This document shows, piece after piece, positions 1 through 64,000 of a stretch of 64,000 bases of DNA. The DNA is taken from the sequence record MN850597.1. One strand, written 5' to 3'. This DNA comes from Escherichia phage isim. The stretch's first letter is position 1. The number at the start of each line of letters is the position of its first letter. Made by a program: the position numbers and the translations under genes. The notes below the pieces were generated by a model that saw nothing but the letters and a program-made list of their open reading frames with translations, ran no database searches and was not told where the DNA came from.

Positions 1-242
1 TAAACCTGAATTATTTATAGAAAATACCACAACACCCATTAAGTCTTTGATTTTACACACAAATCCTACAGATATTCAACCTCCATATTTAACATACTTG
101 TAACATATTCCATACTCTACCTGTCTGATCAACTCACCCAACTACATCCTCCATATTTCCCCTGTCTGTACTACTCCTGCCCCGCCGGGAGTCCCGTCAT
201 ATCTGGCTTTCCAGCAAATATCACACCCACAAATATCATTGC

Positions 243-399
243 CTGAAGAGGGTTTCATCCCATAATACATGCCTTACCTGAAGAGCGCTTCATATACCAC
301 GTAAATTTTTTAATTGCCCCCTCCCCGCCGCCGGAGAGGTTGGCTTTTCCCACACAGACCTGAAGAGTCAGCCAGAAATATCTGAAGAGGGTCTAGTTC
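243..399. repeat. Four spaced copies of CTGAAGAG (243, 278, 359, 392) in non-coding DNA
   Basis: Direct reading: cctgaagaggg / acctgaagagcg / acctgaagagtc / atctgaagaggg; no ORF. Confidence 0.6.
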
Positions 400-945
400 T
401 GCCCTGTCATGAGCGGTAGCGACTGGAGTGCTGCCAGGCGGACGAAATGGGAATACTTCTCATTCTTATAACAATTCTCAAATATCGAGGCAGTGAGGCA
501 AATTAATAGGTGAGGCCGTTCACACAATGGCACAACATTTGCAACCTATTTTGTGGGGCTGAATGAGAATACCTATCATTGTGAGAATAGTTATCATTAC
601 GGGCAATTTAACATAATACCCATTATGCGCACCACTGGCGATACATACAGGGATTGATAACATGAGTTACCGTTTACGCACATAACAATTATATTTCTTA
701 CTATTTGTGTGGGATATAGTTAGCAGCCAATAGATTAGATATTAACCTGCGGACTTCTGACCGTCCAGACGTCTAAACGCCCACACAACAAGGGTTATAC
801 ATACACAACTGAATGTAAACAGGGCCGCAAAAATGCTACCATACCAGTTTGTAAATTTTCATGCAGCACTTGACAAAGAGGAGAAAAACTTGTCTGACAC
901 CTTATACACTTTCGACACAATAACGACTGTTATTATTTCATGTTT

Positions 946-1015
946 CACTGTTCACGTATAGATTGTTCCCGCATAGACTGTTTACGCCTGGATAGTTTAC
1001 ACCTTGACTGTTTAC
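946..1015. repeat. Iteron-like direct repeats GACTGTTTAC (976-985, 1006-1015) plus degenerate copies (946-955, 993-1000)
   Basis: Direct reading of three to four copies within 70 bp; non-coding. Confidence 0.6.
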
Positions 1016-1090
1016 ACAGATAGGATAAGCCATGACATTCGTTTGCATGAAAACAATTAGCAAGTTAACAATTAACAAGTTAATAATATA

Positions 1091-1155
1091 TGACATAATA
1101 TAAAAGCAGGGCAACTATTAGCAGATCTATAGTTGCCTTGCTTATTATGTCATGA
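1091..1155. repeat. Large imperfect inverted repeat (about 27-bp arms, 10-bp spacer) with extra GGCAACTAT and CCATTCGTTTGCAT copies nearby
   Basis: Left arm tgacataatataaaagcagggcaactat, spacer tagcagatct, right arm atagttgccttgcttattatgtcatga; CCATTCGTTTGCAT recurs near 1030 and 1262. Confidence 0.6.
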
Positions 1156-1937
1156 TTAACTGAATACAAGGCAACTATGATCTGATTAATAGATTGCAGA
1201 CAAACTATCACGGGGGTGATGGTTACTGCTTTTATATTATGTCGCGACTCCGTCGCGCCATGCCATTCGTTTGCATAGTTGCCTTATTGTTACAGATAAA
1301 ATAATTGTATTGTTAATTATTTCTTATCTTTCTCTTAGTCATCTAATGATTCCAGTCAGTATAGTAATGTACAGTAAACATTAGACGACTAAATATTTCT
1401 CTGTTTATGATAACTCACCGTGACAATTCCAGACTGTTTACGAAAAATGTTGACACCTGGGCCGATTTATGTTATGCAATTTAAACGAATAATTATTTTA
1501 TGCAGGTATTGACTATTCCATTATTCTATGGTTGGAATAAATGCTTAGCAGACTATAGAATGGTGAGCGTACGTAAATTCTGAGATCTGGCGGCTATAGT
1601 TATACTCGATTTTTCACGTAGAACACGCTTTTGTGAGTGTGTAAGTGTATGACTTATAAAGATTTTTAGTTGTTGACAAGATATTGAAGATGTGCATCAG
1701 GTTAAATTTTGTGCAATAGCGGCATTACGTGCAATTTTGAGAGAGAAAACGGGTAAAAATGGACCTGCTACCACACAATGAAAAATTATGCAATAGTTAT
1801 TTTACATGTATGTTTGTACAGTGTGTGGGATTGATGGCTAGACAATTATTCCACTTGCCAGGCTGGGCCGTTTGTGGTAGGAGGAAGAGCAGACAAAAAG
1901 AAAGGGGCCTAAGCCCCTTGATAATTCAGTTAAAAAA

Positions 1938-2357
1938 TTATAATGATTCGTATATTTCAAAAATCCGATTTGCCAGGTCGTTACGGTAGCGGAATTTTTC
2001 CTCACGTTTGATCATCAGATCTTTAAAGCCATATTCTTTAAGCACTTCATTAACTTTATGGCGGCATACCTTCATATTATCCTGTGCGTCACCAATAAAC
2101 CTGTTGCTATGGTGCATGGCTTTAATTTCTTCTTCCAGGACCAGGGCAACTATGCGGACCGGATCAAGCTGATAGGCGGTAACATCAATGCGGCATTGTA
2201 AACGGCTTTTTACGTCTGCCACCGGATATACTGCAACCTCTTCCCCGTCAACATTGACAATAATTAGTTTACCATCGATTTCGAATCCTTTCGCCGCCGG
2301 ACCGTGACAAAAAGCGTTATCAAAGCTATATGCCGGATTATTAGATTTAATGTTCAT
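1938..2357 (-). CDS. hypothetical early protein (139 aa)
   Basis: ORF with RBS AAGAGG upstream (minus sense); tandem minus-strand packing. Confidence 0.6.
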   Translation of the reverse strand: MNIKSNNPAYSFDNAFCHGPAAKGFEIDGKLIIVNVDGEEVAVYPVADVKSRLQCRIDVTAYQLDPVRIVALVLEEEIKAMHHSNRFIGDAQDNMKVCRHKVNEVLKEYGFKDLMIKREEKFRYRNDLANRIFEIYESL

Positions 2358-2500
2358 GGTGTTTTTACCTCTTAGTTAATTTTCTTACAACTTCCCTTCA
2401 AAAAGAATATAGCAAAACTGCCGATCCTTGTCAACCAAGGATAGCATAATTTTTATGTGATCAAGGGGCTTTATTGCCCCTGATCGTGCAACTTGTTGTA

Positions 2501-2764
2501 TTATTTGTTGCTCATCCAGTTTTCCCAGGCTGCCTGATAATCTGCCTCACTGCGGCGGATCTCTTCTTGCTCTTCAAGTCGGATCTCTTCTTCCAGGTAC
2601 CCCAAGATATCGGCTTTTTTGGTCTGGCGTAACATCCAATCATCTTTTTTACGGGTAAAGATCTTGTACGCTTTCTCGCAAACCTCTTTTTTGCTACCTT
2701 TTTGGACTTCAAGAACTTTGTAGGCCATGTACTGAACTAGTTTAAGCTGATCAAGACGTTTCAT
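2501..2764 (-). CDS. hypothetical early protein (87 aa)
   Basis: ORF; RBS AGAGG 7 nt before ATG. Confidence 0.6.
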   Translation of the reverse strand: MKRLDQLKLVQYMAYKVLEVQKGSKKEVCEKAYKIFTRKKDDWMLRQTKKADILGYLEEEIRLEEQEEIRRSEADYQAAWENWMSNK

Positions 2765-2824
2765 GATGTTTACCTCTTTGTGTGGTTCTGATTAGTGGGC
2801 CTCCCGGCCCGTGTCATTATCTTA

Positions 2825-3097
2825 TTACTTACGGCGGCAGAATTCAAGCGTTTTTAATTGATAATCTTCCTCAGCCTGGAGTACAACCGCCTCGATCATT
2901 TCGTTGGCATTGTTGAAGCCATACCCTTTAGCGAACTCGTCCGCACCACCTTCGTGATCATGTTCTGCGTTCATCGCTTCCACAAAATGGAATTCCAAAT
3001 TGTTGAGGTAGGGGCTTGATGTGCCGTCTTCTTTTTCGATGAGATCCCAAATAGCATTAAAACGTGATTCGACTTCTTGATTAATCCAGCTTGACAT
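2825..3097 (-). CDS. hypothetical acidic early protein (90 aa)
   Basis: ORF; RBS GAGAGGA upstream. Confidence 0.6.
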   Translation of the reverse strand: MSSWINQEVESRFNAIWDLIEKEDGTSSPYLNNLEFHFVEAMNAEHDHEGGADEFAKGYGFNNANEMIEAVVLQAEEDYQLKTLEFCRRK

Positions 3098-3315
3098 AGT
3101 GTTTTCCTCTCTTCTGGTTGTTGTGTGGGCACCTTTGCCCCTTCAAGATAAATGTTACCCCACCCCCTGGCAGATGTCAACGGTTTTTATAGTTCTTATA
3201 TGACAGGCAGGCCTGGTGATTGTCTCCACCTGTTCCCAAGTGCCGCCCGTTTAATAAGAATAGCAAAAGGGGCCGAACAAGTCAACCCCAAAATCAGTAC
3301 CAAAACACTTTTTAT

Positions 3316-3627
3316 TTATACTGTCCGGTCATTGGCCTTTGTCCAGGACCTGGCGATCCGTTTCCCAGTCACCTGGAACGGAGACTGCATTGTGTGTAAT
3401 GAATCCAGCGTAAGGGAGGACCGTTTACGGCGTATCTTCAGGATCGCCAATGTATTGTCCATCTCACGGCCAGGTCCTGGGCGGTATGGTGTGCCTCCAG
3501 CGTTAAGGTTGATGATCTCATGTATTGAGATCCGGCGTTGTTTTGCTTCCGCATCTTTGAAGATAGCCAGCGGAGGCGCTATGCGTTGCCGATACCAATC
3601 TAAAACGGTTGGCGTAATAGCGATCAT
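3316..3627 (-). CDS. hypothetical protein (103 aa)
   Basis: ORF co-oriented with neighbours; overlaps a likely spurious plus-strand ORF. Confidence 0.4.
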   Translation of the reverse strand: MIAITPTVLDWYRQRIAPPLAIFKDAEAKQRRISIHEIINLNAGGTPYRPGPGREMDNTLAILKIRRKRSSLTLDSLHTMQSPFQVTGKRIARSWTKANDRTV

Positions 3628-3815
3628 ATTTTACCCCCTATGTAGTCCGGTCGGTTTTTCTCTGTCATGCGCTTTAGCAATTCTTGCATGTTACTTATGG
3701 CTTGTAGTGTATCCTCTTCCAGGCTTGAATCGACATAATCAGGATCGTCTATGACCTTTCTATGATTATGATAACGCAGTACCGCCAATACCTTTCTAAC
3801 TTGTTCAGTATTCAT
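3624..3815 (-). CDS. hypothetical protein (63 aa)
   Basis: ORF; stop overlaps next start. Confidence 0.45.
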   Translation of the reverse strand: MNTEQVRKVLAVLRYHNHRKVIDDPDYVDSSLEEDTLQAISNMQELLKRMTEKNRPDYIGGKI

Positions 3816-3831
3816 TTTACATCGCCCTTAC

Positions 3832-4122
3832 TTATTGTTGGCGGTTTACGTAAGCTTTACCGTTTACCGTCATCGGCAAATCTTCCAGGTCTGGATCTTC
3901 CTTAAGGTCGCGAGCAAGTTCACCGCACCGGATACCCTCGAATCCGTAGTACTCTGTTGTACCGTCATTAAAAGTTTTAGTGGCAAGGCATAAGCGATAA
4001 GTAACCCCGATTCGATTGACGGCATGAATATCCGTTAGATTAACCTCTTTTGCCAGCTCATTAGCCATTGCAGGCGCACTAAGTCCAACAACCAGGGCAA
4101 CCACTGCGATCATCTTTTTCAT
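3832..4122 (-). CDS. small secreted/periplasmic protein with N-terminal signal peptide (96 aa)
   Basis: N-terminus MKKMIAVVALVVGLSAPAMA is signal-peptide-like; RBS AAGAGGA. Confidence 0.6.
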   Translation of the reverse strand: MKKMIAVVALVVGLSAPAMANELAKEVNLTDIHAVNRIGVTYRLCLATKTFNDGTTEYYGFEGIRCGELARDLKEDPDLEDLPMTVNGKAYVNRQQ

Positions 4123-4213
4123 TGTGTCTATCCTCTTTCTGCTACGTTTAAGGCGGCGGTAACCGCCTGTTTATGATTTGTTGGTTAATTTTCGGGTATC
4201 GGTATAAATTAAA

Positions 4214-4429
4214 CTATGCTGTACGCTCAACTATAACAACGGTTTGGGGGATCTCCCCTTCCACCACTAGTAAGGCCTTTTTCTGCGTGATAGATATCTT
4301 TACCCGTTGCAGCGTGGCGGTGAAGTCTTTCATTTCGTCACGCGGTGTTTTAGTGCAGTACCAGATCTCAGGCTTGCCGATCTGTAAGTTGCGTAAAAAT
4401 TCTGTTTTGCCTGTTTTGTTAGTGATCAT
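4214..4429 (-). CDS. hypothetical protein (71 aa)
   Basis: ORF in the minus-strand series. Confidence 0.4.
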   Translation of the reverse strand: MITNKTGKTEFLRNLQIGKPEIWYCTKTPRDEMKDFTATLQRVKISITQKKALLVVEGEIPQTVVIVERTA

Positions 4430-4438
4430 TTGCCAACC

Positions 4439-4543
4439 TCACCCGATACCGTTGGAAGACAAGATCATATTAGACATGGTTGCAATCAGGCCAATACCCA
4501 TGACAATAACCAAGATCACTGCATCGATTAATTTCTGTTTCAT
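4439..4543 (-). CDS. small hydrophobic peptide (34 aa, MKQKLIDAVILVIVMGIGLIATMSNMILSSNGIG), below ORF-track cutoff
   Basis: Hand translation; RBS AAGAGA upstream; one predicted TM helix. Confidence 0.4.
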   Translation of the reverse strand: MKQKLIDAVILVIVMGIGLIATMSNMILSSNGIG

Positions 4544-4620
4544 GGTGTTTATTCTCTTCTGTTAGTAACCTTATTCATGGGGCCGCTACCACAGCCCCAG
4601 GGTAAGGCAGCTATGTGCTT

Positions 4621-4866
4621 TTAGTGTTTCATTCCAACCATCGCGGCACGGATCGCCGTAGTGCTGTACTTGAAGCCGTCCGGGGTCTTATCTTGTCCGG
4701 TTAGCTCCAGAAAAAGCATCATATCCCGCGCCGCATCATTACGATTAGCATTGGCGTTAATAAAGCCTTGGGCCAACCGGTACAATGACTCATCGTTATT
4801 AATCCAAAGGCTTACATTCCAATGAGTTTTGTTTTTGTAACCGTTATAACCTTTATTGCTTTTCAT
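4621..4866 (-). CDS. hypothetical protein (81 aa; start moved to internal ATG)
   Basis: Strong RBS AAGAGGTAAACACC directly before ATG at 4866; the longer ORF start at 4947 lacks one. Confidence 0.5.
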   Translation of the reverse strand: MKSNKGYNGYKNKTHWNVSLWINNDESLYRLAQGFINANANRNDAARDMMLFLELTGQDKTPDGFKYSTTAIRAAMVGMKH

Positions 4867-4953
4867 GGTGTTTACCTCTTCTTTGTTCCAGGTGGCGGAC
4901 CATTCCACCGCCTTATGTATTATGCTTTGTAAGATGGCTGTTGTCAAACTATT

Positions 4954-5133
4954 TTAACGATAATCATCGTACGCTTTATTAACCTGGCGGATATAACATT
5001 CAAAAGCCAGATCAATAGATTTATATTCACGGATATACTTACCATAGGAAACCACATACATTTCTATAGCTTCCTCATATGCGAGGAGAATAGAATCTAA
5101 GCCTACGATCTCAGTCTTTGCAATAATAGCCAT
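4954..5133 (-). CDS. small protein (59 aa, MAIIAKTEIVGLDSILLAYEEAIEMYVVSYGKYIREYKSIDLAFECYIRQVNKAYDDYR)
   Basis: Hand translation; RBS AAGAGGA upstream; fills an otherwise empty gap. Confidence 0.4.
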   Translation of the reverse strand: MAIIAKTEIVGLDSILLAYEEAIEMYVVSYGKYIREYKSIDLAFECYIRQVNKAYDDYR

Positions 5134-5208
5134 GATTTTTATCCTCTTTGTAGTTGGTGGGGTTCGTTGCCCCCTTTGATTTATATATTACAGTCTTATA
5201 GGGTCATG

Positions 5209-5442
5209 TCAACTATTTTCAAAAAATTTTTCTGCTGTGATATTCTTCCCGGTAGGGTTCGCTACTTTCAAAATTTTATCATGCACTGGACGCCCAAAAG
5301 AATAAGCGCCGTACACAGTAAACCAATAATCGCCGTCAGGTTGTACTATTACTGCCGCATATGGTACGCCTTTTTCGTTTTTGCTGACAAAATAGATCAC
5401 GTTGCCATTAATAGCCTCGGCGCGTTTAATTTGTTCCATCAT
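5209..5442 (-). CDS. hypothetical protein (77 aa)
   Basis: ORF; RBS AGAGAGG. Confidence 0.55.
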   Translation of the reverse strand: MMEQIKRAEAINGNVIYFVSKNEKGVPYAAVIVQPDGDYWFTVYGAYSFGRPVHDKILKVANPTGKNITAEKFFENS

Positions 5443-5497
5443 GATGATTTGCCTCTCTTTATTTTCATAATTGGGGGCCTTTTCGGCCCCGCCAGGT

Positions 5498-5782
5498 TTA
5501 TTTATTGATAGCGTGCAGCGGGAAAGCTACGCCAGGTTGATAAATAACCTTTACAACCTCATCAGGACAAAAGAAGTTGCAGAACTCACCGCAATAGGCC
5601 TCATCCTCTTTCAACTCTTCATCAACATACTCAAAAAAGTAGTCGATGCTTGGATAATCCTGGCCGTGATTATAGTCAACCATCGTTAATAATAACTCTT
5701 GATCATTCCGTAGGATGTGCATACCCGCTTTTAAGTATTTTGCTTCCATTTCTACTACATCGCCAGCGGTAACAATAGCCAT
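5498..5782 (-). CDS. hypothetical acidic protein (94 aa)
   Basis: ORF; RBS AGGAG. Confidence 0.6.
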   Translation of the reverse strand: MAIVTAGDVVEMEAKYLKAGMHILRNDQELLLTMVDYNHGQDYPSIDYFFEYVDEELKEDEAYCGEFCNFFCPDEVVKVIYQPGVAFPLHAINK

Positions 5783-5984
5783 GATTTTAACTCCTATCTA
5801 TCTGGTCAACGATTGGGGGCCTCCCCCTCGACAACTCTTATTATCCATATTGTCGGGAATGATGCAAGTACTTCTTTAAAAATTTTTTAAGCGCCCCGTA
5901 TGCCGTTGTAACGCCAAAATAATAAAGGCCATGCAACCGCATGGCCTTTATGTGATTATATTGCTGCAGGCCCTGCTAGGGGCC

Positions 5985-6335
5985 TTATTTTACATTCTTG
6001 CCTGTATTGCCGCCACGGTACCAGCGTTTGCGGTGAAAATGGTAATAATCACCCTCGGCATTAAACATCAGATGATTTTCAATAACCAGCTTACGAAGGT
6101 GGGCCGGATCTTGTTCCATTCTTGCCAGATTCCGGCGGCTGTTACGTAAGCGTATAAATTCCATATTCAGGCCGTTGATTGCAGCATGGATGTCAAAGTA
6201 ACCACCTTTGAGACGTTCACGCATGGCGTTAAGCTCAACACAATATACAGATTTCTCACAAATCAAGGTATTAGCTAGGGCGCGGACCTGGGCAAGGGGG
6301 TTAAGCTCATTAAGGTAATATAGTTTGACTTTCAT
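5985..6335 (-). CDS. hypothetical protein (116 aa)
   Basis: ORF in series; weak RBS. Confidence 0.5.
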   Translation of the reverse strand: MKVKLYYLNELNPLAQVRALANTLICEKSVYCVELNAMRERLKGGYFDIHAAINGLNMEFIRLRNSRRNLARMEQDPAHLRKLVIENHLMFNAEGDYYHFHRKRWYRGGNTGKNVK

Positions 6336-6352
6336 AAAATCGCCTGCTGAAA

Positions 6353-6661
6353 TTAGTTTGAGAAAACATCGTTCACAATAGCGATCACAATGCCGCCCAC
6401 CTTGTCACGGTCAACAGTGCACAAATCACCATGGATCATGTGGTAGTCTGGATGATCTTTCACAGAATAGTCAATAAGTGTTTTCTTGTCATCCAGCTTC
6501 GTAACTTCCATTCTCATAACGATATGAGAATCATCAAAGGCATTATTCCGAAAAGTCATAGCCTGACCGCCAGGGCACCCGGTGATCTCCACTTCCACAC
6601 CATCTACGATCTGACCATCAAAGAAATAAAGATTATTAGCCTGGATAAACATGTCTATCAC
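6353..6661 (-). CDS. hypothetical protein (102 aa)
   Basis: ORF; RBS AAGGAG; preceded by palindromic promoter module copy 1. Confidence 0.6.
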   Translation of the reverse strand: MIDMFIQANNLYFFDGQIVDGVEVEITGCPGGQAMTFRNNAFDDSHIVMRMEVTKLDDKKTLIDYSVKDHPDYHMIHGDLCTVDRDKVGGIVIAIVNDVFSN

Positions 6662-6696
6662 TCCTTGTTAACTGCGTGGTATTTTAACAGGGTTTA

Positions 6697-6745
6697 AATT
6701 TACTTTATCGATGGCCCTGAAGTCAAGGCCATCTAAAAATAAATT
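6697..6745 (-). promoter_or_regulatory. Conserved promoter/operator module copy 1: palindrome GATGGCC-N10-GGCCATC overlapping a -35 TTGACT, N18, -10 TAAATT
   Basis: About 48-bp near-identical sequence at three sites; sigma70-like hexamers on minus strand about 36 nt upstream of the 6661 start. Confidence 0.55.
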
Positions 6746-6946
6746 TTACAGGCCTACAATCTCTTTGATTCGTTTAACTGCTGCCTCAGCGCCTTGGGGG
6801 TAGAAATTATGATAACCAATCACGCGAGTGATACTAATCGCCGTTTGATGATCTTCATAGTCGCCCTTGAAGATTTCTTGACCGTCAATCAGCACGGCAA
6901 TTTTTTCTTCTTTTTTGAAGTTAATAACGCGGATATTGTTGCTCAT
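6746..6946 (-). CDS. hypothetical protein (66 aa)
   Basis: ORF; RBS AAAGGAG. Confidence 0.55.
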   Translation of the reverse strand: MSNNIRVINFKKEEKIAVLIDGQEIFKGDYEDHQTAISITRVIGYHNFYPQGAEAAVKRIKEIVGL

Positions 6947-7084
6947 TTTGTTTCTCCTTTCTGGTTTTTGTGGTGGTGGGGATTAGCTCCCCGTTGATTG
7001 TTATTATCCACATTCCGGACCGGATTGCAACACCCCGGAAGAAAAATTTTTTAAAAGATAGGCCCCCATGATCGGGGGCCGCTC

Positions 7085-7204
7085 TTAGTTACTTACAGCG
7101 ATAAAGTACATCCCTACGCCTAACAATATTTCAAGGGCGATAATCTCAAGCCATACCATAACACGGCGCACCTTATCAGCGCATGGCTTATCCTTGGTTG
7201 TCAT
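7085..7204 (-). CDS. small membrane peptide (39 aa, MTTKDKPCADKVRRVMVWLEIIALEILLGVGMYFIAVSN)
   Basis: Hand translation checked codon by codon; RBS GGAGGG upstream; hydrophobic C-terminal half. Confidence 0.4.
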   Translation of the reverse strand: MTTKDKPCADKVRRVMVWLEIIALEILLGVGMYFIAVSN

Positions 7205-7224
7205 CGTCTCCCCCTTCCCTCCTG

Positions 7225-7464
7225 TTAGTAGTGACGTGGTTTACAATGGCCCCCAGGAGTCCTATCACCACGCACACCACAAGAAAAATTATCTCCGCTG
7301 TTGTTCGATCCATTGTTATAAAATTCCTCAAGATCAGGCCTGAAAATAAAGCGTTCGTTATTGAATCCGTCACGCCAGGCGGCTGGCTTCAAATCTTCAC
7401 TAAAGGGATTAATTAACGTGGCGTTATTTAAACGGCTGGTCCACATATTTTCTATTCCTCTCAA
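7225..7464 (-). CDS. hypothetical protein (79 aa; frame and start uncertain)
   Basis: ORF with RBS GAGAGGAA; competes with an overlapping alternative-frame ORF (7188..7373). Confidence 0.3.
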   Translation of the reverse strand: MRGIENMWTSRLNNATLINPFSEDLKPAAWRDGFNNERFIFRPDLEEFYNNGSNNSGDNFSCGVRGDRTPGGHCKPRHY

Positions 7465-7795
7465 ATAGGCGATCCGCTTCAGTTAAACATATCTCATGGG
7501 CTTGGTCTCTGGTTTTAGCCTCATCAAAAACCTGTTGTGCCAGGCTGCAGCGTAGGGAGACTGGAAGATCACTATAATAGGCGTTGACAAACGTTTGTGC
7601 GTCATACAGGTCGGAAAACACTTTACCCTTTCTATTATCGCCCTTGTCAACAATTGCAAGGATAACCAATACAATAGTTGCAACCACTCCCAGGAAAATA
7701 GATATAACAAACCATAGAAAAGCGGATCTACCTATCTTGCCAGCGATCCAGGCGTTGAACAAGGCAACTACTACAGCCAAAATAATAAATTCCAT
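7424..7795 (-). CDS. membrane protein, two predicted TM helices (123 aa; start moved to MEFIIL)
   Basis: RBS AAGAGG before internal ATG at 7795; the longer ORF would overlap the upstream gene by 70 nt. Confidence 0.55.
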   Translation of the reverse strand: MEFIILAVVVALFNAWIAGKIGRSAFLWFVISIFLGVVATIVLVILAIVDKGDNRKGKVFSDLYDAQTFVNAYYSDLPVSLRCSLAQQVFDEAKTRDQAHEICLTEADRLFERNRKYVDQPFK

Positions 7796-7859
7796 TCTAT
7801 GTACCTCTTTTGCAGTTCTGTTTAACAATAAGGCGGCAAATATGCCGCCTGTTACCTGA

Positions 7860-8240
7860 TTAAAAATTATCGCCGTAAATCTTTCCGCTTTCTGCCCACA
7901 CCACCACGCGGGGCATGTTATCCCATACATCTTGTTTCAGATTTAACGCGTGCAATTCTTCGGTGGTGCTCATACCAGGCACGGGCTGATTGTATACTGC
8001 AAAACGACCACCTGCATAATCATAGGCCAGAGTTAAATCACACTGAATCATCTTTTTGATCATGGCGTTAAGCATAGCGTTAGCCGCATACTGGTCACGT
8101 TTTAAAGGCAACTCTTTGATTAGTTTGCGATAGTTTTCAATGTGATCGCACACTGTTTCACGTGGAAGATCTTTCATATCTTCACGGAATGTAACCAGGT
8201 TAAACATAACGGTGTCAATAGCTTTAGTAGTGTTTTTCAT
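7860..8240 (-). CDS. hypothetical protein (126 aa)
   Basis: ORF; RBS AAGAGGAA. Confidence 0.6.
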   Translation of the reverse strand: MKNTTKAIDTVMFNLVTFREDMKDLPRETVCDHIENYRKLIKELPLKRDQYAANAMLNAMIKKMIQCDLTLAYDYAGGRFAVYNQPVPGMSTTEELHALNLKQDVWDNMPRVVVWAESGKIYGDNF

Positions 8241-8294
8241 GATGTTTTCCTCTTTGTTTTGTGTGGGGGCAAACGTCTTGCCCCCTTGAGTTTT

Positions 8295-8322
8295 AATATA
8301 GCAGGTTTTTAGGTTATTGCAA
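8295..8322 (-). promoter_or_regulatory. sigma70-like promoter (-35 TTGCAA, N16, -10 TATATT) followed by 5' hairpin GGGGGCAAGACGTTTGCCCCC
   Basis: Hexamers read on minus strand; hairpin sits between the -10 and the RBS of the 7860..8240 gene. Confidence 0.5.
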
Positions 8323-8330
8323 CACTTTAT

Positions 8331-8954
8331 TTATGAAAAAGTCATCTCACCATATTCATCGACATCAAACCGCCAATCATTGGCCTCGATAAGGCCGATC
8401 AGGTTTTCTGCGGCGAACTGTTCTAGATAGGCCTCCTCCAGGTCTACGTAAACCTTGCGGGATAGCTCCCGTACCGTCTCGGTGATCAGTTCTTCCAGGT
8501 CTTCCACTTTGTTTTCTTGTTTGGCGGTCAGGTCTAGCCATGTAGTATCGATGTACCCGCTTACAGTGTTTTCGTGACTATAACGGCTATATGGATCACG
8601 CTCAACACTTGCGGATAGCTCGCCATCGTGCATTGTGCCGAACAAGTGACGAATTGAGCGGAATTTAGTCAGAGACTTGACTTTACGCAAGAATTTTTCT
8701 AAATCCACGTTTTCCGCACTGATTGATGCGCCGTCGCCCTGGCACCAAAAGCCGGACCAATGTACTTCGGTATCTTCAAGGCCATACTCTGGAAAGATAT
8801 ATTCTTTATAGTCTTCAATTACACTTTCTGCAAAAAAGTTATCCCCGCTGTGTTCTTCTCTTTCGCGGACCATTTCAACGGCTTTTTCTTTTTGTTCGTC
8901 GGTCAGCACGTCGAAAGCTAAATTGTAACCTGTGGTAATGTTAACGGTGGTCAT
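8331..8954 (-). CDS. hypothetical acidic protein (207 aa)
   Basis: ORF with RBS GGAGAA; preceded by consensus promoter. Confidence 0.65.
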   Translation of the reverse strand: MTTVNITTGYNLAFDVLTDEQKEKAVEMVREREEHSGDNFFAESVIEDYKEYIFPEYGLEDTEVHWSGFWCQGDGASISAENVDLEKFLRKVKSLTKFRSIRHLFGTMHDGELSASVERDPYSRYSHENTVSGYIDTTWLDLTAKQENKVEDLEELITETVRELSRKVYVDLEEAYLEQFAAENLIGLIEANDWRFDVDEYGEMTFS

Positions 8955-9011
8955 GATATTTTCTCCTGTTTTCTTTGTTAGTGGCGGGAAGTTTTCCCGC
9001 CTGTGTGTTTA

Positions 9012-9039
9012 ATTATACTTATTGAGATTTACTTGTCAA
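9012..9039 (-). promoter_or_regulatory. Near-consensus sigma70 promoter (-35 TTGACA, N16, -10 TATAAT) followed by 5' hairpin GGCGGGAAAACTTCCCGCC
   Basis: Plus 9034-9039 tgtcaa and 9012-9017 attata read TTGACA/TATAAT on minus; hairpin at 8985-9003 lies before the RBS of the 8954 start. Confidence 0.6.
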
Positions 9040-9289
9040 CACTATTTTTTAAATTATTGTGGCGCAAAATGTTTAAAATCTCCTCAACGTCATCAACACG
9101 GCGGCAATTTTTAAACGCTACCAATTGCCCCATGATTTTAATCACTGGGCGGCCTTGCCAGTGCCCCTGAAGAAAGCGCGCTTTGACTTTATCGGTGGAA
9201 CTATCACGCCACCAAATAGCCTTGTTGTTGCAGTAGTAAAAATTATTCAGGATAACATCAACTTTATCAAAATTTTTTAATTTACGCAT
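9029..9289 (-). CDS. hypothetical protein (86 aa)
   Basis: ORF; RBS AAAGGAG. Confidence 0.55.
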   Translation of the reverse strand: MRKLKNFDKVDVILNNFYYCNNKAIWWRDSSTDKVKARFLQGHWQGRPVIKIMGQLVAFKNCRRVDDVEEILNILRHNNLKNSVDK

Positions 9290-9506
9290 GGCGTTTACTC
9301 CTTTCTCTCTTTGATGTGGTTAGTATAGCTAACCTGTTGACGATGTCAATGATATTTTTAACGCCATAAAACGGCCCTGGGCGATGTTTTCAGGTTAAAG
9401 GGGCGATTGCATAGGTGGGGGCCTTTTTGGCGCTTACAGGGCCAACCAGGGGCGCTATTCGTAGGATAGAAATAAAAAGCCCCGCACAATGGCGGGGCGT
9501 TGGTTG

Positions 9507-9704
9507 CTATTTGTCTTTGTGGCGGTATCGTTCCGCTTGTCGTTCACGTTCCAAAAGTAGGCCCGGCAATTTACGATCATAATGATTCCGCCAGATCTTC
9601 CCAAACCTTTTTGGCTTATTCAGTTTATTGTTACGCTGGCGGCGTTCTGGCAGCTCTTCGGAATCATGAGGGCGCTTTACAATTTTCTCGAAATTAATTT
9701 TCAT
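9507..9704 (-). CDS. small basic protein (about 65 aa; start uncertain)
   Basis: Lys/Arg-rich ORF; internal ATG at 9704 preferred. Confidence 0.4.
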   Translation of the reverse strand: MKINFEKIVKRPHDSEELPERRQRNNKLNKPKRFGKIWRNHYDRKLPGLLLERERQAERYRHKDK

Positions 9705-10047
9705 ATATTCCCCCCTTGCTAACTTCAATATTGGCCTGAATAGCCCGGATACGGCGCTTTATAACTTCCTGATCTGTGTGGTCGTATCCCCAAAAGTCTA
9801 CAATTTTTGCGCCCCCCGCCTCCAGGCGGTATAGTGTTTCCTGCATTTTGTAAGCCGGGATCGGTCGCGGTGTTACTTGGTCACCTTCTTTATTTTTATA
9901 CTTTATAATATAATCTTCGTTATCGTTGAATGCCCAAAATGGATATTCTGCAAGGGCGGTACTTCCTCTTTCCTTTTTATCCTGGATCTTATTTACAATT
10001 AAAGCCGTAGCAATAGCGCCAATGATAAAACTAGCCCCGCTGATCAT
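9694..10047 (-). CDS. N-terminally membrane-anchored protein (117 aa)
   Basis: N-terminal hydrophobic helix MISGASFIIGAIATALIV; RBS AAAGGAG. Confidence 0.55.
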   Translation of the reverse strand: MISGASFIIGAIATALIVNKIQDKKERGSTALAEYPFWAFNDNEDYIIKYKNKEGDQVTPRPIPAYKMQETLYRLEAGGAKIVDFWGYDHTDQEVIKRRIRAIQANIEVSKGGIYEN

Positions 10048-10121
10048 GTACTTTCTCCTTTCATGGTGTTAATAAATTATCTTTATAGATGGCCCTGCAG
10101 CCAGGACCACCGAAAAAATAA

Positions 10122-10367
10122 CTATTTCACAATGCCTACAAAACAGATCCCGCCTTCACCTATATAAGCAATATCGGTCACTTTATAACTTGTCAAGATC
10201 TGTTTATTCAGTTCATTAATAAAATCGGTCATTGCGTTGGTGTAGTTGTCTTCCGTGTCTAAGGCATAATCCCAGGTGTACACCTTTTTACGTCCGAAGC
10301 CTTTTACCATGATACGGGCGCTTTTGGTGTTGGTAGGGGCATAATATTTGGTGATTAGTGCTGCCAT
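10122..10367 (-). CDS. hypothetical protein (81 aa)
   Basis: ORF; RBS AGAGGAG; preceded by palindromic promoter module copy 2. Confidence 0.55.
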   Translation of the reverse strand: MAALITKYYAPTNTKSARIMVKGFGRKKVYTWDYALDTEDNYTNAMTDFINELNKQILTSYKVTDIAYIGEGGICFVGIVK

Positions 10368-10407
10368 GGTTTTAACTCCTCTGTATTGGTTAAGTGTTAA
10401 CAGTCTA

Positions 10408-10456
10408 AAGTTTACTTTATTGATGGCCCTGAAGTCAAGGCCATCTAAAAATAAAT
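10408..10456 (-). promoter_or_regulatory. Conserved promoter/operator module copy 2 (-35 TTGACT, N18, -10 TAAACT inside the GATGGCC/GGCCATC palindrome)
   Basis: Same 48-bp element as 6697-6745; about 40 nt upstream of the 10367 start. Confidence 0.55.
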
Positions 10457-10798
10457 TTACTCGTTTTCTTCCAGTTCTGCAAGCTCTTCTTTCACTTCTT
10501 CCAGCTCTGTCTGCAATTCTTGGTACTCTTCATCGTCCTCAATATCCAGGCTGTCGATGTAGTCGCTAAATCCGCAGCGGTAAGCGATAGGATCTAGCTC
10601 CTTGAGGATACGCGACGGAAGAAAAGAAATGTTTCCGATCATAATTTCGCCGTAGATCTCGTCTAACCATTCATCATAGTTTTCGTCGTACTTGTCCTCG
10701 TCGATTTCAAAGTTATCGATCTTATTCTCAAGGTCTGCGATCTGTTTTTTCAGGGCAGCGATCTGAATAGCTTTTTCTGCGGCGGTCATAGTGGTCAT
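10457..10798 (-). CDS. acidic coiled-coil protein (113 aa)
   Basis: ORF rich in E/D with heptad-like segments; RBS present. Confidence 0.55.
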   Translation of the reverse strand: MTTMTAAEKAIQIAALKKQIADLENKIDNFEIDEDKYDENYDEWLDEIYGEIMIGNISFLPSRILKELDPIAYRCGFSDYIDSLDIEDDEEYQELQTELEEVKEELAELEENE

Positions 10799-11027
10799 GG
10801 TGTTTTCTCCTTTTGTGTGTTCTGGGAAGTTTTCCCGTTGATGTGTTTAGTATACCGATCTAAGTTAGCTTGTCAATTAAAAGTTTAAGAAAAATTTTGC
10901 GACACCGTTGGCGCTACCCATCAACATTTGCGCCAGGATATAACCAATGATGCAAACGATAATAGTTACCTTTGTGTGCTGGCGTGTAGTGCTCATCTTC
11001 AAGCCTCCTTTTAGCTTAACTGGGATT

Positions 11028-11076
11028 AGTTTACTTTATTGATGGCCCTGGCGTCAAGGCCATCTAAAAATAAACT
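11028..11076 (-). promoter_or_regulatory. Conserved promoter/operator module copy 3 (-35 TTGACG, N18, -10 TAAACT)
   Basis: Third copy with one substitution in the palindrome (ctggcgtc vs ctgaagtc). Confidence 0.5.
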
Positions 11077-11471
11077 CAGTAAGTTTTCAGTACTTTCCCG
11101 TCCAACCTGTCTAACTGAATCTCAATAGCTGCAGAAAACCTATTGTAAACCACATCGCCCAGGGAGTCCAGCCAATCTATGACGTTATACACCTGCTCTT
11201 TATTCTTGCAAGTCCGGATCCGTTTCATTACGTAAGACGGATCAATATTAGTACTCCCGTTGTTGTGGTCATGCGCCTGGCCTGCTGCACTGGTTATAGA
11301 TTTTACAACCACCTGAAAGGGCTTTAAGGTGCCTTTTGCGTTCATCTCACGCGCTTTTGCGGCGCGGTTGTTATATGTTACACAACGGCGGCAAATGTTG
11401 AATAAATGCATGTCAATAATTTTTTCATCGTTTGCCAGTTCGTTCATGATGCGGCGTACGTTCTTATTCAT
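11076..11471 (-). CDS. hypothetical protein (131 aa)
   Basis: ORF with RBS; upstream 5' hairpin GGCGGGAAACATCCCGCC. Confidence 0.6.
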   Translation of the reverse strand: MNKNVRRIMNELANDEKIIDMHLFNICRRCVTYNNRAAKAREMNAKGTLKPFQVVVKSITSAAGQAHDHNNGSTNIDPSYVMKRIRTCKNKEQVYNVIDWLDSLGDVVYNRFSAAIEIQLDRLDGKVLKTY

Positions 11472-11516
11472 AGCTTTTCCTCTGTGTTGGCGGGATGTTT
11501 CCCGCCTTTTGTGTCT

Positions 11517-11544
11517 AGTTTACTTGAATTTTGCAGCGTGTCAA
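11517..11544 (-). promoter_or_regulatory. sigma70-like promoter (-35 TTGACA, N16, -10 TAAACT)
   Basis: Hexamers read on minus strand upstream of the 11471 start. Confidence 0.45.
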
Positions 11545-11551
11545 CAATTTT

Positions 11552-11950
11552 TTATTCGTGGGCACATGTTACAATGTGCTTTTTATAGCCCAGGTGGGCA
11601 GCAAGTGCCGCCAAAAACTCATCTTCATAGATCCAGCCGTTGGCAGTGATCCCCATAGCATTTAATGCGCTCTCAAGTGCTGCGTTAGCTTTATCATAAC
11701 CGTGACCGCTCGCCTTGCCGCCAGTATAACCGTACTTATTGTTCTTGTTGTCGTGTATCCAAAAAACGCAGTAGTTAGTGTTACCGCTGGCGGCGGCATA
11801 GTACCGGATCTCCGCTACTTCGTGCAAATTATTATCATCGTCCAGGCCAACCAGATTATAAGCCTTGTAAAATCCACGATCACGGCGGCAATTCTTAACA
11901 TCAGAAAAAGAGAAGTCGGCATTGTCAAAATTAAAGGTTGTAGTTTTCAT
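11552..11950 (-). CDS. hypothetical protein (132 aa)
   Basis: ORF with RBS; consensus promoter upstream. Confidence 0.6.
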   Translation of the reverse strand: MKTTTFNFDNADFSFSDVKNCRRDRGFYKAYNLVGLDDDNNLHEVAEIRYYAAASGNTNYCVFWIHDNKNNKYGYTGGKASGHGYDKANAALESALNAMGITANGWIYEDEFLAALAAHLGYKKHIVTCAHE

Positions 11951-11982
11951 GATTTTATCCTCTTAGTGTCTTTTGTGATTTA

Positions 11983-12011
11983 AGTATATTTTGTGTCAGA
12001 CTACGTGTCAA
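11983..12011 (-). promoter_or_regulatory. sigma70-like promoter (-35 TTGACA, N17, -10 TATACT)
   Basis: Plus 12006-12011 tgtcaa and 11983-11988 agtata read TTGACA/TATACT on minus. Confidence 0.5.
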
Positions 12012-12014
12012 TAT

Positions 12015-12212
12015 TTATTTTTTATTAAACCAGTGGTTGATCTGACCTTTTGTCAGGGCGCAACGGTTAAGCTGTTGCAGGGTATAGCTATGACCGCGAC
12101 GAAATTTATAAAGGCCTTGCCCGTTGTTGATGGTTACATCCACCCGGCAAATCACTTGGTCGGTGACCACCTGGCGAGTGTTGCGACGTACTTTGATTCC
12201 GTATGCGTTCAT
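12015..12212 (-). CDS. hypothetical basic protein (65 aa)
   Basis: ORF; RBS AGAGAGGA. Confidence 0.5.
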   Translation of the reverse strand: MNAYGIKVRRNTRQVVTDQVICRVDVTINNGQGLYKFRRGHSYTLQQLNRCALTKGQINHWFNKK

Positions 12213-12296
12213 GATTTTTATCCTCTCTGTTAATTGGTGTGGTGTTGTTCACCTTGCGAGGATAAGAATAACAAGAACTGTCCGAGCTGTCAACCA

Positions 12297-12473
12297 TTAG
12301 TTAAAATTATTTTTTGGGTAGAATTCTCCAGCCGCCGCCCCTGCCAGGTTAACCATCATTTTTTCGTACTCTTCTTTATGTTCCAACGCTCCCACCATAG
12401 CCTTTTCAACCAGGGCGATAGCCTCAGCGTCATTAATAGCTACATTTTCCAGGGGGATCATATTACCTTCCAT
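12297..12473 (-). CDS. small protein (58 aa, MEGNMIPLENVAINDAEAIALVEKAMVGALEHKEEYEKMMVNLAGAAAGEFYPKNNFN), first gene of the early block
   Basis: Hand translation checked; strong RBS GAGGAGG 8 nt upstream; overlaps a likely spurious plus ORF. Confidence 0.45.
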   Translation of the reverse strand: MEGNMIPLENVAINDAEAIALVEKAMVGALEHKEEYEKMMVNLAGAAAGEFYPKNNFN

Positions 12474-12656
12474 TTTTGTACCTCCTCTTCAATTGTTACC
12501 TATCCTATAGCATAGGCCCACCAGGTTTGCAAGCCTTCATTATCTCCTACCTGGTCAGTTAGGCCCTGCCAGGCTGGCCCCGCCAGGTTGCAGCGGTCAG
12601 CGCATCAGGTTAGAAATTTTTTTTTTGAAAAGTGTTGACAGCGGCCCCGCCAGGTG
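12337..12656. repeat. Cluster of GGCCC(C/T/A)(G/A)CCAGG repeats (12337, 12515, 12562, 12576, 12643; one more at 5485)
   Basis: Direct reading of a 12-13-mer recurring five times within 320 bp. Confidence 0.55.
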
Positions 12657-12900
12657 GCAAAATACACCTATCGAAAGGACGGCAGGCACCGGTGACGGGG
12701 GAGACAACCACCGGGGATGGGCGCTGCATGAAATGAGAACGATTATCATTATCGTCTAAAAATTTATGCAAAAACTTCTTGCTTTCTTTGTCCTGTGTGT
12801 TACTATAATAACAAGCCGGGGCAGTAGGGGCCGGGAGACAATCACCGGGCCTGCCCGTTATTCTGCAAACGAGAATGATTATCATTCAAAATTCTAAATG
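12635..12900. repeat. Two tandem copies of a structured non-coding unit (core GGGAGACAAYCACCGGG ... CTGCA-AAA-GAGAAYGATTATCATT), each with a Fur-box-like palindrome
   Basis: Units at about 12647-12760 and 12812-12900; plus-strand TTGACA at 12635 and TATAAT near 12809 precede them; GAGAACGATTATCATTATC at 12735-12753 matches 16/19 of the classical Fur-box consensus. Confidence 0.5.
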
Positions 12901-13059
12901 AGAACTCCTCGCATTTAATAAATTTAATTAGCACGCTAATTACCCTCCGTAACAATTTCCTATAAAATAGTCTCCACTAAAATATTCCCATATAGAAATT
13001 TTAAAAATCCATTTCTGAAAACGAAAAATCGATTTCGTCCCCAAAAATTTCAGGTCGAG

Positions 13060-13200
13060 AGCCGGAACGATTTCCAGAAAATCCGATTCAGAAAACGAAA
13101 AACAGATCGAGTACTGAGAAATTTATCGAGAAAAATTTTCAGAAAATCCAAGCCATGAAATGAAAAGTAGATCGAGTACTGGAAAAATTGTACCGCAACT
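13060..13200. repeat. AT-rich tandem direct repeats (about 52-bp unit: CAGAAAATCC ... GAAAA ... AGATCGAGTACTG ... GAAA)
   Basis: Two near-complete copies plus a partial copy; no ORF. Confidence 0.5.
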
Positions 13201-13419
13201 CACTGATAGTGATGGGTTTTCCGTCATAAATCAATAAGGGTGAGTGGAGAAAGGTATGGTGGAGAGGTGTGTATGTGTAGGAAATCTGGAACGGTGATCT
13301 CGAATATGGTGCAAACGGCTAGATAGGTTGGCACAATTTTCCGCGCCTGTGTTGAAAAAATCCATTTTAGTTTTCGATCCATTTTCTGATTTTCTAAGGA
13401 TTTTAAAATATCCTGGTAG

Positions 13420-13485
13420 GTAAAATATCAAAAGGAGGAAATCCATTTTAGAAATCCTCCTGATCTCTGGCAACCTGATAACTTA
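13420..13485 (-). terminator. Intrinsic terminator(s) ending the minus-strand middle block: hairpin GGAGGA-N15-UCCUCC followed by a U-rich tract, and an adjacent CCTGATA/TATCAGG hairpin
   Basis: Inverted repeats read directly; the U-run follows the first hairpin on the minus strand after the 13491 stop. Confidence 0.45.
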
Positions 13486-13490
13486 AAATA

Positions 13491-13823
13491 TCAGGCTCCC
13501 AGTGTGTTCTTTCCTTTATACAACCGTAAGGGTATAGTTTTTGTAACAGTCCATCTCCCCAGCCCTTCCCAGTTCCAGTTGTAGGCATGGTACCCGGTTA
13601 CGCATGCACTGCTGGAGTGATCATAGGCATAAGAGAACGCTATACGCACCAAATGAAACCAGTCTTTCCACGGTTGTGGTCCGTAAGCTTTTCTCCAACA
13701 CCGACACAAGCTAAATGTCTCAAGAATAGGCAGGATAACAAATCCATACACCGCCACCAGAATAGCCAACGCAATGATTGTCAGGAATACATACCCTGCA
13801 GTTGAAACGATGATCTCTGTCAT
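13491..13823 (-). CDS. membrane protein (110 aa)
   Basis: N-terminal hydrophobic segment VFLTIIALAILVAVYGFVILPIL. Confidence 0.5.
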   Translation of the reverse strand: MTEIIVSTAGYVFLTIIALAILVAVYGFVILPILETFSLCRCWRKAYGPQPWKDWFHLVRIAFSYAYDHSSSACVTGYHAYNWNWEGLGRWTVTKTIPLRLYKGKNTLGA

Positions 13824-14023
13824 TTGTCGTCCCCTTTCTTATGGATATAGATGTGAGAGCCTGCCTGTATATAAATTTCTCGACCATCTTCTGCAAAGAT
13901 ATGAAATACACGATCACCTTCATACTCGATACGTGATATCTTCATAATGGTCTTTCCACCTGGGATGCGGATCTCGTCCCCCACAGCGATGTTCCATGCA
14001 GATTTAAGCTTAAACATCTGCAC
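13820..14023 (-). CDS. hypothetical protein (67 aa)
   Basis: ORF; start overlaps upstream stop. Confidence 0.45.
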   Translation of the reverse strand: MQMFKLKSAWNIAVGDEIRIPGGKTIMKISRIEYEGDRVFHIFAEDGREIYIQAGSHIYIHKKGDDK

Positions 14024-14255
14024 CCTCCTTTGGGAGCTCTAACTCTGGCATAGCCATATACGCCACAACAGGGTTGTAATCAAAGTAGAAATGACCGTTA
14101 ATTATCCCAGTTTTGTGCACATAGTCGCCAGATCCTGCAAGAACAACCTCGCAAACTCCGAAATCCACCTTGCCATTCTCATCTGCCATGGCTACAATAT
14201 ACTTTCCAAGAGGCATGTTTTTAACGCCGTCTACGAATGTCCACCCTTTGTTCAT
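14010..14255 (-). CDS. hypothetical protein (81 aa)
   Basis: ORF in series. Confidence 0.45.
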   Translation of the reverse strand: MNKGWTFVDGVKNMPLGKYIVAMADENGKVDFGVCEVVLAGSGDYVHKTGIINGHFYFDYNPVVAYMAMPELELPKEGADV

Positions 14256-14275
14256 ACTTTATCTCCTGCACGTTC

Positions 14276-14608
14276 TTAAGGCAACCAGTAAACAATCTCG
14301 CCTTTCAGCTTCATGTCGTTTCCAACATAAATTTCCCAGCCATCCATCTTAGCACTTGCAGGCCCAAAGTCAACCGCACCCCTTACCTCTTTCCAGGCTC
14401 TGTAGTCAGGTTGCCAGATATAGAATCCACCTTCTTTGTCCCATGCTCCGTACACTACGTTTAACAGGTTTCCCATTGCAACAATGGTGGGCCGTGGGAA
14501 TAATACATCTACAGATGCGCCACAATTTCTGGTATCTTTTAAGTTGCAATCCCAAAAGATGTCTGCCAGTGTGGCGGCGATAGCTTTACGTCTTTCTAAT
14601 GTTACCAT
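14276..14608 (-). CDS. hypothetical protein (110 aa)
   Basis: ORF in series. Confidence 0.5.
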   Translation of the reverse strand: MVTLERRKAIAATLADIFWDCNLKDTRNCGASVDVLFPRPTIVAMGNLLNVVYGAWDKEGGFYIWQPDYRAWKEVRGAVDFGPASAKMDGWEIYVGNDMKLKGEIVYWLP

Positions 14609-14617
14609 ATATCATAC

Positions 14618-14809
14618 TCACTTGTTGTTAATAAGTTCTAAAACTTTCTGTCTTACTTTGTCAAGGTCTGTTGATTCAAAAACTGTACGATATCCCCAAC
14701 TTTGCCCATAGGAGTGACTGCAATCCCCGTAGCACCATTGCTCAATTTGATAGTATTCAAGGAACGGGTGCTGTCTAACTATGATACCATCCCGGTTAAA
14801 AATTACCAT
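14618..14809 (-). CDS. hypothetical protein (63 aa)
   Basis: ORF in series. Confidence 0.4.
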   Translation of the reverse strand: MVIFNRDGIIVRQHPFLEYYQIEQWCYGDCSHSYGQSWGYRTVFESTDLDKVRQKVLELINNK

Positions 14810-14872
14810 AATACATCGCTCTCTGTTAGTTTATGCGTATACTATACACTGCAGTTTTCAGATGTCAACCTC

Positions 14873-15067
14873 TTATAGATTGCTCCAGTACAATCGGCAT
14901 TTACATTTTGGGCAATGAGGTTCTTTTATGTAATAACCGTCAGTCTTTGGAACACTTTTTGGTGCAGTTTTAAGATTGTACCGAGTAAAACACCTGAAGC
15001 AGGTTACCTCTCCGACCTGTTGATCGTTGATCCACTCGCCAGAGTAAAGCTCTTTCTTGTTTCTCAT
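14873..15067 (-). CDS. small zinc-ribbon-like protein (CxxC ... CxxC; start moved to internal ATG)
   Basis: Cys pairs CFRCF and CPKCKC; RBS before the MRNKK start. Confidence 0.4.
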   Translation of the reverse strand: MRNKKELYSGEWINDQQVGEVTCFRCFTRYNLKTAPKSVPKTDGYYIKEPHCPKCKCRLYWSNL

Positions 15068-15264
15068 AATTCTCTCCCCAATCCTCTGCAATCTTCTACC
15101 AGAATCTCCAGCCAGAAAGCACAAGGGAACACTTTAAGGATTGAATCTTTACTCGGTTCGGAAGTTATTTTTCCGTAGGGCAGGTAGAAATACCCTCCTG
15201 CAGATTCGAACACGGCCCCTTCGGTCGTATCTATCACAGCCAGAATTAAGATTTTAGTCTCCAT
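15064..15264 (-). CDS. hypothetical protein (66 aa)
   Basis: ORF in series. Confidence 0.4.
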   Translation of the reverse strand: METKILILAVIDTTEGAVFESAGGYFYLPYGKITSEPSKDSILKVFPCAFWLEILVEDCRGLGREL

Positions 15265-15320
15265 AGTGGTGCTCCCTCTCTCAATCGTTGTGGTGACTAT
15301 ACCATCTCAAAAGTCAGCTG

Positions 15321-15779
15321 TCAACACTCTTTGTACTCCACCACGATAATATCTATATCAAAAGTGGCGAGGTTAATAACGTCCTCTACGTGCTCCCACT
15401 TCAAACCGCCTATGCCGCACCCTATCTTAGGGATGTAGAATGGTAAAGTCGATCCCTCGAATACCTCATTGACTAGCTCAAAGCCTTTCAGGATTGAGAA
15501 ATATTCAGCATTAGGCCCTGGGTAGAACTGAGTATACAGATTGATTCCGTAGACAATACCTCTCGGAGATAAGTGCTCCCATCGGGAGAACGCACCCAGT
15601 TTACTTAGGCAACCGTGTCTGGTCTCTTTGTCGGCTGACAATGCTTGAGGAAACTCACGGGCAATCTGTTTTGCTATGCCCTTACCCATTGTGTGGAAGC
15701 AGTTACAACCGTGGATTAGGTGACCAGCACCGCTCTTAAAAAGGGAGATTAAATCTCCCTTTACAGTATCAATAATCAC
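15321..15779 (-). CDS. macro-domain (ADP-ribose binding/processing) protein (152 aa)
   Basis: N-terminal VKGDLISLF...HLIHGCNCFHTMGKGIAKQI and C-terminal PKIGCGIGGL resemble macro-domain signatures (GDIT...AIVNAAN...GGGV and ISTGIYGYP). Confidence 0.55.
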   Translation of the reverse strand: MIIDTVKGDLISLFKSGAGHLIHGCNCFHTMGKGIAKQIAREFPQALSADKETRHGCLSKLGAFSRWEHLSPRGIVYGINLYTQFYPGPNAEYFSILKGFELVNEVFEGSTLPFYIPKIGCGIGGLKWEHVEDVINLATFDIDIIVVEYKEC

Positions 15780-16194
15780 GGTATGCCAGCTCCTCTTCTA
15801 CGATACTGAAAAATTCTTCCCAGCTTTGAGGCATGTTGGTGTTTCCGAAGTGACTCTCATAGTAAAGGTTCTCACCACTCGGGAGATAGAAATCTGTTAC
15901 CTCATAGAATCCACAATCGTCGCACTCACCTTCTTCAAACTTGGCCTCAACCTTAATACCGAGGAAGGTGAAAAGTTTATGGATATCTTCAGTTTCGAAC
16001 TCCCAGTGAATGTTGTTTTCCGCATCGGTGTAGAACTGGATCAGCAGACCATTGTCCAGTTTACCAAAATATTCTGTGAAGTAACTTCCTCCCCAGAAAT
16101 CTTTATGACAAATAATATCCATGCGTTTGCCCATAATAATGGTGTGAGCGTTTTGGGCATCGTCACGAATCAGTTTTGGCATTTCATAGATCAT
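15769..16194 (-). CDS. hypothetical protein (141 aa)
   Basis: ORF; start overlaps the macro-domain gene. Confidence 0.5.
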   Translation of the reverse strand: MIYEMPKLIRDDAQNAHTIIMGKRMDIICHKDFWGGSYFTEYFGKLDNGLLIQFYTDAENNIHWEFETEDIHKLFTFLGIKVEAKFEEGECDDCGFYEVTDFYLPSGENLYYESHFGNTNMPQSWEEFFSIVEEELAYRDY

Positions 16195-16262
16195 CTTAGT
16201 TCTCCGGGTTCAACAGGTGGTGGTGCTACAGGAAGATCATAAAACATGGCTATCACAGTCTC

Positions 16263-16460
16263 TTACACAGGAATTGCTTCAAATAGACCGTTATCTATAC
16301 CGTCCTTCAGATAGAGATTATATTCTATGTCGGTATCTGTATAAAGGGCAGCATCCAGCATTCTATCTGTGAGTCCATCCATCGGGTGGAGAAACCACCA
16401 CCCACGCCAGTCAAAGTAACAGCCTGGTGCATCTTCTCTTACACGGATTCGATAAATCAT
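16263..16460 (-). CDS. hypothetical protein (65 aa)
   Basis: ORF in series. Confidence 0.4.
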   Translation of the reverse strand: MIYRIRVREDAPGCYFDWRGWWFLHPMDGLTDRMLDAALYTDTDIEYNLYLKDGIDNGLFEAIPV

Positions 16461-16555
16461 GGGCAGTGGCCTCCTGTTAGTTATACATCCCAGTTTTCTT
16501 CGTTCATCACGTCCTCCCGTCTATGAAGTTATAATTGCACACCTTTCAACCTGTG

Positions 16556-16972
16556 TCAACAGAAAACTTCAACAAACTCTTCCACAGTTTTAATGTCGTG
16601 GGAAAAAGGTTTACGGCTATAACGGGCAATAGCACTATCAACCACCGCTCGGTACTCAAGATCTTCAGAGTATTTCATGAAGCATTGCAGTGTTTCTGGA
16701 CAGATAGCTAGATAGCTCCACCACCCTTCATCAGATTGATAGTCAAAGCCCATGCTCTCCAACCATGAAGCATATACGCCTGCACCTTCCAGCCAGTGAG
16801 TATTTTCATCCAGAAACTTGTTAACAGACATGTGAGCTTCTAAGCACTTGTCCAGCTCTTTTCCGTTAACCAGCCACGCACTAACTGTGGCGCATCCAAG
16901 GTCTACAGATTGAGTTGACAGGTTGTATTGGTCATAGTTCTCAGGTTTAACAATGATATCTTCTAATGTCAT
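16556..16972 (-). CDS. hypothetical protein (138 aa)
   Basis: ORF; RBS AAGGAGA; preceded by a terminator-like hairpin. Confidence 0.55.
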   Translation of the reverse strand: MTLEDIIVKPENYDQYNLSTQSVDLGCATVSAWLVNGKELDKCLEAHMSVNKFLDENTHWLEGAGVYASWLESMGFDYQSDEGWWSYLAICPETLQCFMKYSEDLEYRAVVDSAIARYSRKPFSHDIKTVEEFVEVFC

Positions 16973-16998
16973 TTTTCAGATCTCCTTATACAAAAATG

Positions 16999-17024
16999 CC
17001 CCACCCTTTCGGGCAGGGCTATGT
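16999..17024 (-). terminator. GAAA-tetraloop hairpin (CCCUGCCC-GAAA-GGGUGGGG) followed by a U-run; identical copy at 27975
   Basis: 20-nt sequence identical at the two sites; on the minus strand a UUUUU tract follows, directly after the 17035 stop. Confidence 0.55.
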
Positions 17025-17034
17025 TAACTAGATG

Positions 17035-18261
17035 TTAGAATGGGATGTCATCATCAAAGGCGTACTGTGCTGGATTCTGATCCATCGGGTCATCTTCCCC
17101 ATCATTTACAGGAGGAGCGTCTACAGTGTTTTGCTGTGGAGCTGCTTCCTGTTTGGCAGCCTGAGGTTCTTGATGGTCAGTTGACCCAGCACCGTTCTTG
17201 ATCCAATCGTACAACGGCTCAGCCAGATTAGTCAAGACATCTTTTGCTTCTGCAGTAATTGCCGCTGCAAAATCATCAACTTTCGTTTTCTTGTCAATAC
17301 GGCGACAAGCGTTCAACACCGCATTACCGACACTGGCACCTACTTCATCTTCAGTTCGGTTGGTGGCTTGAGCATACTCTTTCTTAAGCTCAATAGTGAC
17401 TACGTGTAGTGTTTTAGCCACTCCTAGTGGGTCGTCTACCTTAAACCCGCGATCCAGGATGATTTGCAACGCATTGATGCTATGCCCCGTTTCCACACCG
17501 ATAGGGTCGTAAGAGGATTTACGCTTGCCACCAGAGCCTTGAGTACCGTTCTCTGCCTTAGGAGGATAGGCTTTGAAACCACTGATAATGTTTCCGGTGT
17601 CTTTGTCAACAATGGCTGCAACACGACCACCTACCACCAGGTCTTTAAGCTGCTCATCAGTTACAACCATAGCACCTTCGCCAATCTTGTGGTCATTAAC
17701 AGTAACCACGTTGCCAACAATCTGAGTCACATCACCATAGATGCGTAAAACGTCCTGATTGGCATTCTGCTGAGGTTTCTGCTTCTGGCCTTGTGATTGT
17801 GCACCTTGTTGCTGTTTTTGCTGCTGAGTCGCTGCTGGAGCCTCTCCTGCACCCAGCTTAACCATCTTAGCCAGTGAGCCTTTGTAGTAGGTCTTACCGT
17901 TATGCTCGTTTGCCTTCAAAGGGATATTTACGATCCATCCTGGCGTTACGGTTTCCCACTTGTCATCAATTTTAACAGAGACAGAGTCTTGATGACCCGG
18001 TTTAAGCAGCTTATCGCCCATACTGATCCAAATTTCTTCACCACCTTGAAGTAGGTTATCAGAGGAATCCAGTTCAGAAATCAGTAAAGAGATGGTGTGG
18101 CTGGACTCAATTTTCTTACCTTGCCACACAGTGGTTTTAATACCTGTTGTAGGATCAGCACCTTTGATAGGCTTGATGCTGACGCGTTTAATCATGCCGT
18201 GAGCCAGTAAAACAGTTTCACGCGGATTCATCGGGTTAGCGAATTGTTGAATAACGCTCAT
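17035..18261 (-). CDS. putative ssDNA-binding protein with an E. coli SSB-like C-terminal tip (...AFDDDIPF) and a Gln-rich linker (408 aa)
   Basis: C-terminus DDDIPF is identical to the E. coli SSB tip; sits in the replication module. Confidence 0.5.
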   Translation of the reverse strand: MSVIQQFANPMNPRETVLLAHGMIKRVSIKPIKGADPTTGIKTTVWQGKKIESSHTISLLISELDSSDNLLQGGEEIWISMGDKLLKPGHQDSVSVKIDDKWETVTPGWIVNIPLKANEHNGKTYYKGSLAKMVKLGAGEAPAATQQQKQQQGAQSQGQKQKPQQNANQDVLRIYGDVTQIVGNVVTVNDHKIGEGAMVVTDEQLKDLVVGGRVAAIVDKDTGNIISGFKAYPPKAENGTQGSGGKRKSSYDPIGVETGHSINALQIILDRGFKVDDPLGVAKTLHVVTIELKKEYAQATNRTEDEVGASVGNAVLNACRRIDKKTKVDDFAAAITAEAKDVLTNLAEPLYDWIKNGAGSTDHQEPQAAKQEAAPQQNTVDAPPVNDGEDDPMDQNPAQYAFDDDIPF

Positions 18262-18626
18262 TATTTGTCTCCTTGTTCTTCGTTAGTGTTTGCCGTGTGT
18301 GCAAACCCTGCTTGAATTAATTTGTCCTGAACTTGAGCCAACAGGCCCATTGCAAAACTTGTGGTCCCAGAGAGGGCCATCAACATATCTCGTTGTTGAG
18401 CTACCCAACCTAAGGCATAGTCCAAACGACGATATTTTTCTTCTTCACGCAGAGCCTGAAATAATTGTTCAGCCTCCGGTTGTTGTGTGAGCTCCTGAAG
18501 TCTTCCCATGAAAGAAGAAAGCACTAGCAAAAGAGACACTTGATCTTTACTTAACCCTAAGAAAAATTCTTGAGGTTGTTCTTGCTCGTTCATCGCAACC
18601 GACTCTTGATCGTTCATTTGTTCCAT
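18261..18626 (-). CDS. hypothetical protein (121 aa)
   Basis: ORF; stop/start overlap with the SSB-like gene. Confidence 0.5.
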   Translation of the reverse strand: MEQMNDQESVAMNEQEQPQEFFLGLSKDQVSLLLVLSSFMGRLQELTQQPEAEQLFQALREEEKYRRLDYALGWVAQQRDMLMALSGTTSFAMGLLAQVQDKLIQAGFAHTANTNEEQGDK

Positions 18627-18709
18627 TATGGAATCTCCGATTTTATTTGAACAACATAGAAGGAGACACTATTTTAGCATCCCCTTCTGTAAATTACAAT
18701 AGGTATTTG

Positions 18710-18955
18710 TTAGCCAATCACTTCGAAAGTTCCCCAATTCCCGTCCAGCAGGCAGGTGATCGGATCCCCATCGTCGTCAAAGATTTCAAAGTTTTCAGCA
18801 TCCAGGATGTGGCCCTCGAACACAATACTTTCGTCGCCACCACCAGAGATAACAGCGTATTCCTTACCTTGAGTCAAGTTTTGACACCCTTTGCCACCAA
18901 AACCTACTTCAACACAACGTACTTTCTGTCCTGCGCGAGCAACTACTTCAGTCAT
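18710..18955 (-). CDS. hypothetical protein (81 aa)
   Basis: ORF in series. Confidence 0.45.
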   Translation of the reverse strand: MTEVVARAGQKVRCVEVGFGGKGCQNLTQGKEYAVISGGGDESIVFEGHILDAENFEIFDDDGDPITCLLDGNWGTFEVIG

Positions 18956-18972
18956 CTTAAGGTCTCCTGATA

Positions 18973-19293
18973 TTAATCGTCAAGTTCAAAATAGATTTTA
19001 ACAGCTTCATCAAAGATTGGAATCCCAATGTTGTTGATAAGCTGCCAAACTACCATATCTTTACCTGGATCTGGGAGAATGTCAACCTTTCTCCATGCGC
19101 TGTATATCCAGTTCGGACCACCTTCTGCACTAACTGGCAGATTTTCACCAGCCTCCTGCAGATACTTATACAGCAAAAGATATTCTGGATACTCTAGAAC
19201 ACTGTCCCCTGTAGTATATAGCAGTTCACGGTATACTTTTAAGAACCCTGCTGGGGTAATGTTTTCAGTCTTCATTTGCCGCTTCTCCTGCAT
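18973..19293 (-). CDS. hypothetical protein (106 aa)
   Basis: ORF in series. Confidence 0.5.
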   Translation of the reverse strand: MQEKRQMKTENITPAGFLKVYRELLYTTGDSVLEYPEYLLLYKYLQEAGENLPVSAEGGPNWIYSAWRKVDILPDPGKDMVVWQLINNIGIPIFDEAVKIYFELDD

Positions 19294-19657
19294 TCATCAG
19301 GTCTGCCATAGCGTCACCTACGAAGAGAACAACCACATCGTTGACAGCGTCAGCATCATCTTTATTGACGTTGCTGAATTTAGGACACACCGCAATGATC
19401 ATATAGACACCGTTACCAACCTGAACTGTCCGTGTGGTGCACATCATGGCGGTATTTGTGCCTTCTTTGAAGGCGAAGCCTTGAAGACGCTCCTCTAAAG
19501 TGTTACCGGTAGATTTCAGAAGCGCCAGCTCGTCCAAGGCATAGATGATATCTCCGGAAGTTAGTGTTGCCTTGCCATCAGACACCATAATAACTCCATC
19601 AGCACCGTCAAGCTTAGAGGCTTCAAAGATATCAATATCCCAAATATTTTTCATCAC
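19265..19657 (-). CDS. hypothetical protein (130 aa)
   Basis: ORF in series. Confidence 0.5.
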   Translation of the reverse strand: MMKNIWDIDIFEASKLDGADGVIMVSDGKATLTSGDIIYALDELALLKSTGNTLEERLQGFAFKEGTNTAMMCTTRTVQVGNGVYMIIAVCPKFSNVNKDDADAVNDVVVLFVGDAMADLMNAGEAANED

Positions 19658-19974
19658 GCTTCCTCGTCGTCTAAAGAGTTGAAGATTTCACCGAAGTATT
19701 CTAAGACTTCTAGCTCCCGTGTGGTGCAGAAAACACAGTCACCGTTGTCATCCTCGATAACGGCCTCTTTACCCAGCACATCTACTTCAAGTTTATCGTT
19801 CAACAGGACAGCCCCTGTGTAAACTTTGTCGGCTGTGCAGTCCCGAAAAGCAGAGTCTTTCTCCAGATAGTCTGGCTTAACCTTGGCTTTAATTCGTTGG
19901 TATTGTTTGGTCATTGCTGTGGTCCCCTTTCGTTTTGATAGGGCCATTATATTAGGCCCCATCACTGTTGTCAA
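19654..19974 (-). CDS. hypothetical protein, paralog of 19978..20232 (106 aa)
   Basis: Shared pattern AF(R/K)DCT...Y...DD(N/E)GD(C/S)V(F/W)CT with its neighbour. Confidence 0.5.
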   Translation of the reverse strand: MTTVMGPNIMALSKRKGTTAMTKQYQRIKAKVKPDYLEKDSAFRDCTADKVYTGAVLLNDKLEVDVLGKEAVIEDDNGDCVFCTTRELEVLEYFGEIFNSLDDEEA

Positions 19975-19977
19975 GTA

Positions 19978-20232
19978 TTAATGTTCAGGTTTTACAAAAA
20001 CTACTTCATTAACAGTGCACCATACAGAGTCTCCTTCATCATCTTTAAAGGTAAGGCACTGTGCTGAGTTTTCCAGCTCATCGATCTCTTCTTGTGATAA
20101 AGGGGCCCCTTCTTCCAGGAGGGCTTTTACCAGAGGGTTCTCACAAAACTCTGCTTCATAAATTGCACCGACTGTGCAATCTTTAAAAGCTCGGTCATTT
20201 GCAACGCATTCTGACTTCAAAGTAATTTTCAT
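19978..20232 (-). CDS. hypothetical protein, paralog of 19654..19974 (84 aa)
   Basis: See neighbour. Confidence 0.5.
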   Translation of the reverse strand: MKITLKSECVANDRAFKDCTVGAIYEAEFCENPLVKALLEEGAPLSQEEIDELENSAQCLTFKDDEGDSVWCTVNEVVFVKPEH

Positions 20233-20308
20233 CTTAACAGTCTCCTTAGTTATTTAAAAATCAACACTCTGTTTGTGCGAAGCATCTTATATCTAATCTT
20301 ACTTCTTG

Positions 20309-20707
20309 TCAATGGCTATTTTCAATCAGCCACACAGGGTCTAGGTAAATTTGTTGGCGTGTTGCCCAATGACAAACTTCATTGTACATCTGAATCTCTT
20401 TGTCAGTCAGTTCACGAATAGGCTCATCTATACCCTCATTTTTGTGGTAATCCCAGTCGGCATCGATTTCCCACAACCATGACTTGTTGTCACCACGCTT
20501 ACGCACACAGAAGTCACCGGGACGGCCTGCCAATGCATTTAAGAACTCGTTCTCCGCTCGCTCCTGAAGAATACTAAGGAGCAAAACGTTAGAGCATGAC
20601 CGTAAAATATGCTTCAGCTCACAATCATCAATCTCAACTTCAATACGTTGTTTGACTGTGTGGGTACCTTTTACTAACATCCTACCTCCTCTAAACGAAC
20701 TCTGCAA
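20309..20707 (-). CDS. hypothetical protein (132 aa)
   Basis: ORF in series. Confidence 0.5.
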   Translation of the reverse strand: MQSSFRGGRMLVKGTHTVKQRIEVEIDDCELKHILRSCSNVLLLSILQERAENEFLNALAGRPGDFCVRKRGDNKSWLWEIDADWDYHKNEGIDEPIRELTDKEIQMYNEVCHWATRQQIYLDPVWLIENSH

Positions 20708-20885
20708 GAGTTGTGTTGTTCACTGCACCGCAGTAAATGGAGTATCCCAGCCCATTAGAGTGCAGAAACCACGGCGTGCCGAAATTATCTTTCACGTAGA
20801 CATCACCGTTGTTTGTAAAGGGCCAATATTCTTCCCCAAGGGTAAAATACCTATTCATACCTTCAGCAAGATACTTTACTTTCAT
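20691..20885 (-). CDS. small protein, member of a three-gene paralog set (64 aa)
   Basis: Shares F..G..Y......(I/V)KD..G..W(Y/F) with the next two ORFs. Confidence 0.45.
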   Translation of the reverse strand: MKVKYLAEGMNRYFTLGEEYWPFTNNGDVYVKDNFGTPWFLHSNGLGYSIYCGAVNNTTLAEFV

Positions 20886-21109
20886 AGGTCCTCTTCAACA
20901 ACTACAAACTTGGCAAGCAAAGTGGTTCCGTAGATATGATACTCACCGTTTGCCAGGTGAGAGATATACCAGGCAACCCCTTCCTCATCTTTAATCATTT
21001 TGTTTGCACGGGCTTTATCGTAATAAACCTCGTAGGTCTTTCCTTCTTTAAAGAATGACAGGTCTGTCATCTTTTCTTCTACAAAGGTAGCTTTAACCAA
21101 AGTCGTCAT
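20882..21109 (-). CDS. small protein, paralog family member (75 aa)
   Basis: FKEGKTYEVYY...IKDEEGVAWYI pattern. Confidence 0.5.
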   Translation of the reverse strand: MTTLVKATFVEEKMTDLSFFKEGKTYEVYYDKARANKMIKDEEGVAWYISHLANGEYHIYGTTLLAKFVVVEEDL

Positions 21110-21480
21110 TGATCGGTCTCCTTCTTGTTAAGTCTGAATACTGCAATAATAGTATTCCCAAGGTGCAGTGTCAAGTCATTTCCAAGATACCACAGCATCC
21201 CACGGTCATCTTTAATGAAAGGGTAACAATCTGGTGCCTTCCAGACATTGTACACTTTCCCAACCTGAAAGAAATCAGGCCCTGTTGGTATTTTGGTGCC
21301 AGGCCACACTTGAGATACCTGAACACACTCCACCTGCATAATAACAGGAATGGTCATGGATGTAAATGTTTTTGTTGACTCTACTACCATAAAAGTCTCC
21401 TCTTTGCTCAACAGCACCTCCCTGTGCTGATAGTTTACATTAGTGACAATCACCCCAATTACGACCACACAAGTATTCAC
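21106..21480 (-). CDS. protein with C-terminal paralog-family domain (124 aa)
   Basis: C-terminal FQVGKVYNVWK...IKDDRGMLWYL pattern. Confidence 0.45.
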   Translation of the reverse strand: MNTCVVVIGVIVTNVNYQHREVLLSKEETFMVVESTKTFTSMTIPVIMQVECVQVSQVWPGTKIPTGPDFFQVGKVYNVWKAPDCYPFIKDDRGMLWYLGNDLTLHLGNTIIAVFRLNKKETDQ

Positions 21481-21793
21481 CTGTGATCTGGAACGGGACT
21501 CCCATCATTTTAGAAGCTTGCCAGAAGCAATGCACCACCATTTCACCCACAGGGCTCCAGATAAGTTCAAGCTTTCCGTCATCGTTCAGGATAGGATCGT
21601 ACACCGTGTTTCCGTCTCTGTCAACCACTTCGTTTCCGTTTTCATCCTTGCGTGCCTTTTTGTACTTATGACCGTCAAACACATGAAGTTTGGCCTCCTG
21701 CTCTGCCTTAAATGCTTCCAATTCTTCAATTGTGTCGAAGGTGTACACAGTCTTATACTTAGGCGTGTCAGGGACCTGAAGTTGGTACTCATC
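21440..21793 (-). CDS. DNA polymerase C-terminal exon (begins DEYQLQV = motif C, ends ...GRNWGDCH)
   Basis: C-terminus resembles the T7 gp5 end (...GPNWAICH); the frame is open upstream of the listed TTG; no RBS for independent initiation. Confidence 0.55.
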   Translation of the reverse strand, partial: DEYQLQVPDTPKYKTVYTFDTIEELEAFKAEQEAKLHVFDGHKYKKARKDENGNEVVDRDGNTVYDPILNDDGKLELIWSPVGEMVVHCFWQASKMMGVPFQITGEYLCGRNWGDCH

Positions 21794-22635
21794 CAATAGT
21801 TCAGGTAGGTCGTTAAGCTACCCCGCACCATTACGTGCACAGCCATACGGTTTCCTGTATGGATCGGACTATCTCACTACCTTGTTACCAAGGCACCTCT
21901 CATTTCGACCGCACTTGCTGGCCTACTCTACTCGCTTCTTCACACCAAACTATGTTGGAGCTATGCTTTCGATAGTCTCTGAACGTTACTACCAGGTGTA
22001 GTTTTTAGAGATATGTTTCCACTGTCTTCTTTGCTTTATGGCTCTGACCGTCTCATAAGGATACCCAAGATCCCTAATCTCACATTGTCGTAGACCACTC
22101 TGCAACAGTTCACAAATCTCCATTACCTCATCCTCGGTCAGCACAGCGTTGGCATTATACTCACCGACTGGCCTTACTCTGAGCTCATTATCGTAGGCGT
22201 GTTTGATATTTTCACCGGGGGTAGTCCATTCCAGGTTCCAGTATGCATTGTTGTACTTATTTCCATCCTTATGGTTCACCCATGTGAGCTTTTCAGGATC
22301 AGGGTTCGGTACAAAGCATTCAGCAACCAAGTGGTGGACACCTTTTGTGCACTGCCTTCCATCGATGAGCATGGTTACGCAAAGGTAACCTCTACCATTA
22401 TCAAAACAAAACATTGTTGTATGATCACGTTTCGATAAAGGTATTGTTCCATCATCAAACACGATATACCCGTGATAATCAGCTGATCTAGCCATTTTAA
22501 CTACACCCCTTTAGTCTTCGCTGCGGATTAGCATATTGAGTTTTTACCATGTTTAGGTGTAAAAGTCAACTTAGCCTTCCCGTCAATTAAAGAGGTTTTC
22601 GACGTGCATCACTGCACGAAGCCACAATGTTATTT
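21794..22635 (-). mobile_element. putative group I intron (about 842 nt) interrupting the DNA polymerase gene inside motif C and carrying an HNH endonuclease ORF
   Basis: Exon 1 ends ...IIYYH then stops 2 codons later; exon 2 begins DEYQ; proposed 5' junction follows a U and the 3' junction follows a G. Confidence 0.5.
21989..22495 (-). CDS. HNH homing endonuclease (168 aa)
   Basis: VHHLVAECFVPNP...VNHKDGNKYNN...NLEWTTPGEN matches the HNH homing-endonuclease signature. Confidence 0.8.
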   Translation of the reverse strand: MARSADYHGYIVFDDGTIPLSKRDHTTMFCFDNGRGYLCVTMLIDGRQCTKGVHHLVAECFVPNPDPEKLTWVNHKDGNKYNNAYWNLEWTTPGENIKHAYDNELRVRPVGEYNANAVLTEDEVMEICELLQSGLRQCEIRDLGYPYETVRAIKQRRQWKHISKNYTW

Positions 22636-25059
22636 ATGGTAATAGATAATACGACGAACACCTTCATCGTACCACCCACGCTTCACCATTTGGTGGTGCA
22701 TAAGTATCCCAACTAAGTCACACAGCGATGCACCACCATTCTGTTGGTATGCATTAAGTAAAGAGTGTTTAGATCGGGTCCAGATGGCATGACCATCAAA
22801 AGAGTAGATAAACTTCTTACCCGTTGCTTCCCAGAATTTCTCCAGATCCTCTTTACGCCCCTTAAGACCAGGGTTGGCATCCCAAAGTGCATCGATCACC
22901 CTTTGTCCCAACTCTGGAGAGATGTCCAGCATATCTGCAACTTTATCTTTTTGTGCCCCGTACATAACCCCATACGTGATAGGTTTACCGTCGTTACGAG
23001 ACACCTCTCTGCCTGCTACTTTTGTATATGCCTCAGCATTGTTTTGGTGTGCGTCCCCGTTACTTACAACATCATAATACAAGCCGTTGTCGAACTCAAA
23101 GGCACCCCAAGCCCCGATAAGCTGCTCTAAGTTGGACCCGTCAATACCGATCTCAAAGTATCCTGGAGGAACACCCCACAGACTACGCATCTCTTTACCC
23201 ATAACCACTTTAGGAGATGGTTTAGGCATGTTTGCACAAATACTGTGTTTCTGTCTGGAAGTGTTTGTTAATCCAGAGCTTTTAGCAGGAAGCTTATGGT
23301 CAATCTTCAAACGTGGGTGATTAAGAAGACCAGTATCAACCTTATCCTCCTTAATTGGATCAAGGACCGATCTGCGGTTTCGCAATGATAACCACAAGAC
23401 GATATCTTTAGCCATCTCTCCGTTCAATTTTTCAAGATTCGGACATAGGTGTCCAAACGTATCTTTCAGTTGCGGAGAAGTAATAAGTGCTCTGGCTTTT
23501 CTACGTATTTTCCCGAATACTTCCTTTTTAATCCTTTCGGAGTTAGGAAAGCTTCGGAACTTGTGCACGGTTGTCTGGAACTTAGCATCAGTTTTGTTCC
23601 AGAAGTTGATAATCAGGTCACAATACTCTGACTCTAAAAGCTCGTCCATATATGCATATACTCGTGCATCAACATCTGCATCAGGTAGAGCTTTCTTCTT
23701 GCTGTCTTTAGTTACATCCTTAGTTCTCCACATTGTCGGAAGCCAACCAGCACTGATCAGGTATCGCTTAATATCGTCCTGATTGCTGATTTTCATAGGT
23801 ATCTTGCAGTCAGGCATTCGCTTCTGCTGCAGATCGCTTATTGCCTGATCCATCAGCTCTTTAGGTAAAGGTTGTGGTGTGGAGGTGCCCTTAATATAAC
23901 CTCTCAAGAAATCAGCCATCTTGTCTGGGTCTTTGCAGCCCATCTCTTCACACCATTTTATCCCCATTTTACTGACATCTCCTGTGGAGGTAAATGCTCG
24001 CTTAGGTGGGGCTTTGAACTCTAAAGCGCTCATGTCTACAGGATAGCCAAGCTTATCTTTTAACCATTTCCAACCATTATTGGAGATTGTCCCATCTTGG
24101 TTAAACGGCTTTTCAGGGAACTTGGGCCGCTGAGACATTGACAGCTCTTTTAAAGGTAGTTGTGGTTCAACACGATCAGCTATTTCTTTCATCCACGCAT
24201 CGCAACGGTCACGTAAAGCAATAGCCCCGTCTATGTCGAAATACACACCCTGACGGGCCTGCAGCTCCATCAGGAAGTGCTGCAGCATGCCTCGGCGTAA
24301 TGCGTTCTTCCAGGTGATCTTCTTGAACCCTTTTGGCTTCTCTTTGGCAGGATCGTACATAAAGTTCTGCATGTCAGATTTGCCGTAGAATACACCTTTT
24401 GATTCCGCTACCAGCTCTTTCCAGAGCAGCTCCTGGATGATAACGTCCTCGAATACACGATCCACATACTTCCACAGCGGAAGATCGCGCCAGTCATCAA
24501 TTTGAACTTTCTGGTTACCAAGAGCGTAGCCCCATGCCATAAGGCCGTGAGGACCAACAGGCTGCATTTTCTTAGTAACCGGGTTGAATACAGAGTCCGG
24601 GCAACCTTTTGGTAAAGGGCGATCAGGCCACAAGATTCGGCTCATCGCCAACGTATCGAACAGGTTAACCTGGTGGTCGTTGATAGTCCCCATACATTTA
24701 GGATCACGGAACATATCAAAATGAATACCGGATAATCTCTCCATCAGCATAAAGTCATAACTGTAGCAGTTATGGCAGTTCAAAGCTGTTGGTGACCAGT
24801 CGGAATTTCCTGTAAGCCAACCTTCCAACTCCGAAAAATCTGCTATGCGAACTTCAAAATCTTTATAAAGAGTTTTCTTTGCCAGAATAAAGTTCTTAGC
24901 CTTCTCTATATCCTCCTCGGAGTAGTGTGTGCGGTCATTTAGAGGAAGGAACAGCATAAAACGGTTCTTATTCAGCTCTTTAAACAGGCCGCAATGATAA
25001 TAAAGATCTGGGTCTTCCAGCAAACCGGATGACTCAAAATCGAACGACCACATGCTCAT
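22636..25059 (-). CDS. DNA polymerase, family A (T7 gp5-like), N-terminal exon with 3'-5' exonuclease and polymerase motifs A and B; ORF stop at 22630
   Basis: Exo I FDFESSGLLE...HCG (T7 DIEANALLE...HCG), motif A GIDGSNLEQ, motif B RNDGKPITYGVMYGA, then FDGHAIWTRSKHSLLNAY; the HDE motif is missing from this ORF. Confidence 0.85.
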
Positions 25060-25117
25060 ATACAGTTCTCCTTAAAGGGGAGGCGGTTGTACTACCCCTC
25101 CCACTCTTTGTTAAACA

Positions 25118-27196
25118 TTAAAAAGGTGTTTCATCATCCTCAAAACCAGGAACATGGTCAGAGGACGGATCATCGTACTGGAGGTCTTCCTGCGTGTCAA
25201 CAGGCTTAACAGTAGGAGTTACAACCTTATCAGCCACAACCTTACCCATAGGTGTTTCTACAACTGCATGCTCCTGATCCTCAAACATAGCCTGAGGTCT
25301 CCAAACAACCTCCCCACCTTCTCCATCTGTAAACATTTGCATTTCTTTGTCCCAGTACCAATTACTGGCATCATGGAACTTACCTGTATGTGGGTCCATA
25401 ACCAAAGTGTCTGCAATACCTAAAGTTTTTGCTGGACGGTTTTTAAGACCTACCAGTCGGACACGCCCACGAGAACGATCCACCATTTCTTCGGCCTCGA
25501 CACCTATGACTACCCAACTCAACTGTTCAAGCCCAGCCGATCCTCGCAAATTCTCTTTTCGCACAGGATACCAGAAAGGTAACGGGTTACCATCCTTGTC
25601 CTTAGGAGGCACAATCTCTGTACGTTTGAGGTGAGCGATCACCAAGATAAACACATTGAACTGCTTACAAAACGCAGCCAGCTGGGTCATAGCCATGTCC
25701 AGTTCTTTTCGCTCATCCTTAACATTAAGCCCCGAAATTACCATGGACAGGTGATCCAGCACAATATAACGGCAATGGTACAGGCAAACCATTTGCTTAA
25801 GCTTGGTAATCAACTCGTCCACCGGAATAGACCCGAAATGTTTGAACACTTTGATTTTTCCAGCTTTTGCCCATGATTGGTGAATCTCTGCGTGTTCTTG
25901 ATCAGTTAAAAACTGGCTAGGATCTTCAACAAACTCTTTAACATCAAACCCTAGCTGGTTTGCATACAAGGAGTTAATTGCTTCCTCTGGGTCCTCCTCA
26001 AGATGGATCATGCATAGACGATCATCCTCTTCATAGTCATCGGCCTTCGGGCATGTCGGGTCCATCAAGTATCTTGCAATACAATGTTCCAGTTTTTTAG
26101 CTACAGTTGTTTTACCGCCCCCTGATGGCCCTGTAAGCATTACGAGTGTCCCTTTGTGCAAGCCTTTTAGCATTTTTTGCAGTTTTGGAAACTCTGCGCT
26201 GATATCTACCCCGTTGGAAGTCTTTTTCCGCAAAGATTCGATAGAGAAGTCTTCTAAATCCGACACAGCATCAGGCACATACTTAACAGGATGCCGGAAC
26301 ATGTTTACAATATCTTCCAGCTTTTTAGCCTTTAGCATGTCACGGATATCTTTTACACCGTCAGGATCGTTTACCTCACCGGGGTATTCTACGTGGTAAA
26401 CGTTATCAGCCATCAAAAATGCTGCGATATTGTGCGTTGCCTCAACACCTTTAATGACGTGTTTTTGCTTCTCTACCTCGTTAGCTGCATCGTTATCCAT
26501 TGCCAGCACAACTGTTCCATAGCTACGGATAAACTTCTCATTGTTTGCAAAAGTATCTACTGCGTTTGCACATCCACAGTTAATTCCAACAAAAGGCAGG
26601 CATGGTTTTCCTGCCAGATCGCCACCGTTGATAACTGCATCGATCCCGTCCTGGACCTCTTTAGCCCACTGTTTCACCTTTGCCGGGGCTTTAGCGTTGG
26701 TGAGAATCCCTTTTACTTGTATCTGATATGCAGCCTGCCATGCTGCAATAACATCACCTTCTCCCTCACAAACGTTAATCTGCTTACGGTTGTTGGAAGA
26801 TGCACACAGCTTTTGACCAAACATCTGAGAGTTAGCCTTTACTATGCCAACAACGGAGAAATGGCCTCTTTGCTCTTTAGGAATCGTCCAGTCACGCTTT
26901 TTGAAACCGGACAGATTTCCGTAGCGGTCGTAATATGGGAAATATGTTGCAGTGACTGTCACACCATCTTCTTGGGATAATGCTGATCGCACACCAAAAT
27001 ATTGTGCAGCCATCAGACCGATATTTTGTTGTGGGACAGGGACAATTTTAGTATTTTCTAAAACAGTCTCTACAGTTTCAACTTCTTTTTCATCACGATA
27101 GTCTCGTTTCACACTTCCCCCACTTTTATACTTAGTTGCTTTCGGGTTTGGCTCACCGAAACGGTTGTATGCAGATGCCATAAATTTACTTCCCAT
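25118..27196 (-). CDS. DNA primase/helicase (TOPRIM primase plus DnaB-like helicase, T7 gp4-like) with acidic C-terminal tail ending ...EDDETPF (692 aa)
   Basis: TOPRIM EGEGD and MDNDAAN; Walker A GPSGGGKTT; acidic tail ending in Phe. Confidence 0.8.
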   Translation of the reverse strand: MGSKFMASAYNRFGEPNPKATKYKSGGSVKRDYRDEKEVETVETVLENTKIVPVPQQNIGLMAAQYFGVRSALSQEDGVTVTATYFPYYDRYGNLSGFKKRDWTIPKEQRGHFSVVGIVKANSQMFGQKLCASSNNRKQINVCEGEGDVIAAWQAAYQIQVKGILTNAKAPAKVKQWAKEVQDGIDAVINGGDLAGKPCLPFVGINCGCANAVDTFANNEKFIRSYGTVVLAMDNDAANEVEKQKHVIKGVEATHNIAAFLMADNVYHVEYPGEVNDPDGVKDIRDMLKAKKLEDIVNMFRHPVKYVPDAVSDLEDFSIESLRKKTSNGVDISAEFPKLQKMLKGLHKGTLVMLTGPSGGGKTTVAKKLEHCIARYLMDPTCPKADDYEEDDRLCMIHLEEDPEEAINSLYANQLGFDVKEFVEDPSQFLTDQEHAEIHQSWAKAGKIKVFKHFGSIPVDELITKLKQMVCLYHCRYIVLDHLSMVISGLNVKDERKELDMAMTQLAAFCKQFNVFILVIAHLKRTEIVPPKDKDGNPLPFWYPVRKENLRGSAGLEQLSWVVIGVEAEEMVDRSRGRVRLVGLKNRPAKTLGIADTLVMDPHTGKFHDASNWYWDKEMQMFTDGEGGEVVWRPQAMFEDQEHAVVETPMGKVVADKVVTPTVKPVDTQEDLQYDDPSSDHVPGFEDDETPF

Positions 27197-27950
27197 TAAT
27201 TCTGCTCCTTACTACAGGCTCGTTTGCTAAGAATACGGCTTTTGCCCAGCCACGTGGTGTGAGGCTTCGAATCATCTTCGTTCTTGCACTCTTTCCACCC
27301 AGCTTGGCGTGTTGCATGGAATACCCGCTAACCACGTCAACTATTTGCGGGACAGGTTTTGTGGCCGGGATTATAAATCCATTACCTATCCAGCCGCAAG
27401 TTATTTTTGGATAGGCATCACGTGGAGCTATAAATTCAGGAAACCATGGGTTTACATCATCTTCCGGTAAATACCCGCCATAGTCAGAAGGATGAAAACG
27501 GTAATCAGGTTTGCGCCACAGTGTGGACATAACACCTACAGGATTCTCTACATGCCACGGGCAATCGTAAATCTCTCCCAGCTCTTCCGCAACCCGAGCA
27601 TCCCTTACAGCATTAATTTGGATCATGGGATCCTTAGCCAGCTTTTTCTTAAAATGTGCAGCACCTGATACCGCTAAATGCGTGCACGGAGGAAATGCAA
27701 GAATAAAGTCTGGAGCTGGGTACATGCAAAAAGTTTCCTGAGGGAACCATGGGTCAATCCAATAATCCACATAGTGAATGTTGGGATGATCGGTTATCAC
27801 CTCTGCATAACTGCCGTGATCAGCACCTTCTGCATTAAAGCACAGGCACAGATACCCAGCTTTTGCCCAGTCAATGACTGCACCACCAGATCCGTCAAAT
27901 AGGCTCCACACAACACCTTTGTGGTAGTGTTCTTTGTAGATAAATTTCAA
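27186..27950 (-). CDS. DNA (cytosine-5)-methyltransferase-like protein, short form (about 254 aa from TTG; ORF track starts at 27980)
   Basis: Motif I LFDGSGG, motif IV FPPCTH (PC), motif VI HVENPVG (ENV); RBS AGGAGA 7 nt before TTG at 27950; too short for a full target-recognition domain. Confidence 0.55.
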   Translation of the reverse strand: MKFIYKEHYHKGVVWSLFDGSGGAVIDWAKAGYLCLCFNAEGADHGSYAEVITDHPNIHYVDYWIDPWFPQETFCMYPAPDFILAFPPCTHLAVSGAAHFKKKLAKDPMIQINAVRDARVAEELGEIYDCPWHVENPVGVMSTLWRKPDYRFHPSDYGGYLPEDDVNPWFPEFIAPRDAYPKITCGWIGNGFIIPATKPVPQIVDVVSGYSMQHAKLGGKSARTKMIRSLTPRGWAKAVFLANEPVVRSRINGK

Positions 27951-27974
27951 TTTGCTGTCTCCTAATGCAAAAAG

Positions 27975-28000
27975 CCCCACCCTTTCGGGCAGGGCCTAGT
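27975..28000 (-). terminator. GAAA-tetraloop hairpin plus U-run, second identical copy
   Basis: Same 20-nt sequence as 16999-17018; lies between the 28002 stop and the methyltransferase RBS. Confidence 0.55.
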
Positions 28001-28001
28001 G

Positions 28002-28484
28002 TTAAACCCGGATACCTATTGTATACTCGGTGGATACCAATGTCAAATCTAAATTTAAAATTTCTTGCATCTCATAATATGCGTCCAGGGTGAGATACAT
28101 TTCCCCATCCTTTTCTACATACTTGTCCAAGTGCTTGAGGCATTTCGGATAACTATCGAGTGCAGCTTTCAGACACTCAAACTCTGTGCTGTTGATGAGT
28201 CCTTCCATCTTGGCTACCCGTTCTGGGGTAACGATAGCACTGTAGTGAGATTTAGCTTCCTGAATGCAATGGGTCCAAGCATCAACTTTCTCTTCGAAAA
28301 GCCCGAAGAATTTCTTTTTGGTGAGCTTCAGATTCTTTAAGTGCTTAAGCACTCGGTTGCCGATCACAGCCACATCACGAAACTTAAGGATCACTTTGTC
28401 GATATCCTCGCGGCCTATTTTCACAAAGCAAGCCTCACACATTTCAGGAGCTGCGTAACCTACTTTCCACATAAAATCTGACAT
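28002..28484 (-). CDS. hypothetical protein (160 aa)
   Basis: ORF in series. Confidence 0.55.
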   Translation of the reverse strand: MSDFMWKVGYAAPEMCEACFVKIGREDIDKVILKFRDVAVIGNRVLKHLKNLKLTKKKFFGLFEEKVDAWTHCIQEAKSHYSAIVTPERVAKMEGLINSTEFECLKAALDSYPKCLKHLDKYVEKDGEMYLTLDAYYEMQEILNLDLTLVSTEYTIGIRV

Positions 28485-28496
28485 AACACTATCTCC

Positions 28497-28895
28497 TTAT
28501 TCTTCCTGAAAAGCAACGATATCATATGAACTTGCAGACGATCCTGGTGAAGAATGACTCCAGTCTAGGTCATCAGAGTAGTCAGCGTACTGTGCACCAC
28601 TACGTAGTTTATATTTTACCCACTTACCTGGTGCAGGGTTTTCACCACCTTCCCATACTTCCCAGCCTTCTGGCAGGCCGTCCTGGGAATAGTCATCCAC
28701 CTCACTAATAATCTTAGGGTTTGGCACCAAGATCCCTGCAGGCTCTTCCTTCCGGATAAGTGTCCACACAACGTAGGTGTCTGAGCAGGCGCATGATAGC
28801 AAAGTATATCCACTATTCAGAACTTCTGCAAGCTCTTTTTCAGCATCTTCCAATTTGGTTAAGTGGTATTGGAGAATCTTCACACCTGTAATCAT
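28497..28895 (-). CDS. hypothetical protein (132 aa)
   Basis: ORF in series. Confidence 0.55.
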   Translation of the reverse strand: MITGVKILQYHLTKLEDAEKELAEVLNSGYTLLSCACSDTYVVWTLIRKEEPAGILVPNPKIISEVDDYSQDGLPEGWEVWEGGENPAPGKWVKYKLRSGAQYADYSDDLDWSHSSPGSSASSYDIVAFQEE

Positions 28896-29239
28896 CAGAA
28901 ACCTCCCACTTCTTCAGCAAATGCAGCTGCTGTCGTCGCTGCATCCAGATAGGACTCTAGTTCACGGGCTGCACGTTTGTAAATTGAGTGTCGCAAATCG
29001 TTTGGCAGTTGGTGGAAGTCCACCTCTTCACCGTTGTGGTAAACATACACATCGGTAATTTGTCTAAATCCGTAATAGTCAACATCAGAATCACGGCACT
29101 CTGGGTCTGGCAACTGGACAACTGCCTGAGCTTCCACAGTGAACATATCGTCAAGTTCGAAATCGATTTCAAAAGTGTATGGTTTATAACATTTCATCAT
29201 TTGATTGTACTCTTTATTGATCAGACTTATCTTTCGCAA
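28895..29239 (-). CDS. hypothetical protein (114 aa)
   Basis: ORF; start overlaps the methyltransferase stop. Confidence 0.55.
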   Translation of the reverse strand: MRKISLINKEYNQMMKCYKPYTFEIDFELDDMFTVEAQAVVQLPDPECRDSDVDYYGFRQITDVYVYHNGEEVDFHQLPNDLRHSIYKRAARELESYLDAATTAAAFAEEVGGF

Positions 29240-30539
29240 TTAAGGTCGGGGCAAGTTTGTAATAACGGAAGCCACCACCACCTTGCCAGTTTACAGACTT
29301 AGAAATACCACCTTGATCTTCACCATCGATCACTTTTTCCAAGCGCGGAATAATATGGGTATGACAATGATCACCTAGCTCGATTGAGATCCAACGTCTT
29401 TTCATCTTGTGAGCTACAGCAGCAGTAGTTCCCGAACCACCGAATGAATCCAATACCAAATCGCCTTCTCGCGTACACATTTCGAAAATTCGCTTCAAAA
29501 GCGCTTCTGGTTTTTTCCCATTTTTGAAACTAACGCCGCCTTCATTTGCTATTCCATTCCAACTAATGTCTGTCCAAACATCAGTTATTAGTTCCGCAGG
29601 TTGCATATCACCGTCAATTTCCAAAAGCCTGTTGGAGTAAAAGACCATTTGCCTACCATTTACGATATAAAATCCTTCAACATCTTCATTTGGATGTACA
29701 TAAACCTTATCCCTATCTTTCTTTGACTTCTCGATAGTTTCTTTTCTCTTTATTTTAGCACCACCGCCGATTGCAACAGATTGAAATACACGTTCTGCAT
29801 TATCAATTGCGAATTGTGCTAATTCATCATCGAATGTATCAGGCAGTTTTTTCTTGGCCTCTTTTGCATCTTTATAGCCATTGGCCTTTGCAAACGCATC
29901 GGCAATACCGCACCACGTCCAATTTTTATAATGGTCATCCGGGTTTAATAGGTATTTGTTATATCCTGTATCATACCCTTTAGGTATATAGATTTTGTTA
30001 AGCGGTTTCTGGGTGCGATCTTTTGCATATACAAGCAAAAAGTTTGCTGTGGAGAAAACTGTGGCTCCTGTTGCCTTAAATCCCGAAGGGGAATTTGTGG
30101 TCATCGATATGGTATTTAACTGATTTGCACGACCAAAAATCTCGTCCATCAAAACTTTTAAATACGCCATTTCGCAATCATCTAAGTGAACGAATATTAC
30201 CCCATCATCACTTAGAAGATTACGAATTATTTCTAACCTATCCCTCATTAAGCCCAGCCAAATGGAATGCTCAAGGCTATCATCGTAGTGCTCAAAAGCC
30301 CTTCCAGTATTGAATGGTGGGTCTATGTAAACACACTTCACTTTGCCTGCATACTCTTGCTCTAGCGCCTTCAATGCTAATAAGTTATCTCCAAAAATCA
30401 GTTTATTATCAAAAATATCGTTTTCGGTCACTTTCTGGCTGTGGTAAGACTTGCTAGAATCTTCTAACAAAATGTGCGGCTCTAACTTTTTGCGCTCGTT
30501 TTTACCTATCCAGGTTAGTTCTAATTTGGTTTTGCTCAT
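29214..30539 (-). CDS. N6-adenine (or N4-cytosine) DNA methyltransferase, beta-class, type III Mod-like, orphan (441 aa)
   Basis: Motif IV VYIDPPFNTG precedes motif I LVLDSFGGSGTT; no adjacent restriction gene. Confidence 0.8.
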   Translation of the reverse strand: MSKTKLELTWIGKNERKKLEPHILLEDSSKSYHSQKVTENDIFDNKLIFGDNLLALKALEQEYAGKVKCVYIDPPFNTGRAFEHYDDSLEHSIWLGLMRDRLEIIRNLLSDDGVIFVHLDDCEMAYLKVLMDEIFGRANQLNTISMTTNSPSGFKATGATVFSTANFLLVYAKDRTQKPLNKIYIPKGYDTGYNKYLLNPDDHYKNWTWCGIADAFAKANGYKDAKEAKKKLPDTFDDELAQFAIDNAERVFQSVAIGGGAKIKRKETIEKSKKDRDKVYVHPNEDVEGFYIVNGRQMVFYSNRLLEIDGDMQPAELITDVWTDISWNGIANEGGVSFKNGKKPEALLKRIFEMCTREGDLVLDSFGGSGTTAAVAHKMKRRWISIELGDHCHTHIIPRLEKVIDGEDQGGISKSVNWQGGGGFRYYKLAPTLIAKDKSDQ

Positions 30540-30600
30540 CGTTTGGTGCTCTCCTTAGTTTTTTGTGGGGAGGAGGCCTCCCCTTTATACTCACATCTTA

Positions 30601-30942
30601 CTACTCAAGGTCTTCAGAGTCAAGCTCAAAAAGAATCAAACTGTGCATGCCTGCAGAGAGATCAACACACCCTGCAACAATAAGGGTCTGATAGTAAGGT
30701 TCAGCACCCTCGATGTCTTCGTTAAAATCCACAACAAGGTAGTCACCTTTGTTAAAGGTGTATTTGTCCGATGTGAATGCAAAACCTGCCCAGTCCCCTA
30801 CTGCAGGATCTTTATCAGTCACCTTTGTTAGCAGTAGATCTTTTTCACGAGATCTTTTAGTAAAATCGTGAATCACAACATCCTTCTCTTCAGGAGTTGG
30901 ATTGCCACACACGTAGTTAACGATATTTCTCCACAAACTCAT
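30601..30942 (-). CDS. hypothetical protein (113 aa)
   Basis: ORF in series. Confidence 0.5.
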   Translation of the reverse strand: MSLWRNIVNYVCGNPTPEEKDVVIHDFTKRSREKDLLLTKVTDKDPAVGDWAGFAFTSDKYTFNKGDYLVVDFNEDIEGAEPYYQTLIVAGCVDLSAGMHSLILFELDSEDLE

Positions 30943-32309
30943 ACGTCCCCCTCTTCGGCTCTGGTTTCAAAATCTTTCCTGACAATTTTGTCTAAGTCAG
31001 GGAATGTTGTATTGTAAAACTCTACGACTCGCGGGTCAACAATAATGTCAACTTCTCTTAGTGGACGCAACAAGTTTATTCCTTGTATTGTCTTAACTCT
31101 GCTCAAAGCGACATACGTCATCCCAGGAGAGAAAGCTCCGTTCTTTCCAAGGTCTAGGTTGTAACAATCTAGCGTAAGTCCTTGACTTTTATGAGATGTT
31201 ACGGCGTACCCAGATTTCAGAGGAAGTTGCTTGTATGACCCAATCACTACCCTCTCTATAAACTTCTCCATCTTCCTTTCTGCAATGTTGTATCTCTGAG
31301 ATGGCTTATACTCGTTATTCTCCCACAACCTCTGCTCTATGTCAACCTGTGTTCCATCTTCAAGCTCTACCACCACCGCCTTGTTCTTAAATTTAACAAT
31401 TGTGGCACGTGTTCCGTTAACATAATAAGGTACTTTGTGCGTCGGGTCAACATCGTTGGCGGTTATCATAACTTTCATGCCAATTTTCAACTTCATCTCC
31501 TGCTCAACTGGCAGGGTGGAGGGAAACTTACCCTTCATTTCCCCAGTGTATACCTTCTCCGGGGCGTTGATGGCATCATAGAACCTTCTGTTCACTTCCT
31601 CTGCTTGTTTGTTGGTGGCGCAAATTGTGAGAGCGTCTGTTGGTACACCGCCTTTGTAACAGCGAGCATTAAGTTCTGCTACAACCTCTTTTATGCGACG
31701 ACCCTCACGAACACAGTTGAGCATTGTGGCAAATCGAATAGACTCCTGTCGGAACTGATCTATTAGGGCTATGTTGTGGAGGTCAAGCTCTTTCCAAGAT
31801 TCGGTATAGCAACACAGGTCTGTATGGTAGAAGTTGAAGTAGGCTTCCTTCTCCATAGAAGAGACAACAGGAGGTGCCTGGTAAAAATCGCCAAACAATA
31901 TGACCTGTATGCCTCCGAAAGGTTTGTCATTTTTTCGAAGGAAGCGAAGTTTCCTATCCATCTCTATAAACTTATCAGCACGGATCATAGAGATTTCATC
32001 GATAATCAGGATGGTAAATGCCTTGCTTTTCAAAGGCTTTGCTGTTTTTGCCCTTATTGCGGTCCAGTCTGACTCCATGCTCACACCTGCTGCAAGATCG
32101 AAGGTTCGGTGTGCTGTTGCTCCATTAACGTTTAAAGCGGCTACCCCTGTCGGGGCAACCGTTATGCAAGAGTCTCCATACATTGACTGGATCATGTTGA
32201 TGAGGTACGTCTTCCCACAACCTGCGGGTCCTGAAACGAAGACATTCTCACCGCTCATGATTGCAACGAGGGCAGCATCTGTGCCTACATCATACTGCCC
32301 TTTTTCCAT
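30939..32309 (-). CDS. SF1 helicase, PIF1/RecD/Dda-like (456 aa)
   Basis: Walker A VSGPAGCGKTY; Walker B-like IIDEISM; C-terminal ...YVALSRV... typical of RecD/Dda-type helicases. Confidence 0.8.
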   Translation of the reverse strand: MEKGQYDVGTDAALVAIMSGENVFVSGPAGCGKTYLINMIQSMYGDSCITVAPTGVAALNVNGATAHRTFDLAAGVSMESDWTAIRAKTAKPLKSKAFTILIIDEISMIRADKFIEMDRKLRFLRKNDKPFGGIQVILFGDFYQAPPVVSSMEKEAYFNFYHTDLCCYTESWKELDLHNIALIDQFRQESIRFATMLNCVREGRRIKEVVAELNARCYKGGVPTDALTICATNKQAEEVNRRFYDAINAPEKVYTGEMKGKFPSTLPVEQEMKLKIGMKVMITANDVDPTHKVPYYVNGTRATIVKFKNKAVVVELEDGTQVDIEQRLWENNEYKPSQRYNIAERKMEKFIERVVIGSYKQLPLKSGYAVTSHKSQGLTLDCYNLDLGKNGAFSPGMTYVALSRVKTIQGINLLRPLREVDIIVDPRVVEFYNTTFPDLDKIVRKDFETRAEEGDV

Positions 32310-33514
32310 TACGCCTCCTCGTAAAGAATGTCGATAGTGTTACCGTCTCGGTCAACCACGTATTCAATCGGGTCTCCGTCCTTGCGTGCTTCCGGAGCTA
32401 CCACAATCTCATAGCGGCATGCACGGCACTTAGCGCTATTGTGTTGGTATGGCACACTAACCACATCTGCAGGGTCAACCATGACAGTCATTACAGTGCC
32501 GTAGCTCTTCGCATACTCTTTGCTGGCGCAGTGTAAGCCATAGGAGCACGCAGCTTCAGGATCATCCTCTACAAAGTTACGAGGCATGGATACAAAAGCA
32601 CCTTGGTATTGTGGGACTTTACCACTGTGCCAATCCACCCACTTGCTACCGTTAAACTGAACCCCTTTGTAGCAAATGATTCGACCATCTTCTGCAATCT
32701 GAATATCATTGGCCTGCATAAAATCGTAGAGCATGTTTACAGATTTTGCAGAAGGATTGCGTAGCAGGCGAACGAGGAATTTCACATAGCGGTCATCCAG
32801 CGTTCCGTCTGCATAATCTTTCTCAATTTTCTTTGCAATGGTGGATCGCATCTCTACACCGTAGTAGTAGAGCTTACCATCTTTCATGATCAGGTTGTCT
32901 GCAAGTGTGGTGAACTCATTCTTGCGTTCCAGCCAGACAAGGATTTCACCAATTGCCTCGTCATATTCCTGAACAGAGATATGGTCGAAGACTTTCTGGT
33001 AAACTTCCTCACTTTCGCTGCGGCGAATTTCAAAAATGCCTTCGTTGCAGGTGATCTGGAGGAGTTCCCCACAAATAACTACCAAAGGCTCGATGCTTCG
33101 AGTTTGTTGCTGAGACACACTGCTCACCACCTCCAGCACCGGATCTTTGACTTCTACTAAAGGTTCTTCTGACTTGATTGCCACCCCAGTGAACCCCACA
33201 CCGTGAACAACACACAGTGGGTATACCACGCCCCAACGTTTAACGGAACCTTCGCCTAAGTCTAAGATCATGGCGTACTTACCATTATCTTCCAATCCAT
33301 AGCGGAATAAACGGGCCTCTTCGCGGGTTTCAAAATCCTCACGGGTGTAGCAGACGCTGTCACGGTCAGGATCGAACAACTCTGGGGCACCCACTGCCAG
33401 TGTCCAGGTTGTGTCGCCTTTCTCAATGGCACATGTGAAACCCTTCTTCTCAAGTTCTGCACGGCGGTCTCGTGCTTCTTTACGGGTTTTGAAATGTTCG
33501 TAGATGAAAATCAT
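32309..33514 (-). CDS. hypothetical protein, possible rIIB-like partner of the upstream GHKL ATPase (401 aa)
   Basis: No motif recognised; assignment rests on adjacency and same orientation. Confidence 0.5.
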   Translation of the reverse strand: MIFIYEHFKTRKEARDRRAELEKKGFTCAIEKGDTTWTLAVGAPELFDPDRDSVCYTREDFETREEARLFRYGLEDNGKYAMILDLGEGSVKRWGVVYPLCVVHGVGFTGVAIKSEEPLVEVKDPVLEVVSSVSQQQTRSIEPLVVICGELLQITCNEGIFEIRRSESEEVYQKVFDHISVQEYDEAIGEILVWLERKNEFTTLADNLIMKDGKLYYYGVEMRSTIAKKIEKDYADGTLDDRYVKFLVRLLRNPSAKSVNMLYDFMQANDIQIAEDGRIICYKGVQFNGSKWVDWHSGKVPQYQGAFVSMPRNFVEDDPEAACSYGLHCASKEYAKSYGTVMTVMVDPADVVSVPYQHNSAKCRACRYEIVVAPEARKDGDPIEYVVDRDGNTIDILYEEA

Positions 33515-33524
33515 CTTGGTCTCC

Positions 33525-35507
33525 TTATTTGATGTTATTCTTTGTATCGATCAGTTCACGGTATTCAATCATAGCAGGAGTGTCCCAATATTTCAAGCCC
33601 ACATGCTTCAAAAGTGGATATTTCTTTTCCAATCTTGCAATATAGGCCTTCCCGCACTTAACCCGGTTGGCGATTAAGATTTTGGCACGATGATTTAGCT
33701 CACTGTGCTTCCACGCGGTGTTACCTTCCCACTTGTGGAAATGTGGCCGATAATTTCCAAAATCCTGCATGGGGATAATTTTCCCTAATTGTCTATACAG
33801 GCTGTCATATGAAGTTTCATTTGCTGCGCGAGTCAGTAAGAATTTCCAGGCGTCCTCTTTCAACAAATGTTCCACATTTTTCTCTGTAACATACTGGCAA
33901 TCAGGATCAGTCCAAAGCAGACGGGATTCTGATACCAGGTACAGGTCTTCCCCTTCAGGAATCTGGAGTGCCGCACGCACACGGTCATAATTTTGCTGGT
34001 AGATGTTACTCAGCTGTCCCAGCCAACAACTTCCACGTTGGATATCACCCTCATAAGGAATGCAGTGCTTAATCTTCTTGAACTCTGCCTTAGTAATACG
34101 TTCACGACGGAAGTAACCATCCTTCTCAAGCTTTTTAACCCAATAACCTGGCTCGTAATGAGTTTTTGTTTCACCTTTCTTCGCAGGTCGGCGAGGGAGC
34201 TCTGATAACAATTTGACAGTATCTGCAAAGAACGGATGGTGTGCCGCCTCTTTAAACTCTTTCACTAGATCCGTGTTCCGGCAATAGAAAACGTTGCGTC
34301 CGGTGATTTCGCTTAAATAGTTACACTTATTTCGGTTATATTTGCCATCTCCGTCGTTAAATACAAGGTATACACCTCGTAAGAACTCCGACTTTCCGTA
34401 ACGAGCATAGCCTATGCGGCCTTTATTTAAGCCTCCAGCGAAAATTTCACAATCGCCTAAGTCGCCAAGCCCTGTTTCTTCCCATCTGTCCCACATAAAA
34501 TTCTTACCGAAGATGTGCCCGAACACTCCACTGTTCTTCATCATCTCACGTGCTTCTGAGGATGTTTTTGCTGTCTCCAATTCCGCAACAACTTCTGCCC
34601 CACGAAGACGGATACCCTCTTTGACAAAAGCCTCCAGACGCTCTTGGAATCCACCATCGTCGTGCCCCTCTATGGTCCATTCGCGCCCAGGGTTAATATT
34701 GCAATCCCCGATAGGGATCTCTACACAGATTGCAGGGTAGTCTGTCAATGTTTCCAGAAACTTAGAGCGGTAAGGTTGGTGACCCATCACAACACGGCTC
34801 TCATCAGAACTGGTATAACCTTTCAGGATGGTCATTTTCCAACCATCCTTCTCGTAGTGATACTGCGCCTCAACCTTGTCACCTTCCAGCATCTTACTGG
34901 TCATAGGGTCGGTAACGGTAAACGGAAACTTTGCATAGCGTAGGCATGACGCAATAGCAGTGCGATATTTCAGGACATGCTCTTTCTTAACATGGAACTG
35001 AACTTTTACCCCGTTGTGCTCTTCAGTCTTCCGCTCGCGGATCTTGGTAACGTTTGGGATACCCTGATCCAAGAACAATAGATATGTGCTTTCAACACCA
35101 TTGTGCACACTGATAACATCGAAAGTGTCCACCATGCTGAACGGAGCCTTTGAACCAACACCTTTATTACCTACCAGAGCGTTGCTGTTGCGCTTGGTTG
35201 ACTCCCCGAGGTTCATGAAAGTGTTGCGGACCATCTCTTCTGACATGCCCAATCCAACGTCCTGCACAAAGAAGTATGGTTCAAGGTCTGTAGGGGAGTG
35301 AATGATGATCGGTACATCACCCCGTCCAGACTCAACATGAGAGTCCACAGCATTGAAGATTGGTTCACGGCAGCTTGCCAGCACCTTATCTTCGTAAATC
35401 CCTTTAATGATTAGCCCAAAAGTCTCTTTGTTCAGAGAAATTGAGCCCCTGGTGACCTCCATATTTCCGGTTAGTACTGCTTTAGTTTCATTACTGTTTA
35501 CAATCAT
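33525..35507 (-). CDS. GHKL-family (HATPase_c) ATPase, possibly rIIA-like (660 aa)
   Basis: N-box-like FNAVDSH and G1-box-like VQDVGLGMS near the N-terminus. Confidence 0.55.
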   Translation of the reverse strand: MIVNSNETKAVLTGNMEVTRGSISLNKETFGLIIKGIYEDKVLASCREPIFNAVDSHVESGRGDVPIIIHSPTDLEPYFFVQDVGLGMSEEMVRNTFMNLGESTKRNSNALVGNKGVGSKAPFSMVDTFDVISVHNGVESTYLLFLDQGIPNVTKIRERKTEEHNGVKVQFHVKKEHVLKYRTAIASCLRYAKFPFTVTDPMTSKMLEGDKVEAQYHYEKDGWKMTILKGYTSSDESRVVMGHQPYRSKFLETLTDYPAICVEIPIGDCNINPGREWTIEGHDDGGFQERLEAFVKEGIRLRGAEVVAELETAKTSSEAREMMKNSGVFGHIFGKNFMWDRWEETGLGDLGDCEIFAGGLNKGRIGYARYGKSEFLRGVYLVFNDGDGKYNRNKCNYLSEITGRNVFYCRNTDLVKEFKEAAHHPFFADTVKLLSELPRRPAKKGETKTHYEPGYWVKKLEKDGYFRRERITKAEFKKIKHCIPYEGDIQRGSCWLGQLSNIYQQNYDRVRAALQIPEGEDLYLVSESRLLWTDPDCQYVTEKNVEHLLKEDAWKFLLTRAANETSYDSLYRQLGKIIPMQDFGNYRPHFHKWEGNTAWKHSELNHRAKILIANRVKCGKAYIARLEKKYPLLKHVGLKYWDTPAMIEYRELIDTKNNIK

Positions 35508-36004
35508 TTATTGCGCTCCTTGTAGTAGATATGACTCCCGAACTGAGCTGTCCTCTGCATCTTTTTTGCCCATTTCGGTCGTACTTTGGTTGTATGGTAG
35601 TGTGTTGCTCCACCTGTTATGTCCATAGCCATGTATGCAACATGGTTGTTATTATAGACCTTTAGAAGCATCTTTGCAAGACTTTTAGCGTGATCCCATG
35701 AATCTTTTTCTGTCACCTTAAAAGTTTTGCCGTGGTTTGTCCACGAAAACTGGTTAGGTTGGTAGACAATCTTTCTTATGGTGTCTGGGTATTTGGGGTG
35801 AGATTTCCTGTTTAGGGTGGCAAACCCAGATGCCAGCATACCCATCGTGCCATCCCCTCTAGCTTCCCTGTAGATATTGCATGCTAGAATGTTTTCCTTA
35901 GTATCTGATGGCTTGCAAGTATGGTATACTTTTTGTTTTGGTGCTGCAACAACAGGCAGCGATAAAAATGCGCTCAAAATAATAGCAAAGATCTTAATTT
36001 TCAC
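35504..36004 (-). CDS. secreted SleB-like cell-wall hydrolase (166 aa; GTG start)
   Basis: Signal peptide MKIKIFAIILSAFLSLPVVAA; NIYREARGDG...ATLNR...YPDTI...VYQPNQFSW matches the SleB-type motif pattern. Confidence 0.7.
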   Translation of the reverse strand: MKIKIFAIILSAFLSLPVVAAPKQKVYHTCKPSDTKENILACNIYREARGDGTMGMLASGFATLNRKSHPKYPDTIRKIVYQPNQFSWTNHGKTFKVTEKDSWDHAKSLAKMLLKVYNNNHVAYMAMDITGGATHYHTTKVRPKWAKKMQRTAQFGSHIYYKERNK

Positions 36005-36024
36005 AATAACTCCAAATAGAAAAT

Positions 36025-36045
36025 CCCCGCCGAAGCGGGGGAGGT
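36025..36045 (-). terminator. UUCG-tetraloop hairpin (CCCCCGC-UUCG-GCGGGG) plus U-rich tract; near-identical copy at 62436
   Basis: Read directly; follows the 36054 stop on the minus strand. Confidence 0.55.
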
Positions 36046-36053
36046 CTTAGAAA

Positions 36054-36434
36054 TTAATCGTAGTGTGCCAAAATCTCTCCATCGTTGCAAGTTCCCTCTA
36101 CAAAGTTATGAAGATTCATGCACTCATCTTGATAGAAGAATTTACCGCTTTTCAGCCGTAAGCCAAACAACTCCGCATCTCCACGATGGCAAGCCTCTAC
36201 AAGTTCATAGATTTCATACGGCAACTCTCCGTCGTCATGGAAGAACCCAGCCTTATCGTTGACATAGATGAAGAAATAATCACTGCTGTCGCAAGCGTCC
36301 AATATTTTAAACCAGATTTCATCTACATCTTTTTCTCGGATATCGATCACGCAAGTGGAGCTGCATTCGTACTCCTTCTCCGGCTCCTCGGTCAATACCA
36401 CCAGGTAGTTTCCCCGCTTACCTACTTTAGCCAT
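36054..36434 (-). CDS. hypothetical acidic protein (126 aa)
   Basis: ORF in series. Confidence 0.55.
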   Translation of the reverse strand: MAKVGKRGNYLVVLTEEPEKEYECSSTCVIDIREKDVDEIWFKILDACDSSDYFFIYVNDKAGFFHDDGELPYEIYELVEACHRGDAELFGLRLKSGKFFYQDECMNLHNFVEGTCNDGEILAHYD

Positions 36435-36443
36435 ACAACCTCC

Positions 36444-37628
36444 TTAAGCTTTAGCCAAAATGGCGCTAAACTCTTCACCAAACTCTTTTACAATCTTCAT
36501 CAGGTTTGGGTATGCTTTGATCAGCTGAGCAACGATCTTGTCACGACCTTTACCGATAAGCAAGGCATTTCCTAAGGCATTAGGTTTCATCATCGCCATA
36601 AAGACTGAAAATACAAAATCTCGGTTCTCGTCCTTGAAGTTTTCCCAAAGGAAATCGAGAAAGTTTGCCACACAGCTAACAAGATCTTCGTCGGAGATAC
36701 TTGCATTTTCCATCATATTACGAATAGCGATGCAACCTTCAGATCCAAGAATCCACAAGATGTCTGGCTGTTTAGGACCTACGTATTCTTTGCAACCTCC
36801 TGCCATAATCCGACCGATTTCCGGTAAGTTGCGTTTCTTGGTGTGGTAAGTCCAGATCTCTACCGCTGCAGTGTGACCAATAGCACCTTGCAGAAGAACA
36901 CGGGCCATAGCGTCAGAAATAATACCGCTGTCAAAATCGTGCAAGATATCAGATGCAGCAACCCAAGATCGCGGTGTGGCAAAAGATGGACAATTAATCT
37001 CAGCCATGGCCTCATAATTATCGATAGCTGATGGAACTCTTTTCAGATATCCAATTACAGAGGAGTGCACCCCATTAAGGAATGCGTAGTCCTCAATAAA
37101 CACCTCTGCATTGCTTGTAACCTCTACAATGATAAAACGGTTAGCCAGAGGGGCTTCGAGCGCCGAAAGAACCGCACCATCTGTAGAACGGTTACCAGCA
37201 GCCACAAAAACAGACCCCTTAGGGAATGCATAAGTACCGCACTTGTGGTCAAGCATAATTTGCATTGCAACCTTTTGTAGGTAGTTATCTGCATGAGTGA
37301 GCTCATCCAGAAAGATAATTCCGCTCCAGTCAGGATCCGCAGGCCAAAATTCTGGAATTGCAAACACTGTACGTGTAGTTCCATCCGCTTCTACAGGGAT
37401 AGGTAGCCCAGATAAGTCGGCAGGATCTTTATCTGACAGTCGCACGTCAACAAGGTTGTCATCTCGCTCACCGAACATATTATCAGCGATCTGCTTCATC
37501 ACCTGGCTTTTACCCACACCCATTGGTCCCAAAATTAGGACAGATCGGCTATGACGTTGGGCAAACTGAATAATAGCTGGCAACTCACGGACAGTGATTT
37601 GACCACTTTCGAATACGTTTCTTGACAT
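36444..37628 (-). CDS. MoxR-like AAA+ ATPase (CobS-like) (394 aa)
   Basis: Walker A LILGPMGVGKSQ; Walker B-like IIFLDELTH. Confidence 0.8.
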   Translation of the reverse strand: MSRNVFESGQITVRELPAIIQFAQRHSRSVLILGPMGVGKSQVMKQIADNMFGERDDNLVDVRLSDKDPADLSGLPIPVEADGTTRTVFAIPEFWPADPDWSGIIFLDELTHADNYLQKVAMQIMLDHKCGTYAFPKGSVFVAAGNRSTDGAVLSALEAPLANRFIIVEVTSNAEVFIEDYAFLNGVHSSVIGYLKRVPSAIDNYEAMAEINCPSFATPRSWVAASDILHDFDSGIISDAMARVLLQGAIGHTAAVEIWTYHTKKRNLPEIGRIMAGGCKEYVGPKQPDILWILGSEGCIAIRNMMENASISDEDLVSCVANFLDFLWENFKDENRDFVFSVFMAMMKPNALGNALLIGKGRDKIVAQLIKAYPNLMKIVKEFGEEFSAILAKA

Positions 37629-37897
37629 TAGTAAAAGTCCTCTACTTGTGTGTAAGTGTTTTCAAAGTTTTCCAAAACAGATATCACATCGAATCTGTCA
37701 ATATCATACGTGACTCTCCAGTTGTACGCAACCCTTTCTGCTGTTGCCTCTTCTGGCGCTAGTCGTCTGCTGGCATAAAAGAGTGTTGGAGTACACTTTC
37801 TTGCTTGCCCTCTAACTTTCCCATAATAATATCTGTGAATATCTTTGTCAAAATTTAACTCTTTTTCTGCACGAAGTTCATATTGCTGGTATAACAT
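37628..37897 (-). CDS. hypothetical protein (89 aa)
   Basis: ORF in series. Confidence 0.5.
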   Translation of the reverse strand: MLYQQYELRAEKELNFDKDIHRYYYGKVRGQARKCTPTLFYASRRLAPEEATAERVAYNWRVTYDIDRFDVISVLENFENTYTQVEDFY

Positions 37898-37941
37898 CTC
37901 TACTACTCCTTAAGCGGCATCCTTGCCGCCATTCCTGCCCA

Positions 37942-38322
37942 CTAAAATGCAGTCCGAATCCAGACAAGGTTCTTATCTGCCCAATCATAGAGGCAAGTCA
38001 TTGCGCTATTGAATTGCTCACACGGAGGATAATCTTCTTCCATCTGGCGCATAGCAGAGCCTTGTGGGTAAAGCTCCCGTGCTGCAAGCCACGCATCGTA
38101 GTCATCCACGGTATCGAAGTAGTATACAACATCCTCCAACTCAGGATCGAACTTTGAATTATCAGGATCCAGTTGTTCAGGGAACTTGGAGCGTAACTTG
38201 CCAGCCACAATGCTTGCCAACTCGCTAACATGCTTATTGTCCCACTCTACTAGTTTCCCGTCTTCAGCGATGCGTCCTAACCACTGATCATGAAGGTCAA
38301 CTGTTGTCTTCCACCGGGCCAT
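37942..38322 (-). CDS. hypothetical protein (126 aa)
   Basis: ORF in series. Confidence 0.55.
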   Translation of the reverse strand: MARWKTTVDLHDQWLGRIAEDGKLVEWDNKHVSELASIVAGKLRSKFPEQLDPDNSKFDPELEDVVYYFDTVDDYDAWLAARELYPQGSAMRQMEEDYPPCEQFNSAMTCLYDWADKNLVWIRTAF

Positions 38323-38324
38323 TA

Positions 38325-38582
38325 TCAGTCCACCTCTTCTTCTCGTTGCAGTTCAAGATACCCGTAGGTCTGGATATCTTCAAGGGTGTGGAAATCCCCA
38401 TCTGCCGCTAAGGCACGAACAACTTGGCACAAAACTTTATGAGGGACTTCATCCAGACCCAGATTCAGTGCAGGGAACACCTTATCTAAGTCAACAAAAT
38501 AAACGAACTGTAGCTCACCAGCTTCAAAAGGTGTATCTTCAATAAACATCTTCTCGGCATTAGTCAAGATCTGCACTTTCAT
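38325..38582 (-). CDS. hypothetical protein (85 aa)
   Basis: ORF in series. Confidence 0.5.
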   Translation of the reverse strand: MKVQILTNAEKMFIEDTPFEAGELQFVYFVDLDKVFPALNLGLDEVPHKVLCQVVRALAADGDFHTLEDIQTYGYLELQREEEVD

Positions 38583-38959
38583 TATTCTGCCTCCTCTTCT
38601 TTTTCTTCGGCGTTAGTTTCAGTGCTACCCCACTCTGGAGTTTCCACCTCGATAGTAAACTCACGCACTACACGGTAATTGCCCATGAAGCGCTCCACCT
38701 CGTCAAGGCTTATGGCGAGGCCATTGGAAACCAGGTCTGCAGCACCCTCTTCTACCAGATAGTCCAGATTGGCTTCCAAAGCTTCAGGCTCGAACCCTGT
38801 CAATGCAATCAGATAACCTTTCCCTTCATCAGGTAGGACAATACAGCCCAACTGATTTTCTTTAAAAAGGCAGTGACCATCATTATTGATGGGGTGTTCA
38901 TTGCAGTAAATAGCTGCACGATAAGTAGCTTTAGACATCGGTAAGGCCTCCTTAGGCAA
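38582..38959 (-). CDS. hypothetical protein (125 aa)
   Basis: ORF in series. Confidence 0.55.
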   Translation of the reverse strand: MPKEALPMSKATYRAAIYCNEHPINNDGHCLFKENQLGCIVLPDEGKGYLIALTGFEPEALEANLDYLVEEGAADLVSNGLAISLDEVERFMGNYRVVREFTIEVETPEWGSTETNAEEKEEEAE

Positions 38960-39230
38960 TTGTCATTTTACATTCTTGAAATTTTAACACAAGACGGTGA
39001 TTGTGTCTAGTGTCTAAAAAGATTTTTTCAACCATCAGGCACACGGTATAACCGTCCATCTTGTTAACAACAAAATCTCCAGGGTGAGGGAGGATGTCCC
39101 CTGGATTGGGGAAACATAACCCGCTCAAGAAGGCATCATCGGTGGTGGACTTAATGGATTTCCACACACTATCTGCCTGAACATTCTCACCAACATAATA
39201 TACATTACCACATGCCTTCATCATAGTCAA
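38952..39230 (-). CDS. hypothetical protein (92 aa)
   Basis: ORF in series. Confidence 0.5.
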   Translation of the reverse strand: MTMMKACGNVYYVGENVQADSVWKSIKSTTDDAFLSGLCFPNPGDILPHPGDFVVNKMDGYTVCLMVEKIFLDTRHNHRLVLKFQECKMTIA

Positions 39231-40126
39231 ACCCTCGCATAAATTAAACTTGTATCAGTATACTTTTTTAATGGGTAAATATCCTGTCCATAGATGCAAT
39301 CATTAAACACCTCATCTACCCAAAGGCTACACTTATATCCCATCATTTCTAAAACACCCATCTCTTCTTCGGTAAACTTATCACCGCTCTTGCAAGATGT
39401 CAATACCTCATTCTGAACTCTTGCTACCTCGAAGCGGTTATTGGCAATATCGCTATTGGCGATCAAATACTCACCTAGAGGGTGTGCGGCATTAAAGATG
39501 CACAGTGGACGGCTGACGTAATAGTCTCCAGGTGTATAAAAATTATTGAGGTCTTTCACTAGAACATTCTTATCAGTCACTTCATTTATAACATCATGCA
39601 TATCGCACATCTTTATATGTTTGAGGATTCCATCCCCCATCACAAAATAAAAACTTGCTGAAACACTTTCGGCATAGATCTTACTAGATCCGTTGTAGTT
39701 GTATTTTACTCGGATGCTAACGGGGGTTTTTCCTGTCGCGTTAGCCATCATCCAAAGAAATGGCAGCTCATACTTCTCCTCTGAGGAAACAAAAGGTGAA
39801 GTAGCCAGAGATCGAAAACCTCCAGAGAAGTTGAAAGTTACAGAACCGCTCCGGCGGTATGATACTGCGTATTCTACTTTTATATCAACGTATCCGTTGG
39901 AGTAAGTATGCCCTCCATTATCAAGGTATGTCCACTTATCAGACCCGGATACCAACCTCCGCTCAATTACCTTCATCACCATAGGAATTAGCGGATTAGT
40001 ACAAACCGATCTTGAAGTAGCTTTATCATCCAAAGCCTCGTAAATTGCAGAAAGGATGTCCCCAGCTGAAAGATTGGTTGTTATGTCCTGTTTCCACCGC
40101 GTACTAAAACTGTTAAGATTTGCCAT
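39227..40126 (-). CDS. hypothetical protein (299 aa), first gene of the minus block at the strand switch
   Basis: ORF with RBS; promoter TTGACT-N17-TATAGT upstream. Confidence 0.6.
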   Translation of the reverse strand: MANLNSFSTRWKQDITTNLSAGDILSAIYEALDDKATSRSVCTNPLIPMVMKVIERRLVSGSDKWTYLDNGGHTYSNGYVDIKVEYAVSYRRSGSVTFNFSGGFRSLATSPFVSSEEKYELPFLWMMANATGKTPVSIRVKYNYNGSSKIYAESVSASFYFVMGDGILKHIKMCDMHDVINEVTDKNVLVKDLNNFYTPGDYYVSRPLCIFNAAHPLGEYLIANSDIANNRFEVARVQNEVLTSCKSGDKFTEEEMGVLEMMGYKCSLWVDEVFNDCIYGQDIYPLKKYTDTSLIYARV

Positions 40127-40166
40127 AAGTAAGTGCTCCTATGTTAGTTTTCTTTCGAATGGGTGC

Positions 40167-40237
40167 ACTATATCGGAGATTTAGAGTAAAGTCAACACGT
40201 TTTTGATGTTGACATCTATTGAAACAATTGATACGAT
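40167..40237. promoter_or_regulatory. Divergent sigma70-like promoter pair at the strand switch (minus: TTGACT-N17-TATAGT at 40167-40195; plus: TTGACA-N17-TACGAT at 40209-40237)
   Basis: Hexamers read directly on both strands between divergently oriented gene blocks. Confidence 0.5.
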
Positions 40238-40268
40238 TTCTTCACTTACAGGGCACGAGAGACAACTC

Positions 40269-41246
40269 ATGAATCTTGAAAAATATTATACACCAGAAGA
40301 GTTAGAGCGCCTGCTCAAAAAATATAGACGCAAACAGAATAATGCACGGAAACGAGATATAGAGTTCAACCTGTCATGGGAAGAATACCTCCTATTTGGT
40401 AAAAAACTTTTAGGAGATGGAGTATGCGACTATACCCTTATACCTTTTGACATGCACACAGATGAAAACGGGCTGGGAAATCCTTTCTACCCATCTTTGG
40501 AGCGTATAGATGATGAAGGTCCTTACGCAATTGACAATTGTTGTGTGGTAGGGTTGAGGTGCAATGCTCTGAAAGACTGTTTGGTAGATAAAAAGACTGC
40601 AATCCTGATTAAAGACAAAACTGATCGAAAAATTGTCCAGCAGATGATGCTCCACCTGAGCGAAGAGCGTATGGAGAAATTGAAAGGTGATTATACTTTT
40701 GAAGATTTCATCTTGCAATACGGGACAGAAGAAGATAAACTAGCACTATTTGACGAAGAGGAAGAAGATATGTCACCAATGCAGGACTTTAAAAATTTCA
40801 TGGCTGATCGTGCAGCCAACAAACACATTTCAGACATCGTGAACGAGACTGTGACAGAAGAAGTTGAAGAACAGAACTCTGAAGAGGAAAAAGAGCCTCA
40901 GGAGGTCGAAGAGGGGATTGCAGAAGAGGTTCCTGCACTGCCTGATGATGTTGAGATTGCTAAGGCTTACACTTTCTATTGTCAAACGTTCTACGATGCA
41001 GGTATGAAAGTTGATCTGTCGTTCAGCCAATTTAAGAGTTCGTATATTCGCAAATGCTGTGCTTTAACTGGTGAACGTCTCGGAGCTGGACTTAAACCAC
41101 TGTTGGTGACCGACTGGAATAAAGGTTTCACTAAAGGAAACTTTATGGTAGTATCTCCAATTATGGAGAAAGCTATGACAGATCTTATGAAGACCACCCG
41201 CATGACAATGACCGAGTTGGCAGGTATTTTCAAACACGTTAAATAA
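40269..41246 (+). CDS. hypothetical protein with acidic central region (about 325 aa; start moved to MNLEKYY because the plus promoter overlaps the ORF-track start at 40203)
   Basis: ORF; predicted promoter lies inside the first 35 nt of the longer ORF. Confidence 0.55.
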   Translation: MNLEKYYTPEELERLLKKYRRKQNNARKRDIEFNLSWEEYLLFGKKLLGDGVCDYTLIPFDMHTDENGLGNPFYPSLERIDDEGPYAIDNCCVVGLRCNALKDCLVDKKTAILIKDKTDRKIVQQMMLHLSEERMEKLKGDYTFEDFILQYGTEEDKLALFDEEEEDMSPMQDFKNFMADRAANKHISDIVNETVTEEVEEQNSEEEKEPQEVEEGIAEEVPALPDDVEIAKAYTFYCQTFYDAGMKVDLSFSQFKSSYIRKCCALTGERLGAGLKPLLVTDWNKGFTKGNFMVVSPIMEKAMTDLMKTTRMTMTELAGIFKHVK

Positions 41247-41258
41247 TGACAGGGGCCA

Positions 41259-42740
41259 ATGGCCCCTTCTGGAGTTTTAATGGATAGCAGAAGTTCAGAA
41301 ATCATTACCTCACAGAAAGATGATGCCCTGAGAATGTTGCAGGCTGCACGTATGTATCTCCTTGAAAAGCTGCCGTTTTATGGCACACTACTGTCAGGGT
41401 TGCAGTTCGTAGAAAACCACACATGGTGCTCCACCATGGCAACCGACCATAAACGCATCTATTACAGTCCTGAGTTCATTATGGGATTGGCTGATGAACG
41501 CAAGGCTATTCTTAAGGCTTCTCTAACTGACGAGCAGTTTGAGATGGCTGAAGTTTTCTATTCCCCAAAATCTGTGAAAGAGGTGGCCTTCCTTCTGTCA
41601 CATGAGGTGGGGCATATTATCTGTGATCACCTGGTCCGTGGTAAAAGCTTTGAGCCGGAACTGTTCAATATTGCTTGTGATCACGTTATCAACACAGGCC
41701 TTGTGGTTGACTTTAGCAAACCTCCTTGTGTTTTCTTCCCGAAGGGGAAAAGCACTACGTTCGTGAAAGGTAAGCCTTTTGGCTTCTTAGCCAGCTGCTA
41801 CTGCGACATGAAGTTTCATGGATGGATTGCTGAGAACGTTTATGCAGTTCTTGATAAGCAAAGAGATCAGAATAACGGTAAAAGTAAGAGCGGTAAAGGT
41901 GAGAACTCTCAAGGTGATAAGCGACAAACCGATGATCACATGAGTGGGAATGGTGGCACCAGTGATAATCTTGGAAAGGCTATGGGGTATGATCAGCCAC
42001 AACCTGTAATCAGCCAATCTGATAAAGATCAGGCCATGCAGGACTCTGGCGATATGCTGGAGGCAGCAATGCAAGCGTCCGGAGGCCGTTGCCCTGAGGC
42101 GGTGCGTGAGTTTGTCAAGAACAGAGGTAAGCCTGTAATCAACTATATAGACATCATTAAGCAACGCATGTTGTCTAAAAGAAAGGCCGAACTGACCTAC
42201 AGAAAACCTGGTCGCCGATCTGGGTCTTTGACCAGCACAATGCGAAAAGTTGGGGCTATAAACAAGAACCAGCACGTTATTGTTCCTGGTCGTAATCCGG
42301 AAAACACTATAGATATTGTGGTGGCTTTAGACGTTTCTGGCTCGATCTCTCAGAGAACTTTAAAGAAAATGTTCAATGAAATCACCGGATTGTGCAATCT
42401 GTATAAAGAGTTTAAGGTTACAATGTTCTGTTGGTCAACTGAGGTTGGAGAGGTTAAAGTATACACTCGCGGCAACATAGACGAGATGATCAACTATGAG
42501 GTCCACTCAACATGGGGCACAACAGCTGCTTGCGTGTTCGAGTATCTGGATGCCAACATACCGAATGCAAAAGATGTCATCGTCCTGACCGACCTATACT
42601 TTGAGCATAACTTTGAACAAAAGGCTGTTGACAACAAGTGGAAAAAGTACGATACTCTATGGGTCCTCACTGAAGGGTATAATAAAAATTATATCCCGAG
42701 CTTTGGGAAAACTGTGGAATTAATCGAGTACGCTAAGTAA
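41259..42740 (+). CDS. HExxH plus VWA-domain protein (CobT/DUF2201-like; usual partner of MoxR-type ATPases) (493 aa)
   Basis: HEVGHIICDH zinc-binding-like motif; VWA MIDAS-like VVALDVSGSIS. Confidence 0.7.
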   Translation: MAPSGVLMDSRSSEIITSQKDDALRMLQAARMYLLEKLPFYGTLLSGLQFVENHTWCSTMATDHKRIYYSPEFIMGLADERKAILKASLTDEQFEMAEVFYSPKSVKEVAFLLSHEVGHIICDHLVRGKSFEPELFNIACDHVINTGLVVDFSKPPCVFFPKGKSTTFVKGKPFGFLASCYCDMKFHGWIAENVYAVLDKQRDQNNGKSKSGKGENSQGDKRQTDDHMSGNGGTSDNLGKAMGYDQPQPVISQSDKDQAMQDSGDMLEAAMQASGGRCPEAVREFVKNRGKPVINYIDIIKQRMLSKRKAELTYRKPGRRSGSLTSTMRKVGAINKNQHVIVPGRNPENTIDIVVALDVSGSISQRTLKKMFNEITGLCNLYKEFKVTMFCWSTEVGEVKVYTRGNIDEMINYEVHSTWGTTAACVFEYLDANIPNAKDVIVLTDLYFEHNFEQKAVDNKWKKYDTLWVLTEGYNKNYIPSFGKTVELIEYAK

Positions 42741-42755
42741 GAGAGGAGGTTATTT

Positions 42756-43019
42756 ATGGCAACAGAGTTAAAATTTGCATCAAACCGTAAAACTAAGAAG
42801 TATCTGTCCTCAGTAGCTCCAGGCGCTGTGGTGATGTTTGTTGATGAACTTGGGGATGTGAATACAGCACTTGTTGTAAAATCACATCCTGCAAACATAT
42901 ATGTTGGGGTATTTGACCTGTTCAGAAAGGTGTTTGTAGAACTACCTCACAGTTTGGTTGTTACAGAAATGGATGCCTGCATAGAAATTCTTGGCGAAGT
43001 TATGGTGGAGGAACAATAA
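42756..43019 (+). CDS. tandem-paralog family member 1 (87 aa)
   Basis: MATELKFASNRKTKK...GAVV...LPHSLVVTEMDACIEILGE aligns with the next ORF; overlapping ATGA junctions. Confidence 0.6.
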   Translation: MATELKFASNRKTKKYLSSVAPGAVVMFVDELGDVNTALVVKSHPANIYVGVFDLFRKVFVELPHSLVVTEMDACIEILGEVMVEEQ

Positions 43020-43282
43020 TGGCTACTAGCATTGTATTCAATTCTAAGGTGAAGAACAAAAAGCGTGCAGACAGTTTTCCGTGTGGGACCGTGGTAAGTT
43101 GCGACGGAGACGGTATTCAAAACATAGTTATGATTGTCAAAACAGGAGAACATTGTGTGTGGGGGTTCGATTTAGAAAATAATGAGTTGTACGATCTGCC
43201 GCCAAACATGAAAGTTACAGAGCTTGACACCAAAATTACCATCCTTGGAGAGACAAGCTATTCAAAAGAAGGAGGAGAATAA
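43019..43282 (+). CDS. tandem-paralog family member 2 (87 aa)
   Basis: MATSIVFNSKVKNKK...GTVV...LPPNMKVTELDTKITILGE. Confidence 0.6.
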   Translation: MATSIVFNSKVKNKKRADSFPCGTVVSCDGDGIQNIVMIVKTGEHCVWGFDLENNELYDLPPNMKVTELDTKITILGETSYSKEGGE

Positions 43283-43545
43283 TGACCACAAAAATCACTA
43301 TCGCAGAACCGAAAGCTAACACTCAGCCTATCGAAAAGTTTAAGTGCGGTGAGGTGGTAACATTCACACCAGATAATGAAGATGCTAAGATTTTCGCAAT
43401 GGTCACAGCTGAGTGGATGTGTGACAACACCACACAGGTTCTGCGTTTTGACACCTATCTTACCGATGAAATCAGGAACGACAAGATTGTGACTGGTGTG
43501 GATACTGAGATTGTTTTCTACAAGAGCTTTTTAGAGGGTTTCTGA
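43282..43545 (+). CDS. tandem-paralog family member 3, more divergent (87 aa)
   Basis: Same length; KFKCGEVVTF vs SFPCGTVVSC; ATGA junction. Confidence 0.55.
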   Translation: MTTKITIAEPKANTQPIEKFKCGEVVTFTPDNEDAKIFAMVTAEWMCDNTTQVLRFDTYLTDEIRNDKIVTGVDTEIVFYKSFLEGF

Positions 43546-43546
43546 T

Positions 43547-43780
43547 ATGGCAAAAATTCGAAAATTATCTAGCAATCAGGTTGTGAAAGACTTCGAATCT
43601 GGAGAGATTCTTTATGTTCGTGATGCAGATGACGAAGGTGAAGATCTCGTTATGTTGGTGGGGCACGCTGAGGACGGATGCATCCAAGCTGTTTTTCTTG
43701 AAACAGCTATGGTGCACTGGATAGAGCTGGACTTGAAAGCACGAAAACCTAAAGCAGAAATCCTGATTTACGAAGATTAA
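43547..43780 (+). CDS. tandem-paralog family member 4, divergent (77 aa)
   Basis: FESGEILYV ... acidic patch; similar size and position. Confidence 0.5.
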   Translation: MAKIRKLSSNQVVKDFESGEILYVRDADDEGEDLVMLVGHAEDGCIQAVFLETAMVHWIELDLKARKPKAEILIYED

Positions 43781-43796
43781 CAAAAAGGAGATAGCC

Positions 43797-44246
43797 GTGT
43801 TGAGCAAGCGTGAATGCGACAGCATTAGCCTGAATTCTTATAAGAAACAATGGTTTGGGGTAGAAGTTTGCCGACTGCGGCTAGGCTCCTACCTGAACTT
43901 CGTTTATTATGAGAGCGATAGTCGTATCGTTTCTTATGAAGTGTTCTACACTAAGAACACCTTCGAACTGCGCCGTAAAGTGGATGGCGGGAGAACCACC
44001 CCCCAGAATAATTGGGAAACTATCCTACCTACAGATGTTATAGGAAGTCCTCTGAATGTATCTGAAGATGAAAATCTTATGGTTCATGCTATGATGGGAC
44101 TTGACAGCTTAGAGCTGGCGATCTATGATATGTCCATCGAAGCAGTTAAGCTGGACTACATCGAAAACACTTTAGAGGAAGGTATCAAGAAGTTTCTCAG
44201 TGAGAAATTAAAAGACCACTTTCATAAGGAGCTATATCTGTTATGA
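43797..44246 (+). CDS. hypothetical protein (149 aa)
   Basis: ORF; RBS AAAGGAG. Confidence 0.55.
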   Translation: MLSKRECDSISLNSYKKQWFGVEVCRLRLGSYLNFVYYESDSRIVSYEVFYTKNTFELRRKVDGGRTTPQNNWETILPTDVIGSPLNVSEDENLMVHAMMGLDSLELAIYDMSIEAVKLDYIENTLEEGIKKFLSEKLKDHFHKELYLL

Positions 44247-44488
44247 AGACCCGTAAAGAACGTAACAAAATTTTACCTGGAGCTCTCGAACACCTGATGA
44301 AGTGCAGATCTATTTGGCACTCTGCCAAGGAAGGGCAGAAGGTGGTTGTGGTTAGTGACAATACCAACCCGTTTGGAGATTATGCCACCATGATGGCCCC
44401 GTATGTCCGTGATGGCGTTGTGGAAGTGGTCCCTTACAACGGTCTGCATGAACGGCACTTTGAAAGCACTTTGCTAGTGGAGCTATAG
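44243..44488 (+). CDS. hypothetical protein (81 aa)
   Basis: ORF; start overlaps upstream stop. Confidence 0.5.
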   Translation: MKTRKERNKILPGALEHLMKCRSIWHSAKEGQKVVVVSDNTNPFGDYATMMAPYVRDGVVEVVPYNGLHERHFESTLLVEL

Positions 44489-44490
44489 TC

Positions 44491-45057
44491 ATGGCGGTCA
44501 ATGTGGCTTACAACACAGGAAAGCTTGACAGAGACATTGGGTGTCTTGTCCTTTCAGATACAGAAGAGTATTGGGGTTATGGGTTGCTGTCAGACCCACA
44601 CCCGAGCAACCTTGTATCAACAGTGCTATACCGCTACGACCCTGTGCCAACGGTACACGACAAAGACATTCACGACCTTCGGATCAAGTGTCTGGAAGAT
44701 CTGCTGAACAATGGTTGCAACGATCTGCGGGTAGCCAAAGAGAAGCTTACAAACATTCACAAAGAGGAAGTGATGAGCACCCTCAGTAAGAGATCAGTGC
44801 ACAAAAAGATGATGCTGAACTTTGCAATGGGTATCTACATGGGCGGGTATAAGGGAGGTGATCCGGTCCTCAAGCTTCGCTGCCCGACACTGTGGGAAAG
44901 AGTGGTTGACAGTAAGGACGGCACTGCCCTGCTCGAACTCCACACCGCAGGTTGGATTTGGCGGTATGTAGACGGATACCCTCTGTGGGCATGTGGACCT
45001 GGGGAATTTGTTGACAGACCTAGCGCGGTGGTGGACTTACTATTGCAGTTTGAATAA
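44491..45057 (+). CDS. hypothetical protein (188 aa)
   Basis: ORF in series. Confidence 0.55.
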   Translation: MAVNVAYNTGKLDRDIGCLVLSDTEEYWGYGLLSDPHPSNLVSTVLYRYDPVPTVHDKDIHDLRIKCLEDLLNNGCNDLRVAKEKLTNIHKEEVMSTLSKRSVHKKMMLNFAMGIYMGGYKGGDPVLKLRCPTLWERVVDSKDGTALLELHTAGWIWRYVDGYPLWACGPGEFVDRPSAVVDLLLQFE

Positions 45058-45115
45058 AAAAGGTGAGTTATAAGGTATTCATACACCTACCAACAATACA
45101 ACAGGAGAGACTGAG

Positions 45116-45391
45116 ATGACGAAAGAAGAGGCCGACGTATTAGATTTTGCACTAGAGGCTACGCAGGAGGCTTTGGTGTTAGCTTGGAAAATGAACCAGC
45201 GTGCTGCAGAATGCAACCGTCGCATCAATGAGATTCTGGGCATGTCTATGTATGATTTCACTATGCATGCCGGAGAGATTCCTGAACTAACTGCAGAGAT
45301 GAATGATCTTGACAATAAAATTAATATCATTCTGAAGACAGCAGAAACAACCCACCAAACCGCCCGTAAATTTATCAACGAGAAGGTGTGA
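45116..45391 (+). CDS. hypothetical protein (91 aa)
   Basis: ORF; RBS GGAGAG. Confidence 0.5.
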   Translation: MTKEEADVLDFALEATQEALVLAWKMNQRAAECNRRINEILGMSMYDFTMHAGEIPELTAEMNDLDNKINIILKTAETTHQTARKFINEKV

Positions 45392-45867
45392 ATATGGACT
45401 ACAGCTACTGCGGGGAAGAAGTTCCTTTTAACTACAGTAATCTTACCACAAGCAATCCATACGAGACTCGCCACGGCACACACATCATTGCCATTGACTT
45501 TGATGGAACGTTTAATGCGAGCCCTTTCATCTTCTCCCGCCTAATCAGGGACCTGAAGAAGGAGGGGTGGACAGTATACCTTGTGACTTTCCGATTCATT
45601 ACTCAAGACAATGTGGACATTGAGTATTGGCGCAAGGAGCTCGATGTTGGTGTGTTTTATACTGGCGGTGTTCAGAAGGCAGCCTACCTAGCGCAGTTTG
45701 ATATCTACCCAGATATCTGGGTTGATGATTCTCCGGCATGTATTCCGGCTAAAAATCAGTTAGAGTTTGCAATGAAGGAGATTGAGTACAAGTCTGAGGC
45801 TAAGCGGAACGGATGGCCCTTTATTATTGAAGATTACCCAGATCCTGAACCGGAGAAAGAGCCATGA
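45388..45867 (+). CDS. HAD-superfamily phosphatase, possible 5'-(deoxy)nucleotidase (159 aa)
   Basis: HAD motif I IAIDFDGT and motif IV-like IWVDDSP. Confidence 0.55.
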   Translation: MNMDYSYCGEEVPFNYSNLTTSNPYETRHGTHIIAIDFDGTFNASPFIFSRLIRDLKKEGWTVYLVTFRFITQDNVDIEYWRKELDVGVFYTGGVQKAAYLAQFDIYPDIWVDDSPACIPAKNQLEFAMKEIEYKSEAKRNGWPFIIEDYPDPEPEKEP

Positions 45868-46064
45868 GGCGAAGATATCATTACCTGATGTGGAAGTTAT
45901 ATCATGGTGCTGCTAAAGCTTACCGCACCGTGTTTGGTAATGACAATCACTGCATTATGTTACACCTTACCGCCATTGAACATCACAATGAGTGGATTCG
46001 TGCAATCGTAATAGGTGACAAAGATTTTAAGTAAAGTATTGCTTTCTAGATGGAGACTGATTAA

Positions 46065-46445
46065 ATGTGCAAGTGTAAATCCTATAATTGGAAAGTGAAA
46101 GGTGCCAAGCATCAAAATGTTATCGTTGATGTGCCTAAAAATCTTCGTGACGGCAAAAAACGTGTGTGCCTTGATAAGTGTATGGCTAAGCCTATCATGA
46201 GTTTGTGGGCAGCAGGTTTGAAAACGCTAAACTGCTGCTGTGGTCATAACAAAGATATTCCAAGCATCATTATCCCAGAAGATGCAGATCCTAAAGCTTA
46301 TGCCAAAATACTGACCCGCTATCCCAGCACCTTCCTGATCGGAAAATGGTGTCACGATGAACTCCAATGGTGGATAGCCTATGGTAGTATAGGCACTACT
46401 TTTGGCTTCCCAGCTTTGTCAGAGCGCTATGTCAAAGTGTCATAA
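46065..46445 (+). CDS. Cys-rich protein (126 aa)
   Basis: CKCKSY...CLDKC...CCCGHN cysteine cluster. Confidence 0.5.
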   Translation: MCKCKSYNWKVKGAKHQNVIVDVPKNLRDGKKRVCLDKCMAKPIMSLWAAGLKTLNCCCGHNKDIPSIIIPEDADPKAYAKILTRYPSTFLIGKWCHDELQWWIAYGSIGTTFGFPALSERYVKVS

Positions 46446-46606
46446 TAGAATTTAAGGCCTCAAACGAGGCCTGTGCCTTCATAAATTTCTCCACCCTGTG
46501 CGATTGCCTTCCTGAATAAAATACCCTCTCAGATCTCTTAAAATTAAGCTTGACACCACCACCAGATCTATATATAATTCTCACCAACCAAACAGAGGAG
46601 ATCGTC

Positions 46607-47014
46607 ATGGATAATCTTGCAGATGTAAATGTCGAAATTGTTAAACTAAAGTTCTTGGGCTTTCGAGACCCTTATTCTTTAACAGCCATACTAATGGATA
46701 CTCACTTCACACCAGGTAAAGAGTACACTGCCTTCCGTTATATTTGCGGAGATCACGAATCAGCTTACAGTGTGAATACAAACCTCGGCGAGGGATATTT
46801 CATCAGAGATATCACAGATCACTTGTGGGGTATGTGGGAGTTGGTGGAGGAAGAGAATAAATCCCTTCCTAAAGAGATTTGGGTGCACACCTTCCACACA
46901 GGTAAGTTTGGAGGTACGGAACATAAGTCTATCCACTATGATGAAGAAAGTGCCATCAAACAACAAGCTGTGCTTGGTGGATCTATAGAAAAATTTGTTA
47001 AATGCGAGGACTGA
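46607..47014 (+). CDS. hypothetical protein (about 135 aa; start moved to MDNLAD)
   Basis: RBS GAGGAG 6 nt before ATG at 46607. Confidence 0.5.
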   Translation: MDNLADVNVEIVKLKFLGFRDPYSLTAILMDTHFTPGKEYTAFRYICGDHESAYSVNTNLGEGYFIRDITDHLWGMWELVEEENKSLPKEIWVHTFHTGKFGGTEHKSIHYDEESAIKQQAVLGGSIEKFVKCED

Positions 47015-47017
47015 GAA

Positions 47018-47218
47018 ATGGCTGATTTTTGTAAAGATTGCTCTGAAGAGTTGTTTGGCTTTGACTGCAAAGATTTGGAAGGTCTGATCACTGAGGATCA
47101 GTGGAAGGAAGGCTATGCAGCACCTGTTATTTGTGAAGGTTGTGGCTATACCTATGTTGACCATAAAGGTAAGCGCGTCAAGCCGTCTGAAGATGGGGCA
47201 TGTTGGGAGTATTACTAA
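47018..47218 (+). CDS. small zinc-ribbon-like protein (66 aa)
   Basis: CKDC ... CEGCGY cysteine pairs. Confidence 0.5.
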   Translation: MADFCKDCSEELFGFDCKDLEGLITEDQWKEGYAAPVICEGCGYTYVDHKGKRVKPSEDGACWEYY

Positions 47219-47225
47219 CTATAAA

Positions 47226-47256
47226 AAGAAAGGGGCCGTTTGGCCCCTTTTTATTT
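47226..47256. terminator. Bidirectional intrinsic terminator between convergent blocks (AAAAAGAAAGGGGCC-GTTT-GGCCCCTTTTTATTT)
   Basis: GC stem flanked by an A-run and a T-run between the plus gene ending 47218 and the minus gene ending 47266. Confidence 0.7.
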
Positions 47257-47265
47257 ACCCCCTTG

Positions 47266-50200
47266 TTAACGAGAAAAGGTTGCGTAGGCTTCTAGACGAT
47301 ACTGCTGGTCACCAGGGAACATAACACCTATAGAGGCTGTCCCTAGAATCCTGCCTTCCTTTCCAGACTCCATTCTGAACCCTACCCATCCTGAACTCCT
47401 TGCAGCCTCGATGTTGTCGCTATACCCGAAAGTGGCAAGATCGTCAACACCAGCCCCAAACAGCAACTGAAGCTGACTTCTCGGAAGCCCTATAATTTCA
47501 GGAATATACGCACCAAAGTACACCATCTGCCCTACCTTAGGACCACTGCCGTACTCCATCGGTTTGCTTGTAGAGAAAGTCTTCATACCAGAAGTACCTG
47601 CCGGATTAGGGTATGCCCCGTTTGTTGCTGTACCTATCCACATTCTCCACTGTGGTGCCATCTGTTTGACAGTAAAAGATGTTGAAGACGTTTTGCGCCC
47701 TGCATCATCTGTAACTACAAACTTTATGGTGACATTCCCAGTAGCTTTAAATGTTACCAGTCCTGTGGTGGCATCCACTGTTGCAATGTTGGTATTACTA
47801 CTTTCCCAAGTCTTTCTAATCCCGGATACGTTGGAAGGGGTAATAGAAGGTTCCTGCATCTGCAGTTTACCACCAACAATCCCTATGCCGTTGCCAGGAT
47901 TATACAGCGCACCAACCTCGTCTATAATGTTCCCTGCTTTGAGACTATACTTCCTTGAGAAGTTGTAGGTTCCGTTATAAGTGTGTGTCCCTGAGAAGGC
48001 GACATCTGCCTTCCCGTAAGAGATGCAAACCAAAGCATACTTCCTGTCAGGCAACGTTTCTCCAGTCTCTGGGTGAGTTTTACCTACCTGGAACACACTC
48101 GGGTCAGTAGAGTCGTGACTATCACTAACGGAGCTTGGACCGCCCATCAACTGTGACAAACAATTCCTTACCCATGTCCAGTTATTATCGCTGGAGAAGT
48201 CCACAGTCAAATCAAACACAACCCACTCATTTGGCTTCCACACAGGTGTTGTAATGGACTTGCCTACACCACCTCCTTGGAGTGTTGCCGACTGTTCGGT
48301 GATCAGGGCCGCATAGGCCAGAGTTCCTAAACTCAGAGTCTGGCTTGCTGTCCTCACTACCTTAGAATCAGCATCTGTGAAGTTGTTGATGATTTGGAAT
48401 GTGCCATAAGTGTTTTTACAGGTAATTCTGGCGTTCAGCGTGTCAATCTTCCTCACATCTGCCATAGCAGTGTTAGACACAGAGAAGTCAGAAGCTTTAG
48501 CTGAGTTTGCCGCAACAGCAGGATCAACGTTAAGAGTTGCGTTGAACTGACAGGCAGGGGTAACCAGCAGCTTGTTATCACCTATTTGCTTCCATGAAAT
48601 ACTTTGGACAGGTAGATTCCATTTAATACCTGAGAAAACTTTAGCAACCCTTGGCCCCAAAGCTCCAGTCCTGTTGTCTTTACAGCACATAGACATGGTG
48701 ATCGTTGACGGAGTTGCCTGACCAAATAATTGCTGTGCTTTTGCAGAGGACATAGTGTAGAAATTGTCCTTAACAAACTCATCAGCGGCTAAAGATCCGT
48801 CAGCCCTCCACCATTGAACCTGATACCCTGTTTTGTCCCAACCACCGACCTGCTTCAGGTCTTCCCAGGAGATTTCCAGATCCCCAGTGGTAGGGTTGAT
48901 TGCAGCAGTTCCCGGTGTTCCGGGTGACCACAATGGAATATCGAACCACGCTGGTTTAACCGACTGCACTGCGCTGGGACCTATTGCGGCAGCAAGTTGC
49001 TGGCCCATCAATACGCGAGCATCTTTCACCAGACCCCGCTCGATCATAGACCCAGAGTAACCTTCTTTCTTGTAGGCTGAGGATCCGTTCAAATGGATGA
49101 GTCGGCTTGTGCCAAAGTTATGTGCTCCACCACCGTTGTCGTCTGCAAAATTGGTTATGATTCTATCCCTGATATTTTTCCATGCCCTGCCCCCAATCTC
49201 ATAGTCATGGTCATAACATCTTTGCAGTGTTGTCCAGCAAATGATCGCCATCCTTCTACCATCGCTGAATCCAAAGGCCTGATCGTTAAGCTCTCTCCAC
49301 AAGTAGCAGTTAGTGGTCCACATGGCCCTATGAATGTTAAACCAGTTTATAGATTTGGCTGAGTTGTCCCACTGAGTCCCAGGTAATTCAGGCCATACTG
49401 CATTAACCAGCATGTCTTCTGTTCCTGCATCAACCAAGAACCCTCTTACCTTCTTACCCATGCCTACCCTATCTTTTGCAATCCAGCTGCCAAACAATCT
49501 CAGTTTTGGACCGTAGACAACATCTTCCGGATGCTCAAAAGAAACATATTTTAGGTATATTGTAGGGTCACCATAGGTGCCATCACAAACAGCTTTGTGC
49601 ATGTTCTCGCCAAGGTCTAGACGAAGTCCTGTTACAACTTTAGACGTGTCGGTGAATTTGTCTGTTAAATCAAACTCATACCACCACCAACCTGCACCCA
49701 ACAATACTTTCTTACAACGCTGTGCGTCTGTATCAGATATTCTCTTATCCCCTGCAAAAGGTGAGTCAGCAAACTGATAGTGCAGAGCGATCTCAAAAGG
49801 ATGTGTGGATGTCCCGTTTTCTGCAAGAACTTGTTTACCTATCAGGTCGCACTTAATGATCATCACAACACGTCTGTACCCATTGGCAACTGGAACGTCG
49901 AACGGATACCTTGCACCATCCATATTCGCATGCAAAGCTGCGAAATTTATGTATGGGTCAACAGCGTTACCTAAAGTTTCAGGCCCTGGGATCATCTTGT
50001 ACTTCTTGACCTGTCCCATGATATAGTCGCTGCCGTAGGTTGCAGCCTCGAAGCAAGAACCGCTGTCAGGCAGTTCAGCAGGCCCCCAAAAGTATGCCCC
50101 GTAACAATTATAGAACCACTTGTTAGGGTCATAGTTATTCTTGAAGGTCTGAACCTCGTTTGCCTGTTTTGTCAAGAAAACCTGAGTATCTGTAAAGATT

Positions 50201-52902
50201 GCAGGATTTACCCTTGCCTGACGCGGAGGGTAACCTGTAGTTTGGTTAAACCACAAATTACAAGAGTAATCCCTCATATAGTCATAATCAGAGTATTTGT
50301 TTACATCTTCGTTCCAACACATGTTTAGGTTGGTACCGCCCATGCATACAATATATTCTGCGACATACTTATCACTTCTGGTAGGAATACCTATGAACCA
50401 TCTGTTAACAGGCTCATCCCAAGCTGTGCGCTCATCTTTAACGCAGATAGCAATCCAGTCATGTGTTCCTGTTTTCTTGCACACATCTCGCTTCATACCG
50501 TAGTAGAACTCTTTAGTATTCGGCTCAGGTGCATTTATCAGATAACTCCATGCCTGATTTGCATAAGTCCCATTGGTGCGCGGATCATGATCAAAGGCAT
50601 ACATGATGATCCTTTCCCCACCAAGATGTTCGCCAAGAGTAACTTTGACATTCACATCGCCGTAACCATTGCGAACAACATCCATATTATCAATAGAGAT
50701 ACCTCTGGGCGTGTAGGCAATTTTCAGCGAGCTATCTTCACTAGTGCCGCCAAGTGTAATCCCTATGTTGTTTGTTGTCCCGTCGACATATCTTACTGTA
50801 GCTTCCCAGCGTATTCCGAAATATCCTGCATCATGGCTGACAATTTTCAGTGTACGAGCTCCCGGGTGAGGTTTTCCAGGATCAGGCCAAGGGTCTGGGT
50901 GTTCGTGAACAGTCAACGACGTTCCGTTCTGCTCATTAACCTGCAACATTTTACCACCCTTGCCATTAGGATTGAACTCCCACAAGGCTTGTGTTTTCAC
51001 AATATTGTCATACGTGGCGCGTCTTTGATCGTAGATCTCTTGGGTCACATCATAAGTGACTGATCCAGCATCCATTCTGTGGAGTCTGACCATATACGAT
51101 GTATCCCCTTCTACTGCAGGCTGGGTCCCATTCAGCCCAAAGTATACAGTATCGTTAACATGGAACTGCTTGTTTCTACCGACAGTATGCCACTTGCCGT
51201 TGGACGGATACGCAGGAACTATGGTGTTCCAGTTCAAAGTTCTTGTCGTATGGGTTCTGCCTGTGCCATGCTTGTCATGATAGGTTATTTTTACAGAGTA
51301 CAGGCCACGTCTGTTAACATTTCTGTTATACTGGGTAACAACAACTTCGTTGGCCCCACCGTGGTTCCAGTTGGTGGAGAATTGGTAATTTGCATCTGTA
51401 ACAACCGTACCTGCAGCATTTACCAACTCAATCTTGTCAATAATGAACGTAGCCCCCTCTGGCTGAGGCTTCAATTTCATCTTGACCGTGTCACCAATGT
51501 AGATATTGCTAACACTACTAACACCATTAACGTCGAAAATATCATCAACGCCCCAACTGTCTACTGGGACATTTTTATACCAATTCTCAGGAACCTCTGT
51601 GAACCCCTGACTATTAAGTCTGCCGCCAAACAGGTTATTAGAGCCTGCAAAACTTCCCCTTGGGATGCCTGACCACCAAAGTTTGCCATTAACAACAGTA
51701 AAGGTCCCTAAGAAACCTTCTCTGTGGATACCCTGGAAATAAACACTTTCTGTCCAGCTTACTGGCATCCGTTGCTCGACGTATTTAGCCGTAGCCAGAG
51801 CCTGATAGTGAATAAAATTAGCCCTAGGACTGTTGTTTGCAGATTGTGCACCAATATCATTGCACAGATTGCGAGAGAAGCCACGATACTGTTTGGTGCC
51901 ATTATTGAAGAAAATGCCACTTGTGCCGTATCCACGAGCCATTATCACCTCATGGGTGTAGGTGATATTTAAGGAACGCCATGTGTCATCTCCCCAGACG
52001 TCTTGCCCGTAGAATACGTTAACAAGCTGTTGGTCATCAGGTTTGTGCATCCTTTCTGTGGCTATAATTGCACCATTAGGTCCACACATGAACCCTTTCC
52101 ATGTCTCGCCCACCGGGATGCCTTTAAACTGGTCAAGAGTCACATGCTCGGCTGGATAAACTAGTGTGTTTTTGCTGTTATTTCTTAAGAAATCGTAACC
52201 TGCAATCCAGAATCCGTTAGGACCACCAAAAATAACCGAGTTGTCATGAACTTCACAATTAATTCTTGGATTTTTCCAAGGACCTGTCTCTGGACTTTCA
52301 GATGTTTCACCGATCTTAACTGGAGTAGCGTGTTGACTTTTGTCAACATGAAGAGAGCCGTAAGTATTATTGCCAGAGCCGTACAGGTGAAGCATACCAT
52401 CAGCCTCTGGTGCAGCAATTACCCACACTGTATTGTTTACGCCACCCATTACTTCAACAAGTCTCTCAGGATGGGTGTCCAAATGCAACCCTGTTACGAT
52501 CTGTTCCGGCAAAGGTGTCCACTCTCTGACACAAACATCGTTTCCACCTGCTGCCTCCGATCCGATAAGACCAGCTGTGCAACCAATATAGAAAAATTTA
52601 TTATCGAATGTGCGGATTACAAATGCACGGTCAGCTCTCCAAACATGGTCTACGTTCCAAGCTGCCTCATTAGGATAGTTTATTGTATCAAGATCTCCAG
52701 TCCGACACTCTCCGAACCTATTATAGCCAGTAATATTAAGCTGACCATCATCAAAAAGTATAGCTAAGCTATTTACATAGGATACTGTGTTGCTTGTACC
52801 ATCACTGTTGTCTATTGGGTATGACAGAACAGCAAGTTCCTTAATTCCACCCCTCTTATCGAGGAAATGACGACCAAGTTTTAGCAAAGGGATTGGAAGC
52901 AT
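47266..52902 (-). CDS. very large virion protein, probable tail fibre/adhesin with Ig-like (Big_2-type) domain (1878 aa)
   Basis: Ig-like segment SGIRKTWESSNTNIATVDATTGLVTFKATGNVTIKFVVTDDAG; first gene of the tail module; RBS GGAGAA. Confidence 0.6.
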   Translation of the reverse strand: MLPIPLLKLGRHFLDKRGGIKELAVLSYPIDNSDGTSNTVSYVNSLAILFDDGQLNITGYNRFGECRTGDLDTINYPNEAAWNVDHVWRADRAFVIRTFDNKFFYIGCTAGLIGSEAAGGNDVCVREWTPLPEQIVTGLHLDTHPERLVEVMGGVNNTVWVIAAPEADGMLHLYGSGNNTYGSLHVDKSQHATPVKIGETSESPETGPWKNPRINCEVHDNSVIFGGPNGFWIAGYDFLRNNSKNTLVYPAEHVTLDQFKGIPVGETWKGFMCGPNGAIIATERMHKPDDQQLVNVFYGQDVWGDDTWRSLNITYTHEVIMARGYGTSGIFFNNGTKQYRGFSRNLCNDIGAQSANNSPRANFIHYQALATAKYVEQRMPVSWTESVYFQGIHREGFLGTFTVVNGKLWWSGIPRGSFAGSNNLFGGRLNSQGFTEVPENWYKNVPVDSWGVDDIFDVNGVSSVSNIYIGDTVKMKLKPQPEGATFIIDKIELVNAAGTVVTDANYQFSTNWNHGGANEVVVTQYNRNVNRRGLYSVKITYHDKHGTGRTHTTRTLNWNTIVPAYPSNGKWHTVGRNKQFHVNDTVYFGLNGTQPAVEGDTSYMVRLHRMDAGSVTYDVTQEIYDQRRATYDNIVKTQALWEFNPNGKGGKMLQVNEQNGTSLTVHEHPDPWPDPGKPHPGARTLKIVSHDAGYFGIRWEATVRYVDGTTNNIGITLGGTSEDSSLKIAYTPRGISIDNMDVVRNGYGDVNVKVTLGEHLGGERIIMYAFDHDPRTNGTYANQAWSYLINAPEPNTKEFYYGMKRDVCKKTGTHDWIAICVKDERTAWDEPVNRWFIGIPTRSDKYVAEYIVCMGGTNLNMCWNEDVNKYSDYDYMRDYSCNLWFNQTTGYPPRQARVNPAIFTDTQVFLTKQANEVQTFKNNYDPNKWFYNCYGAYFWGPAELPDSGSCFEAATYGSDYIMGQVKKYKMIPGPETLGNAVDPYINFAALHANMDGARYPFDVPVANGYRRVVMIIKCDLIGKQVLAENGTSTHPFEIALHYQFADSPFAGDKRISDTDAQRCKKVLLGAGWWWYEFDLTDKFTDTSKVVTGLRLDLGENMHKAVCDGTYGDPTIYLKYVSFEHPEDVVYGPKLRLFGSWIAKDRVGMGKKVRGFLVDAGTEDMLVNAVWPELPGTQWDNSAKSINWFNIHRAMWTTNCYLWRELNDQAFGFSDGRRMAIICWTTLQRCYDHDYEIGGRAWKNIRDRIITNFADDNGGGAHNFGTSRLIHLNGSSAYKKEGYSGSMIERGLVKDARVLMGQQLAAAIGPSAVQSVKPAWFDIPLWSPGTPGTAAINPTTGDLEISWEDLKQVGGWDKTGYQVQWWRADGSLAADEFVKDNFYTMSSAKAQQLFGQATPSTITMSMCCKDNRTGALGPRVAKVFSGIKWNLPVQSISWKQIGDNKLLVTPACQFNATLNVDPAVAANSAKASDFSVSNTAMADVRKIDTLNARITCKNTYGTFQIINNFTDADSKVVRTASQTLSLGTLAYAALITEQSATLQGGGVGKSITTPVWKPNEWVVFDLTVDFSSDNNWTWVRNCLSQLMGGPSSVSDSHDSTDPSVFQVGKTHPETGETLPDRKYALVCISYGKADVAFSGTHTYNGTYNFSRKYSLKAGNIIDEVGALYNPGNGIGIVGGKLQMQEPSITPSNVSGIRKTWESSNTNIATVDATTGLVTFKATGNVTIKFVVTDDAGRKTSSTSFTVKQMAPQWRMWIGTATNGAYPNPAGTSGMKTFSTSKPMEYGSGPKVGQMVYFGAYIPEIIGLPRSQLQLLFGAGVDDLATFGYSDNIEAARSSGWVGFRMESGKEGRILGTASIGVMFPGDQQYRLEAYATFSR

Positions 52903-52921
52903 TGTGTTCTCCAGATAAGAA

Positions 52922-52945
52922 AACCGCCCCGTCAGGAGCGGTTAG
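52922..52945 (-). terminator. Hairpin plus U-run after the 52951 stop (CCGCUCC-UGAC-GGGGCGG-UUUUCUUAU)
   Basis: Read directly on minus strand. Confidence 0.4.
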
Positions 52946-52950
52946 ATATA

Positions 52951-54696
52951 TTAACGTTGTGCAATTACTACGTCTACAATATCACCAACACCACAATACG
53001 TTAATTGCAGCAAGGTAACACTGTTAGCCTTGTTGTTAATAACAGGTGTTGCCGACAGGATAGCATACTTATCGTGCAAAGTCACGTTGTGACCTACAGC
53101 ATCCTGAATGACATAGATAACTGCAGTGAATGGATAAGGTTTATCTTCCGCTGATGTCCCAGGCCACTGTCCTATTGTAAAATCCCCTTTCGCGTGGACA
53201 ACATACATGCTGGCCTGCCCGTTAGGTGTCCATGTCCCACTGGACGCGTCAACCTCCTCTAAGTCAAAATCTACCTTTCCTGCGTGGAAAGTAGGGGCAG
53301 TAATGGTTTTACCCGCCTCAATTTCTTGAGAGGTGGTTATCTTACCACTGGAGTTAATGCCATTACAGACAAAGTTGACATTAGAGAAGTCTGGCAGCCA
53401 CCCGGTCACTGTGCCGGATATTTCAAGGTTGTGAAGGTGGGTGGTGCCAGTCCCTGCGGCGTTTAAACTAACATCTCCATTTACCTGCAAGTTTCTGGTA
53501 ATGTTGCAGTTTTCAGAGTTTGCAGTTGTTGCAGTTAAAGTGGTGGTGGTTAGCTCGGTAATTGTACCTTTATTGGCTGTAAGCCCTTCTCCTTCAAAAG
53601 TTGCACGCTCATTGACTCTTAGAGTATTCAGAGCTATATTTTGGATAGAGGCTGTACCTCGAATAACTACAGACCCGCCAACCTCCAAATCGCCATTTAT
53701 CAATGCATCACCCGTGCTTTCAATATAGCTAGGGTAGATCATGGTGCCATCGACAGAGTATGTTATCCCTGTAACGGTACCTGTCACCTCAAGGTTCTTA
53801 ACCCTGGTGGTCCCATCGACCTGCAATGTCGGTTCGGTTGCTGCCTTCATGGCATTACCACGAATGTACACGTAGTCAAAAAAGTTATTACCCAGACCAT
53901 CAAAATGCACATCGTTATTATTAGCCACTGGTTTCCCAGAAGTTATAGTGTCAGCTATAACCCTGTGGGTGGACACTTCATGAGGTTGCAGCTCTGTACT
54001 TCTCCAGTCTGCATGCTTAGGATCGCTCCACGCAAAAGTAAGTGTAGAAGTATTTGCCGTGAGGATTAGATTCCTAAAGCGTGCAGTAGAATCTGCCCCA
54101 TTAACAGGTCCATGTAAGGTAAGGGTGCCACCAACTATAGTGTTAGCGAGTTCTGTAAGACCTTTTACCACCAAAGACCCTACAGTAACTTTCATCCCCT
54201 CCATGGCTTTAAATATGCTATCAACATAGTCAACAACAAACTCTGTGTTTGCTATGGACTCTGACTTATCGTCCATTGGAGGTGTAGGTACTCGTGGGTC
54301 ACCTTCGAACCTCGGGCTGTTAAGTTTTGCGTAGTATTTTGCCATTACTGCAGAGTCGGTATATAATCTCCAGTTTGGAGATTGTGAAGGATCTGCTGGC
54401 ATTCTAACCGGGTTAGATTTTGATGCTGCGGGAGCGTACCACCACTGAGGGCCTGTGTCCCCTTTAAACTCGTACAGCTGGTTAAAAACTGTTGTGGATG
54501 CACCATACGCCCAAGGGATCGGTGGCGTTTTAAAATAAAGGGTGTCAAGCATGGCTTTTCGTACCGTAGGGATAGTGGTCCCATCCTCTACGACAACTTC
54601 ATCCACAGCGTTACCGTTGACAATCAAGTGCAAACGTTCAGAATCAACAATTACTTGATCTACCGCCTGCTCGAAGCTTGTCATGTCTTGCGCCAT
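52951..54696 (-). CDS. tail fibre protein (581 aa)
   Basis: Gly/Thr/Asn-rich beta-repeat segments (GTVTGITYSVDG ...) in the tail gene cluster. Confidence 0.55.
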   Translation of the reverse strand: MAQDMTSFEQAVDQVIVDSERLHLIVNGNAVDEVVVEDGTTIPTVRKAMLDTLYFKTPPIPWAYGASTTVFNQLYEFKGDTGPQWWYAPAASKSNPVRMPADPSQSPNWRLYTDSAVMAKYYAKLNSPRFEGDPRVPTPPMDDKSESIANTEFVVDYVDSIFKAMEGMKVTVGSLVVKGLTELANTIVGGTLTLHGPVNGADSTARFRNLILTANTSTLTFAWSDPKHADWRSTELQPHEVSTHRVIADTITSGKPVANNNDVHFDGLGNNFFDYVYIRGNAMKAATEPTLQVDGTTRVKNLEVTGTVTGITYSVDGTMIYPSYIESTGDALINGDLEVGGSVVIRGTASIQNIALNTLRVNERATFEGEGLTANKGTITELTTTTLTATTANSENCNITRNLQVNGDVSLNAAGTGTTHLHNLEISGTVTGWLPDFSNVNFVCNGINSSGKITTSQEIEAGKTITAPTFHAGKVDFDLEEVDASSGTWTPNGQASMYVVHAKGDFTIGQWPGTSAEDKPYPFTAVIYVIQDAVGHNVTLHDKYAILSATPVINNKANSVTLLQLTYCGVGDIVDVVIAQR

Positions 54697-54705
54697 GATT
54701 TCTCC

Positions 54706-54972
54706 TTAAGCTTTTTGCTCTTCGTTTTTAACGTGGTCAGGGTGCTGGCAACCCCACCGGAGCGAGATGAATTTGCTAATAAGCTGGGGGCAGGCTACTG
54801 AAGGTGCATATATCCACGCATACCATTCAGGAAGCGTATCATTATACCCCATATGAATAAACACCCCAGTCATCACCGCCATGCCTATGTTCGACCATAG
54901 CTTAGATTGGGATACTTTCGTAGGGTCATCAGATGCCGCAACCAGTCCCCATAAAAACTGAGTTAGTTTCAT
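54706..54972 (-). CDS. small membrane-associated protein in the tail-fibre cluster (88 aa)
   Basis: Two hydrophobic segments; function not assignable. Confidence 0.4.
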   Translation of the reverse strand: MKLTQFLWGLVAASDDPTKVSQSKLWSNIGMAVMTGVFIHMGYNDTLPEWYAWIYAPSVACPQLISKFISLRWGCQHPDHVKNEEQKA

Positions 54973-54983
54973 TTACCCTCTTT

Positions 54984-56030
54984 TTAAGCATAAGATATAG
55001 TGATCCATTGACCGTTTACAAGTTTTTGGATAGCACCTGTCCAGTAATCACCTTGATAAGGGTGTTTATAAGCGTAGTTACCAGAGCACATCACATGTCC
55101 AGGGTAGACTCTTGACTCTCTGTAGGTGGTTTTGAAACGGTTCGCTATCCTTACATCGTCAACCCCTCTACTGGGCATAGGGACAGTAAGGTTACCACTA
55201 CCGTCTGCGCTGTTACCGTTTACCCTGCGGACCACGTTTCTTCCACCAACGGTTGCATATTGGCCTCTAACGGTTTCATCGTTACAATCAACTCTTCCAC
55301 CTATTTGAGCGCTTCCGCAGGATTGTTGTCCGTTAACAGTGGCTCTTGGTATCGTGACCGCATTGGCATTTGCAGAGGAACTTTTTACATCGTTGCATTC
55401 AAGATTTCCTTGGATAGCCAGTCTTGCACGGTTGGCAGTTATAGCATTGAGCTTCATAGCCGAAAACACAGGCTGCCCACCAGAAGGTTGAAATCTCCAA
55501 CGGAACCCGTCTATTTGGTGAGAAGGATCATCAAGGTCTGTGCCGTCAGCACCACCGATGTTGTCCATAATCCAGAAGTCCATCGTCGTCTTGTCTGGAG
55601 TTATGGTGGTATATATTGCCGCATTGTCTGTTGACGCAGATGCAAACTCGATTCTTTGAAGGCCTAAAGTTTGAGTCTGAGTCATTATGTCTCCAGACTT
55701 GTCAACATACAGATCGTCCATTTCTTCAGGCGAGTATACATTGAGAACTTGACGTGCAGCAGCTTTGTCTGGAACGTCTGCTAGATTATTAGTGACCCTT
55801 AAGAATCTATTATCCCATCCTGGGACAACATCTTCTGTTAAATGCTTTAACCACGCAGAAAGCATGTGAAGTTCAAAGTTAACAACTTCACATGCCACTC
55901 TTTGTGTCATATCCCAACCTTTCAATCTCTCTTCTTTTTTTGGTTGAGACTTATTCAACTCTCCCGTATTTTCAAGCACAACATCCTGATTGGCCCAAAT
56001 ATCAAGAGGGATAACTGGTTTAGTCATCAC
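54984..56030 (-). CDS. receptor-binding tail fibre protein, paralog B (348 aa)
   Basis: Shares TPDKTTMDF, DGFRWRFQP, LNAITANRA and C-terminal KLVNGQWITISYA with 57042..58082. Confidence 0.6.
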   Translation of the reverse strand: MMTKPVIPLDIWANQDVVLENTGELNKSQPKKEERLKGWDMTQRVACEVVNFELHMLSAWLKHLTEDVVPGWDNRFLRVTNNLADVPDKAAARQVLNVYSPEEMDDLYVDKSGDIMTQTQTLGLQRIEFASASTDNAAIYTTITPDKTTMDFWIMDNIGGADGTDLDDPSHQIDGFRWRFQPSGGQPVFSAMKLNAITANRARLAIQGNLECNDVKSSSANANAVTIPRATVNGQQSCGSAQIGGRVDCNDETVRGQYATVGGRNVVRRVNGNSADGSGNLTVPMPSRGVDDVRIANRFKTTYRESRVYPGHVMCSGNYAYKHPYQGDYWTGAIQKLVNGQWITISYA

Positions 56031-56116
56031 GTTCTCCTGAGAAAATTCCTTAGGACTATTTTAACACTTTAGGGAACAAAATGCAAGAACGGAGTCCTTT
56101 CCGTTCTGACCTTTGT

Positions 56117-56431
56117 TTACCTTTTACTATGCTCTACGAGCATGTGCAAAATCTTTTGTACATCGGCTCTGATGCCGGAGACATCTGTCCTGACATCCTG
56201 CTTAAGGTCGTTAATATCGGCCTCTAGCTTGCTTAACCGGGTCTCTATAACGGAATCAAGTTTATCTTTTGTAACCATACTGTTTTTCACTAAGATGAGG
56301 TCTTTCTCCAGCTCTTCCAACCTCTTGGAAATGCCTTTCCATTTGGTGTGCCACTGGTTGAAAGCCCATACACAGATCGGGACAACGGTACCCATGCAGA
56401 TACCGTACAATGCCGCCAAATCCAACTCCAC
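56117..56431 (-). CDS. small coiled-coil protein with N-terminal TM segment (104 aa)
   Basis: Hydrophobic N-terminus then heptad-like ELEKDLILVKN...LEADINDLKQD. Confidence 0.45.
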   Translation of the reverse strand: MELDLAALYGICMGTVVPICVWAFNQWHTKWKGISKRLEELEKDLILVKNSMVTKDKLDSVIETRLSKLEADINDLKQDVRTDVSGIRADVQKILHMLVEHSKR

Positions 56432-56442
56432 AACACCTCCTC

Positions 56443-57027
56443 TTAGAGGGTAGGTCGCTCCGGGAAGAAAATGTCAGGGGCTTTAGATGTATCTATTTCA
56501 AGAAGTTTTACCCTGTACATTTTCAAATCTCTGATGTTACGTTTCTGGTCATCAGTAAGATCATATTCAAGGTCAATCATGTCTTGATAGGCACCAATTC
56601 TAGCAGTAGCCCAAGCAAGTTCTGTCTCTATGACACCCTCTGCCTGTTGAACAAAGAATTCATTGTCTGTGACAAATTCATCACCAACTAAACGCAAAGC
56701 GTCGTGGTGAAGCATAATGTTTTCTGGTACCTCTTCTTTTTTGGCGATAACCACACGAAGACCTGGAGCAGGCCATAAGGCATCAGGTTCTTCTGTAGAT
56801 GTCTTAAGAATTCCCTTCTCGTCAACAAGTAGGAAGATACACCCTGGATTTTCTTGTCGTAATGTTCGTGACTGCACATACCAATCACCATCATCATTAC
56901 GTAAAAAATACCCAGTGTATGCGGTGTAATCCTCGACCTCTTGAGGGGTCAGCTCCTTGGTTTCCTTGTTGGAGTGGTATTCGCCAGATCCCGGTTGGTA
57001 AAGTTTAAACTCTTGAAGTATTTTCAT
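56443..57027 (-). CDS. tail fibre assembly protein (Tfa-type chaperone) (194 aa)
   Basis: C-terminal LKMYRVKLLEIDTSKAPDIFFPERP matches the Tfa-type signature W..YR..L..(V/I)D.S.APDI.WP..P; immediately downstream of a fibre gene. Confidence 0.7.
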   Translation of the reverse strand: MKILQEFKLYQPGSGEYHSNKETKELTPQEVEDYTAYTGYFLRNDDGDWYVQSRTLRQENPGCIFLLVDEKGILKTSTEEPDALWPAPGLRVVIAKKEEVPENIMLHHDALRLVGDEFVTDNEFFVQQAEGVIETELAWATARIGAYQDMIDLEYDLTDDQKRNIRDLKMYRVKLLEIDTSKAPDIFFPERPTL

Positions 57028-57041
57028 GCTAGTCCTCCGAT

Positions 57042-58082
57042 CTATGCATAATTAACAGTGATCCATTGACCATTTACAAGTTTTTGTAAAGGTCCTGCCC
57101 AGTAGGTTGAACCACGCATCTCTTTTTTGTCACCGAAATGCCAGCCTGTGACAACGTATCCGTTGCGGATTGGAGATTCAGAAACGCCGTCCACAAGTCT
57201 TGCACCGATTCTGATGTCTTGCACACCTGTCTGCGGGATAGTGATCGTTACATCACCGTTACCGTTAGCCGTCACTCCATTCACGGAGCGCACCACATTT
57301 CTGTTACCGACAACACAGTGCTGGCTTCTTACAACCATACTGTCACAACTTGCACCACCATTAACATATACTGACCCAGCCGTCAACTGACTGGCCACAT
57401 TACAGTTGGTGAATGTTGCTGTATTGCTGATAGTAAGGTTATTGCACCTCATGTTATCGACAACTTCAACATTGCCTACCACTTTCAACAGCGCACGATT
57501 AGCCGTGATCGCGTTAAGGTACATCAAAGTGAACTCTGGATTAATATCCGGCTGAGTTGGCTGGAATCTCCAACGAAACGCATCTACTGTAGATGTACCA
57601 CCATCATCAAACGACCCGGTATTATCACTTAACCCAAAGTCGAGGGTTGTCTTATCTGGGCCAATAGTTGTCTCTATCCAAGCCTTATCTGTCTCGGCAG
57701 CTTTAAAGTTGATACGTTGCAACCCCAAGGGGCCTGTCATTGTATCACCTGTAACTTTTACATACCTGGCGTCTGCCTCTTCCTTAGTGATAATCCCAAG
57801 GTTTCTACGGGCAACAGGAATGTTCAAAAGATCGCTCAAGTTATTATCACGTACCAGATAACGGCCTTCTTGAGCTGGGATCTGCTCGTCAGCAATGTAT
57901 TTTGCCCAAGTCCCGAGCATATTGAAAATATAGTTAAGTTCTTCACATGAGGGCTTTTGACCAAGATCCCAACCTTTTCTCCACAAATCATCAATCGGGC
58001 GTAGCCTGTTCTGTCTGTGGGTGTTAGGCAGAACCTGATCCTCCTCTGCCCAAATCTCTAATGGAAAACTAGGTTTTGACAT
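57042..58082 (-). CDS. receptor-binding tail fibre protein, paralog A (346 aa)
   Basis: Paralog of 54984..56030 (GPDKTTLDF, DAFRWRFQP, LNAITANRA, KLVNGQWITVNYA); followed by the Tfa gene. Confidence 0.6.
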   Translation of the reverse strand: MSKPSFPLEIWAEEDQVLPNTHRQNRLRPIDDLWRKGWDLGQKPSCEELNYIFNMLGTWAKYIADEQIPAQEGRYLVRDNNLSDLLNIPVARRNLGIITKEEADARYVKVTGDTMTGPLGLQRINFKAAETDKAWIETTIGPDKTTLDFGLSDNTGSFDDGGTSTVDAFRWRFQPTQPDINPEFTLMYLNAITANRALLKVVGNVEVVDNMRCNNLTISNTATFTNCNVASQLTAGSVYVNGGASCDSMVVRSQHCVVGNRNVVRSVNGVTANGNGDVTITIPQTGVQDIRIGARLVDGVSESPIRNGYVVTGWHFGDKKEMRGSTYWAGPLQKLVNGQWITVNYA

Positions 58083-58094
58083 TTTATCTCCTGA

Positions 58095-60167
58095 TTATGA
58101 GAAGTCTGGCGGGACAACATCTTCTACATACCCTTTCAGAGCAACCTGCCCCATATGAAGCACGGTAGAATCTCTAGCGGTAACAGTGATGCTGTCAGAC
58201 ATTACTTGCGGGTATGCCCACACATACTGTTTTACCTCAGGATATCTATACTCTATAGTTGCCATGTTTCCGCAGATACATCTCCATAAAAATTCTTGGT
58301 AATTCCTGGTTGGGTCGTAACCATATACCGGAGCAAGCTCTTTACTAGGAACGAACCCTGCAAGGTATTGTATTTCAGACGGTTGCCAACCTAACTTAAC
58401 GATAGGTATGTTTACAGACTCTTTTGCCTTTTCAATACCTCCCTGCATCACCCAATCGTAGCACTCGGTGCAGAAGAAATCAAGAGCACCTGCTTCCTTT
58501 TTATATTGGTCAGCAAGGTTAAGCTTTTGCGTAAGCTCGGTTTCCATAATGGTTGGGAAAAACAGCAGAGCTGTCATCTGAGCTGATGCAGCGTGTGCCT
58601 TTATTGCCTTTGAAATAGCCGCAATACGAGCGCCAAGCTTACCACGACAAAATGCTACATACTTATCGTAAACACCGCCAGTTTTAGGATCGTCAATAGT
58701 CCCAATATCTAATGCATACTCGCCTGTCTCATCATAAAACGCCTGTTTTGTAGGGTAATCATAAATACAAGGTCTACGAGTATCGGTATTGTACCACCAC
58801 CACGGTTCACCAACCTGCATAATCACTGGCAGGTTGTTTCTCATAGCGGCTGATGCAAAATTCTTAAATACTGCAGTAAGGAAATTCATACCCTCTTCAA
58901 TGGTTGGAGACAGGAGGTAGCTACAAGGTGTATACCCTGTTTTAGCGTAGTTATCGTTCCAGTCTCTTTGGGTCCATTCCAACGGGCAGGCATCGCTGAA
59001 AAGCTCAAAACTTACAGATTGCATAACGTCGAAGTTATGTCGTTTGGCATTGTACATAAAATCATCATGCCATTTATAAGCTGCAGCGTTTAGCGCTCCT
59101 GTTCTGTTTATAGACCATTGGGTTCCTGACCATGTGTAGTCATAATAATGACTCATACCAACATAATGGTTTATGGTTCCGGTATAGCCCAGACGCTTGA
59201 TATTGTTCAACACCCTTAAAGGAGACACGTTCCACATATCGTCATATGCGGTGCAGATCCCAACATCGTGCTCTCTCACCTGGATATTGTTAAGTTGCAT
59301 CATTTTCCAGCCTGTGTCTGGCTGAAGCAGATCTAGGCGCAACTCACACTCTACATTTTCCGTTCTCGGGTCTGTGCTATTACTTACCCAGTCTTTAGGC
59401 ATAAGCGGTATTAAAATCCTTCTCACCTGCCGAGGATCAACACCCATCATGTTGTTGTTCTGGTCCATCCCGACGCAGTCCTCAAAATCAATATGAATTT
59501 CTGCAACATTCTTATCCTCTGAGATGCTGACAGCATATTGAGCTAAAGGAACATAGATGATTGTGCCATCAACAAGGTCTACAGTCATAATCATCTTTTC
59601 AGGAGTGGAGAAGTTGCTGGCGTTGGTTATTGACATTCTGAACCAAAGCTTGGTGTTTCTCATCTCATAGTGATCATCAAACCCAATACCGAAATGGTCA
59701 TACTTGTCAACTGTTTCCCAAATGCACCCAGCCATACCTCCATATGTTCTTGACACTAAACGGTTAATACAACAGTTGTTATCTGCAACAATACAGGTAC
59801 TTTCAGTCTGCTGAGTGGTTGTAACCCAATATCTTGGGTGAAACATTCTCTCCTCAACAGTATCCCAAGATATCCTGTCAAGATTCTCATCTGAAACTAT
59901 TGTACATTTCGCCCTTTGTGTTCCAATCATCACCCCTTGAGATTTTGATGAAAACTCCATAAAGAAGCTTCTTGGCAACCTGTTGGGTAATTTGTCAACA
60001 ATTTCCACGGGGATCTCAATACTGGTTGCCCCAACTGGGATAGTTACATCGCCCTCAACATGATCATAATCCCTACCAGGAACGGCAGTATCCTGAACTG
60101 TTCGGTAATGAAACCGTGCAGCCATTGTAGAGTAATCACGGTAAGGTTTAAAAACAGCTGTTGCCAT
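58095..60167 (-). CDS. virion structural protein, tail/baseplate-associated (690 aa)
   Basis: Large ORF inside the tail module; no motif recognised. Confidence 0.5.
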   Translation of the reverse strand: MATAVFKPYRDYSTMAARFHYRTVQDTAVPGRDYDHVEGDVTIPVGATSIEIPVEIVDKLPNRLPRSFFMEFSSKSQGVMIGTQRAKCTIVSDENLDRISWDTVEERMFHPRYWVTTTQQTESTCIVADNNCCINRLVSRTYGGMAGCIWETVDKYDHFGIGFDDHYEMRNTKLWFRMSITNASNFSTPEKMIMTVDLVDGTIIYVPLAQYAVSISEDKNVAEIHIDFEDCVGMDQNNNMMGVDPRQVRRILIPLMPKDWVSNSTDPRTENVECELRLDLLQPDTGWKMMQLNNIQVREHDVGICTAYDDMWNVSPLRVLNNIKRLGYTGTINHYVGMSHYYDYTWSGTQWSINRTGALNAAAYKWHDDFMYNAKRHNFDVMQSVSFELFSDACPLEWTQRDWNDNYAKTGYTPCSYLLSPTIEEGMNFLTAVFKNFASAAMRNNLPVIMQVGEPWWWYNTDTRRPCIYDYPTKQAFYDETGEYALDIGTIDDPKTGGVYDKYVAFCRGKLGARIAAISKAIKAHAASAQMTALLFFPTIMETELTQKLNLADQYKKEAGALDFFCTECYDWVMQGGIEKAKESVNIPIVKLGWQPSEIQYLAGFVPSKELAPVYGYDPTRNYQEFLWRCICGNMATIEYRYPEVKQYVWAYPQVMSDSITVTARDSTVLHMGQVALKGYVEDVVPPDFS

Positions 60168-60853
60168 TAACCCTCCTGTCTAGTTGCGTTTACTGTAATA
60201 CTTTCACAATAAATGGTTGTGGTGTCCCAATCAGGTCTTACGTCAGGAACATACAGCAAGGTAGCCAGCCCACCAACTCCAAACTGGTTTTCTTCCCATA
60301 CTGATCCGAAGCCAAGAGCTGTAGAGTCCCCTTCAAAACCAAAAGCTTGCCCTTGCGATTCTGTAAGACGCAAATGACAAGGCAATGGTAGCATATCTAA
60401 GATCTGATCGATAGACTGCAATATGTCAAAGCAAGTTTTTCTAATATTTATGTCAAACCTGAAGTTGTCTCCTTTCCACGTATCGAAATTGTCTCTTCCG
60501 AACAATTGTCGCAAGGTGGAGATGACATCTTCGCGAGTCCCGCCCCTTGATGCTGCGGCCTGCTGAATAATTAGTGTGGCACGAAAATCAGCATCTGAAA
60601 GTCCATTCCTAAGAATACCAAGTTGATTACCAACTTCGTCAAGGTATCTTCCGCTGGCATTGTTAAGCAATCTTCCTTCAGCCAAACCTACCAGCATCTT
60701 ATCAACATCCTCCAACCTTTTAAGGTATACGGTTAAGAATGTGACTAAATTAACCTTCTCAGCCAGAAAATCTCCAGGCAGGTAGTCAAGACCTCCCTGA
60801 ACAAAATCTGGCAGAGTGTGGATGTGGTTAACATCCGACTTAATCTCTGCCAT
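60167..60853 (-). CDS. baseplate/tail protein (228 aa)
   Basis: Position next to the baseplate J-like gene; overlapping junction. Confidence 0.45.
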   Translation of the reverse strand: MAEIKSDVNHIHTLPDFVQGGLDYLPGDFLAEKVNLVTFLTVYLKRLEDVDKMLVGLAEGRLLNNASGRYLDEVGNQLGILRNGLSDADFRATLIIQQAAASRGGTREDVISTLRQLFGRDNFDTWKGDNFRFDINIRKTCFDILQSIDQILDMLPLPCHLRLTESQGQAFGFEGDSTALGFGSVWEENQFGVGGLATLLYVPDVRPDWDTTTIYCESITVNATRQEG

Positions 60854-60864
60854 ATCTCGCCGCC

Positions 60865-62355
60865 TTAAATAGTTTGTTGGAAAGTTATATTACTTTCGTC
60901 GAGGTCAAACACCTCGGTCATGTTCGCAACAATATCGTTTGTAGTGTAAGCTTCATCAGAAGCTCCTACGGATTTAACTTGAATTACCAGCCTATTAAAT
61001 CTGCCTATTGACACAGCAGCAGATGCAGCACCTACCAATTGGATATTATACAACGTATCTGCAACATCCAGTCCGTTAACAACCTGCAAAAGAGCCTCTA
61101 TAATGGCATCTTTTTCGGTTGTAGAAAGCGCAGCACCGGAGTAGGTAATTCTTACATCTAGGCGGTAGGTGTTTGCCTTGGAGTAATAAATTCTTTCAGT
61201 TTGACCGTCAGATGTAGTGACATCGTAGAAAATATTACCATAAGTCCTGTTCGTACAGGCTATAGTTTGGTAAAGTGCTTGGCAAATGTCTTCCGTTGCA
61301 CCACCAAACACAACCACTTGGAACTTGTAAGGAGGTATACCTTTAGCATCAGTTTTATCGGTGTTGTTGGAGAACACTCTCACTTTCTCAACACCTTTCA
61401 CCTCGCTTACAGCGCTAAGGATTGCAGGACGGGTAGCCTTAGATGTTAACTGTTTTGTGCTGGAAGCTCTTAAGCGATACTCTGAGTCTTTCTCAACATC
61501 CCTGCCCTCATTGAATCTTTCTCGGTTGGTAAGCTTGATAAATCCACTAGGAGTAGGTGACATTGTTGTCACGGTTTCTGCTTCTCTTGACAGCTCACCA
61601 GCCTCGTTAGCGATAACATCCAGTGTGATAGTTCTTTCCCCTACAATCGGGGATACTCTGAAATCTACCCTACTGTTAAGTCCAACTTGATCAAGATTCG
61701 AATTGTACCCTATCCACAACGTTCCTGTCAACATATCGATCTGAATCAAATCGTCGTTCAACAGGGTTGTATTATCGACAATGAATTGCTTAATCTCTCC
61801 GTAAAAGCTTGGCAAATCAGAAGAGTCCAGAGATTTATCTGTTAAAACCAGGCTTTTTGTTTTGATACTTCCATCTGTCTGGTTGGTAATTTGGAAGTTG
61901 TATTTCCCAATCCTTAGGTCTGGAGCATTTATTCTGTGAGCAATAAGATTCCCTGCTACTTGCACATCGTTGCTAAGAACAAAGTTGCCACTGTCCAGCG
62001 TATAAGTTTTGGAATCATAAATCATATTGTACGGCACAGTTGTGTTGATTGTCAACTGGCAGGTACCTGATGATTTAGAACGGCCTCTTCGGTAAATACC
62101 CTGTCTTCCAAGAAGCTCATCTAGGTAGATACCTTCTGCCCCATACAGCGTCTGTGATGCGTATACAGATGCTGCCATAAGAATAAGTTGATACTCTCGC
62201 TCGTTGAAGATAGTGGTCAGCTTATCTGCAACGGAGTTACTCTGTACGTTGAAGTTTTCGCCAAAAGCACGGATCAGGCTTTGCTTAGTTTCAACGATTA
62301 GGTCATTTAGGGTTGGTATAACGAAACCAGCCTCTGTCAATCCATACTTAGCCAC
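60865..62355 (-). CDS. baseplate J-like protein (496 aa)
   Basis: N-terminal region follows the baseplate-J pattern (hydrophobic/acidic alternation, ...LYGAEGIYLDELLGRQGIYRRG...). Confidence 0.55.
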   Translation of the reverse strand: MAKYGLTEAGFVIPTLNDLIVETKQSLIRAFGENFNVQSNSVADKLTTIFNEREYQLILMAASVYASQTLYGAEGIYLDELLGRQGIYRRGRSKSSGTCQLTINTTVPYNMIYDSKTYTLDSGNFVLSNDVQVAGNLIAHRINAPDLRIGKYNFQITNQTDGSIKTKSLVLTDKSLDSSDLPSFYGEIKQFIVDNTTLLNDDLIQIDMLTGTLWIGYNSNLDQVGLNSRVDFRVSPIVGERTITLDVIANEAGELSREAETVTTMSPTPSGFIKLTNRERFNEGRDVEKDSEYRLRASSTKQLTSKATRPAILSAVSEVKGVEKVRVFSNNTDKTDAKGIPPYKFQVVVFGGATEDICQALYQTIACTNRTYGNIFYDVTTSDGQTERIYYSKANTYRLDVRITYSGAALSTTEKDAIIEALLQVVNGLDVADTLYNIQLVGAASAAVSIGRFNRLVIQVKSVGASDEAYTTNDIVANMTEVFDLDESNITFQQTI

Positions 62356-62435
62356 GTCACTCCTCCGGTATGAAAATCTCTACAAGGTATTTTACCAAAT
62401 TTTGTAACAATAGTCAATCTGAGCATAAAAATAAA

Positions 62436-62460
62436 CCCCGCCGAAGCGGGGCTTTAAAGG
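62436..62460 (-). terminator. UUCG-tetraloop hairpin (GCCCCGC-UUCG-GCGGGG) followed by UUUAUUUUUAU
   Basis: Read directly; follows the 62461 stop on the minus strand. Confidence 0.6.
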
Positions 62461-64000
62461 TTAGTCGTGAGACTCGTTCCAAGGTCCCTGGAAGCTTGAG
62501 TTAGAACGACTAACGATCACAGTGGGACAGGAGATTGTGACACCTGTCACGCTAGACGTTGACCACGGTGTGTAAATCTCGACAATAATGTCTATAGTTT
62601 GTTCACCTAGACCAGTTATCCCTACCGCACACATGCCGTTGTTGTCGTTTCCGTACTTCTTACCTGCAAGGATTTGATGTCCGGCTATCCAAACGTTAAG
62701 CTGGGAGCCAGACAATGTCCCGTTTAGTTTAAAGAAGAATGTTACGTTCTTACCTTGTCCTGAAACGTTGTCCACATATCTCCACCTCCAACGGCAAACC
62801 CTCTGCTGCGAGTTGTATACTGGAGGACAGTCACCGTAGGTTCTGTGTGCAACTATTGCACCTTCGAACTGGTTAGCACGGATAACAGAAGCTTCTACAC
62901 GCCCACGGAAGGTACCTCCAGTTGCATCTATGGTACCCCTAAAGTTACCATTATTGGCATAAACATCTCCACGGAAGGTACCACTGGTGGCGTTAACTGC
63001 CCCTGTGAAGTTACCAGAACTGGCGTTGATGTTGCCTTTCACCCACACATCCATAAATTGGGCGTGCCCGTTCTTGTTAATGTACCAACCGTATTTATGG
63101 TACCCGTTGCCATCGTAGTTGTTTGACGAAATTTCTTGTGCGATCTTGGCAGAGGAGATCGTGCCATTCTCTATAAAAGCGTCTTTCAAGAACGCTTGGT
63201 TGTTCTTGATTGCGAAAGCAAGGGTTGCTGTTCCATTTCCAGGGTTGTATACCGCAAAATTGTTTGCACTAACCATGAAGTAGGATTGAACTTGTCCTCC
63301 AGACCCCTCCATGCCTAGCTGGATACCTGCAACATACTTATTCCCTGCAGAGTCTACCTGAATCTTAGCTCCCCACTGAGCATTTATTTTACCCTCAAGT
63401 GTTGTTACAGCTTTAGAGGTATTAGATACTGTAGCCCTGAGCTCATCAATATTACCCATTTCGTCAACAATTTCTTGTTTTGCAGAGGTAAGTTCTTGAC
63501 GGATCGCTGTGGCTGTATTATTAACAAGATCAACTGTTGTACTATTAGTTTCTTGAATAGATGCTTGCAGATTGGCAACCTCTTTCTGCACATCATCTTC
63601 CAGCTTGGTGATCTTCCCTGTAGCTGCCACCAGATCCTGCTTAATAGCTTCCGTTGTCTTATTTAGCAGATCTGTTGTTGCCTTGTTGGTTTCTTGAATA
63701 GAGGAGTTAAGTTTACTCTCAGTGTTCTTCAACTCTTCCCGCAGAGTACCTTGAGTTGCAGTTATTTGCTCACTCAATGCTTGAGTTTTACGATTAACAA
63801 GATCAACGGTTGATCTATTTGTTGTCTCGATTAGTGACCCAAGCCTACCAGACTCTGCTGCAAGTTTATCGTCAAATGATTGCTGAGCTGCTACCAGCTT
63901 ACTGTTAAGGGCAGAAATTTCTCCATTAACCCCTGTAAATTTTTCTGTCGTCTCTCTGACAACACCCTCTATTGTATCCCCAAGCTCTTCAAAAATGCTA
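62461..64000 (-). CDS. tail fibre protein with coiled-coil shaft and Gly/Asn/Thr-rich distal repeats; partial, N-terminus beyond the window
   Basis: Repeats GNFTGAVNATSGTFRGDVYANNGNFRGTIDATGGTFRG; the frame stays open and repetitive upstream of the listed ATG (63777) to the window edge. Confidence 0.6.
   Translation of the reverse strand, partial: SIFEELGDTIEGVVRETTEKFTGVNGEISALNSKLVAAQQSFDDKLAAESGRLGSLIETTNRSTVDLVNRKTQALSEQITATQGTLREELKNTESKLNSSIQETNKATTDLLNKTTEAIKQDLVAATGKITKLEDDVQKEVANLQASIQETNSTTVDLVNNTATAIRQELTSAKQEIVDEMGNIDELRATVSNTSKAVTTLEGKINAQWGAKIQVDSAGNKYVAGIQLGMEGSGGQVQSYFMVSANNFAVYNPGNGTATLAFAIKNNQAFLKDAFIENGTISSAKIAQEISSNNYDGNGYHKYGWYINKNGHAQFMDVWVKGNINASSGNFTGAVNATSGTFRGDVYANNGNFRGTIDATGGTFRGRVEASVIRANQFEGAIVAHRTYGDCPPVYNSQQRVCRWRWRYVDNVSGQGKNVTFFFKLNGTLSGSQLNVWIAGHQILAGKKYGNDNNGMCAVGITGLGEQTIDIIVEIYTPWSTSSVTGVTISCPTVIVSRSNSSFQGPWNESHD

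Follow-up and report, generated by a model that had tools for sequence, protein, structure and literature searches.

What do the two repeated elements at positions 12635-12900 of the DNA of Escherichia phage isim do, and which protein reads the AT-rich palindromes that they carry? A preliminary description of the 64-kb stretch analysed here (the window) had proposed two copies of a non-coding unit, each with a promoter-like start, a GC-rich core and a palindrome resembling a Fur box, and had offered an iron-responsive switch, a pair of small RNAs or a Fur decoy as possible functions.

Layout and coding status of the two units

The two copies are indeed there: 12635-12900 consists of two related units of about 135 bp each (alignment z = 6.4 against shuffles), and each runs from a rightward sigma-70-type promoter through a G-rich leader with the box GGAGACAAYCACCGG to overlapping Fur boxes. 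The unit 1 promoter (12635..12663, + strand) reads TTGACA-17 nt-CAAAAT with an upstream TG and 10/12 matches, so that the TTGACA at 12635, singled out before as a promoter start, belongs to a good promoter; its -35, its spacer motif GGCCCCGCCAGG and its -10 are kept across 10 rV5-like sequences. This promoter points rightward, antisense to the flanking genes. The G-rich leader that follows (12670..12728, + strand) is almost invariant in rV5-like phages, and is succeeded by Fur-box cluster 1 (12729..12753), made of two overlapping 19-mers with an offset of 6 bp. For unit 2 the promoter lies at 12779..12806 (+ strand), with TTGCTT (12779-12784), a 16-nt spacer and TACTAT (12801-12806), the -10 being preceded by TGn. 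Our promoter scan required 4 of 6 matches for the -35, which TTGCTT fails, and the unit 2 promoter was read directly from the sequence. The TATAAT that had been placed near 12809 exists, at 12804-12809, and overlaps this TACTAT, but the latter is the better-spaced -10 and its position is kept in distant relatives. The unit 2 leader (12813..12864, + strand) also carries the conserved CTGCCCGTTATTCTGC, and cluster 2 (12865..12889, with 19-mers at 12865-12883 and 12871-12889) holds the perfect 7-1-7 palindrome GAATGATTATCATTC. A degenerate third palindrome, AAATGAGAACTCCTCGCATT, is found at 12896..12915, 29 nt past the second. The GC-rich core GGGAGACAAYCACCGGG is present in both units as described, as GGGAGACAACCACCGGG at 12699-12715 and as GGGAGACAATCACCGGG at 12833-12849. 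A third copy of promoter plus GC core lies elsewhere in the window, on the minus strand at 3206..3285 (TTGACT-17-TATTCT at 3285->3257; GGAGACAATCACCAGGCCTGCC at 3227->3206), and no Fur box adjoins it.

In classical Fur repression the boxes overlap the -35 or -10. No such overlap was found with the -35 or -10 of the unit promoters: the boxes occupy +52 to +84 relative to these promoters, about 60 nt past the -10 in both, and thus lie 50-80 bp downstream. The units therefore do not have the layout of a classical Fur-repressed promoter. A leftward promoter under the Fur box (TTGAAT-18-CAGAAT) was considered and rejected, being weak and absent from unit 1.

Directly downstream of the units are three iteron-like repeats of about 60-74 nt (12991..13189; AAATCCNNTTC..GAAAACGAAAAA..GATCGAGTACTG..AAATTT), which belong to the same conserved non-coding module. 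Repeats of the same layout, with GATCGAG and A5T6 tracts, follow the palindromes of PVP-SE1, GAP31, 4MG, BIS47, DU_PP_I, ChuuTotoro and the Aeromonas phage.

The region had also been said to contain no ORF. Taken literally this does not hold, since a 91-aa minus-strand ORF (12610..12885; ORF198 of rV5) covers both units and has been annotated in several records, those of rV5 and Pr121LW among them, but the non-coding status of the region does stand. We give next to no credence to the alternative that the region encodes protein, either from ORF198 or from plus-strand ORFs of 43-44 aa, with the repeats being incidental. Beyond the existence and annotation of the 91-aa ORF, everything speaks against it: no Shine-Dalgarno sequence precedes this ORF, its variable columns are distributed over codon positions as 10:11:14 and those of the plus-strand ORF at 12766..12897 as 6:6:4, with no third-position excess, and in L266 the ORF198 frame has internal stops while T-run indels shift the frame of its C-terminus. 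Moreover, its equivalent is unannotated or split in V18, ECP2309, SYGMH1 and NHEP1. A leaderless 31-aa ORF of PVP-SE1 was likewise discarded, since ESCO13 uses another frame over the conserved bases and the ATG is missing from most relatives. Within the reach of sequence analysis, a coding function of ORF198, and with it the protein reading, is already refuted.

Palindromes with the sequence and phasing of Fur boxes

The site GAGAACGATTATCATTATC at 12735-12753 agrees with the 19-bp Fur consensus GATAATGATAATCATTATC at 16/19 positions on the plus strand, just as had been noted, and reaches 17/19 on the minus strand, where it reads GATAATGATAATCGTTCTC; the exact run of 13 nt that had been described on the complementary strand is also there, and only 0.03 sites with at most 3 mismatches are expected per window. 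For the second site the earlier estimate of about 14-15/19 is matched by 15/19 to the 19-mer (read by eye), its perfect palindrome spanning 12873-12887. Scoring with a Fur matrix against controls, which the preliminary description had recommended, gave a clear result. The matrix was built from 12 natural MG1655 Fur-regulated promoters, whose own best sites score 11.0-20.4 bits. Cluster 1 scores 13.5 bits at 12729-12747 and 21.9 bits at 12735-12753, and cluster 2 scores 15.1 bits at 12865-12883 and 16.8 bits at 12871-12889. In 200 simulations of the whole window the maximum score averaged 14.7 bits (sd 1.8), and none of 5000 simulations with the local AT-rich composition reached 21.9 bits or produced two separate sites of at least 16 bits. 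The 64 kb contain 6 sites of at least 14 bits, against 0.93 expected.

The arrangement of the sites is equally characteristic. In both clusters the Fur sites form pairs with a 6-bp offset (12729/12735 and 12865/12871), and palindrome centres at 12877 and 12880, 3 bp apart, constitute dyads in two registers. Pairing of sites at 6 bp, combined with dyads whose two registers are offset by 3 bp, is the signature of a Fur cluster (Chen et al. 2007, PMC2189734). Furthermore, cluster 2 has 16 nt, AAACGAGAATGATTAT, in common with the Fur box of E. coli fhuA. The consensus sequences of Zur, CRP, ArgR, KdgR and Cra, compared by eye, fitted worse than that of Fur.

Comparison with related phage genomes, another of the checks that had been recommended, revealed that both the arrangement and the Fur-grade sites are conserved across subfamilies. 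Vequintavirinae, Stephanstirmvirinae and an Aeromonas phage all keep the order of promoter, leader and palindrome at the corresponding location. Cluster 2 is invariant across 10 rV5-like sequences, the common variant of cluster 1 in relatives (GAGAACGGTTATCATTATC) still scores 20.0 bits, and 10 distant phages carry Fur sites of 14-22 bits at the homologous place, their variants remaining compatible with Fur (that of 4MG, for example, with GATAAT, scores 20.5 bits). The position and spacing of the unit 2 promoter are kept in nine distant relatives (PVP-SE1, GAP31, 4MG, BIS47, ESCO13, Hena1, DU_PP_I, ChuuTotoro and CitTr1), all with a better -35 hexamer than the TTGCTT of unit 2, and a constant 60-62 nt or so separates the -10 from the first box in distant relatives. 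A leader box of 13-15 nt is also conserved across subfamilies, and the box spacing of about 29 nt recurs in ESCO13, DU_PP_I and CitTr1.

Among the relatives compared, the half-sites vary without compensating changes, which argues for a protein site in DNA and not for an RNA hairpin. This bears on the possibility that the units are genes for two trans-acting small RNAs, whose loop GGAGACAAYCACCGG would pair with targets while the Fur boxes would only tune their synthesis. Such genes would fit the conserved promoters, the leader box kept across subfamilies, and the three occurrences of this box in the window, each with a promoter of its own ahead of it. Nevertheless, we regard this reading as very improbable. 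Rfam returned no meaningful match (for the window at the gathering threshold, for the region at E <= 10 and for 10 related loci at E <= 1), a tRNA/tmRNA scan of the related loci found none, and no plus-strand terminator was found in 11500-14500. No consensus structure emerged when RNAalifold was applied to 13 leaders (-0.72 kcal/mol, 3 pairs), single-sequence folds did not exceed shuffles in stability (z from +0.2 to -2.6, mostly near 0), and no covariation is seen among the alleles of the unit 2 hairpin. In addition, the sole extra near-perfect match to the box is the third copy of the element and not a target. A decoy of a type III antitoxin, after the pseudo-ToxI of PhiTE, was also dismissed, given that the ToxI-like repeats of DU_PP_I are at 143739, some 69 kb from its module at 74428, and that the palindromes spaced by about 29 nt vary in their half-sites with neither compensation nor covariation of the RNA type. 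Thus, of the interpretation first offered for this locus, the Fur-box identity and the non-coding nature are upheld, and the small-RNA pair finds little support.

The same sequence is in use in bacteria. Bacterial genomes from many phyla contain the exact 21-mer consensus, 107 times in all, and the 107 flanking ORFs include 8 TonB-dependent receptors, 8 Fe3+-type binding proteins, 7 proteins of the ZnuA family, 6 of the Fur family, 5 ECF sigma factors (FecI-like) and 3 rubrerythrins, with FeoA and FeoB also among the neighbours. This company of iron and metal genes marks the 21-mer, in so far as genomic context can tell, as a genuine Fur-family operator. Given the 7 neighbours of ZnuA type, some of the bacterial instances may be read by Fur paralogues.

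At the same time, the palindrome is present in more than 120 viral contigs and is common to T5-like phages, Vequintavirinae, Stephanstirmvirinae, the Aeromonas phage, Shewanella phage 1/40, Klebsiella phage K64-1 and environmental contigs. Since these phages are otherwise unrelated, a shared host protein would explain its spread more simply than a shared phage protein. In the environmental contigs the palindrome lies about 10 bp past the -10 of strong promoters, roughly at +8 of the expected transcript (TTGACA-17-TGnTAAAAT-CGGCGCC-palindrome), which is where an operator would sit. A scan of viral contigs with ATTCNGCAAAYGAKAAT proved too loose and yielded no further Vequintavirinae modules, and no relevant report on Fur boxes in lytic phages or T5, or on the palindrome sequence itself, turned up in the searchable literature. 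Altogether, the scores at or above those of natural E. coli operators, the 6-bp phasing, the Fur-compatible variation across phages and the place of the 21-mer beside bacterial iron and metal genes strongly support the earlier proposal that these palindromes are Fur boxes, as opposed to chance AT-rich palindromes. We infer that Fur is also what binds them in infected cells.

A possible gate on rightward transcription and its rivals

From the computed anatomy of the units, their non-coding status, the Fur-grade sites with their phasing, the conservation and the bacterial use of the 21-mer, we infer a role for Fur, the action of a gate and what lies past it. We hypothesise that the units are non-coding control elements, whose palindromes serve as host Fur operators gating rightward transcription in a manner dependent on iron or on genome copies, a reading to which we assign a probability of about one half. 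The sigma-70 promoter of each unit would fire rightward, against the direction of the flanking genes, and the transcript would comprise a G-rich leader of about 55 nt before meeting the overlapping pair of Fur sites (about +52 to +84). With iron plentiful, bound Fur-Fe2+ dimers would block or end this rightward transcription, and would probably also stop read-through that comes leftward from the gene block upstream. Under iron limitation, which leaves Fur inactive, or once replication has spread Fur thinly over many phage genomes, transcription could continue into the iteron-like AT-rich repeats at 12991-13189 and, in antisense, into the neighbouring leftward genes, and this read-through may alter the state of the control region. 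The conserved promoter position with its nearly fixed distance to the first box, and the operator placement of the palindrome in environmental contigs, favour such a gate; against it counts that no iron-related gene is controlled and that nothing obvious is encoded downstream on the plus strand.

The lack of an iron gene under control would also suit a Fur sponge or copy-number timer, in which about six strong sites multiplied by hundreds of genome copies titrate host Fur. Host iron uptake and box-bearing phage promoters would then be derepressed, late events would be tied to copy number, and iron would presumably be supplied to the iron-dependent ribonucleotide reductase that we take these phages to encode. 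That Fur boxes in multicopy titrate Fur is well established, and the FURTA assay is built on it. The sites rival the best host operators and are clustered, with the excess of sites of at least 14 bits reported above (6 against 0.93 per 64 kb), and T5-like phages have boxes at 2-6 places per genome. In the environmental contigs the box follows promoters situated 1-1.3 kb upstream of terminase genes, as would befit late expression coupled to replication. However, E. coli contains thousands of Fur molecules, and with only two clusters per 64 kb titration would be partial; a pure sponge, moreover, would need neither the fixed promoter distance nor the conserved leader. We consider this account unlikely.

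The second of these clusters (446..601) belongs to a 1.8-kb non-coding stretch and scores 12.9 bits at 446-464, 13.0 bits at 562-580 and 16.6 bits at 580-598. The bov10K2 record begins at the equivalent of window position 437, beside this cluster, and the pair of units at 12.7 kb does not lie at a genome end. In Klebsiella phage KPP-1 the boxes fall within and beside the 514-bp terminal repeat. The nearness of boxes to genome ends, terminal repeats and terminase genes is a hint that they act in DNA entry, packaging or replication and not in transcription.

Such roles could equally belong to a phage-encoded protein (an early-gene repressor, a replication initiator or a packaging or entry factor) that binds the palindromes, their likeness to Fur boxes being convergent or an exploited overlap. 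The module would then be an origin or a control region for entry or packaging: either G-rich, primer-like transcripts from the tandem promoters would enter an AT-rich iteron region, as at the primary origin of T7 or oriF of T4, or the region would be comparable to the injection-stop region of T5. Tandem promoters, G-rich leaders and palindromes, followed by iteron-like repeats of 60-74 nt with GATC and A/T tracts, agree with this proposal, as does Repeat Region 3 of T5, where, at the margin of the terminal repeat, the palindromes adjoin DnaA boxes and lead into AAATCCGAC repeats and a G-rich tract. The KPP-1 boxes in a terminal repeat, and the palindromes beside DnaA-box clusters in the environmental contigs L061 and L115, point the same way. 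Furthermore, phage half-sites favour GAGAAT or GCGAAT and bacterial ones GATAAT, a preference that could reflect a different reader with overlapping specificity; GAGAAT is also found in natural operators, namely those of ryhB (GCGAATGAGAATGATTATT), fhuA (AAACGAGAATGATTATT), fecI, exbB and entC. Against a phage protein, the occurrence of the palindrome in such unrelated groups (T5-like, rV5-like, phAPEC8-like and environmental phages) makes a common phage reader seem improbable, the T5 arrays are on the first-entering DNA, which precedes phage gene expression, and the identical 21-mer is an operator beside bacterial iron genes. An origin is further disfavoured by the DnaA boxes (TTWTNCACA), none of which is in the module and only 3 in the whole window against 8.5 expected, and by the GC and AT skew, whose change at 12-13 kb runs opposite to that of a bidirectional origin. 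On balance a phage-encoded reader has, in our view, a small chance of being correct.

Returning to host Fur as the reader, we can extend the gate hypothesis beyond rV5-like phages in a more tentative form. Several unrelated lineages of large virulent phages, namely T5-like, rV5-like, phAPEC8-like, Aeromonas and environmental ones, may have recruited Fur to conserved arrays near their genome ends, sensing the iron state of the host or, by titration, their own copy number, although the odds seem to us to be against so general a statement. It is likewise possible, and again rather doubtful, that this switch acts on transcription, replication or DNA entry, the injection-stop arrays of T5 being Fur-binding arrays and the units of the window the rV5-type version of them.

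The sites suggest that the phages carrying them read the iron state of their host, and Fur-grade sites span lineages with different virion and replication types. If Fur does bind them, infection by rV5-like phages may depend on the availability of iron. Such phages are candidate therapeutic agents against O157 and other E. coli, and both the gut and infected tissue offer little iron. Binding would also imply that replicating phage DNA may derepress host iron uptake, that the two-step DNA entry of T5 is open to direct test in fur mutants or with iron chelators, and that dozens of GenBank records label a regulatory element as a 'hypothetical protein'.

Comparison with known systems

In bacteria, Fur boxes are a textbook feature of iron genes, and the phage sites share with those of E. 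coli (fhuA, ryhB, fecI, fepA-fes) the 19-bp consensus (17/19), arrays of GATAAT/GAGAAT hexamers, 6-bp phasing and dyads in two registers, with scores within or above the natural range and unit 2 equal to fhuA over 16 nt. They differ in being carried by a virulent phage with no iron gene, 50-80 bp past a promoter, in a repeated non-coding unit with a G-rich leader. RyhB and PrrF are similar in that a short non-coding transcription unit has a strong Fur box, and AATGAGAATGATTAT is common to the ryhB operator and the phage box; in ryhB, however, the box lies over the promoter and there is an intrinsic terminator, whereas in the phage unit the box comes after the leader, and neither a terminator nor an Rfam match or structure was detected.

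Phage-borne DNA joined to the host Fur regulon has precedents in the cargo of temperate phages. The stx1 promoter is Fur-regulated. Among lambdoid prophages, the sitABCD operon carries a fur box (PMC6969025). In the sitABCD and stx1 cases the boxes serve accessory operons of bacterial type carried by a prophage, whereas here they are part of a core non-coding control region of strictly lytic phages, conserved across subfamilies.

The primary origin of T7 consists of tandem promoters and an AT-rich region, and oriF and oriG of T4 are likewise transcription-activated origins. By analogy, the units would resemble them in their tandem promoters and in short, non-coding, G-rich transcripts leading into AT-rich repeats, but the unit promoters are of the host sigma-70 type and the skew change lends no support to an origin.

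The closest counterpart in another phage group is Repeat Region 3 of T5 (direct repeats C, palindromes E-I). No interpretation of its palindromes as Fur sites was found in the literature consulted on T5 injection stop. Its array of palindromes at 9468-9640, to which 12731-12915 and 446-598 of the window correspond, has the palindrome family AAATGAGAATCATTATCATTT and variants, which score 14-19.7 bits, at a spacing of about 30-50 nt; short AAATCCGA-type repeats come next, with a tract rich in G and poor in C. In T5, paired DnaA boxes with a 52-bp spacer stand beside the array, inside the 10-kb terminal repeat, whereas the window module lacks DnaA boxes and has promoters and leaders ahead of its boxes. 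The Fur-grade sites described here thus coincide with the injection-stop palindromes of T5, which have gone unexplained for decades.

Two tandem units in a non-coding gap

The two units, each of about 135 bp and composed of a promoter, a G-rich leader and a Fur-box cluster, lie within a 750-bp gap (12480-13230) among small leftward genes, with all flanking genes on the minus strand, and rV5-like coliphages of the genus Vequintavirus (Pr121LW, rV5, bov10K2) are 94-97% identical to the region. All the features named in the preliminary description exist in the sequence. The TTGACA at 12635, put forward as a promoter start, heads a rightward TTGACA-17-CAAAAT promoter with an upstream TG, and the GC-rich core ascribed to both units was found at 12699-12715 and 12833-12849. 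The TATAAT proposed for unit 2 is present at 12804-12809, where it overlaps the rightward promoter of that unit (TTGCTT at 12779, a 16-nt spacer and TACTAT at 12801-12806, preceded by TGn). That the two are copies of one unit agrees with their alignment, which beats shuffles (z = 6.4).

An annotated gene crosses this region, since rV5 and several relatives carry a 91-aa minus-strand "hypothetical protein" (ORF198, 12610..12885) over both units. Across ten rV5-like sequences its frame shows variable columns in the proportion 10:11:14 at codon positions 1, 2 and 3; the relative L266 has two in-frame stops, and the T-run at 12614-12623 changes length by non-multiples of three, altering the C-terminus. 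The ATG falls within Fur box 2 and has no Shine-Dalgarno sequence upstream, and the region is left unannotated in V18, ECP2309 and SYGMH1 and broken into fragmented ORFs in NHEP1. On the codon-position counts, the stops, the frame shifts, the missing Shine-Dalgarno sequence and the patchy annotation we rejected ORF198 as a gene: it is an artefact of annotation in a region that does not code for protein. A 43-aa plus-strand ORF (12766..12897) has variable columns 6:6:4 by codon position (our count).

The T10 homopolymer at 12614-12623 also differs in composition among rV5-like phages (0-6 alignment gap columns) and is two bases longer in one relative, L271. The motif GGCCCYGCCAGGT, with a Dcm site (CCWGG) inside it, occurs five times at 12337-12659, several copies occupying promoter spacers on either strand, and is also found in promoter spacers of PVP-SE1 and ESCO13. 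The first position of the phiWec189 record (LC739538.1) is the exact counterpart of 12731, where palindrome 1 starts, which may reflect an assembly break at a repeated unit or a real end. The phage isim region is also 93-98% identical to 16-17 records named "Campylobacter phage" (MG0656xx), whose host label looks doubtful.

Fur-type operators and their probable reader

The palindromes were scored with a symmetric 19-bp matrix built from one best site in each of 12 Fur-regulated promoter regions of E. coli MG1655 (fepA-fes, fepD-entS, fepB-entC, fhuA, cirA, tonB, exbB, ryhB, fur, fiu, fecI and fecA), the sites of which score 11.0-20.4 bits in sample. The top score in the window, 21.9 bits, is at 12735-12753 in Fur-box cluster 1 (12729-12753), followed by 12871 (16.8 bits) in cluster 2 (12865-12889), 583 (16.6), 12865 (15.1) and 12729 (13.5). 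Six sites reach at least 14 bits, against 0.93 expected, and the mean maximum in whole-window simulations was 14.7 bits. The preliminary description allowed that the match might be no better than expected of AT-rich DNA; among 5000 simulations with the local composition of 12720-13230, none reached 21.9 bits and none contained a pair of separate sites scoring 16 bits or more each. Palindrome 1, described as agreeing with the 19-bp Fur consensus at 16/19 positions, does so at 17/19 on the minus strand, such sites being expected 0.03 times per window, and palindrome 2 includes a perfect 7-1-7 palindrome. Moreover, the sites are paired at exactly a 6-bp shift and have a further dyad displaced by 3 bp, the pattern of Fur site clusters (Chen et al., PMC2189734). 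The E. coli ryhB operator has a GAGAAT half-site as in the phage boxes (GCGAATGAGAATGATTATTATTGTC), which is also carried by the fecI, exbB and entC operators and by that of fhuA (GTAAACGAGAATGATTATTAT), in which 16 nt are identical to unit 2.

The palindrome looks like an array of hexamers that a protein reads and not like an RNA stem, because its half-sites vary independently (AATGAGAAT, AATGCGAAT and AATGATAAT paired with ATTATCATT or ATTCTCATT, mismatches uncompensated) and several instances are perfect dyads in a 3-bp-shifted register. The alternative that the units produce trans-acting small RNAs is poorly supported: the leaders have no consensus structure and fold no better than shuffles, and a search of Rfam gave no match.

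The consensus 21-mer AAATGAGAATGATTCTCATTT occurs exactly at 107 places in bacterial contigs (one genome per species) of Beta- and Gammaproteobacteria, Actinomycetota, Chloroflexota, Bacillota, Bacteroidota and others, where we estimate fewer than about two by chance. On each side we took the longest ORF (100 aa or more) with its start no further than 250 nt away, which gave 107 ORFs; among these a Pfam search found 8 TonB-dependent receptors, 8 Fe3+-type binding proteins, 7 ZnuA-family metal binding proteins, 6 Fur-family regulators, 5 ECF sigma factors and 3 rubrerythrins; FeoA and FeoB turned up as neighbours as well. Since the bacterial copies adjoin iron and metal genes, the 21-mer is, judged from this neighbourhood, a working Fur-family operator in bacteria. 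A reader supplied by the host would be the simplest explanation for the phage copies, because the phages sharing the palindrome belong to apparently unrelated groups and in T5 it is carried by the DNA that enters the cell first. We consider it probable (roughly 0.6-0.7) that Fur binds these sites during infection.

A shared module and a possible link of the boxes to genome ends

A sensitive DNA search detected unit 2, and not the flanking genes, at 72-88% identity in distant phages: Seunavirus (PVP-SE1, GAP31, 4MG), Mydovirus (BIS47, KPP-1), Henunavirus, Certrevirus, one Serratia phage, Stephanstirmvirinae (ESCO13, phAPEC8, CitTr1) and Aeromonas phage 2L372X, the site being without any annotation in almost all of these records. 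The ten distant loci that we read have a rightward layout in common, in a 0.8-1 kb gap among leftward genes: often a small plus-strand ORF, then a promoter with a conserved "RNA1" of about 100 nt, two copies of TTTGTAAAG, a second promoter, a G-rich leader of about 55 nt with GAGACAAnCACCG and CTGCCCGyyATTCTGC, one to five palindromes AAATGAGAATGATTMTCATTY at a spacing of about 29 nt, and iteron-like repeats with GATCGAG and A5T6 tracts. Phages of the rV5 type are without RNA1 and have the second unit duplicated instead. Across the distant loci the first box always follows the -10 by about 60-62 nt. Each locus has 14-22-bit sites at the homologous position, and variants stay Fur-compatible, as in 4MG, where GATAAT replaces GAGAAT and the score is 20.5 bits.

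RNA1 (…AACGCCACCCCACGGCGAAAAGGCGGGGCTAACG…GGAAGGTGGATCGCCGGTAGTTCG), present in relatives (L003 at 1320-1440, L004, L005, L007-L012) and missing from the window, has its own promoter upstream of the unit. It matches nothing in Rfam and no tRNA, and its RNAalifold structure (15 pairs, -11.4 kcal/mol) shows little covariation. A third copy of the promoter and GGAGACAATCACCAGGCCTGCC core lies on the minus strand in an intergenic gap at 3206-3285; its -35 overlaps a terminator-like hairpin (3289-3269), and another promoter lies downstream (3180-3152). This copy has no Fur box, which shows that leader and Fur array can occur apart.

Three more Fur-type palindromes (12.9, 13.0 and 16.6 bits) form a second cluster at 446-601, within a non-coding 1.8-kb stretch (1-1800) about 12 kb left of the units. 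The bov10K2 record starts at the equivalent of 437, 10 bp ahead of this cluster's first box, and by our arithmetic from match coordinates several more relatives' records begin in this stretch. The KPP-1 counterpart of these boxes is located in a mapped 514-bp terminal repeat (PMC9862379); boxes of up to 20.9 bits occur in and just right of the repeat, with the module 8.3 kb beyond. The stretch also holds, at 241-400 and 955-1020, four CCTGAAGAG-type motifs and four 15-nt repeats (A/T)GACTGTTTACRC.

Both the module layout and this association with genome ends would suit a rival explanation, a site for a phage protein, an origin or an entry site. In the window, three iteron-like repeats of 60-74 nt (AAATCCGATTCAGAAAACGAAAAACAGATCGAGTACTG...) at 12991-13189 precede a G-rich, C-poor tract (13225-13320), an arrangement that recurs in relatives and could serve as an origin or in DNA entry or packaging. 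Against an origin, however, DnaA boxes are absent from the module and the skew change has the wrong direction; the consensus TTWTNCACA occurs 3 times in the whole window against 8.5 expected. The skew shift at 12-13 kb (AT from about -0.16 to about -0.01, GC from -0.05 to -0.11 or lower) occurs despite same-strand genes on either side.

The 20-mer AAAYGAGAATGATTMTCATT is present in at least 120 viral contigs in varied contexts. Among the matches listed, the palindrome lies about 10 bp past the -10 of strong promoters, at about +8 of the expected transcript (TTGACA-17-TGnTAAAAT-CGGCGCC-palindrome), adjoins DnaA-box clusters or forms 30-nt-spaced arrays, and in three environmental contigs the promoter-palindrome unit is 1-1.3 kb upstream of terminase small and large subunit genes. 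The recurrent unit TTGACA-17-TGnTAAAAT-CGGCGCCSC-AAATGAGAATGATTCTCATTT (L025 7517, L049 267, L063 3676, L106, L110, L118, L136) often precedes a terminator-like hairpin or a second promoter. At 90% identity or more, 200 phage records, mostly of Klebsiella phages, match ToxI-like (type III antitoxin) repeats; those of DU_PP_I are far from the module.

A possible gate and related elements in other phages

The Fur array stands 50-80 bp past a conserved promoter (about +8 in other phages), which is the position of an operator or roadblock. The best reading of the units is a Fur-dependent gate, in which we infer every step beyond binding by Fur. With iron available, Fur-Fe2+ would block rightward non-coding transcripts starting near 12670 and 12813 and possibly also leftward read-through; if Fur were inactive, or spread over many genome copies, transcription would run into the iteron-like repeats and antisense into neighbouring genes. 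The boxes acting as a Fur sponge or copy-number timer is a rival to this gate.

In cultured phages the palindrome occurs in 712 records, mostly of T5-like phages, which have it at 2-6 places each. In T5 (AY587007), Repeat Region 3 (9468-9640) contains the element as the "direct repeat C" copies and palindromes E-I, with scores of 14.2-19.7 bits. These copies adjoin the DnaA boxes of the injection-stop region, and AAATCCGAC repeats and a G-rich tract come after them, in much the way seen at 12990-13320 of the window; Davison's analysis of the T5 region says nothing of Fur. A further T5 site of 18.4 bits (228-252), 230 bp in from the left end, is contained in the coding sequence of dmp (124-858, minus strand). 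We found no mention of such Fur arrays in lytic phages in the searchable literature, the nearest report being a fur box ahead of sitABCD on lambdoid prophages. The type of element is already known and its setting appears to be new: arrays that follow promoters and lie close to genome ends, in core non-coding regions of lytic phages, common to several phage families and including the injection-stop palindromes of T5.

What the first reader, a model, noticed from the sequence alone, without database searches (positions are those of the whole stretch)
15321..15779. Macro-domain protein inside a cluster of small middle-region genes
The 152-aa ORF shows macro-domain signatures at both ends (GDL...HGCNCF...MGKGIAKQI and PKIGCGIGGL). 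Macro domains bind or hydrolyse ADP-ribose adducts. In a lytic phage the plausible roles are reversing host ADP-ribosylation of phage DNA or proteins (for example DarT-type toxins) or processing NAD-derived defence signals. Its small neighbours (15769..16194, 14873..15067, 16263..16460) are candidates for the same function.
Basis: partly seen in the sequence, partly recalled or inferred. Interest (0 to 1): 0.6.

Follow-up and report, generated by a model that had tools for sequence, protein, structure and literature searches.

The report
Phage anti-DarT macrodomain (AdfM-type)
This gene of an rV5-like E. coli phage encodes a genuine macrodomain enzyme of the same family as phage T4's Tk.4/AdfM, which protects T4 from the DarTG2 defence system, so it is a real but already understood kind of counter-defence gene.

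Summary
The ORF is real: 15321..15779 on the minus strand, 152 aa, with a GTG start overlapping the stop of the upstream ORF. It is a macrodomain. Pfam Macro scores above its gathering cut-off, and the AlphaFold2 model (pLDDT 96.4) matches TARG1, DarG, Poa1p, BT1257 and SCO6735.

The window is a Vequintavirus, 98% identical to BASEL phage Bas56. The protein is 40% identical over its full length to T4 Tk.4. It is 69.5% identical to the protein in the tk.4 slot of Krischvirus phages. A 2025 preprint named Tk.4 AdfM because deleting it makes T4 sensitive to DarTG2.

Where DarG and TARG1 have their catalytic lysine, this family has a near-invariant glutamine (Q84) together with N26. That is the configuration of Streptomyces SCO6735, a stand-alone macrodomain shown to remove ADP-ribose from thymidine in DNA.

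The "neighbours share the function" idea is mostly unsupported. The 141-aa and 65-aa ORFs are lineage-specific and change position relative to the macro gene. Only the 64-aa zinc-ribbon gene (14873..15067) is shared together with the macro gene in another phage lineage.

Verdict: a new member of a known kind, of low to moderate interest.

The parts
15321..15779 (-). Macrodomain gene, 152 aa. It is a homologue of T4 Tk.4/AdfM and has a Gln-type (SCO6735-like) active site: N26, Q84 and the G120-x-G122 loop.
15769..16194 (-). Upstream 141-aa acidic ORF (pI 4.3) whose stop overlaps the macro start, so translational coupling is possible. It is restricted to Vequintavirinae and its function is unknown. 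No link to the macro function was shown.
16263..16460 (-). 65-aa ORF, the first gene of the putative three-gene unit. It is restricted to Vequintavirinae and its function is unknown.
16531..16559 (-). Sigma-70 promoter-like site (TTGACA-17-AATTAT with a TG extension) upstream of the 65-aa, 141-aa and macro genes.
15296..15324 (-). Near-consensus sigma-70 promoter-like site (TTGACA-17-TATAGT, 11 of 12 matches). Its -35 box overlaps the macro stop codon. It would start a separate unit made of the 66-aa ORF and the zinc ribbon.
15064..15264 (-). 66-aa ORF between the macro and zinc-ribbon genes. It was found only in close Vequintavirus relatives and is absent from the Krischvirus cassette.
14873..15067 (-). 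64-aa basic zinc-ribbon protein (PF23903 Phage_zn_bind_2). It is co-inherited with the macro gene in Krischvirus, where its 78%-identical homologue directly follows and overlaps the gene. A possible partner; unproven.
16998..17019 (-). Intrinsic-terminator-like hairpin after the 408-aa gene. It would close the preceding transcription unit, upstream of the ORF 16556..16972 and of the 16559..16531 promoter-like site.

Best explanation
The gene encodes a stand-alone ADP-ribosyl glycohydrolase macrodomain of the T4 Tk.4/AdfM family. Proposed mechanism, with each step marked as inferred. It is made early from host-RNAP promoters (inferred from promoter-like sites). It binds ADP-ribose adducts that a host DarT2 toxin places on thymidines of single-stranded phage DNA. 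It hydrolyses the ribose-base bond, releasing ADP-ribose and restoring replicable DNA, so the phage escapes DarTG2-type abortive defence (inferred from the homologue's genetics). The chemistry is predicted to be of the SCO6735 type rather than the DarG type. Q84, held in place by N26, would position the distal ribose for a water-mediated attack. There is no catalytic lysine (inferred from alignment). The protein has no DarT-binding C-terminal domain, so it is an orphan antitoxin-like enzyme rather than a DarG.
For: Fold and family. Pfam Macro scores above its cut-off. The AF2 model has pLDDT 96.4. Foldseek gives TM 0.72-0.78 to TARG1, Taq and Mtb DarG, SCO6735, BT1257 and Poa1p. The NCBIfam and PADLOC DarG models match only their macro part, positions 2-143 of 338.

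Homology to a tested protein. Identity to T4 Tk.4 is 40% over 153 residues, E=8e-42. Identity to the gene between vs and tk in Krischvirus W115 is 69.5%, and that gene is annotated tk.4 in Krischvirus Phi1. Occupants of the tk.4 slot in Straboviridae differ from each other by as much: T4 to W115 is 45% and T4 to Slopekvirus is 33%. A tk.4 knock-out sensitises T4 to DarTG2 (preprint).

Active site. Q84 is present in 201 of 206 family members, N26 in 204 of 206 and G120 in 201 of 206. Profile alignment places NlYtQ on NMIGQ of SCO6735 and BT1257, and on FPTK of DarG and LITK of TARG1. In SCO6735, Q85 and N27 are needed for activity: Q85A abolishes removal of thymidine-linked ADP-ribose from DNA, N27S almost abolishes it, and SCO6735 rescues E. 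coli from DarT (PMC9411070).

Selection and dispensability. dN/dS is 0.11-0.19. Occasional truncated or fused copies occur, as expected for a conditionally useful gene.

A macrodomain Adf has been shown biochemically in another phage group, PhiKZ gp104 (PMC13309987).
Against: No Vequintavirus has been tested against DarTG2, and the literature search found none. The T4 result is genetic and comes from a preprint; de-ADP-ribosylation by Tk.4 itself was not shown there. Identity to T4 Tk.4 is only 40%. The DarG/TARG1 catalytic lysine is absent. Macrodomains are promiscuous: SCO6735 also acts on proteins, and Poa1p, a phosphatase for a small ADP-ribose derivative, is an equally good structural match. 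A comparative survey argued that most phage macrodomains target soluble ADP-ribose derivatives (PMC9503650).
Confidence: 0.7

Rival explanations
1. The enzyme acts on soluble ADP-ribose derivatives rather than on DNA. Candidate activities are O-acetyl-ADP-ribose deacetylase, ADP-ribose-1''-phosphate phosphatase (Poa1p-like), or hydrolase for ADP-ribose-derived immune signals or toxins. It would then blunt NAD-based signalling defences or clear metabolic by-products.
For: Poa1p is among the best sequence and structure matches, and the H-x-C-N-C motif is shared with it. GenBank annotators label homologues 'phosphatase' or 'O-acetyl-ADP-ribose deacetylase'. A comparative survey proposed soluble substrates for most phage macrodomains (PMC9503650).
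Against: The only experimental phenotype for a member of this family is loss of DarTG2 resistance, and tk.4 was the single significant hit in that screen. The closest characterised Gln-type enzyme, SCO6735, works on DNA. No NAD-salvage or signal-related gene was seen among the ORFs of at least 180 aa that were scanned against Pfam (20 of 27) or among the 8 small ORFs next to the macro gene.
Confidence: 0.12
2. The enzyme removes ADP-ribose from proteins or RNA. Targets could be adducts made by other ART-type defence toxins or by phage-borne ARTs, in the manner of TARG1.
For: TARG1 is the top Foldseek hit. SCO6735 also de-modifies auto-ADP-ribosylated PARP1. Reversing enzymes for RNA ADP-ribosylation include macrodomains (PMC11833690; title and abstract only).
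Against: The TARG1 Lys/Asp dyad is absent. No ART domain was found among the 20 of the 27 ORFs of at least 180 aa in the window that were scanned against Pfam, though only 64 kb of about 136 kb was examined. There is no genetic evidence for such a role in T4.
Confidence: 0.1
3. The protein protects mainly without catalysis, by binding and inhibiting DarT (antitoxin mimicry) or by sequestering ADP-ribose ligands.
For: Catalytically dead SCO6735 Q85A still inhibits DarT in vitro. ICP1 AdfB appears to neutralise DarT by direct interaction (PMC11481870).
Against: Residues needed for catalysis in SCO6735 (N26, Q84 and the glycine loops) are almost invariant across more than 200 homologues, which points to selection for catalysis. 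The DarT-binding C-terminal domain of DarG is missing.
Confidence: 0.05

Closest known systems
Phage T4 Tk.4 = AdfM (anti-DarT factor macrodomain; HIDEN-SEQ preprint, bioRxiv 10.1101/2025.11.20.689424)
   Same: Full-length homologue: 40% identity, E=8e-42. Same size (152 vs 155 aa) and same motifs (HGCNCFHTMG, NLYTQF, P-x-IG-x-GIG). Both are stand-alone proteins in a virulent E. coli myovirus. A 69.5%-identical copy occupies the tk.4 slot in Krischvirus.
   Different: It lies in a different phage subfamily and genomic context: downstream of the replication module, not between vs and tk. It has not been tested experimentally.
Streptomyces coelicolor SCO6735 (PDB 5E3B) and Bacteroides BT1257 (2FG1): stand-alone Gln-type macrodomains of the ALC1-like class
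   Same: These are the best profile matches in the PDB (8.9e-19 and 4e-17). Gln replaces the catalytic Lys, and the Asn, His and glycine loop are conserved. SCO6735 removes thymidine-linked ADP-ribose and rescues cells from DarT.
   Different: These are bacterial proteins with only about 23% identity in the structural alignment. The residue equivalent to SCO6735 Val25 is an invariant Gly24 here. SCO6735 has a longer 'mobile loop'.
DarG (DarG2) antitoxin macrodomain (PDB 5M3I, 5M31/5M3E; NCBIfam NF048014)
   Same: Same fold (TM 0.75-0.76). It is the best single-sequence PDB hit (8e-8). The expected substrate, ADPr-thymidine in ssDNA, is the same.
   Different: There is no C-terminal DarT-binding domain and no Pfam-detectable DarT-type protein among the eight ORFs next to the gene. 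The catalytic Lys80 is replaced by Gln. The score of 48.5 bits is far below the equivalog cut-off of 250.
PhiKZ gp104 'AdfM' of chimalliviruses (Cell Rep 2026, PMC13309987)
   Same: A phage-encoded stand-alone macrodomain that counters DarTG2. Removal of T-ADPr from DNA was shown in vitro.
   Different: Identity is only 20% in the BLASTP local alignment (E=7e-5) and 28% in the global pairwise alignment. PhiKZ gp104 is Lys-type (N23/K78) and is imported into the phage nucleus. It appears to be a separate lineage that was given the same name.
Human TARG1/OARD1 (PDB 4J5R/4J5S) and yeast Poa1p (6LFQ-6LFU)
   Same: These are the top Foldseek matches (TM 0.78 and 0.72). They belong to the same ALC1-like/Poa1p-like macrodomain class.
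   Different: TARG1 uses a Lys84/Asp125 dyad that is absent here. Poa1p is an ADP-ribose-1''-phosphate phosphatase, and no such pathway context is seen in the phage.

Membership tests
Macrodomain superfamily (Pfam PF01661) | Sequence score above Pfam's gathering cut-off | tested here: met
   28.5 bits against a cut-off of 22, E=1.6e-6
Macrodomain superfamily (Pfam PF01661) | Three-layer alpha/beta macro fold | tested here: met
   AF2 pLDDT 96.4. Foldseek finds 160 PDB chains at E<=1e-3, and the top 50 are macrodomains or engineered proteins (designed serine hydrolases).
Macrodomain superfamily (Pfam PF01661) | ADP-ribose-binding loops: N-x(4)-M-G-x-G after strand 2, and the P-x-I-G-x-G-x-x-G-G diphosphate loop | tested here: met
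   N26, M31, G32, G34 and P117, G120, G122, G125 are present in 189-205 of 206 homologues
Macrodomain superfamily (Pfam PF01661) | Actual binding or hydrolysis of ADP-ribose | not testable with these tools
   Needs biochemistry
T4 Tk.4/AdfM family (anti-DarTG2 macrodomain) | Full-length homology to T4 Tk.4 | tested here: met
   40% identity over 153 residues, E=8e-42
T4 Tk.4/AdfM family (anti-DarTG2 macrodomain) | Falls within the diversity of tk.4-slot genes of Straboviridae (an orthology-level relationship) | tested here: met
   69% identity to the Krischvirus tk.4-slot protein, whereas T4 to Krischvirus is 45% and T4 to Slopekvirus is 33%. No formal phylogeny was made.
T4 Tk.4/AdfM family (anti-DarTG2 macrodomain) | Required for growth on DarTG2-expressing hosts | not testable with these tools
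   Shown for T4 only. No Vequintavirus data were found.
SCO6735-type (Gln-type) ALC1-like macrodomain hydrolases | Gln at the position of the DarG/TARG1 catalytic Lys, together with the stabilising Asn | tested here: met
   Q84 and N26. The profile alignment places NlYtQ on NMIGQ of SCO6735 and BT1257 with high posterior probability. Q is found in 201 of 206 homologues. This rests on sequence and profile alignment; no 3D superposition of side chains was done.
SCO6735-type (Gln-type) ALC1-like macrodomain hydrolases | Val/Ile at the residue whose backbone positions the catalytic water (SCO6735 Val25) | tested here: not met
   The equivalent residue is Gly24, present in 204 of 206 homologues. 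The proposed role is through the backbone, so this may not matter.
DarG antitoxin (type II TA, NF048014) | Score above the equivalog cut-off | tested here: not met
   48.5 bits against a cut-off of 250
DarG antitoxin (type II TA, NF048014) | C-terminal DarT-binding domain | tested here: not met
   The protein is 152 aa and matches only model positions 2-143 of 338
DarG antitoxin (type II TA, NF048014) | Adjacent darT toxin gene | tested here: not met
   The neighbouring ORFs have no DarT or ART match in Pfam
DarG antitoxin (type II TA, NF048014) | Catalytic lysine (Taq DarG K80) | tested here: not met
   Replaced by Q84
TARG1/OARD1 | Lys84/Asp125 catalytic dyad | tested here: not met
   LITK aligns with LYTQ, so the lysine is replaced by Gln. 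The Asp125 position was not examined separately.

The most novel reading that the evidence does not exclude
The Tk.4/AdfM-type phage macrodomains, including this one, may form a very large lysine-free (Gln-type) clade. Its chemistry, and perhaps its substrate range, would then differ from DarG. It might be a broad-spectrum eraser acting on several ADP-ribosylated nucleic-acid or protein targets. The small PF23903 zinc-ribbon protein travels with this macrodomain in Krischvirus and Vequintavirus. It also sits directly after an Acb1-like enzyme in a jumbo phage and after an HD hydrolase in a Mydovirus. It could be a generic accessory or targeting partner of counter-defence hydrolases.
Probability: 0.12. 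Interest if true: 0.5.

Novelty: new member of a known kind. Interest (0 to 1): 0.25.

Why it matters
It assigns a probable function, anti-DarTG2 counter-defence, to a gene that most of the roughly 115 rV5-like phage genomes carrying it list as 'hypothetical protein'. These phages are being considered for therapy and biocontrol, so their counter-defence repertoire helps predict host range. The analysis also shows that the T4-type AdfM family is lysine-free and SCO6735-like. That gives concrete mutants (N26A, Q84A, Q84K) for mechanistic tests. It separates this family from the unrelated Lys-type PhiKZ protein that received the same name.

Tried and rejected
1. The neighbours as functional partners. 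A jackhmmer search with all 10 flanking ORFs against 85 fetched loci plus the window region showed that the 141-aa, 65-aa, 138-aa and 66-aa ORFs occur only in Vequintavirinae loci. In L007 the 141-aa and 65-aa genes lie downstream rather than upstream of the macro gene. The idea that they are conserved partners was rejected.

2. The 141-aa ORF. Only 4 homologue clusters were found in 5.8 billion proteins. Only one of the five AF2 models was moderately confident (pLDDT 76; the others about 40). Foldseek against the PDB gave nothing at E<=1e-3. No assignment was possible.

3. Whether the gene upstream of the zinc-ribbon homologue in Yersinia phage fHe-Yen9-04 (g102, 148 aa) is a macrodomain. It is not (BLASTP E=0.33). 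It is Acb1-like.

4. Whether T4 tk.1-tk.3 belong to the same zinc-ribbon family. They do not (DUF7202 and DUF7438).

5. Membership in DarG proper was rejected: no C-terminal domain, no darT, no catalytic Lys, and a sub-threshold score.

6. Identity with PhiKZ 'AdfM' was rejected: 20% identity in the BLASTP local alignment.

7. A crude regex check of the Gln motif in the top 142 representatives gave 113 with Q. It is too rough to cite as a frequency; the MAFFT-based count is the one used.

8. A literature search for DarTG2 tests on Vequintavirinae found none.

Full report
**Observation.** The minus strand carries a 152-aa ORF at 15321..15779 that starts with GTG. The start codon overlaps the stop of the upstream 141-aa ORF (GTGATTATTGA). 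The deduced N-terminus aligns residue for residue with T4 Tk.4. The same CDS is annotated in the closest relative (bas56_0089). The gene is under purifying selection, with dN/dS of 0.11 and 0.19 against two other Vequintavirinae copies.

**What the window is.** The 3-kb region is 98% identical to BASEL phage Bas56 (AlexBoehm) and 94-97% identical to more than 100 rV5-like phages of the genus Vequintavirus. The gene lies in a long minus-strand arm, downstream of a family-A DNA polymerase, a DnaB-like helicase, a DNA methylase and a PIF1-like helicase. It sits within a run of small ORFs. Near-consensus sigma-70 promoter-like sites punctuate this run: TTGACA-N16-18-TAKART occurs 5 times in the window against 0.16 expected, and 4 of the 5 are on the minus strand between 9 and 20 kb. 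One such site, 16559..16531, precedes the 65-aa, 141-aa and macro genes. Another, 15324..15296, has its -35 box overlapping the macro stop codon and precedes the 66-aa ORF and the 64-aa zinc ribbon. This pattern suggests early transcription by host RNA polymerase. That is an inference only.

**It is a macrodomain.**
- Pfam Macro scores above its gathering cut-off (28.5 vs 22 bits).
- PHROG 335 gives E=2.9e-60.
- PADLOC and NCBIfam DarG models match, but only over their macro part.
- An AlphaFold2 model built on 74 homologues has pLDDT 96.4 and pTM 0.91.
- Foldseek against the PDB returns TARG1 (TM 0.78), Mtb and Taq DarG macrodomains (0.75-0.76), SCO6735 (0.75), and BT1257 and Poa1p (0.72), all with probability 1.00. 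These all belong to the ALC1-like/Poa1p-like class.

**Relation to a tested protein.** tblastn finds homologues in 2,726 of 50,697 phage records. In T-even phages the homologue lies next to vs, which is gene tk.4. T4 Tk.4 is 40% identical over the full length, E=8e-42. In the T4-like genus Krischvirus (W115; annotated tk.4 in Phi1), the gene between vs and tk is 69.5% identical to the window protein. Occupants of the tk.4 slot differ among themselves by as much: T4 to W115 is 45% and T4 to Slopekvirus is 33%. The Vequintavirus protein therefore lies within that family's diversity.

A 2025 preprint reported that tk.4 was the single significant hit when a T4 transposon library was grown on DarTG2. 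A clean knock-out became DarTG2-sensitive, and the authors named the gene adfM (10.1101/2025.11.20.689424). Enzymatic removal of ADP-ribose by Tk.4 was proposed there but not shown. The same study made a library in the Vequintavirus Bas54 but did not challenge it with DarTG2. I found no other such test.

**Active site.**

| Window residue | Present in (of 206 aligned family members) |
|---|---|
| N26 | 204 |
| Q84 | 201 |
| H23 | 199 |
| G24 | 204 |
| G120 | 201 |
| G122 | 199 |

A profile of the family against PDB sequences ranks BT1257 (8.9e-19) and SCO6735 (4e-17) just above Mtb DarG and TARG1 (about 7e-17). It aligns the family's N-l-Y-t-Q with NMIGQ of SCO6735 and BT1257. It aligns the same motif with FPTK of DarG and LITK of TARG1. 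So Q84 occupies the place of the DarG K80 / TARG1 K84 catalytic lysine. T4 Tk.4 has the same NLYTQ.

SCO6735 is the characterised precedent. It lacks the lysine. Q85A abolishes its activity and N27S almost abolishes it. It removes thymidine-linked ADP-ribose from DNA efficiently, rescues E. coli from DarT, also acts on a protein substrate, and even when inactive inhibits DarT in vitro (PMC9411070). This fits the DarT2-reversal reading and predicts a lysine-independent mechanism.

One SCO6735-specific feature is not shared: Val25 corresponds to the invariant Gly24 here. The PhiKZ protein also named AdfM is a different, Lys-type lineage (N23/K78). It is 20% identical to the window protein in the BLASTP local alignment and 28% in the global alignment.

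**Not a DarG.** The protein has no C-terminal DarT-binding domain, no Pfam-detectable DarT-type neighbour and no catalytic lysine, and it scores far below the equivalog cut-off.

**Neighbours.** The 141-aa, 65-aa, 138-aa and 66-aa ORFs were found only in Vequintavirinae loci. In the more distant L007 the 141-aa and 65-aa genes lie downstream rather than upstream of the macro gene. The 141-aa protein has only four homologue clusters. Its model is marginal and it has no structural match.

The exception is the 64-aa basic zinc ribbon (PF23903). In Krischvirus a 78%-identical copy directly follows and overlaps the macro gene. DNA similarity between the window and W115 is confined to exactly these two genes. 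The two were therefore exchanged together. In the window, a 66-aa ORF and a promoter-like site have come between them, and L007 lacks the zinc ribbon. This is a weak lead, not evidence of shared function.

**Dispensability.** A few contigs carry decayed copies. One is an in-frame fusion of the upstream ORF to macro residues from about 86 onward. Another has an internal deletion, and two have frameshifts. This is what one expects of a conditionally useful counter-defence gene.

**Family size.** A profile search of 1.84 billion cluster representatives gives 1,511 proteins at E<=1e-30 and 11,373 at E<=1e-10. Most of the best 150 listed are stand-alone proteins of about 150-160 aa.

**Rivals.**
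- Soluble ADP-ribose derivatives as substrates. This is supported by the resemblance to Poa1p and by the general argument of PMC9503650.
- Protein or RNA adducts as substrates, suggested by the resemblance to TARG1.
- Non-catalytic DarT inhibition.

None is excluded. The only phenotype known for the family is DarTG2 sensitivity, and the residues needed for catalysis in SCO6735 are almost invariant.

**Verdict.** The gene is a new, untested member of the recently defined Tk.4/AdfM family. The only modestly new points are the Gln-type active site of that family and the co-inherited zinc ribbon.

Noticed in passing
window 14873..15067 (-); L003 3446..3640; L087 3971..4189; L088 3938..4123: Homologues of the 64-aa PF23903 zinc ribbon sit directly 3' of different hydrolase genes in separate phage lineages. 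In Krischvirus the partner is the tk.4 macrodomain. In Yersinia jumbo phage fHe-Yen9-04 it is an Acb1-like protein, within an island that also has Nampt, SIR2 and NUDIX-cREC genes. In Mydovirus KpS8 it is an HD-domain phosphohydrolase. Only a few cases were seen and no statistics were done.
   Followed up: partly
proteins P0017, P0020, P0038, P0062 (Vequintavirus-type contigs of about 135 kb): Natural decay of the macro gene. P0017 is an in-frame fusion of residues 1-55 of the upstream 141-aa ORF to macro residues from about 86, with the junction at a shared QFY. P0020 has an internal deletion. P0038 and P0062 are frameshifted.
   Followed up: partly
window 9012..9039, 14841..14868, 15296..15324, 19946..19974 (-) and 46550..46578 (+): Near-consensus sigma-70 promoter-like sites (TTGACA-N16-18-TAKART): 5 found against 0.16 expected. 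Four are on the minus strand within the small-gene cluster, which suggests short early transcription units.
   Followed up: partly
window 40203..41246 (+) and 41259..42740 (+): A 347-aa ORF is followed by a DUF2201 metallopeptidase/VWA-like protein. This may be the MoxR-VWA pair whose ATPase (bas54_0063) the HIDEN-SEQ preprint reports as needed to overcome the predicted defence system DS-28. Pfam gave no hit for the 347-aa ORF, and orthology was not checked.
   Followed up: no
one search hits H6, H7 (MG065644, MG065690 and 14 more): Sixteen records named 'Campylobacter phage' with host Campylobacter jejuni include at least two (H6, H7) that are 96% identical to this E. coli rV5-like region. 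They are probably mislabelled or contaminant genomes.
   Followed up: no
BFVD hit A0A481YV05 (Marseillevirus LCMAC103, 302 aa); L005 2995..3780: The best viral structural match (TM 0.93, 39% identity) is a Marseillevirus protein annotated as SNF2 subfamily, which recalls the ALC1 SNF2-plus-macro arrangement. Felixounaviruses carry the macrodomain as the N-terminal half of a 261-aa protein with an unassigned C-terminal extension.
   Followed up: no
window 17035..18261 (-): A 408-aa protein with a Gln/Pro-rich low-complexity centre and an acidic C-terminal tail (…DDDIPF) lies just upstream of the cluster. It has no Pfam match. The tail resembles those of single-stranded-DNA-binding proteins; this was not tested.
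   Followed up: no

What the first reader, a model, noticed from the sequence alone, without database searches (positions are those of the whole stretch)
17035..27196. Replisome proteins ending in acidic tails with a terminal Phe, including an exact E. coli SSB tip mimic
The 408-aa protein ends ...AFDDDIPF, identical to the C-terminal tip of E. coli SSB that recruits many host replication and repair proteins, but its body is longer than a canonical SSB and has a Gln-rich linker. The primase-helicase ends ...FEDDETPF. Acidic tails ending in Phe on both helicase and SSB are the arrangement known for the T7 replisome, which fits the T7-like polymerase here. The phage protein could either act as the replisome SSB or use the tip to compete for host SSB partners.
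Basis: partly seen in the sequence, partly recalled or inferred. Interest (0 to 1): 0.55.

Follow-up and report, generated by a model that had tools for sequence, protein, structure and literature searches.

The report
Phage SSB-like protein with host SSB tip

Summary
The window is a Vequintavirus (rV5-like) E. coli phage. ORF 17035..18261(-) ends AFDDDIPF and the primase-helicase 25118..27196(-) ends FEDDETPF; they are the only 2 of 236 ORFs with an acidic tail ending in Phe.

The tip is close to invariant across the family: 112 of 133 full-length representatives end P-F/W. 112 of 120 helicase homologues end acidic-x-P-F. T7 gp5 and gp4 are the only solved sequence relatives of the polymerase and helicase. 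A complete relative genome has no other SSB.

Prior art: bioRxiv 10.64898/2026.04.29.721553 describes the orthologue Bas52_0087 (404/408 identical) as SSB-like with an E. coli-type C-tip and as the DRT10 trigger. The conserved helicase tail, the family survey and the helical-domain assignment are new here. Novelty and interest are moderate.

The parts
17035..18261 (-). Gene for the 408-aa SSB-like protein (phrog_4477; orthologue of Bas52_0087 / QXV84166.1)
   Evidence: ORF. No Pfam match. phrog_4477, unknown function, E 1e-172. 404/408 identical to bas52_0087. Annotated 'hypothetical protein' in the Vequintavirus records listed.
17848..18261 (-). Residues 1-138: basic OB-fold domain, the predicted ssDNA-binding module
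17752..17847 (-). Residues 139-170: disordered Gln-rich linker (13 Q in 32 residues)
   Evidence: pLDDT below 50; composition; variable in length across the family.
17557..17751 (-). Residues 171-235: small beta-barrel, present only in the long (about 400 aa) form of the family
   Evidence: AF2 strands 171-232, pLDDT about 81-86. Absent from short-form members P0052-P0056 and from most of the 248 representatives. The preprint calls it a second OB fold.
17188..17511 (-). Residues 251-358: family-specific four-helix bundle. It holds the invariant G255, G259, H260, N263, G312 and L316, and the DRT10-escape positions D252 and Y351.
17038..17187 (-). Residues 359-408: disordered acidic tail (net charge -11). 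Its last 8 residues AFDDDIPF (17038..17061) are the E. coli SSB-type tip.
   Evidence: pLDDT below 50; charge; tip conservation. tblastn with E. coli SSB finds only this segment in the window and in the complete FFH2 genome.
16991..17019 (-). Intrinsic-terminator-like hairpin plus T-run directly after the SSB-like gene
   Evidence: GCCCTGCCCGAAAGGGTGGGGC followed by ATTTTTG. The protein therefore ends at the Phe, with no read-through extension in this phage.
18261..18626 (-). Conserved 121-aa gene (phrog_7310, unknown function). Its end (18261) coincides with the first base of the SSB-like gene.
   Evidence: ORF; phrog_7310. An orthologue sits immediately upstream of the SSB-like gene in all Vequintavirinae loci L002-L014.
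25118..27196 (-). T7 gp4-like primase-helicase. Its last 8 residues FEDDETPF are encoded at 25121..25144.
   Evidence: DnaB_C and AAA_25 domains; phrog_239 DNA primase/helicase, E 7e-160; T7 gp4 is the best PDB relative. 112 of 120 homologues end acidic-x-PF. The last 70 residues hold 18 D/E against 4 K/R.
22630..25059 (-). N-terminal 809-aa part of a T7 gp5-like family A DNA polymerase, the likely docking partner of the tails. K748/K749 (22813..22818) align with T7 front-basic-patch residues R590/R591.
   Evidence: T7 gp5 is the only PDB sequence relative, E 1e-14. Alignment. The basic pair is kept in related polymerases.
21440..21796 (-). C-terminal 118-aa part of the same polymerase, separated from the N-terminal part by an HNH-containing insertion (21989..22495)
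   Evidence: phrog_8888 DNA polymerase; HNH_3. In Bas51 the polymerase is annotated as one joined CDS with the homing endonuclease inside it.

Best explanation
The 408-aa protein is the phage's own single-stranded-DNA-binding protein. It belongs to a non-canonical family (phrog_4477) built from a basic OB fold, a family-specific four-helix bundle that probably mediates self-association, and a long disordered acidic tail. The long form found here has an extra beta-barrel. The tail ends in the universal bacterial SSB docking tip, D-F-D-D-D-I-P-F.

Proposed mechanism (inferred):
- The OB domain coats ssDNA exposed at the phage replication fork.
- The free tip works as in E. coli SSB and T7 gp2.5. 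It docks into basic or hydrophobic pockets on partner proteins. Those partners would include the phage's T7-type polymerase and, because the tip equals the host's, host SSB-interacting proteins such as ExoI/SbcB.
- The T7 gp4-like primase-helicase carries its own conserved acidic ...D-D-E-T-P-F tail. By analogy with T7 gp4, this tail tethers the polymerase. The two tails would then compete or alternate for the same sites.

Shown here by computation: the tails and their conservation, the predicted OB fold, T7 kinship of the polymerase and helicase, and the absence of any other SSB.

Shown by others genetically: the 99%-identical orthologue is required to trigger DRT10, which ExoI dosage counteracts.

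Still inferred: ssDNA binding, oligomerisation, and every tail-partner contact.
For: - Tails are present and unique in the window.
- The tip is nearly invariant across a family of 248 representatives. P407 and F408 are invariant; 112 of 133 full-length members end P[FW].
- Charge polarity is typical of an SSB: OB domain pI 9.1, tail net charge -11.
- The complete FFH2 genome (224 features) has no annotated SSB, and tblastn with E. coli SSB hits only this tail.
- The gene lies in the replication module, on the same strand as the helicase and polymerase.
- The polymerase and helicase are T7 gp5/gp4 relatives.
- The helicase tail is conserved in 112 of 120 homologues; some read DFDDDTPF, one residue from the SSB tip.
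- Every contig carrying both genes has both tails.
- T7 front-basic-patch residues R590/R591 align with a conserved K-K/R pair.
- T7 precedent for the function of both tails: PMC12339929 and bioRxiv 10.64898/2026.05.20.726333.
- The orthologue Bas52_0087 is a DRT10 trigger linked to ExoI (orthology).
Against: - There is no experimental ssDNA-binding, oligomerisation or tail-binding data for any family member. The preprint has none either.
- There is no sequence-level link to any SSB family outside the tail.
- The T7 front basic patch is only half conserved: the loop with K587/K589 is missing. The K-K pair is also present in phi92-like phages whose helicases lack the acidic tail, so it does not discriminate.
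- In more distant lineages the helicase ends ...EGSY while the SSB-like tip is retained. The two tails are therefore not strictly coupled.
- Expressing Bas52_0087 alone does not activate DRT10, so its effect on host ssDNA metabolism is indirect or depends on infection.
Confidence: 0.7

Rival explanations
1. Decoy or hijacker. The protein's main job is not to coat replication-fork ssDNA. Instead it presents many copies of the host SSB tip to sequester or redirect host SSB-interacting proteins (ExoI, RecQ, PriA, Pol III chi, RecO and others). This would shut down host replication restart or nucleases, or bring them to phage DNA. The phage would rely on host SSB for ssDNA coating.
For: The last 7 residues equal those of host SSB, and the tip follows the bacterial consensus across the whole family. 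DRT10 activation by the orthologue is antagonised by ExoI dosage, and the authors propose competition with SbcB. Escape mutations map to the helical bundle, not to the OB domain.
Against: A confident, basic OB domain is conserved in essentially all family members, which a pure decoy would not need. The gene lies in the replication module of a phage that encodes its own polymerase, primase-helicase and ligase but no other SSB. Canonical phage and plasmid SSBs also carry host-like tips while acting as true SSBs (for example HK620 SSB, PMC5928155, listed). The two roles are not mutually exclusive.
Confidence: 0.15
2. Recombination mediator or annealing factor. The OB-plus-helical-domain layout resembles RecO. 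The protein would load onto or anneal ssDNA during recombination-dependent replication, and would use the tail to hand over to other factors.
Against: The RecO matches cover only the OB part (about 82-94 residues, rmsd 5-7.5 A). The helical domain alone finds no RecO-like match. RecO binds the SSB tip rather than carrying it.
Confidence: 0.07
3. Transcription-linked SSB. Like phage N4 SSB, which activates host RNA polymerase (from my own knowledge), the helical bundle would contact the transcription machinery.
Against: The scores are at the noise level for four-helix bundles, and the hit list is heterogeneous (arsenate reductase, terpene synthases, cyclins). No sequence relationship to any sigma or N4 protein was seen.
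Confidence: 0.03

Closest known systems
Bas52_0087 (QXV84166.1) of Escherichia phage RudolfGeigy, the DRT10 trigger in bioRxiv 10.64898/2026.04.29.721553
   Same: It is the same gene: 404/408 residues identical, 97.3% nucleotide identity, same position between the same neighbours. The preprint already reports the Phold/AlphaFold2 'SSB-like' architecture and the FDDDIPF tip resembling the E. coli SSB C-tip, and proposes interference with host SSB partners such as SbcB.
   Different: [quoted passage not shown] Here those residues fall in a separate, confidently modelled four-helix bundle that is the most conserved part of the family. A search of the preprint's text found no discussion of the helicase tail, the T7-type replisome or family-wide tip conservation, and no ssDNA-binding data.
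E. coli SSB (bacterial SSB family, PF00436)
   Same: An OB fold followed by a low-complexity disordered region and the acidic tip; the last 7 residues are identical (FDDDIPF). [quoted passage not shown]
   Different: There is no sequence similarity outside the tail. The protein is 408 aa rather than 178 aa. It has an extra beta-barrel and a four-helix bundle. The Gln-rich linker lies between the OB fold and the barrel, not directly before the tip. The oligomeric state is unknown.
Bacteriophage T7 gp2.5 (SSB) and gp4 (primase-helicase) acidic tails binding gp5 polymerase
   Same: The arrangement matches: a T7 gp5-like polymerase, a gp4-like primase-helicase and an OB-fold SSB candidate, with both the helicase and the SSB ending in an acidic tail with a C-terminal Phe.
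   Different: The SSB-like protein is not a gp2.5/DUF2815 family member by sequence. The tails here end in a strict x-P-F motif of the bacterial SSB type rather than the T7 D-F type (T7 sequences from my own knowledge). Only half of the T7 front basic patch is conserved. No thioredoxin-binding-domain analysis was done.
Canonical phage- and plasmid-encoded SSBs with host-type tips (for example phage HK620 SSB, PMC5928155)
   Same: A mobile-element SSB that keeps the host's tip and can therefore talk to host or cognate recombination and replication proteins.
   Different: Those are ordinary PF00436 SSBs. This one is a separate family, without Pfam coverage, that has the same tip on a different body.

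Membership tests
Bacterial SSB family (PF00436) | Sequence-detectable SSB OB domain | tested here: not met
   No Pfam hit at E<=0.01 for the window protein, nor at E<=1 for 10 relatives. No PDB sequence hit. tblastn with E. coli SSB matches only the tail.
Bacterial SSB family (PF00436) | Disordered linker ending in the acidic tip D-D-D-[IL]-P-F with a free C-terminal Phe | tested here: met
   Ends AFDDDIPF, then a stop codon and a terminator. The tail is disordered. The tip is conserved family-wide.
Bacterial SSB family (PF00436) | Homotetramer (or dimer of double-OB chains) wrapping ssDNA | not testable with these tools
   Only monomer prediction is available. The oligomeric state is unknown.
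OB-fold ssDNA-binding proteins (structural class) | Five-stranded OB barrel resembling known ssDNA binders | tested here: met
OB-fold ssDNA-binding proteins (structural class) | Demonstrated preferential binding to ssDNA | not testable with these tools
   No experiment is available. The preprint text contains no 'ssDNA binding' or 'EMSA'.
T7 gp2.5 / DUF2815 SSB family | Sequence or profile match to gp2.5-like proteins | tested here: not met
T7 gp2.5 / DUF2815 SSB family | Acidic C-terminal tail with an essential terminal Phe | tested here: met
   Sequence feature present and invariant. Essentiality was not tested.
phrog_4477 (unknown function) | Full-length profile match | tested here: met
   E 1.1e-172 over residues 1-408. 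All tested relatives also match.
T7 gp4-like primase-helicase | DnaB-type helicase domain plus primase region, related to gp4 | tested here: met
   PF03796 and PF13481. phrog_239 DNA primase/helicase over residues 18-679. T7 gp4 chains are the top PDB hits, E 4e-16.
T7 gp4-like primase-helicase | Acidic C-terminal tail ending in Phe that binds the polymerase | tested here: inconclusive
   The tail is present and conserved in 112 of 120 homologues. Binding to the polymerase was not testable.
T7 gp5-like DNA polymerase | Family A polymerase most closely related to T7 gp5 | tested here: met
   The only PDB sequence relatives are T7 gp5 chains, E 1e-14. The PF00476 match is weak, 27.9 bits, below the 34.3-bit gathering score.
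T7 gp5-like DNA polymerase | Front basic patch (K587, K589, R590, R591) that receives the acidic tails | tested here: inconclusive
   R590/R591 align to conserved K748/K749, but the loop carrying K587/K589 is absent.

The most novel reading that the evidence does not exclude
phrog_4477 is a previously unrecognised, widespread class of phage SSB: an OB fold plus a dedicated four-helix oligomerisation domain. It has converged on, or captured, the universal bacterial SSB tip. Together with a matching x-P-F tail on the T7-type helicase, it would form a two-tail hub that couples the phage replisome to the host SSB interactome. This coupling would be what defence systems such as DRT10 sense. The tail-coding DNA (...PF-stop) would additionally serve as an insertion site for HNH homing-endonuclease cassettes, which add a conserved 15-residue cap (APIGLQY...) to either protein.
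Probability: 0.35. Interest if true: 0.6.

Novelty: new variant of a known kind. Interest (0 to 1): 0.45.

Why it matters
- rV5-like, phi92-like and related large myoviruses are common E. coli, Klebsiella and Salmonella phages used in therapy cocktails. In nearly all the records listed here their SSB slot is effectively unannotated ('hypothetical protein'). Assigning phrog_4477 as the SSB fills a hole in their replication module.
- The protein is a genetically defined trigger of an anti-phage reverse-transcriptase system (DRT10). A domain map would tell experimenters which part to mutate: the OB fold, the helical bundle holding both escape mutations, or the host-identical tip.
- The conserved x-P-F tail on the helicase extends the T7 'acidic tail with terminal Phe' rule to a distant, much larger phage group. 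It also suggests that one tip chemistry may serve both phage and host partners.
- None of this overturns current understanding. It is a new body carrying a known device.

Tried and rejected
- Sequence-based identification of the 408-aa protein failed: Pfam, PDB phmmer, and Pfam on 10 relatives at E<=1.
- PHROG SSB families match only through the last 35-85 residues of some relatives, the disordered tail region. This is probably why a few GenBank records call the short form 'single-stranded DNA-binding protein'. I do not count those names as evidence.
- I tested whether the odd post-PF extension co-varies between helicase and SSB-like protein within a genome, which would have argued for a shared partner. 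Contig L026 was too short. Pairing by contig then showed that the extension occurs independently on either gene, so that argument was dropped.
- The T7 front basic patch was checked. It is only half conserved and is also present where the helicase tail is absent, so it is not decisive.
- The retron Eco2 paper (PMC12916289) mentions phage SSB and Vequintavirinae but says nothing about this protein.
- A possible relationship to N4 SSB, recalled from memory, was not supported by any hit and was not pursued.
- Not run: multimer modelling of tail-partner complexes (not available), and a database search with the extension peptide (judged outside the finding and too costly).
Full report
**What the window is.** The 10-kb region is 96-98% identical to more than 100 Vequintavirus (rV5-like) E. 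coli myovirus genomes, such as WalterGehring/Bas51, APECc02, FFH2 and rV5. All genes of the finding lie on the minus strand within the replication module.

**Checking the observation.**
- ORF 17035..18261(-) encodes 408 aa ending ...QYAFDDDIPF. ORF 25118..27196(-) encodes 692 aa ending ...PGFEDDETPF.
- I enumerated all 236 ORFs of at least 60 aa in the window. These are the only two that end in PF, and the only two that end in Phe after an acidic stretch.
- The SSB-like gene stops right after the Phe codon and is followed by a strong hairpin plus T-run. The Phe carboxylate is therefore the true C-terminus.
- The linker at residues 139-170 holds 13 Gln in 32 residues.

**What the 408-aa protein is.**
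- Sequence methods say nothing. There is no Pfam domain and no PDB sequence relative. It falls in phrog_4477, 'unknown function'. The Vequintavirus records listed call it 'hypothetical protein'.
- A first homology search gave 56 relatives down to 30% identity.
- In their alignment only 11 columns are invariant, and two of these are P407 and F408. The consensus tail reads DFDDDIPF.
- A profile search of 1.8 billion representatives found 248 family members. Most are a shorter form of about 275 aa.
- Of the 133 listed representatives of at least 230 aa, 112 end P-F/W and 105 end [IVLMT]-P-[FW].

**Predicted structure.** AlphaFold2 on the alignment gives:
- a confident all-beta domain, residues 1-138;
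- a disordered Gln-rich linker;
- a small beta-barrel, residues 171-232, missing from the short form;
- a four-helix bundle, residues 253-355;
- a disordered tail of about 50 residues.

The OB domain is basic (pI 9.1), and the last 50 residues carry a net charge of -11.

**Is there another SSB?** The complete FFH2 genome has 224 annotated features, and none is an SSB. The phage encodes its own polymerase, primase-helicase, ligase and nucleases, so the SSB slot is otherwise empty.

**The helicase and polymerase.**
- The 692-aa protein has DnaB_C and AAA_25 domains and matches phrog_239, 'DNA primase/helicase'. T7 gp4 is its best solved relative (E 4e-16).
- T7 gp5 chains are the only solved sequence relatives of the polymerase (E 1e-14).
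- Among 120 helicase homologues down to 42% identity, 112 end in PF, all with at least 2 acidic residues in the last 8. Examples are DFDNDTPF, DLDSDSPF, EEDDEPF and even DFDDDTPF.
- Pairing IMG/VR contigs that hold both genes shows both tails in every case.
- In more distant phi92-like lineages the much more diverged helicase ends ...EGSY, while the SSB-like tip stays DFDDDIPF. The coupling is therefore lineage-wide but not absolute.
- In T7, the acidic Phe-terminated tails of gp4 and gp2.5 both bind the polymerase's basic patches, including the front patch K587/K589/R590/R591 (PMC12339929; bioRxiv 10.64898/2026.05.20.726333).
- In the HMMER alignment, R590/R591 pair with K748/K749 of this polymerase, while the short loop bearing K587/K589 is absent. 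The basic pair is conserved in related polymerases. This is compatible with the model but not discriminating.

**Prior art.** A literature search found bioRxiv 10.64898/2026.04.29.721553 (30 April 2026).
- Escape mutants of BASEL phage Bas52 that evade the DRT10 (UG17) reverse-transcriptase defence carry D252V or Y351C in Bas52_0087 (QXV84166.1).
[quoted passage not shown] - They propose that the protein interferes with host factors such as ExoI/SbcB, whose dosage counteracts DRT10.
- I verified that bas52_0087 in phage RudolfGeigy (MZ501102) is the orthologue of the window gene. The proteins are 404/408 identical and both carry D252 and Y351.
- Both escape positions lie in the four-helix bundle of my model, and D252 is conserved in 28 of 29 aligned sequences.
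- The preprint text contains no ssDNA-binding assay and no pull-down of the phage protein. Its single mention of 'helicase' was not among the passages I read, and none of those passages discusses the helicase tail.

**Interpretation.** The most likely reading (about 0.7) is that this is the phage's replicative SSB, from a structurally distinct family. Its host-identical tip lets it talk both to the phage's T7-type polymerase and helicase and to host SSB-interacting proteins. The helicase's own x-P-F tail would play the gp4-like polymerase-tethering role.

A pure 'decoy' role (about 0.15) is less likely because the basic OB domain is conserved throughout the family. The two roles are not exclusive, and the DRT10/ExoI genetics fit either. 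RecO-like mediator and N4-SSB-like transcription roles rest only on weak fold hits.

**Novelty.**
- The SSB-like nature of this exact protein, and its tip, are already public in a preprint.
- Host-type tips on mobile-element SSBs, and acidic Phe tails in T7, are textbook.
- New here, as far as my searches show:
  - the deep conservation of an SSB-type x-P-F tail on the helicase lineage;
  - the family-wide survey showing the tip as the family's hallmark;
  - the short OB-plus-helical-bundle core architecture, with the escape mutations located in the bundle;
  - the absence of any other SSB in the genome.
- I rate it a new variant of a known kind, of moderate interest.

**Side observation.** Some SSB-like proteins and some helicases carry the same 15-16-residue extension after the PF (APIGLQY[GA]xxxI[YH]x[LI]).
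- In near-identical helicase alleles, homology breaks exactly after the Phe codon. The extended allele carries the extension, a hairpin and an HNH endonuclease gene.
- In L006 a 203-aa ORF overlaps the end of the extension on the SSB-like gene. I suspect it is a homing endonuclease, because its C-terminus resembles the 192-aa ORF that Bas51 annotates as one. It was not scanned against any domain library.
- The extension's codons differ synonymously between loci, so the peptide itself appears to be under selection.
- Three loci have the extension without an adjacent endonuclease.
- The window itself has no extension.

Noticed in passing
L006 11189..11242; L011, L013, L017 (SSB-like genes); L026 12011..12064; L032, L034, L035 (helicase genes): A conserved 15-16-residue extension (APIGLQY[GA]xxxI[YH]x[LI]) follows the terminal PF on some SSB-like proteins and on some primase-helicases, independently within a genome. 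In near-identical helicase alleles, homology breaks exactly after the Phe codon, and the extended allele carries the extension, a hairpin and an HNH gene. This suggests a homing-endonuclease cassette that inserts at the ...PF-stop junction and caps the tip. Codons differ synonymously between loci, so the peptide appears to be selected. Three loci have the extension without an adjacent endonuclease. The window itself has no extension.
   Followed up: partly
window 21440..25059 (-): The T7-like DNA polymerase gene is split into an 809-aa N-terminal ORF (22630..25059) and a 118-aa C-terminal ORF (21440..21796). An insertion carrying an HNH endonuclease ORF (21989..22495) separates them. Bas51 annotates this as one joined CDS, so it is presumably an intron with a homing endonuclease. 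Some relatives (L002, L012) have an uninterrupted or differently interrupted gene.
   Followed up: partly
L018 8866..9549 and L020 8959..9552: In phi92-like phages, a nucleotidyltransferase (phrog_10174) encoded directly upstream of the SSB-like gene also ends in an SSB-type tip (DTDDDIPW or LEEDDIPW). A third replication-module protein can therefore carry this tail.
   Followed up: partly
window 18261..18626 (-): A 121-aa protein of unknown function (phrog_7310, acidic C-terminus) is encoded immediately upstream. Its end coincides with the first base of the SSB-like gene. The pairing is conserved in all Vequintavirinae loci examined (L002-L014), so it may be a functional partner.
   Followed up: partly
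helicase homologues P0209-P0211, P0250-P0298: Many helicase homologues are about 975-1025 aa instead of about 666-692 aa, yet have the same N- and C-termini, including the PF tail. This suggests a large internal insertion (perhaps an intein) in the helicase gene of many relatives.
   Followed up: no
GenBank records MG0656xx: About 16-21 records named 'Campylobacter phage' with host Campylobacter jejuni are 96-98% identical to E. coli rV5-like phages across this region. They are unannotated and are probably mislabelled or contaminant genomes.
   Followed up: no
window 40001..46000: GC skew is negative across almost the whole window but turns positive between about 40 and 46 kb. This probably marks a block of genes transcribed from the plus strand.
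   Followed up: no
window 27186..27980 (-): The gene just upstream of the primase-helicase, overlapping its start, has no Pfam hit here. Relatives annotate it as a Dcm-like C5 cytosine methyltransferase. An N6-adenine methyltransferase-like gene lies at 29214..30539.
   Followed up: no
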